A stretch of DNA of 64,000 nucleotides from Nemertoderma westbladi. Its lineage: Eukaryota; Animalia; Xenacoelomorpha. A program made the translations under genes and the position numbers. Below, in pieces: positions 1 to 64,000 of this stretch. The first letter of the stretch is position 1. The number at the start of each line of letters is the position of its first letter. A model generated the notes under the pieces. The model saw only the letters and a list, made by a program, of their open reading frames with translations. It was not told the DNA's origin and did not search any database. The stretch lies in NCBI GenBank assembly GCA_032718475.1, contig JAUCBJ010006611.1:1-64000 (forward strand). The letters run 5' to 3'.

Positions 1-100
1 TACACACACATGCCAAATACACACATATGCCAACTACACACACATATGCCAACTACACACACGTGCCAACTACACACACATGTGCCAACTACACACACAT
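1..100. repeat. Short tandem repeat (~17-19 bp unit, TACACACACATGTGCCAAC-like)
   Basis: About 5 imperfect copies at the window start. Confidence 0.8.
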
Positions 101-531
101 AAAAAATCAGATTTTATGTGTAAAGTTGACTGGCACTTGTGGGCTTCCGTAGATTTGTTTTAACATTCATAGAATGAATAAATATCTAATTTATTAAATT
201 TGTTCGCAGTACAGGTGGTTGGTGATTGCTATTTTTAGGGTTCGAGTAAGTGAGGAAACTGGACCTAAGGCAAATCCCATGTCGGCTAATCAATATCTCA
301 TCTCATTCTTAAAGTATCAATTAAGGGAAAAGAGCAGGTTACAGTGGCACGTTATTATAACCAAAACAATAAACTAGAGTAAATAGAACAGGTCACATAC
401 ATTACATACGGTAATTTTTTGGGAGTAATCAGCTGTTATTTGCACAGATTTTTCCCTGGAGATAATGATTTTGATTACGTCTAAAGTCCCACCCTCCCCC
501 TCCCCCCCCCCCCCCCCCCTCCCCGATGTTA

Positions 532-621
532 GGACAATTACGACCCGGACAATTGCGACCTGGACAATTGCGACCTGGACAATTGCGACCTGGACAATTG
601 CGACCCGGACAATTGCGACCC
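532..621. repeat. 15-bp minisatellite GGACAATTGCGACCY x6, preceded by a poly-C tract
   Basis: Direct inspection; explains the repetitive ORFs 429..623 and 465..833. Confidence 0.9.
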
Positions 622-2232
622 ATAATTTTTATTTAAAAGCATGGGTCGCAAGGTCAAAAGGACGGAAGGTCAAAATGAGACGAAGGTCCGACCGTGTAAC
701 ACTACAGTATAACACAGCACCTACTGTACCTGTACGCCTTGTCGACTGCGCACAAATAATAGTGAGCGAAGGCAGTACTTTCTTGCACTGTTTTCTACAA
801 GTTTCAGTGAGAAAATGGGGATTTTTAAGATAAAAATATTTCTTCACGGAAGGGCTTCTTGAGAAGAAATGACCCATATTTTCGGCTGACCTTAAGGCAC
901 GTGCCGTGTATGCCTTCAGGTTAATTCTGCCCTGGTACCGGTACATTTAATTGGTTATTTGTACTATATTTGAATCTACGTAGTAGGCCTATACGTTGGT
1001 CTTATAATTATCACTTGTTTTTATACTGCCTTCAGCTCAGTTTACTGACTGAAGTTTTAGACCAATAAATAAATTGAAAATATTGAAAATAATATGTTAA
1101 AATGTTGCACAGTGTTGAAGATGCCAGGTTTTCTCCAAAACCCAGGTTATGCAGAAAGGTTGAATCTAACCAAAACTACAAACCAATCAGTATCTGTACA
1201 TGTTAAAAGATAGAAATAAGCGCTACTGTATAAAACACTTAAAGAAGGGGATATTTAAAAAAATCTTCATGTATTAAATTCCAATACTATTTCGAATGAA
1301 AAATTAAAACCTGGTAAATTTGATTGGTTATCCATCGTTAAGGCATATCAAACAGAAACACATACAGTATTACATTATATTACAGATTAATCTCTTGAAT
1401 ATTTGTAAACATACAAAATTAATGAAGCGAATTGAAATGGCAGCTGAAAATTGAGTAGAAGAAAGTTCACAAAAAATATACACGGGAAAGAAGCAAAAAA
1501 TTAGAAGCGAAAGACTCTAACTCACGTAACAGTTTTATCGGAGTAATTTTGAGATAACCTGTTATATTTCAATGTTGTAAACAACTTCAAAATAACTTCG
1601 TACGTTTATACATTTTTTTCGAATAAATTTAGTTTTATTAATAAATGTAATAATAATTTGCGGATGCCTGGATATTTTAAGAACATTAATAGAGTAGGCC
1701 GATGTATATATAATTAATCATAACCCATTAGCAATAGTTTATAAATTAAATAGGTCTATTTAATGTATAATAAGTTAATAACTGCCAGTTAAGTAAGTTA
1801 ATAACTGCCAGTTAAGTAAGATCCACCTTCTTTGAAAATGTCTTCCAAGCTTCTTCCATGTTGCCCTCATGTAATTCTATGCTATCAATAATAGGGCGAA
1901 GCAATTCTACTTCCTTTAAGAAGAAACAAGTTGCCCTATCATGTTCCGATATGTTATTGGCCGTTGGTAAACATTTAGAATGTATCGCTTCATTGGCATC
2001 CCTTAATTCATTTACATCTTTCGCCATTCTTTCAAGACCGTAATTGTGTATTTTATTCCAAAGTGTTTTATTAAAGTGCTGGTAGAACATCCAATCACCT
2101 AAGTTATATTGACGTATTTTATCTTGGCTTATGCTGTTGTTCTCAACAATCCTGTTAACATTTTTCATATTATAAACAATATCGCGGATCTCCCAACACA
2201 GTAACTCTTTCATAAGAATTAGAGACTCTTCA

Positions 2233-3721
2233 CTAGTGACGGGCCTAGCGGCCCGATAAGGAACCGACTTTTTATTTTAAATAAAAGAGACAACGAGAAT
2301 TAGTATAGAACTAATAATTATGTAAAAATACAATCATATTTCATACAATAATTATTAATAAATTCGATATATTATTAGTTGCTCAATTCTAGAACAAAAT
2401 CGACCTGCAACTAGTGAAGACCTCGTTTTGGAATTTCGAAACCACGCTGGTGCGATGCGCGATATCGTGTTTAGTTAATAAATTGAAAACTCCATCAGTT
2501 CATGTGCAACCAGTAATAAGAAATCGCGATAAATGTAATTAAATAAAATTTATTCTAGAAAAATTTTCCTCAAAAAGTATGAAGTCTTGGCATTGGTGAC
2601 GCGAAACTAGGCTAGTGAGATTCAGGATATTGCGTTTAATATAAAAATCGAAAACGCTATCGAATTCCGTAAAGGCGTTAATAAAATACTGCAACTTTTT
2701 TGAAATTTGTAAAATTCTAGAACTAGAAAAAATTAATTTTTGAACGGCGCTGTTTGGGGTTTCGAAACATGGATAGGCTGAAAGAGGACATCGAATTAAG
2801 TTGAAAAATGAAAACCCCATCGAATTTGGACAAAGCGTTCCGGAGTTATAGCGGATCGAAAAAAATTGACCCCCCCCAGTCGCCAAAAATTTACAGTAAT
2901 TTAAAATTTTGCAAAAAAAATTTTTTGCGTTATTTTTGATGGCGAATCGATTGGCAGTACTGGCTACGAAAAATTTTTTTTGAAATTTTTGGTCAGAAAA
3001 AAAAACATGGAAAAAGTATATTCTTAAAGAGATTTGATGTCTTTGCCTATGGTCAGAGAATGATCCAACTCTGTACTTGGCAATCGCTTAAATCCATTCA
3101 GCTGAATGGCACAGTAGAGTAAACTAAAGTAAATTCCCTATACAATGTTCTGAAGGGGAGACTGACAGAGAGTAATCCAACAATAAAACATTTTGCAATA
3201 ATGTTGGCATTAATGTAGCCAACACACTGTGTACTAAAGTCATTCAGCTTACATTAGCAGAGGGAGATATTCGCATAGAATGCATTGGGAAGAGTAATTC
3301 AGCTGAGGCGATTAACTAAACCAACCAGTTAATATTTGCTTTGACAGAGTGTCCTAGGGCCTAAACAAACAGTATGGGTGTACTGAGTACAATAATCTTG
3401 GCAACCTCATCGATTTATACTAAGCCTTGTGTAGAAATGCATTACATAAGCCATTTTTCATGAGGACACCAGCTGTCATTGGTGTTATTTTACCATTGCG
3501 CCTATGGCGTTTTTTCGTTTATGTCTATTTTTCGAACCCACGGCTCATGGACGAAATAGCGGAACATACCAGGGACCTTAGAATCGCGGTATCTAGCCGC
3601 TGTGAAAATTTCATCAAAATCGTTAGAGTGGTTTTGGCTAGAGATTAGTCAGTCAGTCAGCCAGCCAGCCAGCCAGCCAGTCTCGAGCAATTCTTACAGT
3701 AATGAACCTCTCGGTTCCTAA
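2233..3721 (-). mobile_element. Non-autonomous Helitron-like (Helitron2/Helentron-type termini) element, 1489 bp
   Basis: Minus strand: 5' TTAGGAACCGA with hairpin GAACC-GAGA-GGTTC, then a (GGCT/GACT)n microsatellite. The 3' end has the inverted copy TCGGTTCCTTA, hairpin CGGGCC-GCTA-GGCCCG and terminal CTAG. Inserted between A and T with no TSD; removing it restores the host frame. Confidence 0.85.
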
Positions 3722-5399
3722 TAATGTTCCAAGAGTATTATAAGGTCAAAATCCTTCTCTATTTCAGTAATTACATTCTGTATTTCCGAAACATTGCTCT
3801 CATCTTCTAATATATATCCGAAATCATTAAGCATTGGGTTCACAAATCTTCTTTTGTTGAAGAAAATTTTTTCAGGTTGTTTCATGTAGGTATCGAATAA
3901 CTCGCTAGGTTCTTTCTCCTCATTTGATTTTATTTGAAAACTAGGAGAGAAAAATTCGCATTCATCATCATCACTGTTTGGGATTTTAGAAAATATCTAT
4001 TGCAATTCTTAGATGTAAAATGGTATTAATATTAACAATCACAATGCTTTACATTTGGATTCATATGGATATGGATTGATCCAAAATTTAAAAAATATTC
4101 AATCTTACTGTACTTCTTATTAACTTGAGGTTTTAATATTGTGTCGGGCACCGTTACCGTAAATTTCGTTAAAAAATAACCAGGTTTTCTTAACGATAGT
4201 CCCGCATATATTGCGCTGAACTTTACATGGAAGCTAAAAGTATAGTAAATATAGTAAACATCACTTATAGATCTAATGGAGCACAGTACGGCATGTTGGC
4301 AAGGGTCGCGACGCGAGAATAGATCTAATGGAGCGCAGTAGGGCTATTGGATCGGCTCGGGGTGCGAGGATAGATCTAATGGAGCACAACAATAAGCTGT
4401 GTTGGCTCGGTTCGGTGCGCGAGAATATATCTAATGGAGCGCAGTAGGGCGTGTTGGCTCGGTTCAGGACTCGAAAATAGATCTAATGGAGCGCAGAAGG
4501 GCGTGTTGGCTCGGTTCAGGATGCGAGAATATATCTAATGGAGCGCAGTAGGCCGTGTTGGCTCGGTTCAGGACTCGAAAATAGATCTAATGGAGCGCAG
4601 AAGGGCGTATTGGCTCGGTTCAGGACTCGAAAATAGATCTAAAGGAGCGCAGAAGGGCGTGTTGGCTCGGTTCAGGATGCGAGAATATATCTAATGGAGC
4701 GCAGTAGGCCGTGTTGGCTCGGTTCAGGACTCGAAAATAGATCTAATGGAGCGCAGTAGGGCGTGTTGGCTCGGTTCAGGACTCGAAAATAGATCTAATG
4801 GAGCGCAGAAGGGCGTATTGGCTCGGTTCAGGACTCGAAAATAGATCTAAAGGAGCGCAGAAGGGCGTGTTGGCTCGGTTCAGGACTCGAAAATAGATCT
4901 AATGGAGCGCAGAAGGGCGTGTTGGCTCGGTTCAGGACTCGAAAATAGATCTAATGGAGCGCAGAAGGGCGTGTTGGCTCGGTTCAGGACTCGAAAATAG
5001 ATCTAATGGAGCGCAGTAGGGCGTATTGGCTCGGTTCAGGACTCGAAAATAGATCCAATGGAGCGCAGAAGGGCGTATTGGCTCGGTTCAGGACTCGAAA
5101 ATAGATCTAAAGGAGCGCAGAAGGGCGTGTTGGCCTGCTACCGGTAGGCCTACTGGTAAAATCAGTACAGCAGTGTTTTATGTGAAGTAAATAATCTTAA
5201 TTTTGCGACATCTTATAAGCAACTAAATTTATAATGTATGAAAAGACCAAATGAAATTCAATATTAATTTTCACCTGTTTGCATGGATGGTTGTTTTTAG
5301 GTTATCTTTCATTTGGCAGTCCATCGGTCCAGTTCGCCACTCTTTCGATTCAGTTCGGTTCAGTTCGGTCCAGTTCGGTCCAGATTCGAGTACAGAACT

Positions 5400-6755
5400 A
5401 TCCTTATAAATGCGTTGATATAGATGAAAGCGAATATGAGGAACATGATGTATTTTTGAAAACAGCAAATATTGAAATACTTAAAAATAAATTGGGTAAA
5501 ATTCAAACAAATACAGTCAATTTGCCCAAAGTGGAACCGATAATATTACAAACAAAAATAAATGATAAGACAATGGAAATGGAATTCGATCCAGGTGCTA
5601 AACACAGCGTGATACCGAATACAATTTATAGAGAAAAATTCAGTGAATTGAAACTAAGTCGAGGCAATACAAAACATGCAAATACCTTCATCTAAAAAGG
5701 AATTACAGAGTGTACTGGCTACAACGAATTACTTACGTCGGTATGTACGTACACAATTACGCAGAGATTTCACGTCCGTTATATGATTTATTGAAAGGTG
5801 ATGGTCATTTATCATGGAATGACATGGCCACATACAGTTACAAGGTATTAAAGGAAGCGATAGTCAAATCGACTCTCTTACACCATTTCAATCCAAAAGA
5901 AATACCAATAGTCATTACAGATGCATCCGAATACACGGTATCGGCTATATTAGGACAAGAAAACAATGGAGGATTTCGACCAATAGCATTTTTATCAGCA
6001 AAACTTGATAAAAGACAGCAAAACTATTCTCAACTCGATAGAGAAGGTTTAGCTATTATATATGGGGTTCGAAAATTCAAGCATTATATACTAGGAAGAA
6101 AGTTTAAGTTGATAACTGATAATAGTCCTCTGAAGAGAATTTTATCACCATCGAAGTCATTATCTTCGACTACATTATCACGATTACAACATTGGGCGGT
6201 TGAACTTGCTGCATATGATTACACAGTTACAAGTGTACGATCACAAGAGAATATTGCAGATGCGCTCTCTCGTCTTACACCGAAAACGACAAACATTTTA
6301 CAAAGATGTCGATATTGAATTACATAGTACTGATTTACAGCAGCAACAAATGGTAAATGTATTTCCTATAAACAAAAAGAAATTACAGGAGGAAACAGAA
6401 AAGGATGCAGTGTTGCATCACTTTAAACGAAGTATAGAATGTGGTGAACGTATACATGGATTGAAAGGAACTCCCAAGTTACAGAATTACAAATCCATTG
6501 AAAACGAATTAACGGTACACGATGGTATTATTATGAGAGGTGGTACTGTAGAGTTGTGATTCCAAACAATTTACAACATAAAATTCTTAATGAGTTGATA
6601 CGGCTCATGTTGGTCAATCAAGAATGATGTACCAATCTTCAGAAGTTTGTTGGTGGCCTGGTATCAAAGAAGATATAAAGTTATACATAGAATCATGTAT
6701 CCCATGCCAACAACACGCAAACTCACCAACACCGACTTATGAATCACTACCTATT
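5400..6755 (+). mobile_element. Ty3/gypsy pol fragment (protease, RNase H, integrase zinc finger); RT core deleted, no LTRs
   Basis: MEFDPGAKHSVI (degenerate protease), VITDASEY...NYSQLDREGLAIIYGV...TDNSPL...ADALSR (RNase H), GHVGQ...WWPGI...CIPCQ; frameshifted. Confidence 0.85.
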
Positions 6756-7570
6756 AAGGGCGTGTTGGCTCGGTTGAGGACTCGAAAATAGATCTAATGG
6801 AGCGCAGAAGGGCGTGTTGGCTCGGTTGAGGACTCGAAAATAGATCTAATGGAGCGCAGAAGGGCGTGTTGGCTCGGTTCAGGACTCGAAAATAGATCTA
6901 ATGGAGCGCAGAACGGCGTGTTGGCTCGGTTCAGGACTCGAAAATAGATCTAATGGAGCGCAGAACGGCGTGTTGGCTCGGTTGAGGACTCGAAAATAGA
7001 TCTAATGGAGCGCAGAAGGGCGTGTTGGCTCGGTTCAGGACTCGAAAATAGATATAATGGAGCGCAGAACGGCGTGTTGGCTCGGTTCAGGACTCGAAAA
7101 TAGATCTAATGGAGCGCAGAACGGCGTGTTGGCTCGGTTGAGGACTCGAAAATAGATCTAATGGAGCGCAGAAGGGCGTGTTGGCTCGGTTGAGGACTCG
7201 AAAATAGATATAATGGAGCGCAGAAGGGCGTGTTGGCTCGGTTCAGGACTCGAAAATAGATCTAATGGAGCGCAGAAGGGCGTGTTGGCTCGGTTCAGGA
7301 CTCGAAAATAGATCTAATGGAGCGCAGAACGGCGTGTTGGCTCGGTTCAGGACTCGAAAATAGATCTAAAGGAGCGCAGAAGGGCGTGTTGGCTCGGTTC
7401 AGGACTCGAAAATAGATCTAATGGAGCGCAGAACGGCGTGTTGGCTCGGTTCAGGACGCGAGAATAGATCTAATGGAGCGCAGAAGGGCGTGTTGGCTCG
7501 GTTGATGACTCGAAAATAGAGCTAATGGAGCGCAGAACGGCGTGTTGGCTCGGTTCAGGACGCGAGAATA

Positions 7571-7877
7571 ATTACAATTCAATTCAATGTATTTAATCAG
7601 ATAAACGGACATATAAAAAAATAAAACTGCAAAAATGCGGTTACTAGAATCGCACAGATAACGTTAAGAATAAATAAAATTAATGTTCACAGTTAATAAA
7701 AGATTGAACCCATGCAATGTAGTAGTAGCAAAAGGTGCATTGTGGGGTTTAATATTATTACTCCAGGGCAATGTATGTCCATGGAAAAGTACTGATTGTC
7801 GAGTGTTTCGTTTCAAAATTTACCCCCGCCGTATCATAAATCCCCTTTACAAAGTTTTCGCTTGCTACTTCTTTAAT
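7571..7877 (-). mobile_element. Short 5'-truncated non-LTR retro-insertion in the satellite
   Basis: Flanked by 14-bp duplication AGGACGCGAGAATA (7557-7570, 7878-7891); (ATTGA)n-like tail on the minus strand. Confidence 0.5.
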
Positions 7878-8846
7878 AGGACGCGAGAATAGATCTAATG
7901 GAGTGTAGTAGGGAGTGTTGGCACGGTTCTGGACTCGAAAATAGATCCAATGGAGAGCAGTATGGCGTGTTGGCTCGGCTCGGGGCGCGAGAATAGATCT
8001 AATGGAGTGTAGTAGGGAGTGTTGGCTCGGCTAGGGGCGCGAGAATATATCAAATGGAGCACAGTGTTCCCAATTGGTTCTGATCTGATTCTATTTTAGT
8101 TAACTATAATTTCGACCAAAGCATCTCCCTATGTTGTTCACTAAAATTATCAAAAAAAATCCGTCACCATCGTCACCAGTTTTATCAAATGGGACATTAA
8201 AGACGGCCCCTAGGCCTAAACCAATAAAATTGTATAAAAGTCTTTAAAATTGGAGACTGTTTGTGGTTTTTAATGTTTTGCGACACTACTTTATATTTTT
8301 GTAATTTTATAAAATATATTGGATTTGCTGTGGTCCCAGTGTTCCCAAATGGGAACAGGTCTTTTTTGTGAAAACTAACAGGCACAATTTTTTTTACAAA
8401 TTTAAATTGACTCGAATTGAAACTGTTTCGAAAATTTCAACAAATTTGCTCAGATTTAAAGAGGGTTGGGAAATAGAAGGTTAAAACTGTGACAATTCAA
8501 CACTATTGAGAGCTCAACTAACTGATGAACATGACTGCATATGAAATGTACTGTAGGCCTATTACGTTTGTTAAAAAAGTTTGTTAAGTTTGTGAATTTT
8601 TGGCTTTGGGGTGGAGAGATCAAATGGAGCCAGTATATTGAGAAGATGCGAATTTTTCTGCAATGCACTGCACATTGCACAATGCACTGAGTCACAAACT
8701 GCGGGTCAATGTAATTTATGATATCGTATAGACGGACCGGATCTCACGGGGACCGAATAATCCAGCAATGAATTACATATTTTTATTACAATATTTGTGT
8801 TCTCTATTATTTTTAGACATACATATTATTAGGTGCAGATCAATAT

Positions 8847-8878
<32 letters not shown>

Positions 8879-11800
8879 ATCCCTACTCACCCAGCTAATT
8901 CCCCTGGAGCCTAATATTGCTCTCAGAGGACATTTAATTATCTTTTTTACTTTTATTTTTATGAGGAATTTAATCATATTATTGTTGTTTGTTCTAAAAT
9001 AATAATTGTTGAACCTTTTAACAGTCATAAATGATCATTAACTAAGGATTTTATTTAAAGGTAATTATAATGGTTTGTTGTACAGTATATTTGTGTTAGT
9101 AATATATCATCCATCATCTTGGTCATTAGTTGGGTGGAAACAATAACGGAGGATGCGAGATACAAATACAGTATAATAAATAATGATAAAATGATTTTAT
9201 AATGCTTATAGCAGTTGGCAGGTTTTTTGGACTTTCAGAAGTGATCAGATCAGACAAACGTCCTTGCCGTTTCCGAAATCCGAATTCAAAAGTAGGCCTA
9301 CTGTGTTAACAACAAACTGAATCGGTTCGGTAGGCCTACAGTAGCTACTGCAGTACGGTACGGAATCACGTAATTTCCTTAGTAACAGAGGTAGACACGC
9401 TGACAGAGCCAGAAGTAGAAAGATGGCCGAGCGCGGCGTAATTTCCTTAGATACGGCTATCAGTGGATATTATTTTGATTATTTCGAATTTAAGGAAGCC
9501 TATGTAGATAATCGGAAATTTTTGAAGCCATCTACTATTTGTTAGTAGACTACTGTGTGTGGGATTGTTTTCTGACTGTAGGTTAGTTTTTCCGACTGTT
9601 GGAACAGTAGGTCTTTTTGACTGTTGGTGAGTTTTTCTGACTGTTGGTAGGTATTTTTGACTGTTGTCCCCAATACTATAGTATTGTCCTTAATTCGATC
9701 TATCCTGTTAGAAGTAGGATTACTGGAAAGTTGACTTTTGAAAACGACCTCATGTTGCCATGGTAAAATGGGGCCCATAAATTATGTTGCAAATTTGGTT
9801 CCCCTTAAAAAATGAAAGGTATGGTAATTACCTACACCTGTGCCAATTTTGGTACTTTTGTCAAGAATGTCCACATGGACCTTAATATTGAAGTTAAAGC
9901 GACTTGAATAAGCCATTGGATTGTACTCTACAGTTTTTAATGCACTACCAGTATTCAGCGTCTAAGAACCATAATCATTTTATGTATATCTAACTCGCTT
10001 CCCTCGCTCGGCATATAAATACACTCGGTCCCTCTGGTCATAACGCTGCAAAGTGGTACTTTGCACACAATTACTGTACGGTACCGTATGTAAATACTGT
10101 ACTGTAAATGTAATTTTCTTGATTGTTGAGTATGTCACAGCTGCATGTGGAGAATAGTTAATGTAATTGTTCTGTGGGGTGGGGGCAAGTTTTCTCCAGT
10201 GACAATTCTTATTGACAGGGGGTAATTATCCCAGTTCCCATATTATTTTATTTTTATACAATTTTTTAATTAAGATTTCAGGCTACGAACGATGTCATAA
10301 ATTAATTGCCCCTTTGACCTTAATTACCATTTTTTAAAGTAATGGAATTTGATGTACGACGTCGTCAATGTGGCAGGATCCCGTATGTTAGAAATATACT
10401 TTGTACCGACTGGCATAACATGCTTAATCCTTCTATTGTAGCGCAAGTGTAGAAAAGAAACATTAGGGTGCTGTGTGTAGGTATTGAGATCTATAGTATC
10501 CCACCAATCTGTCCACCAGACATTTGAAACAGTGTAGCCAGAGACTACATTGCTTGGCATCAACGGTGTCAGTTTGTTCCAGAATGCATGATTAGTAAAC
10601 ATGGATATTGTCGAAGATGTCCCTGTTTTGTGTGTTTTTAACCAAAATATATTCATCACTCGCCGACAAGTTTTATCTGTAACAGTAACATCATTATCGA
10701 TATAATTGGCGTTATTTAATTCATAGAAAGTCGTCGTCGTTATTAATCTGTATACTGTGAACCACAATACCGTAGCCACCAATAACAAGATACGTTTGAT
10801 ACGAAATATTCTCATTATGCAGCAATAATATTAATGTATAAACTGAACTATGATTTTTCACTTTCTATCAGGATTTTTTTCAAATTTTTGTCGGTGAAAA
10901 TCTTTGTGAAACTTTTCGATTTGACTGAAAAGTTTAAACGGTTGTTCACCTGAATGTAAGACCCGATGACTCAAAAACCTCAGATTCAGAAATATATGAT
11001 AATTATTCTGTTGGGTTTTATCTTGAAAATATAAAAACCCTGTGCGAGTGTGAATAAAACTCACGATTAATCGCCATCGTACGAGCAATTCTCATTTGTA
11101 CTATTTCTACGATTAATCGTTGCAACGATTAATCGTATGTTTGATGTGAATGAAATCGCACGTTGTCAAGATTGATTGTAGAAATTTGACGATTAATCGT
11201 GAAAAAGATTAATCGTATTGCTATTGTGAATAAAATGTATCTTCACTACTAGTCGAGTCAATCTAGCAAAAACCCAGTATATCAAAAGTATTTCGTAATC
11301 AACCCGAATCACATATTTTGGATTCTACAGTATATACCTTGTTTATTTTGCTTATTTGTTTATTAATTTTATTTTGCGGATCATATTTATGTTTATTCAT
11401 GGAAATTCTGCGGAAAATTTTTGGAAAATTTTTATTGATTTTAATCACGTTTTAGAACGAAAAAATTAAATTGAATTAAATAGAATCCACATTTTTTCTA
11501 AAAAATGTTCTAGAACAAAAATTATTTGATCAAGAACATAATTTATTTTTAATTAATAGCTAACATGTTCTGGAACATTTTCTATACAAATAGCAATAAT
11601 AACTACAACTGTAGCTACTACCAAATATTTACAGAAGGAAGTAGGATGTTGGAACCAGTGACGAAATTACTAGCTACAATAAACCTACCTAAAACGCTAG
11701 ATACCATCAAAATGTAGTTAGTTTCTTATGCTTAACGATGAGACTTCAATTACGTCCGTTGACCAAATTCCAGCAAATTAAAACTTATAGAACTCTCCCC

Positions 11801-12482
11801 ATATCCTAAATATTATTTTAAAAAATTATTATCTTTTAATTATTAAACATGAATTGTGTGTGAGGCACAATAGAACTGTACAATAAATACACGATATTGG
11901 TCAATATTTTATTTATTATATATACATGTAGTATAATACAAACACTAAATTTAAGTAGCACCTATTCTGTGTGAGGCACCAGATGGGAACTTAAATCGCA
12001 TACAAAGCAGGGATTTATATTAATTCCAAATACGTCCCAACTCTTTATATAACCCTACAAACACTAAATTTAATTAGCGCCAATTTTGTCTTAGGCACCA
12101 GATGGACCCTTAAATCACATACAAAGCAGGAGGTTAATATAACTCTTATAATATAATCGATAAGAGCTATAGGCCTACCCCTATGACTTATACTGCGCCA
12201 TCCGGTTGTGTAGCACCCACCATTCCCATTCGCTGTGCCATAGGTCAGGACCGACCCTTCCTTCACCTTACTGCTGTTTTGTACATCATTGCCTACCGGT
12301 TGTTGTGCCTGTGTCATTCATATTACCGCAATACCGTGTTTGTGCTGCATACCTATCGGTCCCATTATACTGTTATTTGAGTTGTGATACATCTAAGTTT
12401 GTCTTTGTTGCTGTTCATACACCAGCTTCTCCTTTACCTTGGCGTGGTTGCACCTTGCGTTCGATCTCCACTGCCTTGGTTC

Positions 12483-13122
12483 TTTTCGGGGAATCGCATT
12501 GATCTCGATTGCTGCAAAGCTATACAATAGAATTATATTAAATCGCATCAGGGATCCCATTGAGAGACTGCTCCGTGGATATCAGAATGGGTTCCGTAAA
12601 GGTCGTGGGACCATGGAGCCCATTTTGGCACTTACAGTAGAAATTGAAGAGTTATCAAAAAAAGAAAGAGTACTCCATAGCGAGATATTCATCCGGTCTG
12701 GTGATAACCAGAAGTTTGAAACCTAGGTACCGGGTTCGAGCCCCAATTGGGCCGGTTGATATTTTTCGCTATGGAGAGCATTATCATATTGTCTTATTTC
12801 AGTATTTACATTGTATATTTAATACACCGCGTCACTCACCCCACAACAGTTCACTTATTATTATTAAAAAAGAAAGACAGGCATCTGGCTGTTATCTTTG
12901 TTGATTTCTTCAATGCCTTTGATTCAGTCTCTCGCTCACGCCTCACGTATGTTCAGCATACTTTCATTATATGGGATTCCTGATGAAATTATGGCAGCAA
13001 TCAGATCAGTATACGTTGGTTCGAAAACATTATTGTGTCTACTGTTGATGGTGACACAGAACCATGCCTCCAGGCATGGTCGGGCACGGGCGTCCTCCAG
13101 GGAGACACGCTGTTTGCACCAT
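12483..13122 (+). mobile_element. Degenerate RTE-like LINE reverse-transcriptase fragment (same family as the copy at 41.5/61 kb)
   Basis: FRGIALISIAAKLYNRIILNRI...QNGFRKGRGT, FVDFFNAFDSV, YGIPDEI, GVLQGDTL; frameshifted; clear nucleotide similarity to 41520-41795. Confidence 0.85.
12670..12865 (+). mobile_element. tRNA-derived SINE-like insertion inside the LINE fragment
   Basis: B-box GGTTCGAGCCC, (TTA)n tail, 12-bp TSD AAAAAAGAAAGA (12658-12669, 12866-12877); absent from the homologous site near 41570. Confidence 0.75.
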
Positions 13123-13706
13123 TCTGAAATTGGCTGAAATTCTTTATTTTGCATACCGTAGATTTAATAAATAAAAATATAGCTAATAAATAATAATAAT
13201 AATGATACAGAATAATAATTTCCTAAACAGTAAGAAAAGCACTAAAATTATATCATTGAGATAATTAATATAAGTAGTTATAATGGTTGGATGCACAGAT
13301 TTCAATGCTAGACAAACACACCAACCATGAATTGCACGTGCATGATAGACTCTAACTGAAGCTGCTGCTTATTTGTTTAACAATAAGTTATTATGGTTTC
13401 CAGTGTCAAATAAAAATGTTTCATTGGCATTAGCGATGAAATATAACATAATTAGAGATTTGTAGAACTTGAAATAATATACTTTAAAATATGGTGAGGG
13501 TTACTGTTAAAGTAACGATTTCCTTATTTTTGGCATGTAGTTTGGGGCGTTTTTTTCCCACCTTTTTTCAGGGAAAAAATGGCCCATAACCAAGCCTTGC
13601 CCATAACTCGTCTAAAACAGCCTTGTGTACGATACTTAAAGGAGGCCCTTATTAAAAAATGATTTCTAAATGTGTAGTGAGCTGGTGAGCTGGGAAGAGT
13701 TCTGAT

Positions 13707-15275
13707 TTACGAAAGCAAATAACCATTATTATTAAATATGAAACTGTTATGCGATAATATCAAATGGATAACACCCATCTGTTTTTCAAGATTCTCGTAT
13801 CCCGGTTTCTTGAATAGAGTAGGAGAGAAGATGATAGCCAACTGCCTAACGCCCATCTTATTAACCTGTTCATGAGATGCTATCCGTACCAGATGGGCTG
13901 TCAGATACTTCAACGTCTCGTAATGCGACTCAGGTAATTCGTGAATTAATTGTTTTAAGGTATGCAGCTGATCCTGAAAGACCGGCAGACGGAGACAATC
14001 CATAAATGCGGTGTAACTGCTTTCAGTCATCAAGGAATCCGGTAGTTCGCGTATAAATGATTTTAATAGTTCAGCTACTATGTGTACATCATCAATGGAT
14101 GGGTTCTCTGTTGTTCCCAAAAGGCGGAATTTTTTCATAGTCTCGACAACATCACAACCTTTATCCAAATCCTTTTTTATTGTTGCAATAGTTTCTTTGT
14201 TTCCTGAGAGTCGGTATATGTGTTCAGTGTTGAGTCCAACTTTGTCAATTATCGTTACTAAAGTTTCAACAAATTTTGGAACCTTACAGTTAACTGAAGA
14301 CCCTTCGCATTCTTCCAAAGGTAGAATATAGTGTTTGTCGCTGCTTTCTGACGAATTTTTCGAGCGTTTTCCATTATTTACTAGGTAATTTTTAGCTCTC
14401 TGAAGAAAACTTAAATGGTATGGTTTTTTTATTGGCGGAGTAAAGCGTTCTTCATTGATATTCGCCCCTTGCTGGGGTCTGCATAGGCGATCCAATTCGT
14501 CTGGTTGATCGGGAATGCGGTCCCCTTGAGAACATAGACTCATGGAATTCACCCAAATCATCATGAGGTACTTGTCGGCGGCTTGGAATAAAAATTCAGA
14601 GGATACCTCATCACCTCGGCATCCAATCTCATTTGTTTTAATACGGAACACGTGTTTCCTTTTAGACTTTGGGTCTTCGACAACCTCGATATCGCAATCA
14701 GTAATATCAGCCCTGTGATCCTTAATATAACCGAGATGCATCAAATTCCGAGCGCCAACATTTGGGAATCTCCCGTCGCATGAAAACTCAGGAGGGTTTC
14801 GCACTTCCAAAATATTGCCTTCCAGGGTAACTCTTAATTTAGACCAAAAAGACAATTTCCTGATGTCATCCCCTCCGAGTCGTATTACCTTAGCCATGAG
14901 CTCTCCTTGCATCACGGTTAATCCATCGTCCTCGTCGTCTGACGTTATTGTTTCTCCGAGTGGCGGCTTCTTCCTCAGTATCACGGGAGTTTGGCAGGAC
15001 GCCGAGACGGGATCATCCAACAGGGATCCGCGATGGGGCGCACCCGAATCGTCGGATCTGCGATCTCGGACCATCTCCGTGACCTCACGGATGGCCCCGA
15101 CACACAGACTGCCTGTGTTGGAACGATGGGGAATCCGTTCGGGAAGGACGCCTTCTGTGTAACTTTTGGCGATCTGCTCAACACCGATGTTTTTCTGCCC
15201 AATTCTATTTCCCGGTATGGAGATAGGGGGCGTTTTTCTGCAAAAAGGTCTAGCGTCATTTCTTTGAGAAGACAT
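13707..15275 (-). CDS. PH-domain + RhoGAP protein (ARHGAP21/23-like), single 522-aa ORF
   Basis: PH motifs KRKHVFRI...EFLFQA...MMIWV; RhoGAP motifs VPKFV...IYRLSGN (Arg finger), VAELLKSFIRELPDSL, NKMGVRQLAIIFSPTL. Confidence 0.9.
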   Translation of the reverse strand: MSSQRNDARPFCRKTPPISIPGNRIGQKNIGVEQIAKSYTEGVLPERIPHRSNTGSLCVGAIREVTEMVRDRRSDDSGAPHRGSLLDDPVSASCQTPVILRKKPPLGETITSDDEDDGLTVMQGELMAKVIRLGGDDIRKLSFWSKLRVTLEGNILEVRNPPEFSCDGRFPNVGARNLMHLGYIKDHRADITDCDIEVVEDPKSKRKHVFRIKTNEIGCRGDEVSSEFLFQAADKYLMMIWVNSMSLCSQGDRIPDQPDELDRLCRPQQGANINEERFTPPIKKPYHLSFLQRAKNYLVNNGKRSKNSSESSDKHYILPLEECEGSSVNCKVPKFVETLVTIIDKVGLNTEHIYRLSGNKETIATIKKDLDKGCDVVETMKKFRLLGTTENPSIDDVHIVAELLKSFIRELPDSLMTESSYTAFMDCLRLPVFQDQLHTLKQLIHELPESHYETLKYLTAHLVRIASHEQVNKMGVRQLAIIFSPTLFKKPGYENLEKQMGVIHLILSHNSFIFNNNGYLLS

Positions 15276-16354
15276 TACTTCTATTTATTTTACAGTTAAA
15301 TATTAATTAAATCAGTTATAAAACCTTCAACATCCAAATAAATCCTACTAAATCCTAAATCAACTAAATAATTTTTGGAAATTAATTACATTATATTAGT
15401 TCCAGTTATAATATTATAAATGTGCAAAAACGTAATGCAATACTGACATTACGCAGAAATGTATCAATGTTTCTAAGAAACGTGTTTTAATACCGCAATG
15501 CACTGTACTGTGGACTGTCACTGAGCAGTCAACATAGCCAAATCAGATTTTACTATTTACACTACCAACTAATACACATTAGCACATCTGCAAACAAGCT
15601 GTCTTACTACAATAATAATATAATAATAGGTAGACTATGCATTCTTCTACTATACTAAAAATGGATAGAGCAATGTTTACTCACAAACATAAGATTTTGT
15701 TCAAAGTACAAATTGTCAAACATCAATCAGTCACGAGACCCGGAAGTACGAATATGCTAGGAATTTGTATTTCCCACCTTCACAGACAGACTATATCTAT
15801 TTCTGTATTTCACCATTCCATCATTTATTATTACTGTCAGACTGTATAATATTACTGCCGTAGGCCTACTGTCTGACTGTAATTAATCAGTTAATAGGCC
15901 TACTGTAATATCTGAATATGCTGTACAGCTGTATGGTATATGCTACGTCATGTTAGTCCAGTAGTCAAGGTGGTGTAATACTGTACTGCTGTATGTAGTA
16001 CTAAACTGTACTATGAGTAGTGGAGTGGCCCTACATTTTCTATATTTATTATTATGGTAAATAACTGCAGAACTGTATCCAGGTATCTATTAACCTGTTA
16101 ACTGTATCTAACCAGTTGCCTATTGGATTTCTTTTTTATTGTTTTTGTTAGAATAGCCTAACGTTCCACTGTAACCTGATCTTTCCCCTTAATTGACAAT
16201 TTAAAATTTAGCAGAGATATTAATTATTATTAACCCAGAATCTTCAGATCTTAATGACGAGTTTTACGGATGACCATTTACCCACAATCCCAATCCTCCT
16301 CTTAAGCTTAGCCTAATCAATCCTGGCACAATTGCGACGATTAGCCGGGCGTTT

Positions 16355-17753
16355 ATGGGCCTTAATCGTCACGAGTCCCCGATGGCGACGGGTCAGAAAC
16401 GCACCGAAGATAATGACTTTAGCGTTGTCGGCGCAGACGACAAAAACTCGACACCAGTAAAATACCAAAAACTGAGCCAAACTGATCCCGTTCAAACACA
16501 CACCCGGGCCCGGCAAAGGAATTACCCGGGAAGCGATATACTCCGAACTCCGGTGCCCGACGATAAAGTGCGCTGGAAGTGCGAATTCCAGGATTACCAT
16601 CCTGTAGTTTACACGGCCCCGTCTGTAACTAAAGGACCTGTGTGGGCGGACCCCGAGATCAATGGTTCGGGTGAACCCACCAAAGGTCCCCGCTTCCAGT
16701 ACCACGACTTGGACGGCAAGGTGGACCGCAGGAGTTTTACGGGGGACTACACGGTGGTCGGGGGTGTTCCCTTGAATCCCTGCGGTCGTACCGGTGTCCG
16801 CGGACGGGGTCTATTGGGTAGATGGGGACCCAATCATGCGGCCGATCCTATAGTAACCCGATGGAAGCGAGAGAACGGCAAAATCTTACTCGATAAATCC
16901 TCCAACAAGTGAGTTTTATTCGTGTTAACAATAATATTTTACAGTACCGGTAGGTATATACGGTGTTTAAATTGGATTATAATTTTCGGGATCAGGACCG
17001 GCATTGTATAATAAACTTATTTACTCAGTTACTACTGTATTTATTTTCTGACTTATGAATTTAATATAATAAATTAATTTTAATACAAATGGCATTATCA
17101 TTATTCAACAAATATGCTTAACTTAAAGAGATTCCAACAAAAAATTTTCACATTTTCTTCTATTGCTTTTTTTCGCCGGTAAAATGTAAAATAAACGCAA
17201 TCCAATGGATTACTTTATATGTCTAAGTAAATAAGCACTCCTTTTCCTCCCAAAGCCAAATTATTTGTTTGTATTTATTGTATTCATTCTTATTACGGGG
17301 GTATCTCTGATTATTTCCAGACCAATCCTTCAATTCGTCGCAATCCAACGCAAGGATAGCGGTGAATGGGCTATTCCCGGCGGAATGGTGGACCCCGGAG
17401 AGAAGATCAGTATAACGTTAGCGCGGGAGTTTGCGGAGGAAGCGTTGAACGCGTTGGAGAATGAGCCCAACAATAAGTTACAGGATTTGGTTAGAGAAGC
17501 TTTTAGTAAAGGAGTTGAGGTATACAAAGGATATGTTGACGACCCGAGGAATACCGACAACGCGTGGATGGAAACTGTAGCGGTTAACTTCCATGACGAC
17601 GAGGGTAACAGTCTCGGTAAGATACCGCTGGAGGCCGGAGACGACGCCAAGGCTGTACGATGGAAGGATATAGCGGGTTCCATGGCTCTATATGCTAATC
17701 ATATTGAATTTCTACAGGAAACCGCGGAAATGCATCTCGCTCACTTCAATTAA
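16355..17753 (+). CDS. NUDT9: ADP-ribose pyrophosphatase NUDT9; exons 16355-16908 and 17321-17753 (~328 aa)
   Basis: PLNPCGRTGVRGRGLLGRWGPNHAADPIVTRW, Nudix box GGMVDPGEKISITLAREFAEEA, GYVDDPRNTDNAWMET. Intron GTGAGT (16909) to TTCCAG (17320) joins in frame as K|PILQFVAI. Start codon uncertain. Confidence 0.93.
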
Positions 17754-18557
17754 ACTACCGCGGTATGTAAATTTATCGTAGGAATTAAATACGTCGGCCC
17801 GCAGTCAATACGAACCGCTAGTTGGTCAAGCAGTGAGCCCCAACTAGAACAACGGTAAGGAACACCGACCGATACATATCTTATATTTGGAGTTATGTTA
17901 TATAATATTATTTATTTTAGGTAAATTTCAGTGAATTAGTTATTTATATTATTGAATTTTCGTAAAACTTTTGTAATAAATAAAATAGTTTTATTTCGTT
18001 ATTTATATTTTATTATATTCGGGGATGTTGCCACTCACCTGGAACAGTCAGGGAATCCATTTTTCTTCAAATGTCAGGGAATTCATGGAAAAATAGACAA
18101 ATCGTGAAAAACTTAGGGAAGTTACAGGACGTGTTTCGTGTGAAAATGTGTGAAATGTATTATTACAAAAATACGTTATATCGGTACAAGATTACATTTT
18201 AATAACTAGGCCTAATAAAGGTGCTCTATAACTCGCTACTTCTCCTTTGTCAGATAAATTAATCTGCCAGTCTGTTGTTGTGGTAGTTTATCGATATCTT
18301 TATTATGATTCTGTCTAAGGCATGTTTAAGGTGACTATTACCCCTAATGAAAGTTACATTTTCGAAAATATACAAAATTCTAAAAAAAAAAATGTTCATC
18401 AATTTTTGTAGTTTGATAGAAGGGCTTTCAGATGACATCGGTTTCCAGTTTTCACAATTGAGTGCTTTTTTCACCTCAGAACAGCACAGTTTCCAGTGTG
18501 GAATTCTTGTATTATTGTAATCTTGTAACATTATACCATGTAACACATACGAAAAGG

Positions 18558-20366
18558 ATATCTAAATATTATTAGAGTCTTACACCCCACTAACTACAAA
18601 AAATATAGAATAAAGACATTAACGCCCAGAAATAGTCTCTTTAGTAGATATCTAAATATTATTAGAGTCTTACACCCCACAAACTACAGAAAATATAGAA
18701 TAAAGACAATAATGCCCAGAAATAGTCTCTTTAGTAGATATCTAAATATTATTAGAGTCTTACACCCCACTAACTACAAAAAATATAGAATAAAGACATT
18801 AACGCCCAGAAATAGTCTCTTTAGTAGATATCTAAATATTATTAGAGTCTTACACCCCACTAACTACAAAAAATATAGAATAAAGACATTAATGCCCAGA
18901 AATAGTCTCTTTAGTAGATATCTAAATGTTATTAGAGTCTTACACCCCACAAACTACAAAAAATATAGAATAAAGACATTAATGCCCAGAAATAGTCTCT
19001 TTAGTAGATATCTAAATATTATTAGAGTCTTACACCCCACAAACTACAGAAAATATAGAAAAAAGACAATAATGCCCAGAAATAGTCTCTTTAGTAGATA
19101 TCTAAATATTATTAGAGTCTTACACCCCACTAACTACAAAAAATATAGAATAAAGACATTAACGCCCAGAAATAGTCTCTTTAGTAGATATCTAAATATT
19201 ATTAGAGTCTTACACCCCACTAACTACAAAAAATATAGAATAAAGACATTAATGCCCATAAATAGTCTCTTTAGTAGATATCTAAATATTATTAGAGTCT
19301 TACACCCCACAAACTACAAAAAATATAGAATAAAGACATTAATGCCCAGAAATAGTCTCTTTAGTAGATATCTAAATATTATTAGAGTCTTACACCCCAC
19401 AAACTACAAAAAATATAGAATAAAGACATTAATGCGCAGAAATAGTCTCTTTAGTAGATATCTAAATATTATTAGAGTCTTACACCCCACAAACTACAAA
19501 AAATATAGAATAAAGACATTAATGCCCAGAAATAGGTAGTCTCTTTAGTAGATATATAAATATTATTAGAGTCTTACACCCCACAAACTACAAAAAATAT
19601 AGAATAAAGACATTAATGCCCATAAATAGTCTCTTTAGTAGATATCTAAATATTATTAGAGTCTTACACCCCACAAACTACAAAAAATATAGAGTAAAGA
19701 CATTAATGCCCAGAAATAGTCTTTTTAGTAGATATCTAAATATTATTAGAGTCTTACACCCCACAAACTACAAAAAATATAGAATAAAGACATTAATGCC
19801 CAGAAATAGTCTCTTTAGTAGATATCTAAATATTATTAGAGTCTTACACCCCACAAACTACAAAAAATATAGAATAAAGACATTAATGCCCAGAAATAGG
19901 TAGTCTCTTTAGTAGATATATAAATATTATTAGAGTCTTACACCCCACAAACTACAAAAAATATAGAATAAAGACATTAATGCCCATAAATAGTCTCTTT
20001 AGTAGATATCTAAATATTATTAGAGTCTTACACCCCACTAACTACAAAAAATATAGAATAAAGACATTAATGCCCAGAAATAGTCTCTTTAGTAGATATC
20101 TAAATATTATTAGAGTCTTACACCCCACTAACTACAAAAAATATAGAATAAAGACAATAATGCCCAGAAATAGTCTCTTTAGTAGATATCTAAATATTAT
20201 TAGAGTCTTACACCCCACAAACTACAAAAAATATAGAATAAAGACATTAACGCCCAGAAATAGTCTCTTTAGTAGATATCTAAATATTATTAGAGTCTTA
20301 CACCCCACAAACTACAGAAAATATAGAATAAAGACATTAATGCCCAGAAATAGTCTCTTTAGTAGA
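18558..20366. repeat. 90-bp tandem array (~20 copies)
   Basis: Unit AATAGTCTCTTTAGTAGATATCTAAATATTATTAGAGTCTTACACCCCAC...GCCCAGA; 4-bp insertion variants near 19535 and 19899. Confidence 0.95.
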
Positions 20367-21410
20367 CCGGTTTTGGTTTATTAGTTTAACAAGCCCCAGT
20401 GCCGGATTAAGCCTCTGGTGGCCCTAAGGCGCATTTTAGTAATTTCCTAAAATGGTCCGAAAATTGATATTTTTCCGCAAACCCTTTCAAAAGAAAACGC
20501 TGCTAAAAACAACTGACATTGTGAAAATGTTGCGAAGGAAATATAAAGTATTTTCGTTGGATGACTGCGTGCAAATACTGAAATAACTTGCAAATACTGC
20601 AAGTACTAAGTACTTTAATAATAAGTACTTTGCAAAAATAGTTTTTATCAACAACATTACGTAACATTACTAAACGGAATATTATGCTATGCCTATAAAA
20701 CCTTTGCTATAAAAAGACATTAACGCCCAGAAATAGTCTCTTTAGTAGATATCTAAATATTATTAGAGTCTTACACCCCACAAACTACAGAAAATATAGA
20801 ATAAAGACATTAATGCCCAGAAATAGTCTCTTTAGTAGACCGGTTTTGGTTTATTAGTTTAACAAGCCCCAGTGCCGGATTAAGCCTCTGGTGGCCCTAA
20901 GGCGCATTTTAGTAATTTCCTAAAATGGTCCGAAAATTGATATTTTTCCGCAAACCCTTTCAAAAGAAAACGCTGCTAAAAACAACTGAAATTGTGAAAA
21001 TGTTGCGAAGGAAATATAAAGTATTTTCGTTGGATGACTGCGTGCAAATACTGAAATAACTTGCAAATACTGCAAGTACTACGTACTTTAATAATAAGTA
21101 CTTTGCAAAAATAGTTTTTATCAACAACATTACGTAACATTACTAAACGGAATATTATGCTATGCCTATAAAACCTTTGCTATAAAAAGACATTAACGCC
21201 CAGAAATAGTCTCTTTAGTAGATATCTAAATATTATTAGAGTCTTACACCCCACAAACTACAGAAAATATAGAATAAAGACATTAATGCCCAGAAATAGT
21301 CTCTTTAGTAGACCGGTTTTGGTTTATTAGTTTAACAAGCCCCAGTGCCGGATTAAGCCTCTGGTGGCCCTAAGGCGCATTTTAGTAATTTCCTAAAATG
21401 GTCCGAAAAT
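20367..21410. repeat. 473-bp tandem unit (~346-bp unique part + ~1.4 copies of the 90-mer); third copy split by the LTR element and resuming at 39781-40030
   Basis: CCGGTTTTGG starts at 20367, 20840 and 21313; sequence after 39780 continues the unit exactly. Confidence 0.9.
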
Positions 21411-22603
21411 TGTAAAAGCTTTTGCGGATATACTCAGTCCCCCTCGCCCGCAAGGTACCGTTATAGGTGTTTTAACGGACATAAAAGTGATTCTTCTATA
21501 TACGTGCTTTGGCGGACATGGTAAGGCAAAAAACCCGCAATGCACCAAATACCCTGGCACAGCTTAGCCTTGATGATTCAGATTACGACATCTAACAGCT
21601 GGTTGCTGACATGGAAACGGCCATTGGACACATGGTTCTTTGTTTAGCTTAACAGCCAATCAGAGCGATTTTTTCTGTCGATGTGGAGATATTTTGGCAG
21701 ATCATGCTAGGAGTGTTCAGTCTTACTTTTTTTTCTTGATACTGTTGTGTTGTTTCTATCTAGGCCAGGAACACCGGCTCTAGAGTCAATTCGTTTCAGA
21801 CTTTAGAAGAAACATTAGTAGGCTTAAGATTATAGAGCGTATAACTGTTAACATAACAACTCGGCTCAATCGGCACATACATTGTCATATCATATCTTAA
21901 CCTACCGTCTTAATGCTTTTACTGTTGTTATTATTTTGTATCAGTTGGTTGAATATTATTTGGAGAACATCTATAAAGAACCCAAATTTCCCAATTTTCT
22001 TGATACACTACAGGTTAGAGAGACAGGTTACATATAGCGATTGCGACTTATATTATTGTGGTTTGTAGTGAATTTAATGCTATTTGATAAGCACTACATG
22101 AGTCAGTTGCTGTTCTCTTTATATATGATAAAATTCATTGACGGTCGGCAAATTAGTGAGCAGTATTGTGTGTTACCGGTAGTGTGCATGATTGTGACTG
22201 ATAACTAAGCATTTCCTAAAGAATGCGCCGCATACGTGAATCATAAGCCTTACCGACTTACCGTTGTGATTAGTATAAGTCATATCTCTATTTACCTAGA
22301 TAGAGCGCCACGTCCTAAAGGAACTGTTAATATTTCCCGAAAGTGAATAATATTGGTCAGAAATTATTTATTAACGATCAATCGAATAATACAGTAAGCT
22401 TACACTGCAATAATAATCTAAGCCCTCAGAATCCAGTCTCCCGGGTATATCCAGCGGGTGAATGGACGCGCACTAGGCTGGCTTCTGCTAATGTTGTGTT
22501 TATTGGTATTAAATATTTGTCAATTTCTAAAGTCTATTTATAAACCAAAAGACATATAAATTTTGGCAGGTTAAACTGCTAAAGGTCTTCAAAAGCGTGT
22601 ACA
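21411..22603 (+). repeat. 5' LTR (1193 bp)
   Basis: Direct repeat of 38583-39775; about 8 substitutions and no indels seen by eye. Confidence 0.96.
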
Positions 22604-22670
22604 ATAACAGTTATTGTCTTTATTGCAGTAAGCAATAAAGTTGAAAGTACCGGTCGACCGGTAAACCTGA

Positions 22671-22797
22671 ACCGGTACTTCTGTAGGTCAGTAGGTCCAA
22701 CTGCCAGAACCGGTACTGCTGTAGGTCCGTAGGTCCAACTGCCAGAACCGGTACTTCTGTAGGTCCGTAGGCCCAACTGTCCTAACCGGTACTTCCA
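22671..22797. repeat. 38-bp tandem repeat (~3.3 copies) in the retrotransposon leader
   Basis: ACCGGTACT starts at 22671, 22709, 22747 and 22785. Confidence 0.85.
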
Positions 22798-22974
22798 GTA
22801 TAAGTACATTAGTATTATTCGATTTGATTATTGTATACCGGTAGGTCTCGATATTAAATCGGGGACGCCTGGTTTTTATTGGGATTTTACTTAGGTCTAT
22901 TTCTGTCAGTTTTATTTCCTAGTAAGTTAATATTGAGCTGAAGACGTGTAAGTCTGCTCAGATTGTTCAGATAA

Positions 22975-23550
22975 CTGTAGGCCGGACTGTTGTCGGATTG
23001 TTGTTGGGTTTGGAGAGATTGCGGCGTGTGTAGAGTTTGTCCGATAGAGTGCCAGTTAGTAAGTTGGGGCAGCCATAGCTGTAAGGTCAATCCCCTCTTA
23101 AAGAATAAGTCGTACTACCGTGTTAGAACGCATACTAACTAACCATTTTGGAATCTGCACATACTGTAGTTTATTTAGGCTTGACAGTATTCTGCCAACG
23201 TTTTGGCCTGTGTTTGTTTGTGTGGTCTGTTCAGGTACCGTAATAGTTATTACTCAGATATTTTGTAGGCTGGATTGTTGTCTAGCTATTATTAGGTCTG
23301 AAGAGATTGCTGCGTGTGTAGAGTTTGTCTGATAAAGTGCCAGTTAGTAAGTTGGGGCAGCCATAGCTGTAAGGTCAATCCCCTCTTAAAGAATAAGTCG
23401 TACTACCGTGTTAGAACGCATACTAACTAACCATTTCGGAATCTACACGTACGGTAGTTTATTTAGGCTTGGTGGTAGTCTGTCAGCGTTTGGTTTGTAT
23501 TTTGTTTGAGTATTCTGTACGGGTAGCGTAATATTTATTATTCAGAGTTT
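22975..23550. repeat. ~288-bp tandem duplication in the retrotransposon leader
   Basis: AAGTTGGGGCAGCC at 23061 and 23349; near-identical core with diverged edges, so boundaries are approximate. Confidence 0.85.
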
Positions 23551-24838
23551 ATGCGATTATTCGCAACATTCATGTCCCCAAGTTTATTCCTACAGTAATT
23601 GTGCTTGTTACACATACCGTTATAGTTAAATTAACCCCGGTACTACACGGGCTGCTTGGCGTAGGAAAAGACTGGTGACTTTGTGCTTCGGTCACTCCAG
23701 CAGATGCCGTGGTTCTTTTAACTGTTCAAGTATATTTAACTACTGATTATTTGTTGTACCAGTACTTGTACCTAATTTAGGGTTTAGTGTACAGTGCTTT
23801 CCGAAAGTAATTAGTGTGTAGGCAGTATATTTGTGTTGTAAAGTGGTTAATAGGCACGTTGGATCTGGTAGTCCGCGGTAATTAACTTCCAGGTAGGAAC
23901 ACTCCGTGATACATAACGTAGTACCTATAGCGATACGGCTATAGGTCGTCAGGCGGTGGTATTTTCCTATCTGGACAGTGCAATATATTTACTACTACTT
24001 ATTATTTTCAAATACCGTAGTACCCTGTCCGTCGTAATAACCAGAAATCTAACCATTTGTTAGACTGGTTGGTAGACTTCCTGTAAAATTACCCTAAAAT
24101 TTCGTACGTAATATTTTTGTTGTGTTTAATTAGAGATTTAATCTCACCCGTATCGTAAGTAATTTGTAGTATTAAGTAACTTAGGTAAATTAGAATAATC
24201 TGTTTTAGTGTCCCATAAGTAGCACTCCACTGAGAGCGTACAGCTTCTGTGTAGTGACTCCCCCAGAAATAATAACATTTATTTCAAATATTGACAAAAC
24301 CCCTTTTAAACGGGTATATAAATATTATAAATCAACTCAAACGATTTATAAATAGTAGGCCTGCCATACAACAACTAGGTCTTAATATCAGTTGGACTAC
24401 TGCTTAAATAACGGTAACAAAGTAAGTTAAAGTAACCAAGTAACCCTAAAATATTCAGAAATTCAATTATTCTAAAATAATTGACATACCGGTATTTACC
24501 ATAGGCTTATTATATTTATTTCTATAAATTTGAGCTGAAATCATACCGGTATTCTGTAATTAATTCTAGTTCATAATTATACTTATATATACTATAAGTG
24601 TAAGCTGTATACCGGTATTCACGATAGGCCTATTATATATTTATATATATTTGTGCTAAATTTATATACCGGTACTCTGTGACAAAACTAGTTTACAATA
24701 CTTATATATATTATAAGTGTATACCGGTATTCTAATATACTGCAATAAATTACCGGTACTAGGCCAACGGTCATACTGAATTAATAGACTTGCTTTAACT
24801 GTAACTATAGCTGTAGACATTCAACTGTATAGCTAAAC

Positions 24839-27800
24839 ATGTCTGACACCCAGCAAAACCTGTCAGACAGTCTAATCGATACAACCATCTGTGACACAGA
24901 TAGGAGTGTGGAGCGATTAAGAAAGGAGTTCAGCTCACCTCCTACTGAAAGAAAGGTCATCCCTCCAGTAGTAGTATCCGACCCTAAGCTAATCCAACAC
25001 CGTAGGTCTATCATCGGCACTCTGGCCCAAGTCAAACGGAACCAGGAAGCAGCTGTCCAACAGCAGCAACATCCTAGTCAAGAAACTTGTTCCCAGCGAT
25101 CAGATAGCTCCAGTAGTTCGGATACTGTAGAGCTGACCCCCGAACGCGGATTGCAGATGGCGGCTACAGCCTACTCGGATCCCCTTCTCACCCTTCCTGC
25201 CGCAGTACTAACTACTATATTGATTGCGGTGGAGGAACATCAAGCCGATTGGGCGAGAAGTAAAAGAGTGACCCAAGATAATTATGCGGGATACGCCAGG
25301 GAAGAATTGGTGTCTATTGTCGAGTCACAATGGAACTTTCCCGGACCCGGACTCCCGTTAGATTTGTCCGAAGCTACTTGGGAAGATATACACAGGATGG
25401 GAGTGGCTAAAGATACGATGGATCCAGCTGTTTGGAAGAGGTCGGCAGCAGGATATTGTGCAGGGATTCTTCGGCTCCTTAGAGCAATTGGAAGAACAAT
25501 TGTTTCGACAACCCCAAGGACCTCAAGAGCAGGAGGAGCTGCTTTATCAAGTACGCGAAAGAACCCTACGTATTAGACTAATCCTATCAGCCTTTGAGGA
25601 AACTTCCAAAAGAAGACAGGACACGTCGCTGCAGGTCACTGTCAAGACTTGGTTCCAGCGGGTAGGTCTCAAAGTGCAAGAAACGGCCCAGTGGAAATCC
25701 CAGCTGGCTGAGAGACCAACCTATGAAGAACCAACCGATGCCACCCTTTCTCAAATGGAAAGCGAAGAAACACCAGCAGAGAAGCCGCCCTCGAGAGACG
25801 CCATAGACATCTATCTGTCAGACTATCAACGATTCCTAGGAGACGAAGAGTTGAGGAGACGACTGTCGGGACTTCGCCCTAATAGTGAAGGAACCAAGCT
25901 TGTGTTGGACGCAATCGATGCGGAAATGTTAGCTGCAAACCAAGCTGAATTTGATGAAAAACTCCGCCTCACTAGAGTCCAAGAAGAACAAGTAAAGAAA
26001 AAACGGATAGAGGACCGAAAGGCAGCAGCAGTAACGGCGGCAGAAGCAGAAGCAGCAAAGGCAGCAGCAGAAGCAGCAAAGGCAGCGGCAGCAGCAGAAG
26101 CAGAAAGAAAGGCAGCGGTGGCAGAAGCAGAACTGAGAGCGTCTGAGGAGACTACCCAACTAGAGTTGGAAAATCTGCAAGAGACGCAAGACAACATAAA
26201 TAAACAGTTAACTGCTAGTCACATGCAGATGATGAGAAGATCTACTCCCAAACGCCAGGGATATACATCATCGGAGGAAAGCGAAACCACCGATCCTGAA
26301 GGCGGAGGAAATAGATCTCGTCTAAGCAGGCGTAGAAAAACATCTTACCGTCACAAATTGCCTGATTTGCCCCCAGCTGTTAGAAGACAACTAGCTAGCA
26401 CAGACTTAAGTAGTATAGAACCTACAGACCAAATTATTAAGGTCAAAAAACTCCCTACTATAGTTGATGAGCCTGAAATAATTAGGCCTGTCGTTCCCAA
26501 AGTCACTCCTGTGCTAGAGACCCCTGTACTTCCAGAGCTTAACTCTAAATTCCCTTTACACAGTACTACACTGCCTGTACCCGGTAGAACAGTCCATGAG
26601 AATATCCCTGTCCTGGAAGCTGAGAGAGAAATCAAAGATTTGTCTCCTGTCGTCCCGCGTCAGCCCGCTACAATGTTGGCGACTCCCGCTTCGGCGGTCG
26701 AGTGGGTAGAGGAGGGACGGCGGGGGATGAATCTCCTGCTCGGACAGATGCAGGAGACTGTCCACCAACTTAAGGGAACCGTAAGGGAAGGTAGGGCAGA
26801 ATTGCAAGAAGTGCAGCAAAGTATCGCGCTAGAACGCGACAAATTAGTCAATATACAAAATGGTATACCAATACCCCCTGTAAAATTGTGTCAACCTGTT
26901 AGGTCTGAAGTATTACATGCGCAAGGTGTGGAGCCTACACGCATCTATACTGCTAGTGAAGTAGAAACTCCTATAGCAAACCCTATTAAGGGTGATTATA
27001 GACCTGTTGTTAATGATATTCCCTATAGACCTGATAATGATCCAAGAAATTTATATACCGATAATTCGATATTAAATAACACGATGGCCCAAGAAAGCTT
27101 TACGCGTCAGATGGCTAGAACAGAAGCCCGCCAAGCGGTCAAAGTGGGAGAGATCGTCAAATTCAATGGAGATGAGATGAAATGGTTACCTTTCAACGAA
27201 TATTACAAAGACAGCATACAGAACTCTGTGCTATCTAACGGAGAGAAACTTAGGTTCCTCATCAAGTGCTTGGAAGGACCTCCCAAGTTAATGGCGTTAA
27301 AGTTTATTGGACATCCAGAAGGATTAAGACAAGTTTGGGATACATTAAACATCAGGTATGGTAACAAGGATAACATAGCTAAGTATTTGTATGCAAAATT
27401 AGTAGCCCCCCGAAACTTCCTTAGTAGCGGGATTATAGAGTTTTCCGATGAGATTCAAGAGATCTGTAGACAATTGGACTGGTTAGGTAAGTCTCATGAA
27501 TATCAGAGTTCCATGGTTATTGGAGCAGTAGTCTCTACTTTACCAAAGGGTGGAGTATGTACGCGCTGGGACAAGAAAGTGTTGTATATGAATGAACAGC
27601 AACGACGAAGCCCTACCATGGCTGATCTCATGTCCTTCTTAGATGGTGAAGTAAAACTACAACTCATCAAGCAGTCCAGAGAAAAAACATCGGAAAATAA
27701 GGTAAGTGAGAAACCCGCTTCTAGGAGAAGAGTAACACCGGTGTGTTACACTGACGACGGCGAAAGCCAAGCTTCTCAAGACGAGGACAGCGGGAAAGAC

Positions 27801-30800
27801 ACTGATCGATCTTACTACGTTGACAAAACCTCAAAAGACGTAAGTAAATACAAGGCTCGAAACAACGATAGGAGAGAACAGGTTGCCAAGACCCCTCCTC
27901 AGTCTCCTAACAGAATGCACCGAAGAAAGCCCGAAGAAAGAACGAGAGTGCATCAGGTTACCCAAGGTAAAGTGAGTAACATAAAACCTAACTGTGCGCT
28001 GTGCGACGGGACCCACCGTTTGAGTGCGTGTGCTGAATTTCTAAAGAAATCCCTTGTGGACAGACGTGCAGTCGTGTGGGATAAGCGGTTATGCTATAAT
28101 TGCCTCAGACCAGGACACCAACGGCGAACCTGTTACTCCGACGTAAGGTGTGCAAAGTGTAGCGCGAAACATCACATCTTGTTACACAGTGAGTTCGAAC
28201 GAGACAACCCGAGTCAGGTAAGTGAGCCCGAACTACATGTCCAATTCAGTGATGTAAATGACACTGATCAAGAATCTGAGATGGAAGGATTCTATACTGA
28301 CGAATTTTCCGACGCCAACGAATCCTGTTATCTAATCAATACCGCAGTGTATCGAGCACTTACTTATGAAAAGGACACCAACAATGAGTTTCCCCCAACT
28401 ACGTTTGCCAGACAACCATCTTGGAAAGCTCCAACTTCCAACGTAGGAATCAGAGAATTTCCTGTAGTGCAGGTAAGAGTTCACAGTCCTAACAAAAGTT
28501 ACATAGTGAACGCACTCCTTGACTCCGGCAGCACAGGAACATTCATCGATCAAGAACTAGCCGAAGATATCTTTGCTGGACAACCCAAATTCCGGACTAA
28601 ATTGAATATGTCAGGAATTATGCAGGTTTGGAAATCTACCCTAACGGCAGATTACTATGTAGGTGTGTTGTCCACCCCCCAGGATAAATTAGGAGCACAA
28701 GGTATAAGGTCGGTAAAAATGGTGGCTATAAAGAACTTCGCTTCTACTCAAGCAGACCTTTATAATTGGGACGAGGATGAGAGCATCCAACATCTTAAGA
28801 TACCTCGATTCCAGACAGATTATCCTGGAGTGCAAATACTCATCGGCCAGAACGCGCATGAGGCGCTCGAGACATTGGAGAAACGGCCTGCTCAACCGCA
28901 GCCACTGCAAACCTATGCGGTAAGAACTAGAGTAGGTTGGTACTTTACTGGCCCTTCCCGCAAAACTCTCGAAGAGAGAATGCCACAAGAACGAATATAC
29001 CAAGTAAACGATTGGGAAGTGGAGAGCAGTGAGGTGGACGAACTAACTGAGGTAACACCATACTCCTCAGATAATGACGACATCTACCAACTCTTCGATG
29101 AAGAGAACACAATCGACCTACTTACAGAAAACAAAACTTGGAAAAATCAGGTGAACCTATGTCAATTGATTCGCCCATCGGAACCCATTGACTACAATGA
29201 CGAACTAAATGATGAGATAGAGCGCTGCAACGCTAGAACTCGGGACGAACTCGCCGACGATTCTTTACTCAAGAACTGGTAGAGCCCAATTCATATGATA
29301 AGGCCCTATCGATAGAAGAAGAAAGAGCCAAGCAAATCCAGGAAACAACTACACGTTTTTTAAAGGACCAAGGTAGATATGAAATCGGCCTACCATTTCG
29401 AAAACGAGAACCTAGATTTATAAATAACAGACCCTTGGCAGAGAAAAGAATCGCTCAATTGCATCGATGCCTTACGGCTAATGCTTCAGCTAAAGAAATG
29501 TACCAAACTCAGCTGAAGAAATTTATAACAAAGGGATACGCGGAGCGAGTACCGGAAGGAACACCAGTAACTGAGAGAACGTATTACTTAACACATCATT
29601 ACGTTCCCAAACCCGGTAAACCCCATGAAGTACGAGTCGTATTCGATGGCTCTGCTCTATATATGGGCCAATCCCTCAATTCCGAGTTGTTACCAGGACC
29701 CAACTTACTCCAATCTTTGTTGGGAATACTTTTGAGATTAAGACAATATTCCATCGCGTTTGCCTCCGATATAGAAGGAATGTTCTTACAAGTCAAGGCG
29801 CTGGATAGAGATAGAGACAGTCTGAGATTTCTGTGGTGGCCTGAAGGAGACCTCAACCATAAACCAGTAGAGTACTGGATGACCATCCAGGCTTTTGGGA
29901 TCATATCTAGCCCTTCCAACGCCTGCTCCGTGGTGCGAACCACTGCGAATGACAACCGAGACGCCTTCTCCAAAGAGGTGATAGACAACATCAAACGTAA
30001 TATATACATGGACGACAATTTAAGGTCCCTTCCATCAGTAGAAGAAGCCATAGATGTCGCGAAAGGAACGGTTGAGTGTTTGAAAAGAGGTGGATTTCGA
30101 CTGACGAAATTCACTAGCAACTCCCGTGAGTTTCTGGAAGCGATACCGGTAGAAGACCGAGGAACGAAAGACCTAGACTTAATAAAGGACGATCTTCCAG
30201 AAACCAAGACGCTTGGCTTGAAGTGGGACACTGAAAGAGACATCCTGTTTTTTCAGTTAAAACAGCGAGATAATCCAGTTCGGACCAAACGGATTTGTTT
30301 AAGTATCCTGAGCACTTATTTCGACCCATTGGGATTTATTAGCCCAGTTATATTGATTGCTCGGAGTTTAGTACAACAAATGTGGCTTGAAAACCACTCA
30401 TGGGACGATCCGCTTAAGGGAGAACTGTTAAAGAAATGGATGAGATGGGAAGATTCTCTACCTGCCATCGAGAACTTTATAATTTCCCGTGCATATTTTG
30501 GTCATGTTCTTCCTACGCTTTACTCGTGTTGGAGTATCTAACCAATGAAGTCTGTCAGTTCAGCGTTTTTGTTACTAACAGGGTAGCTATTATTCTTAGT
30601 CGCACAAAGATAGATCAATGGAGACATTGTCCTGGTACGATTAATCCAGCCGATATCGCCTCCAGGGGAGCAACTCCACAGGAACTGATAGATACTCCAG
30701 ATTGGTTGGGTGGACCCGACTTCCTGAGCAAGGAAGAAGATGAATGGCCTCCTCACCTTACTACGGCGGAGATTAGACAAGCCAAGGGAGCGGAGACAAT

Positions 30801-32631
30801 CAAACCTAAAACCCGGGCGAGTAAATCGAAGTTATTTAAACCGACAATCGATCTATCTGTATTACATACTTCCGAAAATGATGCTTCGGATCCACAATCC
30901 CTCGCCACAAATAAGTCTGTTGTGGAAATTAGAGATAGAGATTGGAAATCTGGAATACCAGACGTCTCGCAAGGAATCTCACCCCTGCTGCAGAGAGCAA
31001 TGCATCACTACAGTTCCTGGAATCGGCTCTGTAAAGCCGTCACATATTTAAGGAGATGTTTTCATCATCACTACTCCAGGACGAAGACCATTAGTGATAC
31101 CGCTCCATTGCCATCTGCGCAAGTTCATGTTATTAAAAATTTACCCAAATATAAAACATCCGACAGGTTTCTAAAGGAGAAAATTAGTCACCAGGAGCAT
31201 GAAGAAACCAATAAGCAGATACTGAGACTCCTGCAATGCTATGAGGATTCCGAAAAGTATTTCCTGTTGCTGAGAAATCCGCAGATGCGCTTAAGGGATC
31301 GATTCTCTAGTACAATGATAGATGGGTTAATACGTGTTGGAGGAAGGCTCACCAATGCGCCATTATCCTTTGACACTAAATTCCCCATACTCATTAGAAA
31401 TCTTGAAATCTTGACAAATCAAGATGATTGTAGATGTTCACAGCAAACTTTATCATGCTGGTAGAGAACGAGTTCTTAGCGAAATCCGAACTCGCTATTA
31501 TTTTTATAAACCCCGTAGAGCTCTGAACCAAGTTCTTAGGGACTGCATACCCTGTAGGAAAGCATTACACAGCGAGAGGCAGAATTACCTAGGGAAAGAG
31601 TAAGCTTCTATGAACCACCTTTTACTAATACTGGTGTAGATTTATTTGGCCCTATTGAAGTATATCGTGCTAGGACTATAGTCAAGAGATGGTGTGTCAT
31701 CTTCGTGTGCATGACTTGTAGAGCCATCCATCTCGATATGGTGAATGATCTATCTACCAACAGCTTCGTCTTAAGTTTACGCCGACAGATCGCTCGCTTC
31801 GGGACGAGTAATACCATGAGATCGGATAAGGGAACGAACTTCATTGGTGCCAACAACGAAATACAGGCTTACGTGAAGGACTGGAACCAAAGACAGGTGG
31901 ACGATCAGCTAAGGATAACAGCGTCTAGCTGGACCTTCAACGCCGCCGACGCCCCTTGGTGGGGAGGAAGTTGGGAGAGATTAATTAGAAGTGTCAAGAC
32001 CGCATTTCACTTTATAGTGCCATGCCGCGCGTATCTCACCGACGAACTTTTGCGGACGTTAATGGAGGAAATAGCTGCCTATCTCAACGAGAGACCGCTT
32101 ATGCCTGGAATTTCCGATTCCCTGGAAGCGCTAACACCCGCGCACTTCCTACTGAAGAAACCTGTAGCCATGCTCCCACGATCGGAGATTGCCGACGGAG
32201 ACGAATACTGCTGTCGAACTTGGCAACTTATGCAGTTGCTATCCCGTCGCTTCGCTGACCATTTCGAGAAACATTATCTGCCCACGCTACAACTTCGAAC
32301 TAAGTGGTTTGCGCAGCAAGAAAACGTCAGCGCCGGAGATATGGTGCTTATTGTAGATTCAGACCTCCCACGTAAACGGTGGCAGACAGGTCGTATCATC
32401 GAGACCCACATCTCGGATGATGGTTTAGTACGCTCGGTAGAACTCGTCGTCTTGCGGCGTAACTTCAAGAAGCCAGGTATAATCTTTGAGACGCAACAAC
32501 TCAACCGCCCAGTTGGTCGTTTATGTCTACTGGAAAGAGACAGAGAACTCTCCGGAAACTATGGAAGGCAAGACACTCTTCCCACGACCACCTCCCTAAT
32601 TCCTCAAACATCTAGGGACTCCCCAACGTGA
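24839..32631 (+). pseudogene. BEL/Pao gag-pol polyprotein, disrupted
   Basis: DUF1759-type KFNGDEMKWLPF; three zinc knuckles (CALCDGTHRLSAC, CYNCLRPGHQRRTC, CAKCSAKHHILLH); protease LLDSGS; RT VRVVFD...SDIEGMF...YMDD; NPADIASRG; integrase GVDLFGP, SDKGTNF, WWGGSWERL. Frame breaks near 25440, 29280, 30510 (RNase H DAS segment missing) and 31400-31590. Confidence 0.92.
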
Positions 32632-34250
32632 TACGTCTGGAGTGGGTGTATGACTATATTATTTTATCTATTTTATTATATTTTATATGTGAACATTATT
32701 ATGTACTTTATTATAATCGTTTTTATTTAATTTTATTTAGTAGAAGGTTATTTTAGATTATTTGGTAGATTAGTGCAATAAATTAGTGTTTATTACGTAA
32801 TTACATATATATAATATATATTTAGTGTGACGGCGAGAAAAATTTTTTCTCTTTCCTTACTGTCCGTATCATATTATAAATACGTGACTACAGTAAGATG
32901 AAATGTCCGTACTTATTAAAGTACAATAAAGCCCCTACTATATTTAAGTATTATTGGTAGGCAGAGTATTAGGAATGCAAAGTTCAGATCCTCGTGTCTC
33001 GGCTAAACCAAGCTCTGGGTAGACCTTGGAAACGACTTGCCTCTTCACACTGACATTGCTTCGTGCGATATTGCTCTTCTACCTTATATTAAATAATACA
33101 TATAGTAGCGTGATGTCCCTCTAACAGTAGCGTAAAACGCAAATAAATCTGTTAAACCTTTTGACCATCTGTAATTCTAGTCGATTAAGATATCGCGGCA
33201 CCCACCGATATACTTGAAAGACAAATTCTAGAATCAGTGGTTAACGTCCCCAGACAAGTTCTGGAATAAATCGGTGCCCATCTTAAATATTAATTTAATA
33301 TTTATTAAAATCTGTAAAATTCAGATCCTTTAAATTTCTAGTCAATTAAGATATCGCAGCACTTACCGATACTCTTAAAAGACAATTTTCATAGAATTAA
33401 GGATCCTATGTCCCCAGACCTGCTCTGGAATCAAATTGTGTCAATTTTAACATCAAATAATAAAATTCACGGGAATAAATTTAAATTCATATTTTAAATG
33501 AATTTCATAAATTGTCGTTTTGTGCAATTTATAACATTCCCAAAATTCCATTAATTAATAGATCATGGGAGCGGAGATTCATCCTATTGAGTGTATTAGA
33601 GTGCGAGAATCTCCAACATATAGTCAATAGCCGATAAAATTAATAAAATCATGCATAAAGAGGATATTGACAATTAAAGAATTACTATTAAATAGCATTC
33701 CAGATCTGTATGCATGAGAATTACCCTAATTCTACCGCTAGCATTCCATAATGTCACCATAGCAACACCCACGCTAAAATTAGAAGCAAGTTAAGAGAAT
33801 AATAGAAAGCTTGTCACATTGCATAGCATAGAGAATACATAGCACACTGTTAGTATCCAAGGATACACAGTAACAACGTGACATTCTGGAAGGCACTGAC
33901 TAACGGACAAATGGCCTGTATGTGTACAATTGGTGACAGTTGTGTGGAATTTGTGCGTTTATAGGTGAATGTTACTGCTAAAGTATGTTTACAGTAGCTA
34001 GTCGCAATTGTAAAAGTAGCCCAACTCTCCTATAGAAAGAACCTAAGTGGATCCAAGCCTTTGGGACGGACAGTGGAGTGACTTGTGCCGGTTATCGTTG
34101 TCGTGCTGTTGCTACATGTTGGCGTAAACACCGCGACGATGGTACATCGGCGCTGAGAATCCCACTGTCCGGGGGCAAAGAGAAGTAGGCAGCGACGCCC
34201 GCTCGCCTAAATATAAACTCATTTGATATTAATAAACTCAGATAGCAGAT

Positions 34251-37200
34251 ATGACGGAGTTGATAGAAGATGATCTTGGCATTAGGGAGCGATATACTCT
34301 ACCTTTGCAAGCATTTGTGGATAGCTTAATGCGTGGTGAAGCCGATCCAACCATTATGGAGGACGATGGTCGTTATATCGAACCGCCGATGTCCTAAGAG
34401 CAACTTGCGCGTGAATTGGATTATCGAAAATTCACCACTCGCTATACGAATCGTAATGGTACGTATATGGACTTCTTAACTACCGGCCATCCTATCGATT
34501 TACATGATACGGACGATGTAGATACAGAGAGGGAAATGGTTCTGTTTAAATATCATACCCAGCGGAGTCGTAACGATAAACCGAGAATAGATCACGAAAA
34601 TTCTATTCGTAATAGACTAGAAAGAGAAAACATTGAAGAACCGGATAAATGCATCGACTTCAACGAATACCTAGAATTTTTTAGAGAAACCTATCTCAAC
34701 ATCGCCAGTCAGCAGAACCTAGAGACTCGATATCCTCAAGGTATACATCATGACCCTGTGGTAGAACTCAAACGGCTCTATTTCACTATGATGTATCTTA
34801 CCGCCGATCGTCCACTACCTGTTATCCCGGATAGTTTTGAACAAATGGAAGAATACTGCAAAACTGGAGAACGATCACCCGCGTTTCCTCTGCAGGACGT
34901 ACGTCTTTGGTATTATTGTGACGAATGCCCTAGACCCAACCAACAAACTGAAAGACACAAACATCCGCGGAGACGTTGCGCTAAACACAGCTTTACGCGT
35001 TATACTTACGGGAGTTTCGAGCGAAACCTGTTCGACGTATCACCTACGATCGCTCGTCTTAAACGATCACTGAATAAACCCATGATCAGAGTTCCGGAAT
35101 ACTCGGTCAGGCCTCCTCATTCCCTAGTGAGACCTCAAACTCTTGATCCTAACAGTATCACTGATCCTCCCGAACTATATTCCCTGTTCAAAGACTTAGT
35201 GTTACCCGAACAATTAATCGGTGGTGCTCCGGTAGTGGGTTCGTTAGACATTCGCCCATCCTACTTAGCCGGATTGGGACGCGGGCAGCTAATATCGCCC
35301 TTTGATCCTTACAATCGTCCAGGATTAAACCCGATGCAACCCGCCACGGAAGTCGAGGAGAGCGTTATAAGAAACGCTTTAGACGCTATTCGACAGAAGA
35401 TCGGAAAGGGAACACAAGATTGTTTAGAGAAACGTAAATTACAACAACAAGTTCAATCGGTGAAGGAGTTAGCCTTGCCACAGTTCGATAGAGAAATCCA
35501 AAACCTCGAGGAAGACATCGAGCTTGGACGCACGTATTCTCTACAAGAATTTTTAGATGAACGCTTACAGAGACAAGCGGAAGAAAATCTACTCGAGGAG
35601 AAACACACGAAACTGGAAGAGAGAGAAGAAGCCGCTTTAGCCCAACCTGAAGCTCAAATCCTTATGACGGACCTCTACTCTCGAACCATTCGTCATCCCT
35701 CGATGATTCCACATTTCGGAGACAAACTCTTCGCGACGATACAACCTCAACCGGTTGATATCAGTACAGGATCGCAAAATCTTATCGCTGACGCCCCTAT
35801 GTTACAGCGTCCGCCAATCGAGGCCGCTCGTGTTGACGGTATACTCGTTGAACCTCCGGACAATCGAGCGGATCTTGTCCGTCGTATGGTACACGATGTC
35901 AACATACGCGCTAGACCTTTACAGAACTCGTTTTATGGGATTAAAGACCACCCTTATTACGTTAATCTGACTCAATATTATATGGTAAAACCAGAAGACC
36001 CGACGCATAATTTAAAGTTTCTACCACTAATAAATCCTCTAGACATTGTCGAACTCGAACAATTGCAGAAACATCTGGATCAGTTAGTAAAAGTAAACTC
36101 ATTTAGAAAACCATATAACATTTCTAGAATCGAGAAAGATATAGAACCCCCTTATAATCTCGATGGATTTATTAAAACTCGATTAGTCCATTGGAATCTA
36201 GATGTATTATTTGAAGAAGAGAAAATACAAAGATACGGAAATTTGGAGACGTATACCACTCGGCACATGAAGTATAGTGATCTCCCTGACGCTAACCAAT
36301 GCGCCACCTTGTGGCATCCAGTAGGGATGACCCTAGAGAACGCCACCAAGGAGTGGAATGAAACTCTTAATGTTATTGAGATGTATGGAGTTGTCACCTA
36401 CGATAATGAAGGTAGCGTTCCGGTCGGAGAACTAGGAACTACGCGCATGATCCACATACGCGGATTAGCTGGTTCTACCCATGTGTTTACTCGAGCGTGT
36501 TCCGACGTGATTGATTATTCCTTTGAAACTCTCACTGAAACACAAAAGAATCTCCGACATGGACAATTCGAACTCGCGCAGCGTTACGTCATTGACACCG
36601 AACGCAAACCGGCCATGGGTATCGATGGAGCGATGTTACCCCAGCCCGTACTCGAGATGTTGTTCAACGAAAGAATCCTTAAAATCGGCTCAGCTGTTTA
36701 TGGAGATCTCCAAAACGACTTTCGGAATATGGAGAACATTCCATACCCTTTCGTTGATACTCAGCTGATTGCTCCCTGGGCAGAAGGTCGAGGTTTCTTC
36801 CGCACCATGTATGCTAATACGTCTAGCAACATTACAAAGGTGCAACGAACTTCCATCGGACATCTTGCCTTTCAGGAATACGGATGGAATTTCAAAGTCG
36901 GAAATCCCATTAACTATCAACAAGTATACGGAGACCATTATTCTCGATTATACTTTGATGGACCATTGACCGCACCTGGCGCCGTGTATAGCTTCATGAG
37001 TGTTCCACTCCGTCCCTCCTTAGCTATATACACGATCTTTGAAAACACCGCACTTGCCGGTTGGCTAGCCGATGTGTGCAGTCGTACTATACGCGCCCAT
37101 CCATTAATACTTGGGACCAAACTCGCTAAGCTAGATGAACATAATAAATTCATCCGCTTCGAATGTTTCCGGCGATTTTTAACCCCGTTCCGCAATGTGG

Positions 37201-38504
37201 ATAGCCAATTTAAAGACCGCGCTTTGACCAAGCTCAGCCTAAGAAACTCAGCTGCAGAGAAGTTGGATAGCGCTGGATTCGCCATTTTCCAAGAGATTTG
37301 TATATCGAACTTGCACTCCTCTGTTATACAAAGACCTCGAATCCCCACAGGTTATTCTGTCGTGGAAATTCAGACAATAGGTCCACCTGAAGAGACAGAC
37401 ACGCCCACCTCAGCTATGCACTTAGAAGACGAACCAATATGTCTAGAATCTGAGGAGATTCAGCCTATCGCGCCCCGGAACAGCGACAACGATTACATCA
37501 TAGAATGGTATCAAGGTCCACAGTGTCTCACTGCGTATGATTATCGACATGTCAACTATGTTTCTAGGCAACGTTGTCGGTTATGCGCATCGAGAGACCA
37601 TGATACACCCATGGACACAAACCTCCGCTGTTCCTATTTCCAAGAACAACCGACTATGGAAATTTATTGCGCATATTGCAGACTCAATAACTTGCATATT
37701 TTTGCGGTTTGCCCTCAATTTATGACTCAATGTCACCATTGTCAACAAAAGGGACACGCCAGTTTCGATTGCCCTTTTAATCACGATTTGGAAAGCGTAG
37801 ATGAAATGATCACACTATGTTACATCAGAGCTTGGGAAGCGAACGCTGATTTACATTGTGATTCGCGCCATCGCTATTATCCCGGACGCGCTTACGAAGG
37901 AGTTTATGCATTCCATCCTTATCTATTCGCTTCGGTCGAACAGAAATCACGCATATCGAGTTACGAGCTACTGAAGAGCGTCGGAGAATGTATTTCAACC
38001 AAATTTGTACGCAAATTTCTCAGGAGTGTTAATCCTAGCGACCTTCATTCCTATAACTTAATCAATTACATCCGTCAGGATCCGGACTATGGAGACTTAT
38101 TTGTTAACTCACACCCCGAGTTACAGGAAGTATATCGACGGCCTTACGAATACCGAGCCCGCGAACGCGAGTTGGAAAGAACTATTAAACCCCGGAGGTT
38201 TCTAACTGCCTATGGTCCATCCACGGCCCTCGTTCAGACCACTCGTAAAGGACCCGTAAGAGCGGCTGTCTTAAAACGAACTCTCAAAGCCATTAGACCC
38301 CTCTCCCCCGACGTTGATGTCAATCAACCCGGTACTTCGACTGGCGGATACACCGACCATAATCCTACACCCTCTGATGCAATCATATTGCACCCTTCAC
38401 CCAGGAGTTATAGCCCTCCTTGTAAAGTGGCTCGCCCCAAAGAGAAAAGGACTCTGGCTAGCTTTAAAAAACTGCGTAAATGCTGTCCGCGCAAGAAAGA
38501 CTAA
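34251..38504 (+). CDS. Extra retrotransposon ORF: DEDDy (WRN/EXD/RNase D-like) 3'-5' exonuclease domain plus Cys/His zinc knuckles; one in-frame TAA at 34395-34397
   Basis: 1362 open codons from 34416 with an in-frame ATG at 34251. ExoI VVTYDNEG; LPQPVLEMLFNERILKIGSAVYGDL (ExoII); FVDTQLIA; ExoIII-like PLRPSLAIYTIFE; CHHCQQKGHASFDC knuckle. Confidence 0.7.
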
Positions 38505-38582
38505 CTGTTTAGAGTATTTACATATATTAGAAACTGTGATTTTTGTATATTTATAAACTTGAATCCCATTTTCTGGGAGCGG

Positions 38583-39775
38583 TGTAAAAGCTTTTGCGGA
38601 TATACTCAGTCCCCCTCGCCCGCAAGGTACCGTTATAGGTGTTTTAACGGACATAAAAGTCATTCTTCTATATACGTGCTTTGGCGGACATGGTAAGGCA
38701 AAAAACCCGCAATGCACCAAATACCCTGGCACAGCTTAGCCTTGATGATTCAGATTACGACATCTAACAGCTGGTTGCTGACATGGAAACGGCCATTGGA
38801 CACATGGTTCTTTGTTTAGCTTAACAGCCAATAAGAGCGATTTTTTCTGTCGATGTGGAGATATTTTGGCAGATCATGCTAGGAGTGTTCAGTCTTACTT
38901 TTTTTTCTTGATACTGTTGTGTTGTTTCTATCTAGGCCAGGAACACCGGTTCTAGAGTCAATTCGTTTCAGACTTTAGAAGAAACATTAGTAGGCTTAAG
39001 ATTATAGAGCGTATAACTGTTAACATAACAACTCGGCTCAATCGGCACATACATTGTCATATCATATCTTAACCTACCGTCTTAATGCTTTTACTGTTGT
39101 TATTATTTTGTATCAGTTGGTTGAATATTATTTGGAGAACATCTATAAAGAACCCAAATTTCCCAATTTTCTTGATACACTACAGGTTAGAGAGACAGGT
39201 TACATATAGCGATTGCGACTTATATTATTGTGGTTTGTAGTGAATTTAATGCTATTTGATAAGCACTACATGAGTCAGTTGCTGTTCTCTTAATATATGA
39301 TAAAATTCATTGACGGTCGGCAAATTAGTGAGCAGTATTGTGTGTTACCGGTAGTGTGCATGATTGTGACTGATAACTAAGCATTTCCTAAAGAATGCGC
39401 CTCATACGTGAATCATAAGCCTTACCGACTTACCGTTGTGATTAGTATAAGTAATATCTCTATTTACCTAGATAGAGCGCCACGTCCTAAAGGAACTGTT
39501 AATATTTCCCGAAAGTGAATAATATTGGTCAGAAATTATTTATTAACGATCAATCGAATAATACAGTAAGCTTACACTGCAATAATAATCTAAGCCCTCA
39601 GAATCCAGTCTCCTGGGTATATCCAGCGGGTGAATGGACGCGCACTAGGCTGGCTTCTGCTAATGTTGTGTTTATTGGTATTAAATATTTGTCAATTTCT
39701 AAAGTCTATTTATAAACCAAAAGACATATAAATTTTGGCAGGTTAAACTGCTAAAGGTCTTCAAAAGCGCGTACA
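38583..39775 (+). repeat. 3' LTR (1193 bp)
   Basis: Direct repeat of 21411-22603. Confidence 0.96.
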
Positions 39776-41516
39776 AAAATTGATATTTTTCCGCAAACCC
39801 TTTCAAAAGAAAACGCTGCTAAAAACAACTGAAATTGTGAAAATGTTGCGAAGGAAATATAAAGTATTTTCGTTGGATGACTGCGTGCAAATACTGAAAT
39901 AACTTGCAAATACTGCAAGTACTAAGTACTTTAATAATAAGTACTTTGCAAAAATAGTTTTTATCAACAACATCACGTAACATTACTAAACGGAATATTA
40001 TGCTATGTCTATAAAACCTTTGCTATAAAAAGTGTAATGGTTTTGGTAGAATTTCTCACGCTTTAATTTTTAATATATTAAAGGAACCATTATCACAAAT
40101 CTATTTATTTTATTTATAAAGTTACTATTCTGAAACTTTAACACAATGATCGGCGCAGTGGCGGTACGGCTAATGTCGCGTTACGGAAAGTCACGTTACG
40201 GCTAATTTTCTGAGTAGCCGTAACGCGACTTTGAAAGTCGCGGTACTGCTACTCAAAAAGTCGCGTTACGGTAATCTATTGTCTTGGTTTTACATAGGGA
40301 ATCATTATCAATATTATTCTATGGTGTTTATGTTTAAGTACATGAGATGAGAAAGGTTCGAAAAATGGTATATTAAATGTTATTAAATGTTATTATGTTA
40401 TTAAAATGTTATTGTTATTAATGTTATTAAAATGTGGTAAATGGTATTATTATAATAGGTATATTGGTCGAGTCGAGTGTTGATCAGTATATTGCCGAAA
40501 TATTGCACTTTGAATTTATCATTATAATATTCAAATGAAAAGTATCTAAAACTAACCAGTGATGGCCCGCGTATGGCATTTGGTTCGGTGGTGGAGTGGG
40601 TTGGAATGGTTGGCCACGGAGGGGTGGTCGGGGTTGGGTTGGGAAGAAATAGTTCAGCCGCGAAGGGGTGGTTCACTACACCAACATTCCAGTCGGGATC
40701 ACCACCCCTTCCCAATGCATCTGGGGCGGTATTCATAAATGTGACTAACTAGGAACTTAGTCCTAGTCACATCAAGTTAGTAAGTGCTTGTACTAATTCG
40801 GTATTCAGAGAAGTTGGTGCTACTTATTACTAACGTATTTAGTACTAGTTGTTGTTAAACTCGTATTCATAGAATTTAGTCTTATTATTAGTTAGCATTA
40901 GCTGTAACTTAAATTTCTAGTCACATGAAGATGTGACTAAGTTGGTAAGAAAGCTTACTTATTCTATGTTGGCCTTCATACATACAGTATGGTTATTATG
41001 TTACTGACGACTCCGGCCACATTATACTCTCTCTTGTTTTTCTAGCGTTCTGTGTTCATTGCAAATGTGTTGTTGCAGAGAAACTGTCAAATGTAACGAC
41101 GTAAAGCTTTTTGTTTTTAAACATATATCCGACTTAAATTTCCAAATTTCAGCTTACATTCTTGAATGGTGAGATTGCTCCCGAACGGTCCGCGTCCGTT
41201 GAAAAATGTGTTTCGCTAAAGAATTCTACCATTCGCGAACTTTCGCAAGATAAAAAAGTGGTAGCGTTCCCACTTCATTATTTGTCTCTCTATTACCGAA
41301 TGTAAATAATGGTATTCGATAATGGTAGCCAATTGATTTATCGCCTTACTAAAAATATTAATTTTTCACTAAAATTTTAACAGGAAATCACTAAAATATT
41401 CAGTTTCCACTAAAATCTATTAATTAACATGAAATCTATTAATTATAAATTATTGCTAAAATGTGGGCAAGGGCAGGTTACAGTGCCACGTTATTCTAAC
41501 CTAAATAATGGGCCTA

Positions 41517-41981
41517 AACCATGGAGCCCATTTTGGCACTTTGGATAATTGAAGAATTATCAAAAAAGAAAGACAGGCCTGGCTGTTATCTTTGTTGACT
41601 TCTTCAAGGCCTTTGATTCAGTCTCTCGCTCACGTATGTTCAGCATACTTTTATTATATGGGATTCCTGATGAAATCATTGCAGCAATCAGATCAGTATA
41701 CGATGGTTCGACAACATTTGTGTCTACTGTTGACGGTGACACAGAACCATTTGAAGTGTTATGGGGCGTCCTCCAAGGAGACACACTTGCACCATTCTTG
41801 TTCATTATTGTGGTTGACTATGTTCTACGCATGTCCTTAGATCATTATAATGATGATGGGGTGATGATAACTCCACCTACTGGCTCCAGAAGTCGAGGAA
41901 ATCATGCCAAGTACCTAACCGATCTAGACTTTGCTGATGACTTAGGAGTACTCTCACAATCATTAGAGGGAGCCCAACGGC
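41517..41981 (+). mobile_element. RTE-like LINE, 5'-truncated; part upstream of the Polinton insertion
   Basis: FVDFFKAFDSV, GVLQGDTLAPFLF, DLDFADDL. Confidence 0.9.
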
Positions 41982-42179
41982 AGTAGTAGAAGAAACATAG
42001 ACCTCAGCGTACTCCTCCCTAGCTTGGGCTATGGGCTAGATCTCGGAGGGCTATTAAAAATGCCAAATTTCGGTGCTAAATTGCAGTGTTTAATGACCAT
42101 CTGTCACCACCAGTATTGATTCGCGTCGTTGCCTTGCCTTCAACCAATCGTTGCGTATTCACCTACGCGTAGCCTAACC
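41982..42179 (+). repeat. Polinton left TIR (near-perfect part)
   Basis: Reverse complement of 60771-60968. Confidence 0.95.
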
Positions 42180-42741
42180 ACACGATGCCTGCCTTACTCC
42201 GCCATATGTCACCATCAGCAGTTGCCATCAACCAATCGTCGCGTAGCCTAACCTCGCGATGCCCGCCTTACTCGACTGACTGACTAACCCTAATGTTATT
42301 CACCTTTTCGCCACGTTACCACCGCTGCCACGTTACCACCACCACTGTATACTGTATATGGTGACGACGTGGCCATCTACACGCATCACGCATATATTAT
42401 ATTATATTGATTGCCAACTCCACGACTGCTGTCGCCAAATCAACAAACCAACCAGTATGATACATGAAATTCCGTCACGTTCCAGCTACGCGTATACGAG
42501 CATTAGTGATTATTATTATTATTATTACGCAATAATTTTTGTTTATACAGTAGTTCCCTACCGGCTAATCAACCAATCAATAAACCGAATTTAGGCTATT
42601 TCTCAGTTTAAGACCAGTATTATTTTTGAAAATATCTTATATATATAATCTCTTGCTTTAATCACAATTAATCATTTGTAATGGTTTTAGTTTAAAAGTT
42701 TTTACTTTGTTTGTTTGATTTACAATAAAATAAATTAAATA

Positions 42742-43185
42742 ATGTCTTCTGATTCCGATATGGTTATGCCAATAGTAAGGCATTCATTTTTTGCAGAAGA
42801 TGGTGAAGCCTATATTGTTATTGATTATACAATTTACCGTCGGGGAGATGATACATATAAAATTGAGTTTTCTGAAAAAGCCAGGAAAGTTTTAAGCTCA
42901 ATTGATATTGATGCTTCTGATAATAGTATTCATCTCTTAGATTACAACCTGAAAGTTGAGCATGAGGGAAAATTAATCAACATCTTACTATTATCCATGA
43001 TAGAGGGGTTTATTGTTATTACACAATACAACGAAGCTGGTGAAAAGTTTGAAATACGGCTAAATCGGTATAGCCCCTACGAAATTATGTCTTTCTTTAT
43101 TGTAATGATTTCAAAAGAATCCTTTGTCGAACCTGAAGAATCAACAGATAATGTTGAATATGTTGATAATATCATTGATTCTTGA
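42742..43185 (+). CDS. Polinton accessory ORF, acidic, unknown function (147 aa)
   Basis: Intact ORF in AT-rich DNA, first of the + strand gene block; no motif recognised. Confidence 0.6.
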   Translation: MSSDSDMVMPIVRHSFFAEDGEAYIVIDYTIYRRGDDTYKIEFSEKARKVLSSIDIDASDNSIHLLDYNLKVEHEGKLINILLLSMIEGFIVITQYNEAGEKFEIRLNRYSPYEIMSFFIVMISKESFVEPEESTDNVEYVDNIIDS

Positions 43186-43371
43186 CTTTTCCCTCTATAT
43201 TATAAATATTTTATGATTATTTATAAAATTTTGATGTTTTTAATTATGAAAAAACATCAAATTTTAAATAATCGAAAATTGTAGTAGTAATTGCATATAC
43301 AGTATAACAGATTTGTTTGTTGTTGTTGTGTATTGAGGTAATTATTTTCAATTTACTTTAAAATTTGGAAA

Positions 43372-43824
43372 ATGGATATTTTAAATGAAAAATGTCCAGT
43401 TTGCTATTCTAAGTTATTGCAACAACATCGAGATTATTATAAATGTGAAAATAAACATGCAACTTGCGTACAATGTATTGTACAATATTCCGAAATGAAT
43501 AATTATTGTTCTAAAATTTGTCCTATTTGTCGCGCACCCATATCTAAGTTTAATATAAAGTTGGCAAGTTATCAACCCTATTATTGGAAAGAGCTTCGAA
43601 ATATAACTTATACTTCTGCGGAAAGTAATGATCCAGGAGATTTATTTACAATATTGGAGAATATTTTTTATAGAAATGTAGTACGACGGTGTTGCTACTA
43701 TATTCCTTATTTTTTTAGCAGCGAACATAAAAAAATCATTAGTGCGAAATTCTCGGAAAGTGATTTCCAAACCGCCGATGTTACCTATCATTATTTCGCG
43801 TATAAAGATGCTCACCATGCTTAA
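43372..43824 (+). CDS. RING-finger (C3HC4) protein, putative E3 ligase
   Basis: CPVC...CENKHATCVQC...CPICR. Confidence 0.8.
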   Translation: MDILNEKCPVCYSKLLQQHRDYYKCENKHATCVQCIVQYSEMNNYCSKICPICRAPISKFNIKLASYQPYYWKELRNITYTSAESNDPGDLFTILENIFYRNVVRRCCYYIPYFFSSEHKKIISAKFSESDFQTADVTYHYFAYKDAHHA

Positions 43825-44052
43825 AATTACATTGAAAATGAGTCTATACTATAATTGGAAATAGCACCTTTTGTTGCAGCGAGCGTCACATACTGTAGTT
43901 GTGTCATATGTTAATTAAATATACAGTACTCTAATATTGTAGTTGCATCAATTATTGTTATATACATAGTAATGGTGATGGTTTATTGATATTGATATTG
44001 ATATTATATTATATTATATTGTATTGTTGATATATCTTAATAATAATAATAA

Positions 44053-44727
44053 ATGGCTGACTTTAATTCAGGTCCATATAATTTAAACTTTCAAATGGGA
44101 ACGAGTATGATAATTTCTGGCCCATCTGGTTCTGGAAAATCAACGTTTGTCAGTAATTTAATTAAACACAAGAATGGTTGTTTCAACGAAGCCCCCCTGG
44201 GAGTATTGTATTGTTACGGGAGCAATCCCCCGACTATTCCCGGTATTACTCACCTTTACAAAGGTTTGCCAGAAAATATAGATAGTTTAGTAAATAGTCG
44301 AGATTTATTAATTATAGATGATTTATTAACAGAAACTGAGTCCAGTACAGCTTTAACTGTATTGTTTACTAAGGTAGCTCATCATTCCAATATATTTATT
44401 TGTTTTATAACGCAAAACATGTTTTACGGTGGGAAGCATAACCGCACAAGATCAATTAATAGCCATACCTTAGTATTAATGAAAAATCCGCGAGACAGTC
44501 TATCGGTTTTAAATTTCGCAAAGCAGATGTTACCAGGGCAGACCAAATTTTTAGTAGATTCCTATCAAGATGCGACAATTGAACCATTTTCGCATTTCTT
44601 AATTGATTTACGACAGGAAACACCCGAACATTTAAGATTTAGATCGGATATATTTCGTAATCATAATTGTTACATTAAAAATTACATTGACTATAAACGT
44701 AGCGAAAATAATAATAATGATAAATAA
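44053..44727 (+). CDS. Genome-packaging ATPase (A32/FtsK-like)
   Basis: Walker A GPSGSGKST, Walker B LLIIDD, FTKVAHH, FITQN, KNPRD. Confidence 0.92.
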   Translation: MADFNSGPYNLNFQMGTSMIISGPSGSGKSTFVSNLIKHKNGCFNEAPLGVLYCYGSNPPTIPGITHLYKGLPENIDSLVNSRDLLIIDDLLTETESSTALTVLFTKVAHHSNIFICFITQNMFYGGKHNRTRSINSHTLVLMKNPRDSLSVLNFAKQMLPGQTKFLVDSYQDATIEPFSHFLIDLRQETPEHLRFRSDIFRNHNCYIKNYIDYKRSENNNNDK

Positions 44728-44764
44728 TTAATATTTTGTAACAATTTTCAATAATGTTGCAACA

Positions 44765-45148
44765 ATGAATAGACTTGTGCAGAAATATCGTAACGAACTG
44801 GAATTTCTACGCAGCGCTACCCCTCAACAAAGAACTTATTTTATTAACCATACCGCGAGTAACGAATTAATACGGCTCATTGTAAATACTGCATTAAATG
44901 TTCTAAAAGGTAACGTACAATTAACCCCTCATTCATTTAGAAATATTCGCCGCTATAAGAAGGTATTGAAATCACTCAACCGTAAAACAAAAAATATATC
45001 AAGTTACAGAAAAAAGTTAAGCAATCAATCTGGAGGTATACTACCGTTTCTAATACCCTTACTCGGCATTGGTGCGAAACTTGCTGCGAGTGCTGGTGCC
45101 GCCGCCGCTGGAGCAGCTATTGCGAAAAAAATTAACCGTGGACGGTAA
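44765..45148 (+). CDS. Small basic Polinton virion/core protein
   Basis: LNVLKGNVQLT and QSGGILPFLIPLLG (adenain-type GG cleavage site followed by a hydrophobic tail). Confidence 0.75.
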   Translation: MNRLVQKYRNELEFLRSATPQQRTYFINHTASNELIRLIVNTALNVLKGNVQLTPHSFRNIRRYKKVLKSLNRKTKNISSYRKKLSNQSGGILPFLIPLLGIGAKLAASAGAAAAGAAIAKKINRGR

Positions 45149-45150
45149 TA

Positions 45151-45321
45151 ATGGTTAAAACGGGAGTAACATTTAGAAAATTATATTTAGTATCGAGTAA
45201 ACCGTTAGCTACTGATTTAAAACCACAAGATATACCTAGAGTAAATACTACAAAAAGAAAACCCTTTAAAACATCAACTTCAAAGAAAATAATTAAAAAA
45301 TTTCAGTTGTTCTTACGGTGA
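45151..45321 (+). CDS. Small basic ORF (56 aa), below the ORF-track cutoff
   Basis: MVKTGVTFRKLYLVS...; ATG two bases after the previous stop, filling the gap to the integrase. Confidence 0.4.
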   Translation: MVKTGVTFRKLYLVSSKPLATDLKPQDIPRVNTTKRKPFKTSTSKKIIKKFQLFLR

Positions 45322-45371
45322 GATTTGAATAAGAGATTTGAATATACATATTACTTGCGGTTGTCGAAAAG

Positions 45372-46460
45372 ATGCCACGCAAGATGAAACCGATTTTAAG
45401 CCGAAGCTTAGACAAAAAACTGTTAAGAATTTATTTAGATCCATCATCCCCTGCGGGTTTTGCAAGTATTGCAAAATTAGCAAAAGCTGCAAACATCAAA
45501 CCAGCACAAGCCCAGAAATGGTTGAGCAGGCAAAAGACATACACCCTTCACGCTCCACGTAGACATCATTATCCAACATCTAAAATATTTACGGGAGGCT
45601 TAAAAGATATATATATGATAGATCTGGTGGATATGCAGCAATATAAATCGCAAAATAATAATTATAACTATATATTAACATGTATTGATGCCTTTAGCAG
45701 GCTTGCTTTTGCCTATGGTATGAAAACAAAAAAGGGTATTGAAATTATTAGTATATTGCAAAAAATACTCCAGAAAGGAAAACCAAACAGAATCGCGACT
45801 GATCAAGGGTCTGAGTTTCTAAATAAATCTGTAAGAAAATATTTAGATACGTTAGGTATACAGTATTACGTAATGTATTCTGTGAATAAGGCGGCTATTA
45901 TCGAGAGATTCAATAGAACATTAAAAACAAAGATGTTCAAAATTTTCACGCAACGGGGAAATAATGTTTGGATTAAAATTTTACCAAAGCTCATTTATGC
46001 TTATAATAGGTCATATCATAGGACAATACAAATGACACCTATTGAAGTTAATAAATTTAATGAAACTGAATTAATGAATAGATTATATGGGAAATATAGA
46101 CAGATTAATCACAAGAAAATAAAATTTAAAGTTGGAGATACAGTACGATTATCTATCGCTCGTACTGCTTTTGCTAAAGGCTATCGAGAACAATGGACAC
46201 GTGAATTATTTATTATTCATCGTGTCAGGTTGGATAGAGTACCAGCGGTAATGTTCGATATTAAGGACAGCGCTGGAGCTATAATAAATGGCTCATTTTA
46301 TTCATACGAACTCCAAAAGGTCCACCCGAATAGTAATATTTATCTACCAATTGACAAAAATATTGGCAAACTTAAAGAACGTGTACGCAATGGGAAGAAA
46401 GAATATTTAGTCCGATTCATCGGATCCAAGAAACAGTCGTGGGTACAGCATATTCAATAA
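45372..46460 (+). CDS. Retroviral-like (rve) integrase with C-terminal chromodomain-like tail
   Basis: IDLVDM, CIDAFSR, TDQGSEF, AIIERFNRTLK, KGYREQWTRELF, KEYLVRFIG...SWV. Confidence 0.95.
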   Translation: MPRKMKPILSRSLDKKLLRIYLDPSSPAGFASIAKLAKAANIKPAQAQKWLSRQKTYTLHAPRRHHYPTSKIFTGGLKDIYMIDLVDMQQYKSQNNNYNYILTCIDAFSRLAFAYGMKTKKGIEIISILQKILQKGKPNRIATDQGSEFLNKSVRKYLDTLGIQYYVMYSVNKAAIIERFNRTLKTKMFKIFTQRGNNVWIKILPKLIYAYNRSYHRTIQMTPIEVNKFNETELMNRLYGKYRQINHKKIKFKVGDTVRLSIARTAFAKGYREQWTRELFIIHRVRLDRVPAVMFDIKDSAGAIINGSFYSYELQKVHPNSNIYLPIDKNIGKLKERVRNGKKEYLVRFIGSKKQSWVQHIQ

Positions 46461-46709
46461 GCTTAGGTTTATACTGTATATTAATTCATTTTGGTTGCAT
46501 ATGTCCGTAATTAATCAATATTAACTCGAATGATATTACTATATCTATAGTTCATCCGCTTTAAATAAAGCCAGTAAAATATTGATCCCTCACATATATT
46601 GTAGAAGCGACAATGAACGTGGTCACAGATGTCTATAATTTAACATTATACTGTACTGTATGTACAATGGAGTCAAGTAGAGAGAGAGAGAGCTTAAATA
46701 ATAATAATA

Positions 46710-47582
46710 ATGGCCACAGATACATATATCACTCTACTTTCAGATAGCTCATTAAACACTTACCCCAATAATAATCCTAGTGAGTTTACTGTTGATTTAG
46801 CCGAAGAATTATATATTGGTCCAAACGCTAAAATTGGTTTGGCTGAGCTTCAATACCAAGCAACATACAGTAATATTACACTGCAAACTCAAATCTCGCT
46901 GTCAATCGGGGTAGATGCAAAAGATGCCAAATTATATAGTTTATTTCCTGGTATGCATAGCTCTATTCAAGTGATTATTGATGATATAAATAAACTGTTT
47001 AATTCTGAAGCGAAATATAGAGATTTCGAATTCATTTTTAATACAAATAATTCTAGAATTAAATTTAAATTTCCTAAAAAGTTGAAAAAAATACAATTAA
47101 GTCTACGTGGTGATTTAATACAAATTCTAGGCTTAAAACCGTTATTGGATCAGAATCATCCAGGTATTCCAAATTGGGATATATACAGTACCACTACAGT
47201 AGATGAATTAAGCAATATAGAACAACCGATATTAATTTTAAATTATAGCGGACCAAAAATTTCGGAAATTGGCATTTTAGATTTTCCAGCTCCCACGAAT
47301 ATAACACGTAATAAAGATACAATTTTTATATATACTGATATTATTAAGAGCTCATTTGTTGGTGACGCTTTAGCTCCGCTCTTAAGAACCTGCCCTTTAA
47401 AGCAATTAAATCGAAAATATATTAATCACGAATACGAGAGTATTTGCTATTACCCATTGTTGAATAAAAAACTAAAAACAATCTTAATTACTTTACGTGA
47501 CGGACAAGGCGAATTAATTAATTTTAGCGGAGGTCGCACTGTTATAACACTTAAGTTAATACGGGGTGGCGGTGATGGATGA
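46710..47582 (+). CDS. Minor capsid protein (penton) 1
   Basis: YITLLSDSS..YPNNNPSEFTVDL, IGLAEL, FIYTDII..SFVGD..APLLR, I.L.D..G..I.F. Confidence 0.85.
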   Translation: MATDTYITLLSDSSLNTYPNNNPSEFTVDLAEELYIGPNAKIGLAELQYQATYSNITLQTQISLSIGVDAKDAKLYSLFPGMHSSIQVIIDDINKLFNSEAKYRDFEFIFNTNNSRIKFKFPKKLKKIQLSLRGDLIQILGLKPLLDQNHPGIPNWDIYSTTTVDELSNIEQPILILNYSGPKISEIGILDFPAPTNITRNKDTIFIYTDIIKSSFVGDALAPLLRTCPLKQLNRKYINHEYESICYYPLLNKKLKTILITLRDGQGELINFSGGRTVITLKLIRGGGDG

Positions 47583-48419
47583 ATTCTACGTAAGACTACC
47601 GAGTAACTCCTGTCCAGTTGATTTTCCGCGTAATTCTGCTAGTAGTTATCAGATCAATTTCCATGGCGCCTTACCTATAAACCCAAACGAAAACTGGGTG
47701 GTAGGTATAAAAAGTATATTTTACTTAGCAATGTTGCCGTCCATGTATAACAATGTAGAGAATGTTATTTTATTAAAAAAAGGGAAAAAAAATTTTGAGG
47801 ATACACTTCCATCCGGTTTGTTCTACAGTATCAATGACATTATAGATTATTTTAACACGGGGGCGTTGAAAGATAAATTACAAACAGTTGAAAATACTCA
47901 GCAAAATAGGTTGCAATTTATTTTAGGGAAAACTGTGCGAGAGTTATTTATAGGTCAACAATTAGCCTATTATTTTGGAATTACTGAAAATAATCTCTGC
48001 GCGAATTTAAATCCAAATTTTAAAATTATTTTGAAGACGAAAAATAATATAAAGGGTTATTTAATAAAGGTTATCGGAAATGGAGAAAAAGCTTACCAGA
48101 TGGTATTTTTATGCCCTCAACCACCCAATTCTATTCCAGAACCTAAGTCGAACATGTACGTGACTACTAATATAATTGAAAATCAATATATTAATGACTT
48201 GGTTTAGCTTTACTTCGTCGTGTTGCGATACCTGATGACGTGAAATATGGTAGCGTAATAAATAAAGAATTTGTCAAGGATACAATTCATTATATCCCTG
48301 TAAAAAAATCATATAAGATAACATACATTCATATTGAAATAACAGACAAAGAAGGAAAAGATTTGAATTTTGAATATGGGACAACATCTATTACATTACA
48401 CTTTAAACGAATAAATTAA
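47575..48419 (+). pseudogene. Minor capsid protein (penton) 2, frameshifted near 48204
   Basis: FYVRLPSNS...FPRNSAS, WVVGI, MYVTTNIIENQYIND; the -1 frame continues LLRRVAI...YIPV...IHIEITDKEG..LNFEYGTTSITLHFKRIN*. Confidence 0.8.
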
Positions 48420-48420
48420 A

Positions 48421-48987
48421 ATGGATTCTGATTTATTTCAAAGATACAGTAAACCTCAATATGGTGGTGCAGACTCTAATCTTGCTGTTTTTAAAGGTGG
48501 TAGAAGTACGAGAGGCTCGACGCAAGTTCCTGTTTTTCGAGGTGGTTCATATATTGACCCTTACGGTCAACAAATTGGTGCATTTGGTCCAAACTTAAAA
48601 CAACGTCGTTTTCAACGTTATCGTAGAGGTATGTCGCAAACAAATCAACACGGAGAAGGTATATTTACAGACGCTTTATCGACATTGAAAAAATTTGGTA
48701 AGCCATTAGCTAAAAAAGTTTTACAAAAAGCTTTACCATTTACCACAAAATTTATGAGACAACACGTAATACCAAAAGGTAAGCGGGTCTTACATCAGCA
48801 GGCTAATACGGTTATTAATAAAGCATTAAATAAAATGAAACCGTCAACAAGGTCAGTTGTAGAAAAAGTTTATAGAGATTTAAAGCGACCTGCTAGACCA
48901 ATGTCTTTGAACATACATCATCGTCGTAGTAAAAATAGAAAAATAAAAAAAGGCAAACTGAAACACTGCGAAAAAAGTATTTTTTAA
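48421..48987 (+). CDS. Basic core or membrane-active virion protein
   Basis: Lys/Arg-rich; QYGG and QHGEG putative protease sites followed by an amphipathic helix IFTDALSTLKKFGKPLAKKVL; lies between penton and major capsid genes. Confidence 0.65.
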   Translation: MDSDLFQRYSKPQYGGADSNLAVFKGGRSTRGSTQVPVFRGGSYIDPYGQQIGAFGPNLKQRRFQRYRRGMSQTNQHGEGIFTDALSTLKKFGKPLAKKVLQKALPFTTKFMRQHVIPKGKRVLHQQANTVINKALNKMKPSTRSVVEKVYRDLKRPARPMSLNIHHRRSKNRKIKKGKLKHCEKSIF

Positions 48988-48989
48988 TA

Positions 48990-50249
48990 ATGTCAATTAT
49001 TAAGGAATTAGATTTATTTTCTACACAGCCAATACAGACTGAATTTAAAGCAAAGCATTATGAAACAATTTACCCCGTATCTAATCTCAGAAGTGAGTCT
49101 AGGGAAGTCACGTTCCTTGTACCGAGATCCAATGAATTCTATACGAAACTGCAAGATGCGTTATTAATTACAAAATGTACTGTACGGTGGGATAGACAAC
49201 TTGAAAACTCTCATATATATATGTTGAATTACCCTTCTGGGACTATGTGGAGTGATATTAAAATAGACCTTAATGAGAAGCAGGTTGAAAATAGCAATAA
49301 CCATTATTTCTACAAGTCGTACTTATCCAATTTATTATTTACAACTTATGAGGATAAAAATGGGCTACTGGGTGCGGGTGGCTTTCATCAGCCTTTATCT
49401 GAACACGGAAATGAAATTGATCCCGGTGCGCATCCTATTGGCGATGCCTTTAGTAAACAAATGCAATTTGTAAGTGGATTGACGATTGATTTTGATACTG
49501 AAACTAAAATAATACAACCCGGGTATGATTTAAGAATGCATTTTAGAAAAGTATCAAATTCGTTTATTTTTAAAATCACTCCAAACGCAAACGCAGTGAC
49601 AAATCTTCGGCTAGAATTAGATGAAGTAAAGATCCTAATCCCTAGAATGGAGGTTAATCCGGTAATAGAAAGCAGTCACCTAAAAGGTTTAGAGAGTTAC
49701 GATATTGAATATCAATTCCAAAAAAAGGAGGTTACAACATTTACTATTCCCGCTCAAACCACAAATTACACCCAAACAAACATATTTGATGGTAAAAAAC
49801 CCAAATTAGTTATTATCGGCTTCATAACAAATAACGCTTATTCGGGAGAATTAATTAGCAATCCCTTGAAATTTGAACATTTTAACCTTAGACGCGCGGA
49901 ACTGATTGTAGACGGTCTTCCAGTAGGTGGTGTAATATATGAGCCTAATTTTACAGATGGAACATATATTTTTGAGTATACTCAATTAATGAAGAACATT
50001 AATACATATATTAACGGTTATGGAGGTAATAATATAGACCATGAAACCTACTTAGGTAATTGCCCCCTCCTATCCTGGGACCTAACCGCCGACGGCTATG
50101 TTAGAGATCCGCAACCGTCGATATATACTAATGGCCAATTAAAATTAAGATTTGCCGAACCGTTGGTTGAAACCATAAATGTAATCGTTTTTAATATTTA
50201 TGATCAATCATTAAGTTTAAATAGCAGGAAAGAAATACATATCGATTAA
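48990..50249 (+). CDS. Major capsid protein (double jelly-roll)
   Basis: ELDLFSTQPIQT, YFYKSYL..LL, PKLVIIGF, AYSG...NPLKFEHFNL, LKLRFAEPL; 419 aa. Confidence 0.9.
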   Translation: MSIIKELDLFSTQPIQTEFKAKHYETIYPVSNLRSESREVTFLVPRSNEFYTKLQDALLITKCTVRWDRQLENSHIYMLNYPSGTMWSDIKIDLNEKQVENSNNHYFYKSYLSNLLFTTYEDKNGLLGAGGFHQPLSEHGNEIDPGAHPIGDAFSKQMQFVSGLTIDFDTETKIIQPGYDLRMHFRKVSNSFIFKITPNANAVTNLRLELDEVKILIPRMEVNPVIESSHLKGLESYDIEYQFQKKEVTTFTIPAQTTNYTQTNIFDGKKPKLVIIGFITNNAYSGELISNPLKFEHFNLRRAELIVDGLPVGGVIYEPNFTDGTYIFEYTQLMKNINTYINGYGGNNIDHETYLGNCPLLSWDLTADGYVRDPQPSIYTNGQLKLRFAEPLVETINVIVFNIYDQSLSLNSRKEIHID

Positions 50250-50251
50250 GT

Positions 50252-50704
50252 ATGTTATCTACAGAGGACCTTGATATGTTTCCAGTGGGTGGTCACTATT
50301 TGGGAGCGTTTCCAGCTAATAAATTACCTAAATTAGATAATAATAAGCGGAGAGATTATGGGTTAATAGTAAATACCGATAAAGAGCATCTGCCCGGGAT
50401 TCATTGGATCGCAATATATATACGAGATAATGAGGCTGAATTATTTGATTCATTCGGATCAAAATATCCAAACAGATGTATCGAAAAATGGCTTGAGAAA
50501 AATTCCGCAAGATGGCGTACTACTCGCAAACAATTTCGAGACCCAAGGAGGACCACATGCGGCCTATACTGTCTTTATTATTTGGTAAATCGAATTCACA
50601 CAAACTATCCAATGAGTGCGTTTACAAATAATGTGGAAATAAATGAAATAATATTATATAAATGGCTTATTAATTATTATAAAATAAACCAACAAGCGTT
50701 GTAA
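50252..50704 (+). CDS. Adenain-like cysteine maturation protease
   Basis: IVNTD...PGIHWIAI, FDSFG, CGLYCLYYL. Confidence 0.92.
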   Translation: MLSTEDLDMFPVGGHYLGAFPANKLPKLDNNKRRDYGLIVNTDKEHLPGIHWIAIYIRDNEAELFDSFGSKYPNRCIEKWLEKNSARWRTTRKQFRDPRRTTCGLYCLYYLVNRIHTNYPMSAFTNNVEINEIILYKWLINYYKINQQAL

Positions 50705-50735
50705 TTAATCATTTAGCTTTTGTTTATCAGATAAA

Positions 50736-51338
50736 ATGGATAATATTATTTTTGTTGATTTTCAATATTATAAGATAGACAATAAAGAGTATCCGGTAGT
50801 ATTTAAAGAATTTGCTATATTCGATTCTAATTACACCAAAACTAATGTAAAGACGTTTTTAATTAAAGGCCCACCTAATATTAAGTTATCAGCCTTAGAT
50901 GTAGCTCACGTAAACAATTTACGAGACATGACTTCGCATTTACCTTGGGATTACGGCGACTTTTCGCAAGATGACTTTAAAAAATACATGAAGAGACATT
51001 TAAAATATAAAAAAAATATACATGTATTTGGGTTGATGAAGCGGGCAATATTAGTTTCCCAACTTGATGTTCTCGCACCAAATTCGATGGAGAAATTGTG
51101 GATATATCATCAGCAATATTACAATTATTTAACCCCCTGTCGCTTCCACGATCAATTTATTGCACTAGAAAATAAATGTGCGTTCCACTTAAACACAAAG
51201 GATAACTGTCTGCGGTATTGCTCAGCAAAACAGGTCGGTGGGTTTGAATTGAAACGATTTTTCGTGAGAAAGCGTTTAACTGCGACTGATGATGATGATA
51301 AACAGAAAGAAATAACTGTGGTGGAAGATGTACTGTAG
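50736..51338 (+). CDS. Accessory protein, possibly a divergent DEDD/RNase H-fold nuclease
   Basis: IFVDFQ...VFKEFAI...HLPWDYGD and C-terminal Cys/His; acidic catalytic set incomplete. Confidence 0.55.
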   Translation: MDNIIFVDFQYYKIDNKEYPVVFKEFAIFDSNYTKTNVKTFLIKGPPNIKLSALDVAHVNNLRDMTSHLPWDYGDFSQDDFKKYMKRHLKYKKNIHVFGLMKRAILVSQLDVLAPNSMEKLWIYHQQYYNYLTPCRFHDQFIALENKCAFHLNTKDNCLRYCSAKQVGGFELKRFFVRKRLTATDDDDKQKEITVVEDVL

Positions 51339-52367
51339 GTTTACTCTAAGCATGTAATGTGATGGGATAATATAATTGTTTTAATGTCAATAAAAATAAT
51401 AAAAACATTAAAATCTATTTTTTAATATCTCAGTTTGACTGAAGGTGTAGGGCTTAAGTTTACACTCACAAACACACCGCACCTACCGGTAGCCGGCTGT
51501 TGTATCAGAGTTTAACTACCAGCAGCTAGCTGATTTTACTACATATACCAAAAACGCTAAACTGTAGAACGGCAGAATGGCCCCGACAGCAACCATAGCG
51601 CTTTAGCGTTACCGTACTTACTAATAATAAAATTAAATTAACTTGACATGTGGGGTTCGTGAATGCAGCATTAGAGGAGGCCCACCTAACAATAGGCCTA
51701 CTGGTACCGGCACCGTAGCACTCTTGTAACTGTATACTTGGATAGAGCAAGGGCATGCTGGTTTCTTTGATTTAAGGATTAGGCTATTACACTTGAATGC
51801 TTCCAATTTTCTGTTTACAAATTTAATTGGTCTAATCTACATTACTGCGGGCTACTACTGTTGCATAGGTAAGCCTATACAGCTATAGTTAACTTTATGC
51901 GGCCCCCCCTTTTCGAATGTTGACCCAATATGCTTTACGGTTAACCTTTAGAACACACGGATAGGCCCACCTTCATTCGTTAGGCATATAGGCCTAATGA
52001 CTACTCCTCAACTGAAAGCCACCTACCACATTGATACAATAGGTATGGTTAGGCGTCGGTAGCGCTATAGGCCCTATAAAATCCCCTCGCACTCTGTTAC
52101 TCTAGCTGATACAATAGGTGTGGTTTGAGGTATAACTATATAAAATCCACCACATTCTCTGGTTACTAACATTCACTCTATGTTAACGATCCTATATAAA
52201 ACATAGTTAGTTAGTTTATTTTATTTATTTATGCGTCCGCTTTTTAAATTAAATTACATATAATATAGACATACACAGACCGGTAACATTTAGGTCTACT
52301 TTATAAATGCAGAAATGAGTATGAGTGTACGGGTGTACAGGTGTACTAGTTAGATACCAGTATCCAT

Positions 52368-52775
52368 CTATGAAAAATATTCATGATTAGGCCTATTATT
52401 ATTACAGGTAGGCATTGCTAGTTTAATTTCTTTCCAAATAGTCTCTACCGGTTCTGGTATAGTTGCAGCGGTCTCTGTTTCCCAATTCTCTTGTAGAGTT
52501 GCTGGTATTAATTCGTTTTGATTACTGGTAACTTCTTCTTCTTCTTCCGTTCCTGGATTTATTCTTATATTCAAAGTAAAGTTTTTTGTTGTTTCTAACT
52601 TTGTTACACCATGTTCGTGATTGATGATATTGGTAAATCCGATTTCAAATTTTTTATTAATGTATCTGATTTCCAAATCAGATACGTTTGATGATGATAC
52701 AAAAGTATCCTCACTCTCAAAATCAAACTTTATGTTGCTTTTCAACGAACGGTTGTTGATATAGGCGAAAGTCAT
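52368..52775 (-). CDS. Accessory ORF, acidic, unknown function (135 aa)
   Basis: Intact ORF with a TATA-like TATATATAAA about 30-40 bp upstream on the minus strand. Confidence 0.55.
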   Translation of the reverse strand: MTFAYINNRSLKSNIKFDFESEDTFVSSSNVSDLEIRYINKKFEIGFTNIINHEHGVTKLETTKNFTLNIRINPGTEEEEEVTSNQNELIPATLQENWETETAATIPEPVETIWKEIKLAMPTCNNNRPNHEYFS

Positions 52776-53474
52776 CTTCTTGCTGTCTCAGGTTAGTTTA
52801 GGTTTATATATATAGTCTAAGGGTAACAGACAGGGTGGATACAGTATACCAGTATTTTTATTTTTTTTCTTATTTTGGTTAACAAAATTATAGTTCATTG
52901 TTTGAAAATTGAGTTTATATATATTTTTGTAGTGGGTCGCAGATGTTTACATTACAAAATTCACATAGTTAACAAAATGTAGAACATAAACCTTTCCCAT
53001 GTGGATTAGCGATATATGCTCTGTTCATTGTTCTATTCTGAAAGTAGGGAGATGCATAGCGGATGTTTTAATAATAATAATATGTGCCGGTATACAGACT
53101 AGTAACAGATAGGATGGCATCGTCTTTGACTATGAATACCAGCACATACCCCTAATCTTTTTCTCACTGAGCTTAGCGTTGCCTGCTGTACACACGCACA
53201 CTCATAAGTAACAGATGCGCTATTGTAGCTCACTCATGAGCAACAATGCTTAGTTAGCTAGCTAGCTAGCTATGGCTGCTGAGTATACTATGCCTACTTG
53301 AGTGTTACAAGCAATCGCTCTACTGAAGTTAGTTAGTTAATTTCCCATCAAACTAGTTGTTGATTTAAAAAAAAATATTCATAAATTTCTTCTCCCCCCA
53401 ATTTAATATATATATATTTTACAGTAAAAATCTCCACCACCAAACAGCAACAACAACAATAAATTTCACTCACA

Positions 53475-54056
53475 CTAATTATATTTTACATCAAAAACCC
53501 CCACACCAAACAATAATAAATTATTAACCAGTTTGTTGAATATAGGATAATATATATGAAATTTAAACGGGGAACACATTAATGTACATTTACCAGTGTA
53601 GAAACAGAAAACAACAACAATATTATTTATTCTGACTTTACAGTTATTGAATATTTCAGGGTCGTATGAAATTTCTAGTTTAACATTATCAAATATAACA
53701 TAAAACCCGATATTGTTTATAAGTAACCTATAAATTACAGTATCGATACTAAAAATATAAGTACACAAATTGATTGATTTAAAAATCAAATTAATGTTTG
53801 TTTTTTCTAATATATGCTTTTTCACTTTATTAAAATTATATTTTCTACCGAGAATTGTTATTCGTCCATTTGTAAACATTAATATGGTTGCACCAAATAC
53901 CTTATATATAAACTGATTAGGTTTGAGTACAATTTTACCATTCAATTGATTTTTTAATTCTCTTAAATTAAGTCCATAAATAATCTGCTTACAACTTATA
54001 TTTTTATTTACTATTTGATAATTCATCATCAACACCATCGTCTTTTGGTTCTTCAT
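53475..54056 (-). CDS. Divergent TATA-binding protein (TBP)-like protein
   Basis: Two TBP half-repeats: YQIVN...ATILMFTNGRITILG and SINLCT...YDPEIFN...VVFCFYTGKCTLM; true start probably MNYQIVN. Confidence 0.7.
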   Translation of the reverse strand: MKNQKTMVLMMNYQIVNKNISCKQIIYGLNLRELKNQLNGKIVLKPNQFIYKVFGATILMFTNGRITILGRKYNFNKVKKHILEKTNINLIFKSINLCTYIFSIDTVIYRLLINNIGFYVIFDNVKLEISYDPEIFNNCKVRINNIVVVFCFYTGKCTLMCSPFKFHIYYPIFNKLVNNLLLFGVGVFDVKYN

Positions 54057-57000
54057 AAATTGGTATATTTGTGGCTGGCCACGAGAAAAGGGACCTTATG
54101 TTACCGGAGGTCGATTTTGAGTTATTAGGCCTATGAGATGCAGAATTTTACAGAGATTTTAACAAAAAAAACGGTGTCTCAATATCTATTTCCAAAAAAA
54201 AGTTATAGCGATTTATGTGAAGGTGATTCGGGTAGCTCTATTCCTACCTACCCTTATTAGTACCTTTTATTAAAGTCCTAAATTCAGACATGAAAACACT
54301 AAAACAGTGTTATATACAACACTGCAACATCTTATATTGCTTCCTGTAATTAGTTCTTTCCTAGGTATCTTGAATATCAGAACCAATTTGAATTTCCCGC
54401 ATCGTTTTATACATTTATAAATTGATAATCCAATTAAATTAGTTCAAAATTAGAGGGAAACTTTAAACGCGATTATCTCAGAATCAGGTTTTGCGACATA
54501 AGGTCCCTTTTCTCGTGGCCAGCCACATTTGATATTTTTATAGGTTTTTTGAGGTTTGTTTTATAGTGCCCCCAAGGAAGTGATTGATTTTTATTAACCC
54601 AATAAAGTTTATCATCAAAGCTACTGAGTGCAAATTTATTTTGCTTTAAGGTATAAATATGATGTAATTTAGATTGAAATCTGTGTATGTTTTTTTTTAT
54701 TTCTTCATTTGAGTTATATGCTTTTAAATATTCTTCATGTGTAATATTCGTTTCCACAACAGCTCTTGTAATACCTTTTGCTCTACGAATATTTTTATTA
54801 TTCCATTCCAAAATTGAATATAATTTTGGTCTTAAAAATACTGCTTGTTTAATTTCACGTGAGGCTAGTTCGTCTTTACAGTAATAGAGTCTGGATTTAT
54901 TTTTATCGCTGTAGAGTGGGTGATCCTTAGGGTAATTGGATGTATCTAAAATATTATTTTTAATTAATGCTTTTAAAAAATTATTCTGTGATGTATTATA
55001 ATAACAACCTATCAACAAGTCAGTGTCTGATGCAGCAATTTCAATACAGCAGTTTAATTCTTTCTCAATAGGTAGCAATTTATTGTAATACAGCTCATAC
55101 ATATCCAATTTAGCCAAGTCCAACACAGTGCTACCAATAAATATAGGCTTATCGAGAGTTACAGAGTCTTTCACTAATAAATGTCCCGATAGTGTATTAT
55201 TGTATATTATAAATTGTTCATGATTAATACGATTTACCAATTGATCGCATTTATTGTTGCTATTTGCGATACGAAAGTTACATCGATCTCTTATCTTTTC
55301 TATTGATTTGCCAAACAACGAATTATTGAGCAATTTCGCGACAGCTGTTTCAATATAACTTTTTGCCAGTCGCCTTTGATTAATATTAAAATCGATGTAA
55401 TTTTTAATACAAATTCTTGTTGAAAAGAATATAATTTATGTAGTTTAGTAACAATTAATCCATGTTTTATATAAAATTTTAACAGTTTCAAATGTAAATG
55501 ATAAAACTCTTTATCAAATTGCGTCAGCATGAGTTTTGGTATAGACATTCTATATTTACGGGAGGTACCTCTTTGTAATGACAAGTTATTAAATTGTTCC
55601 ATCATATAAGGCAAAAGCATTGATTCATTTATACTTAAATGCTCAGGGGCTAACGGTAATTGTAATGTTTGATCGTGAATAGCCTTGGGATAATTTAAAT
55701 CACATATTAAAAAATATCCAGTAGATCCATCAATGTCTAAATCTACCAAGTACTCGATTAGTTTTTCTGGAATTGCATTCTCTAAATGTTTAATACTTAC
55801 TTCTTTGAATTGTGAGGTGGGTAGTTTTTTACTTAAATTCCCAGAATATAAAGAGTTGAAATCAATATTAAAAATATGGCATTCTTCCTTAGTAGAATCA
55901 TATGTACTTGTACCTGGTATATTTGATTCTATATAATGCTTTCGACAAAATGAAACACCACCCCTAATTGATTTTTCAAAATCTCTATATGTCTGATAAT
56001 CCTTTATTAATTCTATTTTACATTTATTATATTTTAGCGCGCAATCATCTAGGTAAATGACGCGATACTACAGTAAAAAACCGCTTCTAAATCGTAATTT
56101 TGTTTACAAACATTCCTAAAATTCTCAAATATATCAGCAAGCAAACAAACATCGAGTTTTAAATAGGCTAAAAGATAATCTTTGAGATTCACACAGTCGA
56201 ATTCTACCCATGATATTCCCGCAAACCTATAATCTTCAATTGTGCATGTTTTTTGACTTAAGTTACTAAAAAAATTATTTATAGACGGCAAACCAGTATC
56301 ATTAAATTTATTTATATCTGTCAAGTACTCGTATGGAAATACTCCTTTCCGTTTAATTGTTGAGTTATTCAAGTTTGGATAAAAATATTTCATTTCTTGT
56401 AGAGTAATAGGTAAAATTGAGCTTATATCATGACTCACTACATCCTTTGTTGAACACTCAACTAAATTACTTAAAGAAAAGCTTAAAAATTGATATGTGT
56501 CTAAGAAACGTAACTCAATTTTCTTAGAAGTGTTTTTAATTGGGATAAATGCACTCAGTGAAATATATCGTTCTGTATTTCTCGGTATAACCTTTATATC
56601 CCAATCTGTGTATTTCTTATCTCTAAATCCGCTTTGTAATATACAATGTATATCGTAATTGTTGGAATTATGTCCGCAAAGTACATACAGGTATCGTTTC
56701 AATGATAAACTTCGGTTACAACTATTACAGGCTGCCGCAATATATTTACCTGTAATATGTGAATGATGTCTGTTTTTCCCTACATTATTATTTAAAGTAA
56801 CATTACAATAAAAACAAAATTTTGCTTGTTCAAAATTTACAAAATCAATATTAGTAAATGACATAGTTTTATGCGTGTATATTTCTGACCAACAACATAA
56901 TTCAGTTAAATCAGTATATAATGTATCTAAGAAATCTTGAATACAATTATTATTATTTGACTTTACGAATGTTTTCAAATGACATTTTGGAGCATCAATT

Positions 57001-58496
57001 AATTCAGTATTGGGAACAATTAAATAACTCACAGCACACGGTATATGCTCCTGTATAATTTGATTATTAACTGACGGTTGTAAGATACATTCTATATCAA
57101 AGTAGGTGACAAACAATGGGGTTAAGGTTCTATCTAAATTTGTAAAACTAATGTGTGTTCTTTTTTTATTAGGTAGTGTCTCTCGCTGACTTCTTCCTTG
57201 GTAGCAGGCGAGACGGTGTCGATGAAGAACTTCCGCACGAAAAAAATGAGCCAAACACCTTTCGCAATATTTCCTATTCCCGATATGAAGAGCTCTCGTA
57301 TTCAGCAATCGATTCAGGTTAGTTATGCAAACATAATGATTCAGTTTAGGTACATTGTTATTTTTTACTACAAGTAATATATTTAATAACTGTTTATCGG
57401 GTGTAATTTTACTAAACGGAGGTTGTCTTAATATAGATACGGGGGTGCGTTTGTTGTCGTTATTCCAACATAGTAAATTAATTATATATTTTGAATTTTG
57501 TTTTTCAAAAAGTTTAATCGCTAACTGCCACTCTGTTGGATAATCATTTTTCCCATTGTCAAAAATGAAATGACTCATATAATTTTTGTACGACGAAGTA
57601 CGCTGTTTGTTGTTTTTCACTTTGCTACCAAATTTTGCAGATATAATTGCCCATTTAAAACAGTCATTATCAGCCGATTGTACATTTATAACACACTGTT
57701 TACCTGATAGAGCCTTAGGTAATTCCATATATCCATGCCCCTTATATAGTAACGACCTACACTTAGATTCAGCTAATTTAATTTCAACCCTTAATAAAGA
57801 TTTAATACGCCACCCCGAACCACGTGTGTTAAAGATGGCTATTTTTTGTAATATATTTTCCACCACATACTCAAACCATGTGTCAAAACTTTGCGATGAA
57901 TCTACAGTATTAATAGCACCACCGGAAGAATTAAAATAAAAGGTTTCCAATTGCTCACCTTCTGAAAAATGTGATCTGTACATTAATACATTTAGACCTA
58001 ACCACAGTCTAAGAACATTCATTTCTTTCAATCTATCTAATATTAACTGAAGAATATTACCTCGAATTTGCGCTAATGCTGTTTCTACATCGGGATAATC
58101 TCTAGAAGTTGGGAGGTCGTGGGCTTCTTGTTCCCGCGTAAAAATTGTTGCGCATGTACCAAGAGCCACCCTTAAGTTTTTTCTGGATATTATATTTTTA
58201 TGTTGCGGAAATTTACGCTTTCTTGTGTAGTAACATTTCAAGTGACAATCGTGTCGTATATAATTCTCATATGTATACTCTTTATTACAGGTAGAACAAG
58301 TCAATTGATAGGTGCGGAACTCCATTTCTTTACAACCAGTAGTTGATTCATGTCGTTTACAAATTTCGCTGCATGAAGTCATGACATGACACTTAAAACA
58401 AGAATAACCTTCAAAATGCGAGCGTAGGTGGCGTAAATAATTATGTCTAGTTACATTCATATGACAGAATGAACAACATATTGTTATTTTATCCAT
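54004..58496 (-). pseudogene. Protein-primed family B DNA polymerase; two frameshifts (~56050, ~55403) and a MITE in the last codons
   Basis: N-terminal C2H2 fingers, RGSGW, INVQSADNDCF, YFDIEC (ExoI), EndoVII-like HHSHITGKY..AACNSCN, HNSNNYD, FLDTYQF, KGVFPYEY, IRGG, DFNSLY, KLLNNSLFGK, DTD, RPKLY, AKGI. Confidence 0.93.
54071..54526. mobile_element. MITE (456 bp) with ~31-bp TIRs and 4-bp ATTT TSD
   Basis: GTGGCTGGCCACGAGAAAAGGGACCTTATGT ... ACATAAGGTCCCTTTTCTCGTGGCCAGCCAC; ATTT at 54067-54070 and 54527-54530; excision restores polB ...KISNIPIYEEPKDDGVDDELSNSK*. Confidence 0.9.
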
Positions 58497-58683
58497 GTTG
58501 AAGTTTGTTTAGATAAATAATAATAATAATAATAATAATAAAATATGTCCAAAGATTAAAATAAAATGATATGATATTGACTATATCTAAACATTTATAT
58601 GCTAGCGAGGGAAATAATTTTAAACCAATCACCAATCGCTTATGACTATTGGAAACCGCAAAGAGTTTAACTTATGATTAGGT

Positions 58684-59748
58684 TTACATATTAGGATAAT
58701 AATCTGGTTTCCATGGAGAATTAGTAACAGGCTCTACTAGAACTGGGTTACTGACAACTTTCTGTTTCTTTGCAGGTGATGCGTTGGTAAATTTACTCGA
58801 TGATCTTGGCTTCCGAGGTAATATTTCAGGAAAGACCTGTTGCGGTTGAGAGCAACTCTCTTCAACATCCGGATTAGGTGATGGGATCTCTACGAATGCT
58901 TTAGGTTTATCCAAAAGGACAAAACCGTCAACATGGGCTTCAGTAAGAGAAACGCCATCCATCGATTCTTTGAGAAAACTAATATGGGCTTTATCATTCA
59001 AGTAATGCAACTCAATAGAATTTCCGCCGGCACCTACTTCAGTAGAATTATCGGTGTTGGTGATAATAATTTTTTTATTATTGGTTTTAATCATTTTGAG
59101 CCGGTCTGATAATTGAATGATATTTTTATCAAAAAGATGCTTGTCTGTTTCATCGACTTGGTTGTCCCACTCTCGCAACAAAACGGTTAGTTCCTGTTTT
59201 GACAAATTGAAACCCGTATAATAGTTAAAACCAACACTATCAGCGTATCTGAGGCTGATTTTCCATAAGCCAACATAGTTGGTTCCTTTAAAAGCTGTTA
59301 CAAATCCAATAAACTCTGGATTTGATAATTCAATGTAGAATTGATCGCTAATAATCTCTAGCGGTGGAGAGAGAAATTGCAATAATTTCCCTCTGTATTG
59401 AATTAGAACTTCAGTAAAAGCTTTGTTGAGAACTTTACATTTGCCTTGTTTCTGAACGTAAACATCACCCGATGTGGGGTTGATGGAAATATTCAAATTT
59501 CCCCGCGCAAAATGAAGAGTTGGATATATCCTACCTGGTATAATTGCTGGTCTGGATTGATGTTGGTTGTTGTTGGTTGTTTCTAGAATGTCTAACAAAT
59601 AGCGGGTATCTTGATGGGAAAAACAAATTGATTCATTGTCCTCCTGAGATTCCACAATAAAATACTTGCTGTGAACGACGGTACAAGTATATTTATTGTA
59701 AGTAAATTTCCAGCTATTTGTTCCTCCGGTTTTTTGCGTTAAGGCCAT
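58684..59748 (-). CDS. Protein with a PC4/Sub1-like ssDNA-binding domain (354 aa)
   Basis: FVTAFKGTNYVGLWKI...TGFNLSKQELTVL resembles the PC4 pattern V..FKG..Y..IR....KGI.L...QW..L; low-complexity basic tail. Confidence 0.55.
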   Translation of the reverse strand: MALTQKTGGTNSWKFTYNKYTCTVVHSKYFIVESQEDNESICFSHQDTRYLLDILETTNNNQHQSRPAIIPGRIYPTLHFARGNLNISINPTSGDVYVQKQGKCKVLNKAFTEVLIQYRGKLLQFLSPPLEIISDQFYIELSNPEFIGFVTAFKGTNYVGLWKISLRYADSVGFNYYTGFNLSKQELTVLLREWDNQVDETDKHLFDKNIIQLSDRLKMIKTNNKKIIITNTDNSTEVGAGGNSIELHYLNDKAHISFLKESMDGVSLTEAHVDGFVLLDKPKAFVEIPSPNPDVEESCSQPQQVFPEILPRKPRSSSKFTNASPAKKQKVVSNPVLVEPVTNSPWKPDYYPNM

Positions 59749-60770
59749 AATAATAATAAATACGAAAAATATTACAAGTGATAAATTTTAAACCATATCG
59801 CTGTAATAAATTGACACCATAGTTCTCACTCTAAAAATTGTGATGGTTGGAAAACAACACCTGATAAAATGATACTGAATCCGACATTGGGGTTGAAAAA
59901 CCCATAAAAAAATAGAAAGCTGTTACAAATCCAATAAACTCTGGATTTGATAATTCAATGTAGAATTGATCGCTAATAATCTCTAGCAGCTATTTATTTT
60001 TTTACAGGTTTTACAACCCTAATGTTGGAAACAGTATCATTTATAATGTAGAAATTATTAAGAAAATAACACAATTTTAGAGTGAGAACAAAAAATTAGA
60101 TATGGTATCAATATATTAAAATGAAGATTACAAGTGATGAATTTTATTAAAAACATTCAGTTATATATAAATTTGCGATGTGGCATAGTCAACGTAGAAG
60201 AGATGGGACGTGTCATAATCATCGACGAATAAGAAAAGAGATGGGGTGCAATGCGGATGAATGGTTGATTGGTTGCGTGGATAGGAAATACATGAAAGAA
60301 TATGAATCATAGGGTTGTGCGTAATAATCAATAATTATTATAATAAAAACGCTCAGTATAATGTTAGTATTAGCCTTTCAATATGGCACAGATGCTGTGG
60401 GATCGGTTAGGATGATTAACAATGGAAATGTTCGTATACGTGTAGCTGGAACGTGGCGGAATTTCATGTATCATAGTGCTGGACTGGTAGGCTGGTTGGT
60501 TGGTTTGGATTGGTGACAGCCGTCGAGGAGTAGCGGTAGCTAGCGGTGGGGTGGGTAAATCGTTGAGTTGGCAATCGATATAATATCGGGTGGGGTATAT
60601 GCGTGTAGATGGCCACGTCGTTGTTAGTAGTATCATCACATATACAGTATACAGTGGGGGTGGTGGTAGCGTGGCGAAAAGGTGAATAACCGGTGGGCCA
60701 GTTAGTTTGTTAGTTAGTTAGTGGGTAACAGCATTCAGTCAGTCGATCGATCGGTCGGTCGGTCGATTGA

Positions 60771-60968
60771 GGTTAGGCTACGCGTAGGTGAATACGCAAC
60801 GATTGGTTGAAGGCAAGGCAACGACGCGAATCAATACTGGTGGTGACAGATGGTCATTAAACACTGCAATTTAGCACCGGAATTTGGCATTTTTAATAGC
60901 CCTCCGAGATCTAGCCCATAGCCCAAGCTAGGGAGGAGTACGCTGAGGTCTATGTTTCTCCTACTACT
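60771..60968 (-). repeat. Polinton right TIR (near-perfect part)
   Basis: Reverse complement of 41982-42179. Confidence 0.95.
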
Positions 60969-61221
60969 AACGGCTCCTCAGCTCACTAGAACATGCTGCT
61001 TCTAGTGTTGGTCTTTTTATTAACTCCAGAAAGACCAAAATTCTGCAATTTAGCACCGGAATTTGGCATTTTTAATAGCCCTCCGAGATCTAGCCCATAG
61101 CCCAAGCTAGGGAGGAGTACGCTGAGGTCTATGTTTCTCCTACTACTAACGGCTCCTCAGCTCACTAGAACATGCTGCTTCTAGTGTTGGTCTTTTTATT
61201 AACTCCAGAAAGACCAAAATT
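60864..61221. repeat. 179-bp tandem duplication spanning the Polinton right end, TSD and LINE flank
   Basis: 60864-61042 matches 61043-61221, with CTG microhomology at the junctions. Confidence 0.92.
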
Positions 61222-61932
61222 CTGACAGTTAACTTTGAAACTCCTCAGCAAGTCTCTGATCGGATGAGCATAAGCTCAAAGGATGGTATGCTTGAGCATG
61301 TGGACGACTTCTGTTACCTGGGATCATGGATCCGGAAGTCAGGTGAGGACCTTCGAATACGTAAGGGAAAGGCATGGGCAGCCTTGAATAGGCTTTCCAG
61401 GATTTGGAAGTCACCGAGAATTAATCGGAAACTTAAGGTCCGATTATTTAGAGCAGCAGTAGTTCCAGTACACCTCTACGGGAGTCCATGCTGGGCTCTA
61501 ACTGCTGAGGACACCAAATCTCTGGATGGCACATTCACAAGAATGCTACGCCGGGTTCATTGTGTCAAGTACAATGCACACATCTCCAACCAGACACTAT
61601 ATAACATTGGAGGTGTTTCATTGGTTTCCCCAAGCTTGACACTAGAACAAAATCGCCTCCGCTTTGCAGGACATTGCTTTCGCCGTGAGGACCAGCCAGT
61701 GCATAATCTTGTACTTTGGCAGCCTCGTGGAGTGAATAAGCATGGTGGACAGCCCATGACTTTCTTGAGACGCATCTTAAAGGACACTGGCCTTAAAGAT
61801 GCGGATGATCTAGCAAATGTCATGGGTGATAGGGAGTTGTGGCGGTGCAATTTTGTTGACAAGCCGGCACAGCATTCTTAAAAATGCAGCTGCAATGCAG
61901 CATGCCGATCCTAGTAGTAGTAGTAGAAGTAG
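61154..61932 (+). mobile_element. RTE-like LINE, 3' part with (TAG)n tail
   Basis: Continues the frame of 41981: AQR|LLSSLEHAASSVGLFINSRKTK...FCYLGSWI...LRFAGHC; stop at 61881; tail TAGTAGTAGTAGTAG. Confidence 0.92.
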
Positions 61933-62029
61933 GGCTGCCTAAAAAACGGAAAACGCAAAACGAAACACTGGGCAATCTACCGTCTGTACAAAATACAATT
62001 ATTATTGTTGTAATAAATTAGGCGCCTAA

Positions 62030-62768
62030 ACCCCGGTTTCCATGATGCAATATAGCTAGTAGCCTCGAGCTAGTAGCTACTGGGTCGTCGCCAATAGCTA
62101 ATAGCCGCGGCCACTAGCTACTGGCCGCAGCCAGTGGCTACTTGCCGCAAAACCAATAGCTACTGGCCGCGAAACTTCTAGCTATTTGCGCGAGGAAAAT
62201 ATCCTTCAACCAATTCAGAGCCGTAGCTGCACGCTACGTGCAATACAATATTTTAATCAATAACAATCACTTTTTAATTATTACTAGCAATACTGTAGTA
62301 GTACTATACAATATAATAGCAAAGTATATTAATTTTTTAATTTTAAATGTTCTACAACATTTCATGTATTTATTTTGAAAAAAAATTGTTCTAGAACATA
62401 TGTATATAGGTATATAATATATATATTGTTCTAGAAACTAGTTATAATTTGTTCTAGAACAACTGGTGTGGGGTCCATCCACAATTAAAAAATTAAAGAA
62501 AGCCGTAAAAAACCTTTTATGTGATGGGTAGAAATTATCTGAAAGATACAAAAACAAGATATTAAAAGGCGAGGACCGAGGAACCATTTCAGATAGCCGT
62601 GTGTTTTATGGAAACAGGGTGTTTCATGGAAACCGGGATGACAGTGTCTCAAATAGCCGGTAGCTACGAGCCGCTGCTAACAGCTAGTAGTCTGCTGAAA
62701 CCAGCTATTTTCAGTAGTATTTTCAGCTACATTATTAGCTAGCTATGTTACATCATGGAAACCGGGCT
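62030..62768. mobile_element. PIF/Harbinger-type MITE
   Basis: TIRs ACCCCGGTTTCCATGATG / CATCATGGAAACCGGGCT, TAA TSD on both sides, subterminal TAGCTA repeats. Confidence 0.8.
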
Positions 62769-63308
62769 TAAAACCAAATAAAATATAAGTTATTTTCGTT
62801 AAAATAAACTTATCATTCGAGGTTAAGACACCTAGATCCCTTTCTTATAATATATTGTATGTTAAAAAAACACTGTTTGAAAGAAATGTATCTTCTCCTA
62901 CAATTCTAAATGAAATAAAGCGAAAATTTGCAGAAAACATGTCCAATAGGTGCTCCCTATGGGGTGTGGACAGAATTTTGATTGAGTGAATTCTACGATT
63001 ATGATCGGTAATTCTAGAATTAATTTCACTGTTGCCAAGCAACCAGCAGGTCCCTCGCAACCAAAACCTTGCATACACAACTAGGTCCGATAATAAACCT
63101 ACCATCAAAGTTTCATCCAACTCCATCAACATTAAGTGCAAGAAGTTGTGTGTACAAACAAACACACATAGAAACAAACAAGCGTGAGAAATAAGCAGAT
63201 GAAATGAGATGAAATAATGAGAAATATACATCCATGATGGATCCGTCCAATTAATCATTATCTTTAATGCGTGCATTGTCTTACATTTATCTGTAAAAGC
63301 CATCAACC

Positions 63309-63380
63309 AGCAGAGTGGCGCAGTGGAAGCGTGCTGGGCCCATAACCCAGAGGTCCGTGGATCGAAACCACGCTCTGCTA
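63309..63380 (+). tRNA. tRNA-iMet: Initiator tRNA-Met (CAT)
   Basis: 72 nt AGCAGAG...CTCTGCTA, A1:U72 pair, three G:C pairs in the anticodon stem, CAT anticodon, initiator-type T-loop ATCGAAA, downstream TTTTT terminator. Confidence 0.98.
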
Positions 63381-64000
63381 GGTTCCGTTTTTGCTTATTA
63401 TAAACATGGCAGCCTTCAACCCTAAAAAAAGATAACAGAAATTAAGTTTCTATCTGCGAACAAAACCATCCTAATGTTGATTCTGAAAGTCCTAGTACAT
63501 TATATAATCGCAGCCTTATTATATACGGCTGCGAAATCTGTGGATGTAATGTAAAGCTCCGAAAAAACTTATTACATACAGTATACACTATTTCCTTCCC
63601 GTTCCACCTAAATCTCCATGGCGTTCCCTCCCATTCTGTCGAAATCACCAACAACGTTCCTTCATGTTCCACCTATATCATCCATGGCGTTCCCTCCCGT
63701 TCCGACTTATGAGTTATTTCTTCGAGTTGTTTTCCTTTGAACTCACTCATTCTCCCCTCTGAAATCAAAACCATGAGTTTTGAAACTTGAGAAACCTCAA
63801 TTACATCGCTATCCATCTATACATTGCTATACATGTATTTACCGCACAATACGTCGGTACGCCAAATGCTGGAATGCTTCACTACACGGCTCTCGTAAAG
63901 AACGTGCAAGCGAATAAGAGAGAAGGTTTGAGACAAGATTGGTTTGAAGAACTTAGTAAATAGTTTATATAGAAAGAAAGTGAATGCATACTGTAAGCCA

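Follow-up and report, generated by a model that had tools for sequence, protein, structure and literature searches.

The third open reading frame (ORF3) of a giant BEL/Pao retrotransposon appears to encode a soluble, metal-dependent 3'-5' exonuclease of the DEDDy/RNase D-WRN type that would act in trans, shortening RNAs from the 3' end, and thereby blunt host silencing or surveillance; we give this putative assignment, drawn from sequence comparison, a probability of roughly 0.4. ORF3 is part of the element, is carried by many diverged sister copies and is under purifying selection across them. An exonuclease-type ORF3 is a cargo known from rotifer elements, and BEL/Pao would be the second LTR superfamily to carry one, which suggests repeated exonuclease capture by unrelated retroelements. 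The gene bears on the question of how animal retrotransposons counter piRNA silencing; to our knowledge, the DEDDy ORF3s published in 2017 have never been shown to be active or under selection. The present ORF3 family is young and abundant, its nuclease block is clearly under purifying selection and the unbroken domain is directly expressible, so that the question becomes testable. The features below lie in the window, that is, the whole stretch of 64,000 nucleotides analysed.

21406..21410, no strand: left target-site duplication AAAAT (sequence)
21411..22603, + strand: 5' LTR, 1193 bp, TG...CA (LTR-LTR comparison)
22604..24839, + strand: long 5' leader, 2.2 kb, with internal duplications (sequence)
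22605..22614, + strand: primer-binding position, 10-nt complement to LTR 21841-21850, candidate for self-priming (sequence)
24840..32631, + strand: BEL/Pao-type gag-pol with PR, RT, RH, IN and three gag knuckles (Pfam, frames)
32632..34250, + strand: non-coding spacer, 1.6 kb (sequence)
34251..38504, + strand: ORF3, 1417 codons, between integrase and 3' LTR (open reading frame)
34917..34990, + strand: N-terminal Cys/His motif, possible zinc site (sequence; CDEC at 34917-34928)
35388..35630, + strand: coiled-coil-like stretch (crude heptad score)
36370..37070, + strand: DEDDy-like exonuclease domain (motifs, weak profile matches)
37575..37772, + strand: three CCHC-type zinc knuckles (sequence, weak profile matches)
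38420..38501, + strand: basic C-terminal tail (sequence)
38583..39775, + strand: 3' LTR, 1193 bp (LTR-LTR comparison)
39776..39780, no strand: right target-site duplication AAAAT (sequence)

The LTR pair, the target duplication and the Pfam domains delimit a single BEL/Pao element at 21411-39775 (18.4 kb). As in other BEL/Pao elements, the LTRs are paired, end in TG...CA and are flanked by a 5-bp duplication; they differ at 8 of 1192 compared positions, and AAAAT is present once in the neighbouring 473-bp repeat units, the equivalent of an empty site. In gag-pol, which has five frame changes in the window copy, DUF1759 (E 1.7e-12), Peptidase_A17 (E 1.8e-16) and DUF5641 (E 1.2e-20) exceed their curated cut-offs in the BEL/Pao order gag-PR-RT-RH-IN, and RVT_1 is matched at E 0.011.

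The earlier note had described a long sense frame between pol and the 3' LTR, with no evident signal peptide or membrane anchor, and both statements hold. The frame contains a single in-frame stop (34395-34397), nearly private to the window copy: another letter is found there in 98-100% of the depth in 4/4 runs, sister-copy read depth never being taken as copy number. Its highest 19-residue hydropathy is 1.21; there is therefore no membrane anchor or signal-like stretch, and an env identity, for which both a signal peptide and a TM anchor are expected, was rejected. The note had also opposed one stop in ORF3 to several lesions in gag-pol. The counts are right (one stop in 4.25 kb, five frame changes in about 7.8 kb), but the contrast is weightless as evidence because its binomial P is about 0.3 by our own arithmetic, and lesion counts were rejected as a sign of selection.

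Selection is instead read from the sister copies, whose contigs span all 30 bins of ORF3 in 4/4 runs. Two of the checks that had been suggested, presence in family copies and a dN/dS-type comparison, gave a positive answer. Similarity among the copies is 80-99%, substitutions are numerous, and 24 of the 35 classified differences over the whole ORF3 are synonymous (expected 0.22-0.30; P <= 4e-6). The bias is stronger in the exonuclease block, where 35 of the 40 differences listed, out of 82 frequent ones, are synonymous (P <= 5e-14; rough dN/dS 0.04-0.06) and no indel reaches a share of at least 35%; the spacer holds 10 of the 12 listed sister-copy indels. In 3/4 runs the DNA includes copies from which the whole exonuclease region is missing, 34620 being joined to 37425. 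These data bear on whether ORF3 is a mere passenger, either a nested element or a captured host gene in neutral decay. Its composition is unlike that of gag-pol (CpG o/e 1.24 versus 0.86), which suggests a separate origin. However, diverged copies carry the ORF with a strong synonymous bias, and a search for an inner repeat pair flanking ORF3 found none, the ORF lying inside the single LTR pair 21411-22603/38583-39775. A separate nested element was thus rejected, and the passenger reading as a whole is largely refuted, its odds being very slight.

The exonuclease motifs lie where they had been reported: YDNEG at 36399-36413, ILKIGSAVYGDL at 36675-36710, VDTQ at 36753-36764 and YTIFE at 37029-37043. 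The putative catalytic residues are Asp 36402 and Glu 36408 (ExoI), Asp 36705 (ExoII), and Tyr 37029 and Glu 37041 (ExoIII), in a domain with no stop or frame break in the window copy and with two inserts, one of about 30 residues after ExoI and another before ExoIII. ExoI has the D-x-E pattern, YDNE being in register with IDVE in the homologue P0001 and with FDAE in L004, a register that default alignments did not produce, and the ExoII Asp is present. ExoIII, described as strictly Asp in the DEDDy family in the available text of PMC11706625, reads Y-x3-E rather than Y-x3-D, as had been noticed. ORF3 is consequently filed as DEDDy-like and not as a canonical member; the same Glu occurs in P0001, and it is thus not a product of decay.

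Family profiles give weak but converging matches. Pfam yields no exonuclease and no PF01612 match on ORF3, and no family match attains its curated cut-off. The top NCBIfam match for the domain is RNase D (E 0.0023 and 0.017; 17 bits against a cut-off of 299), a PHROG 'exonuclease' covers the ExoI region (E 0.25), and a two-sequence profile of ORF3 and P0001 finds RNase D in the PDB (E 2.2). The same profile matches 8 of 264 pattern-matched metagenome stretches; 3/3 of those tested exceed the PF01612 cut-off and one resembles WRN and EXD2 structures. With hhalign, ExoI, II and III fall in register with WRN-like metagenome loci (probability 93.9% local, 95.8% global); these loci were picked using ExoII patterns, so that the ExoII match to them is circular. 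EccB1, the sole match when the domain and the whole ORF were searched by sequence against the PDB (E 0.4-0.7), was rejected as chance. AlphaFold models have a low pLDDT (29.9 from the single sequence, 35.8 from a 10-sequence alignment in which ExoI was misaligned), and Foldseek and VIA-align (best Z 4.6) list no DnaQ-family structure for them, a result uninformative either way.

One must consider a chance motif match, in which the block would not be DnaQ-like and ORF3 would be a conserved RNA-binding protein of unknown fold. The missing cut-off scores speak for it, the weak family matches fall almost only on the ExoII block, and ExoI and ExoIII alone are at chance level (for ExoI, 1097 of 2000 shuffles as good, and 77-82 of 300 in another test; for ExoIII, 51-88 of 300). 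However, an exonuclease of the DnaQ-like superfamily is among the one to three matches in each of four libraries, and a distant homologue has the motifs in colinear order, which makes this reading improbable. From the sequence, we consider it very likely that the block adopts a DnaQ-like fold. The DEDDy exonuclease layout originally proposed keeps the support of a homologue and of converging weak matches, and lacks a canonical ExoIII Asp and a score at the curated cut-off.

The homologue P0001, a 648-aa protein on one 9.4-kb assembly contig, is the only one found among 1.84 billion representatives (E 1.8e-5). It is about 30% identical to ORF3 (46/150) and has its motifs in the ORF3 order (DxE, KVGS..AD, DTQ, W.KPL....Y...E), followed by three knuckles whose cluster matches that of ORF3 (1 of 2000 shuffles as good). 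P0001 shares with ORF3 the ExoIII Glu, short-linker knuckles and a basic tail, and differs in being devoid of the N-terminal part of about 650 aa; its own score against PF01612 is E 0.2 (11.9 bits, cut-off 23.6). Word-seeded protein searches returned nothing, or P0001 alone, and no relatives were found in viral contigs (where RT relatives were also sought), bacterial and archaeal genomes, plasmids or phages.

Since the five catalytic residues D, E, D, Y and E persist in P0001 at an identity as low as about 30%, we rate the chance that ORF3 retains nuclease activity as somewhat better than even. A rival reading makes ORF3 a weak or dead DEDDy derivative; by binding RNA, or host factors of silencing and surveillance, it would act as decoy or adaptor in the manner of EXD1 or Maelstrom, which are inactive DEDD derivatives according to the available text of PMC5408684. 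The ExoIII Asp to Glu change in both ORF3 and P0001, the two inserts, the roughly 80% of the protein outside the nuclease block, and a TRAMP adaptor, Air2, as best PDB match of the knuckles (E 0.05 and 0.064; weak) would fit. However, at about 30% identity all four metal-ligand positions are still acidic and the Tyr is retained, and of the 82 frequent differences the 40 that were listed include none of the five catalytic codons. A dead nuclease has usually lost several catalytic positions, and we regard the decoy as unlikely.

The other parts of ORF3 announced by the earlier note were recovered. The N-terminal Cys/His motif has no Pfam or PDB match. The heptad score peaks at about 35390-35630, which is compatible with a coiled coil as far as so crude a measure goes. 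The three knuckles are CX2CX4HX9C (37575), CX2CX5HX4C (37668) and a perfect CX2CX4HX4C (37731); they match Pfam zf-CCHC at E 0.066, and a copy from the element's own gag was rejected (E 0.053). The C-terminal tail, an addition to that list, is basic and possibly a nuclear localisation signal.

The knuckles may also serve the replication of the element itself: packaged through them, an active ORF3 exonuclease would trim the 3' ends of genomic RNA, primer or cDNA, for example in the maturation of a self-made primer or in proofreading while an exceptionally long template is reverse-transcribed. WRN-like and Pol I-type exonucleases act on DNA ends, and the knuckles are similar to RNA binders of nucleocapsid type (P0001 matches HIV NC at E 1e-4). 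Moreover, BEL/Pao elements have median lengths of 6.2-9.4 kb, about half that of the present one. Whereas a tRNA primer-binding site downstream of the 5' LTR is typical of Belpaoviridae (ICTV profile), the TGG start of such a site was not seen after the 5' LTR of this element, and the 10-nt LTR complement is found instead; the LTR, when scanned, held no split, intron-bounded primer complement. Rodriguez et al., in the available text of PMC5408684, preferred to see their ORFs as processing 3' ends or assisting replication. On the other hand, most BEL/Pao elements manage without ORF3, the knuckles do not derive from gag, and the self-priming signal is weak and its test post hoc (mononucleotide shuffling gives 10 nt in 3 of 300 cases). 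The divergence of the sister copies does not suggest high fidelity either, though it is not a measure of it. This replicative role is a tentative alternative, less probable than trimming in trans and more so than the decoy.

In the preferred scenario, trimming of RNA in trans, ORF3 would be expressed from a separate RNA, spliced or internally promoted, as the 1.6-kb spacer leads us to infer. The spacer has a TATAAA at 34212-34217 and AG dinucleotides immediately upstream of the ORF3 ATG, a possible internal promoter or splice acceptor. The knuckles would likely grip single-stranded RNA and the enzyme would trim its 3' end, leaving the element less exposed to small-RNA silencing or to RNA surveillance. 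Should the enzyme be active, an RNA substrate with a counter-silencing target is about an even bet; small-RNA trimming has precedents in the DEDDy family, Nibbler and MUT-7, in the text available from PMC11347159. One could also imagine, with rather low odds, a distinct and long-conserved 'DEDE' exonuclease family fused to knuckles and active either in anti-piRNA/siRNA trimming or in proofreading or primer maturing. An animal LTR element would then encode an enzymatic anti-piRNA factor, or a proofreader or primer maturer for an 18-kb retro-genome.

Novelty is lower than had been implied, because DEDDy ORF3s were published in 2017 for the bdelloid rotifer Juno/Vesta LTR retrotransposons and Athena/Terminon elements (Rodriguez et al., PMC5408684); literature searches returned no DEDDy ORF3 described for BEL/Pao, the carrier here. 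Compared by description in the available text of that paper, the Juno/Vesta/Athena ORF3s are likewise separate post-pol, RNase D-like frames in the env place without a membrane segment. Juno/Vesta ORF3 also has one catalytic Asp replaced by Glu, but at another motif position (DEED versus D-E-D-E here). Our frame, of 1417 codons, has a coiled-coil-like stretch and, towards its C-terminus, three knuckles. Coiled coils are absent from the rotifer DEDDy ORFs according to that text, which mentions a Cys-His-Cys motif for two families and never uses the words 'zinc' or 'CCHC'. In the rotifers, as described there, copy number showed no clear relation to ORF3 and evolution within genomes did not deviate from neutrality, in contrast to the clear purifying selection found here. 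ORF3 shares with WRN exonuclease, EXD2, RNase D, Nibbler and MUT-7 (PF01612) the order ExoI DxE, ExoII K.G....D, DTQ-like strand, helix and PL....Y ExoIII, and differs from them by the ExoIII Glu, the two inserts, sub-cut-off scores, fused knuckles and its place in a retroelement. Finally, Belpaoviridae with an env-like third ORF, such as roo or those with chuvirus-like glycoproteins (available text of PMC8742986 and PMC13524379), have the same LTR-gag-pol-ORF3-LTR layout, pol domain order and BEL/Pao Pfam domains, their third product being a glycoprotein where ours is a soluble nuclease-like protein. The 18.4 kb of the present element compare with 4.2-10 kb in the ICTV profile and up to 22.8 kb in automated surveys.

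ORF3 is carried by an LTR retrotransposon of 18,365 bp, delimited as follows (LTRs by self-comparison).

21411-22603, 5' LTR, 1193 bp, TG...CA
34251-38504, plus strand, ORF3, 1417 codons with a single stop at 34395-34397
38583-39775, 3' LTR, 1193 bp, TG...CA

The LTRs mismatch at 8 of 1192 compared positions, and the element is young. AAAAT lies on both flanks, and the empty site is present in adjacent 473-bp tandem units (20240-21410), in one of which the element sits; other tandem arrays occupy 4290-8160 (52 bp) and 18453-20470 (90 bp). Its gag-pol exceeds the Pfam cut-offs for DUF1759, Peptidase_A17 and DUF5641, in BEL/Pao order, and is interrupted in this copy by five frame changes. The term giant, used in the earlier note, is justified against curated elements, since the ICTV profile gives 4.2-10 kb for Belpaoviridae (PMC8742986), but not as a record: the accessible part of an automated survey reports medians of 6.2-9.4 kb and maxima up to 22.8 kb (PMC3118150). 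Diverged internal duplications occur in the 5' leader (22666-24732; alignments of 52, 294 and 137 nt) and in the spacer between pol and ORF3 (33145-33450; an alignment of 145 nt).

We then considered whether ORF3 is a functional gene. Every motif previously named in it was recovered at its position, and with a maximum hydropathy of 1.21 it is not env-like. An inner repeat pair around ORF3 was looked for and none was found, so it is not nested in an element of its own. The stretch is contained in six of seven listed sequencing runs, from four studies and none on record as RNA; the best-matching run may be the source of the window itself. Contigs from four runs span all 30 bins of 32500-38580, with identities from 80 to >99%. 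At the stop site, 98.8, 97.7, 100 and 100% of the depth in these runs reads another letter, and the stop is therefore nearly private to the window copy. Among the best-supported 40 of 1623 differing places over 32500-38580, 36 fall in ORF3, and 24 of the 35 classified (stop site excluded) are synonymous, versus an expected fraction of 0.22-0.30. In the exonuclease block (36370-37070), 35 of the best-supported 40 of 82 frequent differences are synonymous, for a rough dN/dS of 0.04-0.06; the two sets share three places, and the changes were classified one at a time. Ten of the 12 indels listed among 105 lie in the spacer and two in an ORF3 linker, and the exonuclease block holds none at a share of at least 35%. 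According to these results, ORF3 is family-wide and not neutral: it is a real gene, under selection, and that it is a passenger is extremely improbable. The smaller number of lesions in ORF3 than in gag-pol, pointed out in the earlier note, does not serve this argument, the contrast not being significant (P about 0.3). A joint skipping 34621-37424 in three of four runs indicates that copies without the nuclease region exist, an internally deleted subfamily that keeps the knuckles. CpG observed/expected is 1.24 in ORF3 (34398-38501) versus 0.86 in gag-pol, which suggests that ORF3 arose separately and has not been depleted of CpG. TATAAA 39 nt upstream of the ATG, an AATAAA (34231) and three AG dinucleotides close to the ATG on its upstream side make 34212-34250 a candidate internal promoter or splice acceptor.

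The nature of the domain was judged from one homologue and several weak matches. Pfam returned a weak zinc knuckle alone for ORF3, with no exonuclease family. When 1200 of the 1368 residues downstream of the stop were searched against 1.84 billion representatives, a single match was obtained (E 1.8e-5), an unnamed protein in a single-member cluster (P0001). The match covers the exonuclease block (46/150 identical), and both proteins share the order DxE, KVGS..AD, DTQ, W.KPL....Y...E and three knuckles. The ExoIII Glu is also present in P0001, and is therefore shared and old rather than decay. RNase D ranked first in NCBIfam with the domain (E 0.0023) and was among two PDB matches of the two-sequence profile (E 2.2); P0001 weakly matched PF01612 (E 0.2), and a PHROG 'exonuclease' spans the ExoI region of ORF3 (E 0.25). 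A metagenome scan retained 8 of 264 pattern-matched stretches, likely fungal; the three tested all passed the PF01612 cut-off, and one resembles WRN and EXD2 structures. With these loci, hhalign joined ExoI and ExoII in a single local alignment (93.9%), and its global alignment brought ExoIII into register (95.8%); because ExoII patterns had served to choose the loci, the ExoII agreement is circular. The default aligner did not put ExoI in register, the ExoI and ExoIII blocks alone scored no better than shuffles, two structure predictions (pLDDT 29.9 and 35.8) were too low to use, and fold searches added no information. Judging from sequence, a DnaQ-like fold is very probable, and another fold quite improbable. 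The proposed DEDDy exonuclease thus stands in motif layout, homologue and converging weak matches, but not in ExoIII, which lacks Y-x3-D; since the accessible text of PMC11706625 calls that Asp strictly conserved across the family, we term the domain DEDDy-like and do not count it as a family member. The best knuckle match, a weak one, was Air2 (ORF3 E 0.05, P0001 E 0.064); on direct comparison, the ORF3 knuckles were not copied from those in the element's gag.

DEDDy ORF3s are already known from bdelloids, in the LTR elements Juno and Vesta and in Terminons (Rodriguez et al. 2017, PMC5408684, as far as accessible; restated in accessible parts of the reviews PMC6431247 and PMC6338049). There DEDD has become DEED, whereas ORF3 has D-E-D-E on a BEL/Pao carrier, and the authors weigh the same functional options. 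BEL/Pao third ORFs are glycoproteins in the portion available of PMC13524379, and 'exonuclease' is absent from the available main texts of PMC3118150, PMC13524379 and PMC5348765. No BEL/Pao exonuclease ORF was found within the openly accessible literature that was searched. The carrier, D-E-D-E motif, knuckle fusion and length of ORF3 therefore appear new.

Our results show that the ORF3 product is a soluble cargo of trans-acting type that is kept under selection. At about 30% identity, the Tyr and all four acidic ligands are still in place, and no catalytic codon is among the best-supported 40 of 82 frequent differences; the protein may thus perform metal-dependent 3'-5' trimming, and a dead decoy, to which the ExoIII Glu could point, is unlikely. 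The knuckles and the RNase D match suggest RNA as substrate, and basic tails at the ends of ORF3 and P0001 might allow nuclear import. Taking Nibbler and MUT-7 as analogues (PMC11347159, accessible part), we tentatively propose, at a probability of about 0.4, that ORF3 would counter silencing by RNA 3' trimming. A role as replication accessory is possible, if doubtful. In its favour, no TGG-type primer site was found after the 5' LTR, and 22605-22614 complements LTR-internal 21841-21850 over 10 nt (equalled in 3/300 shuffles, post hoc), which hints at a candidate for self-priming. The 5' LTR end and 22605-22614 also form a short hairpin.

Elsewhere in the window, a region of about 19 kb (41982-61147) between inverted repeats (41982-42182 versus 60768-60968, 98.5%) holds ORFs resembling a P-loop ATPase (Pox_A32, E 0.0012), RING and Adeno_PX, all below cut-off, and is presumably Polinton/Maverick-like. 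Two fragment copies (41549-41986 and 12942-13036, 93% alike over 95 nt) we take, by motif, to be non-LTR reverse transcriptase, and a tRNA-Met gene lies at 63309-63380.
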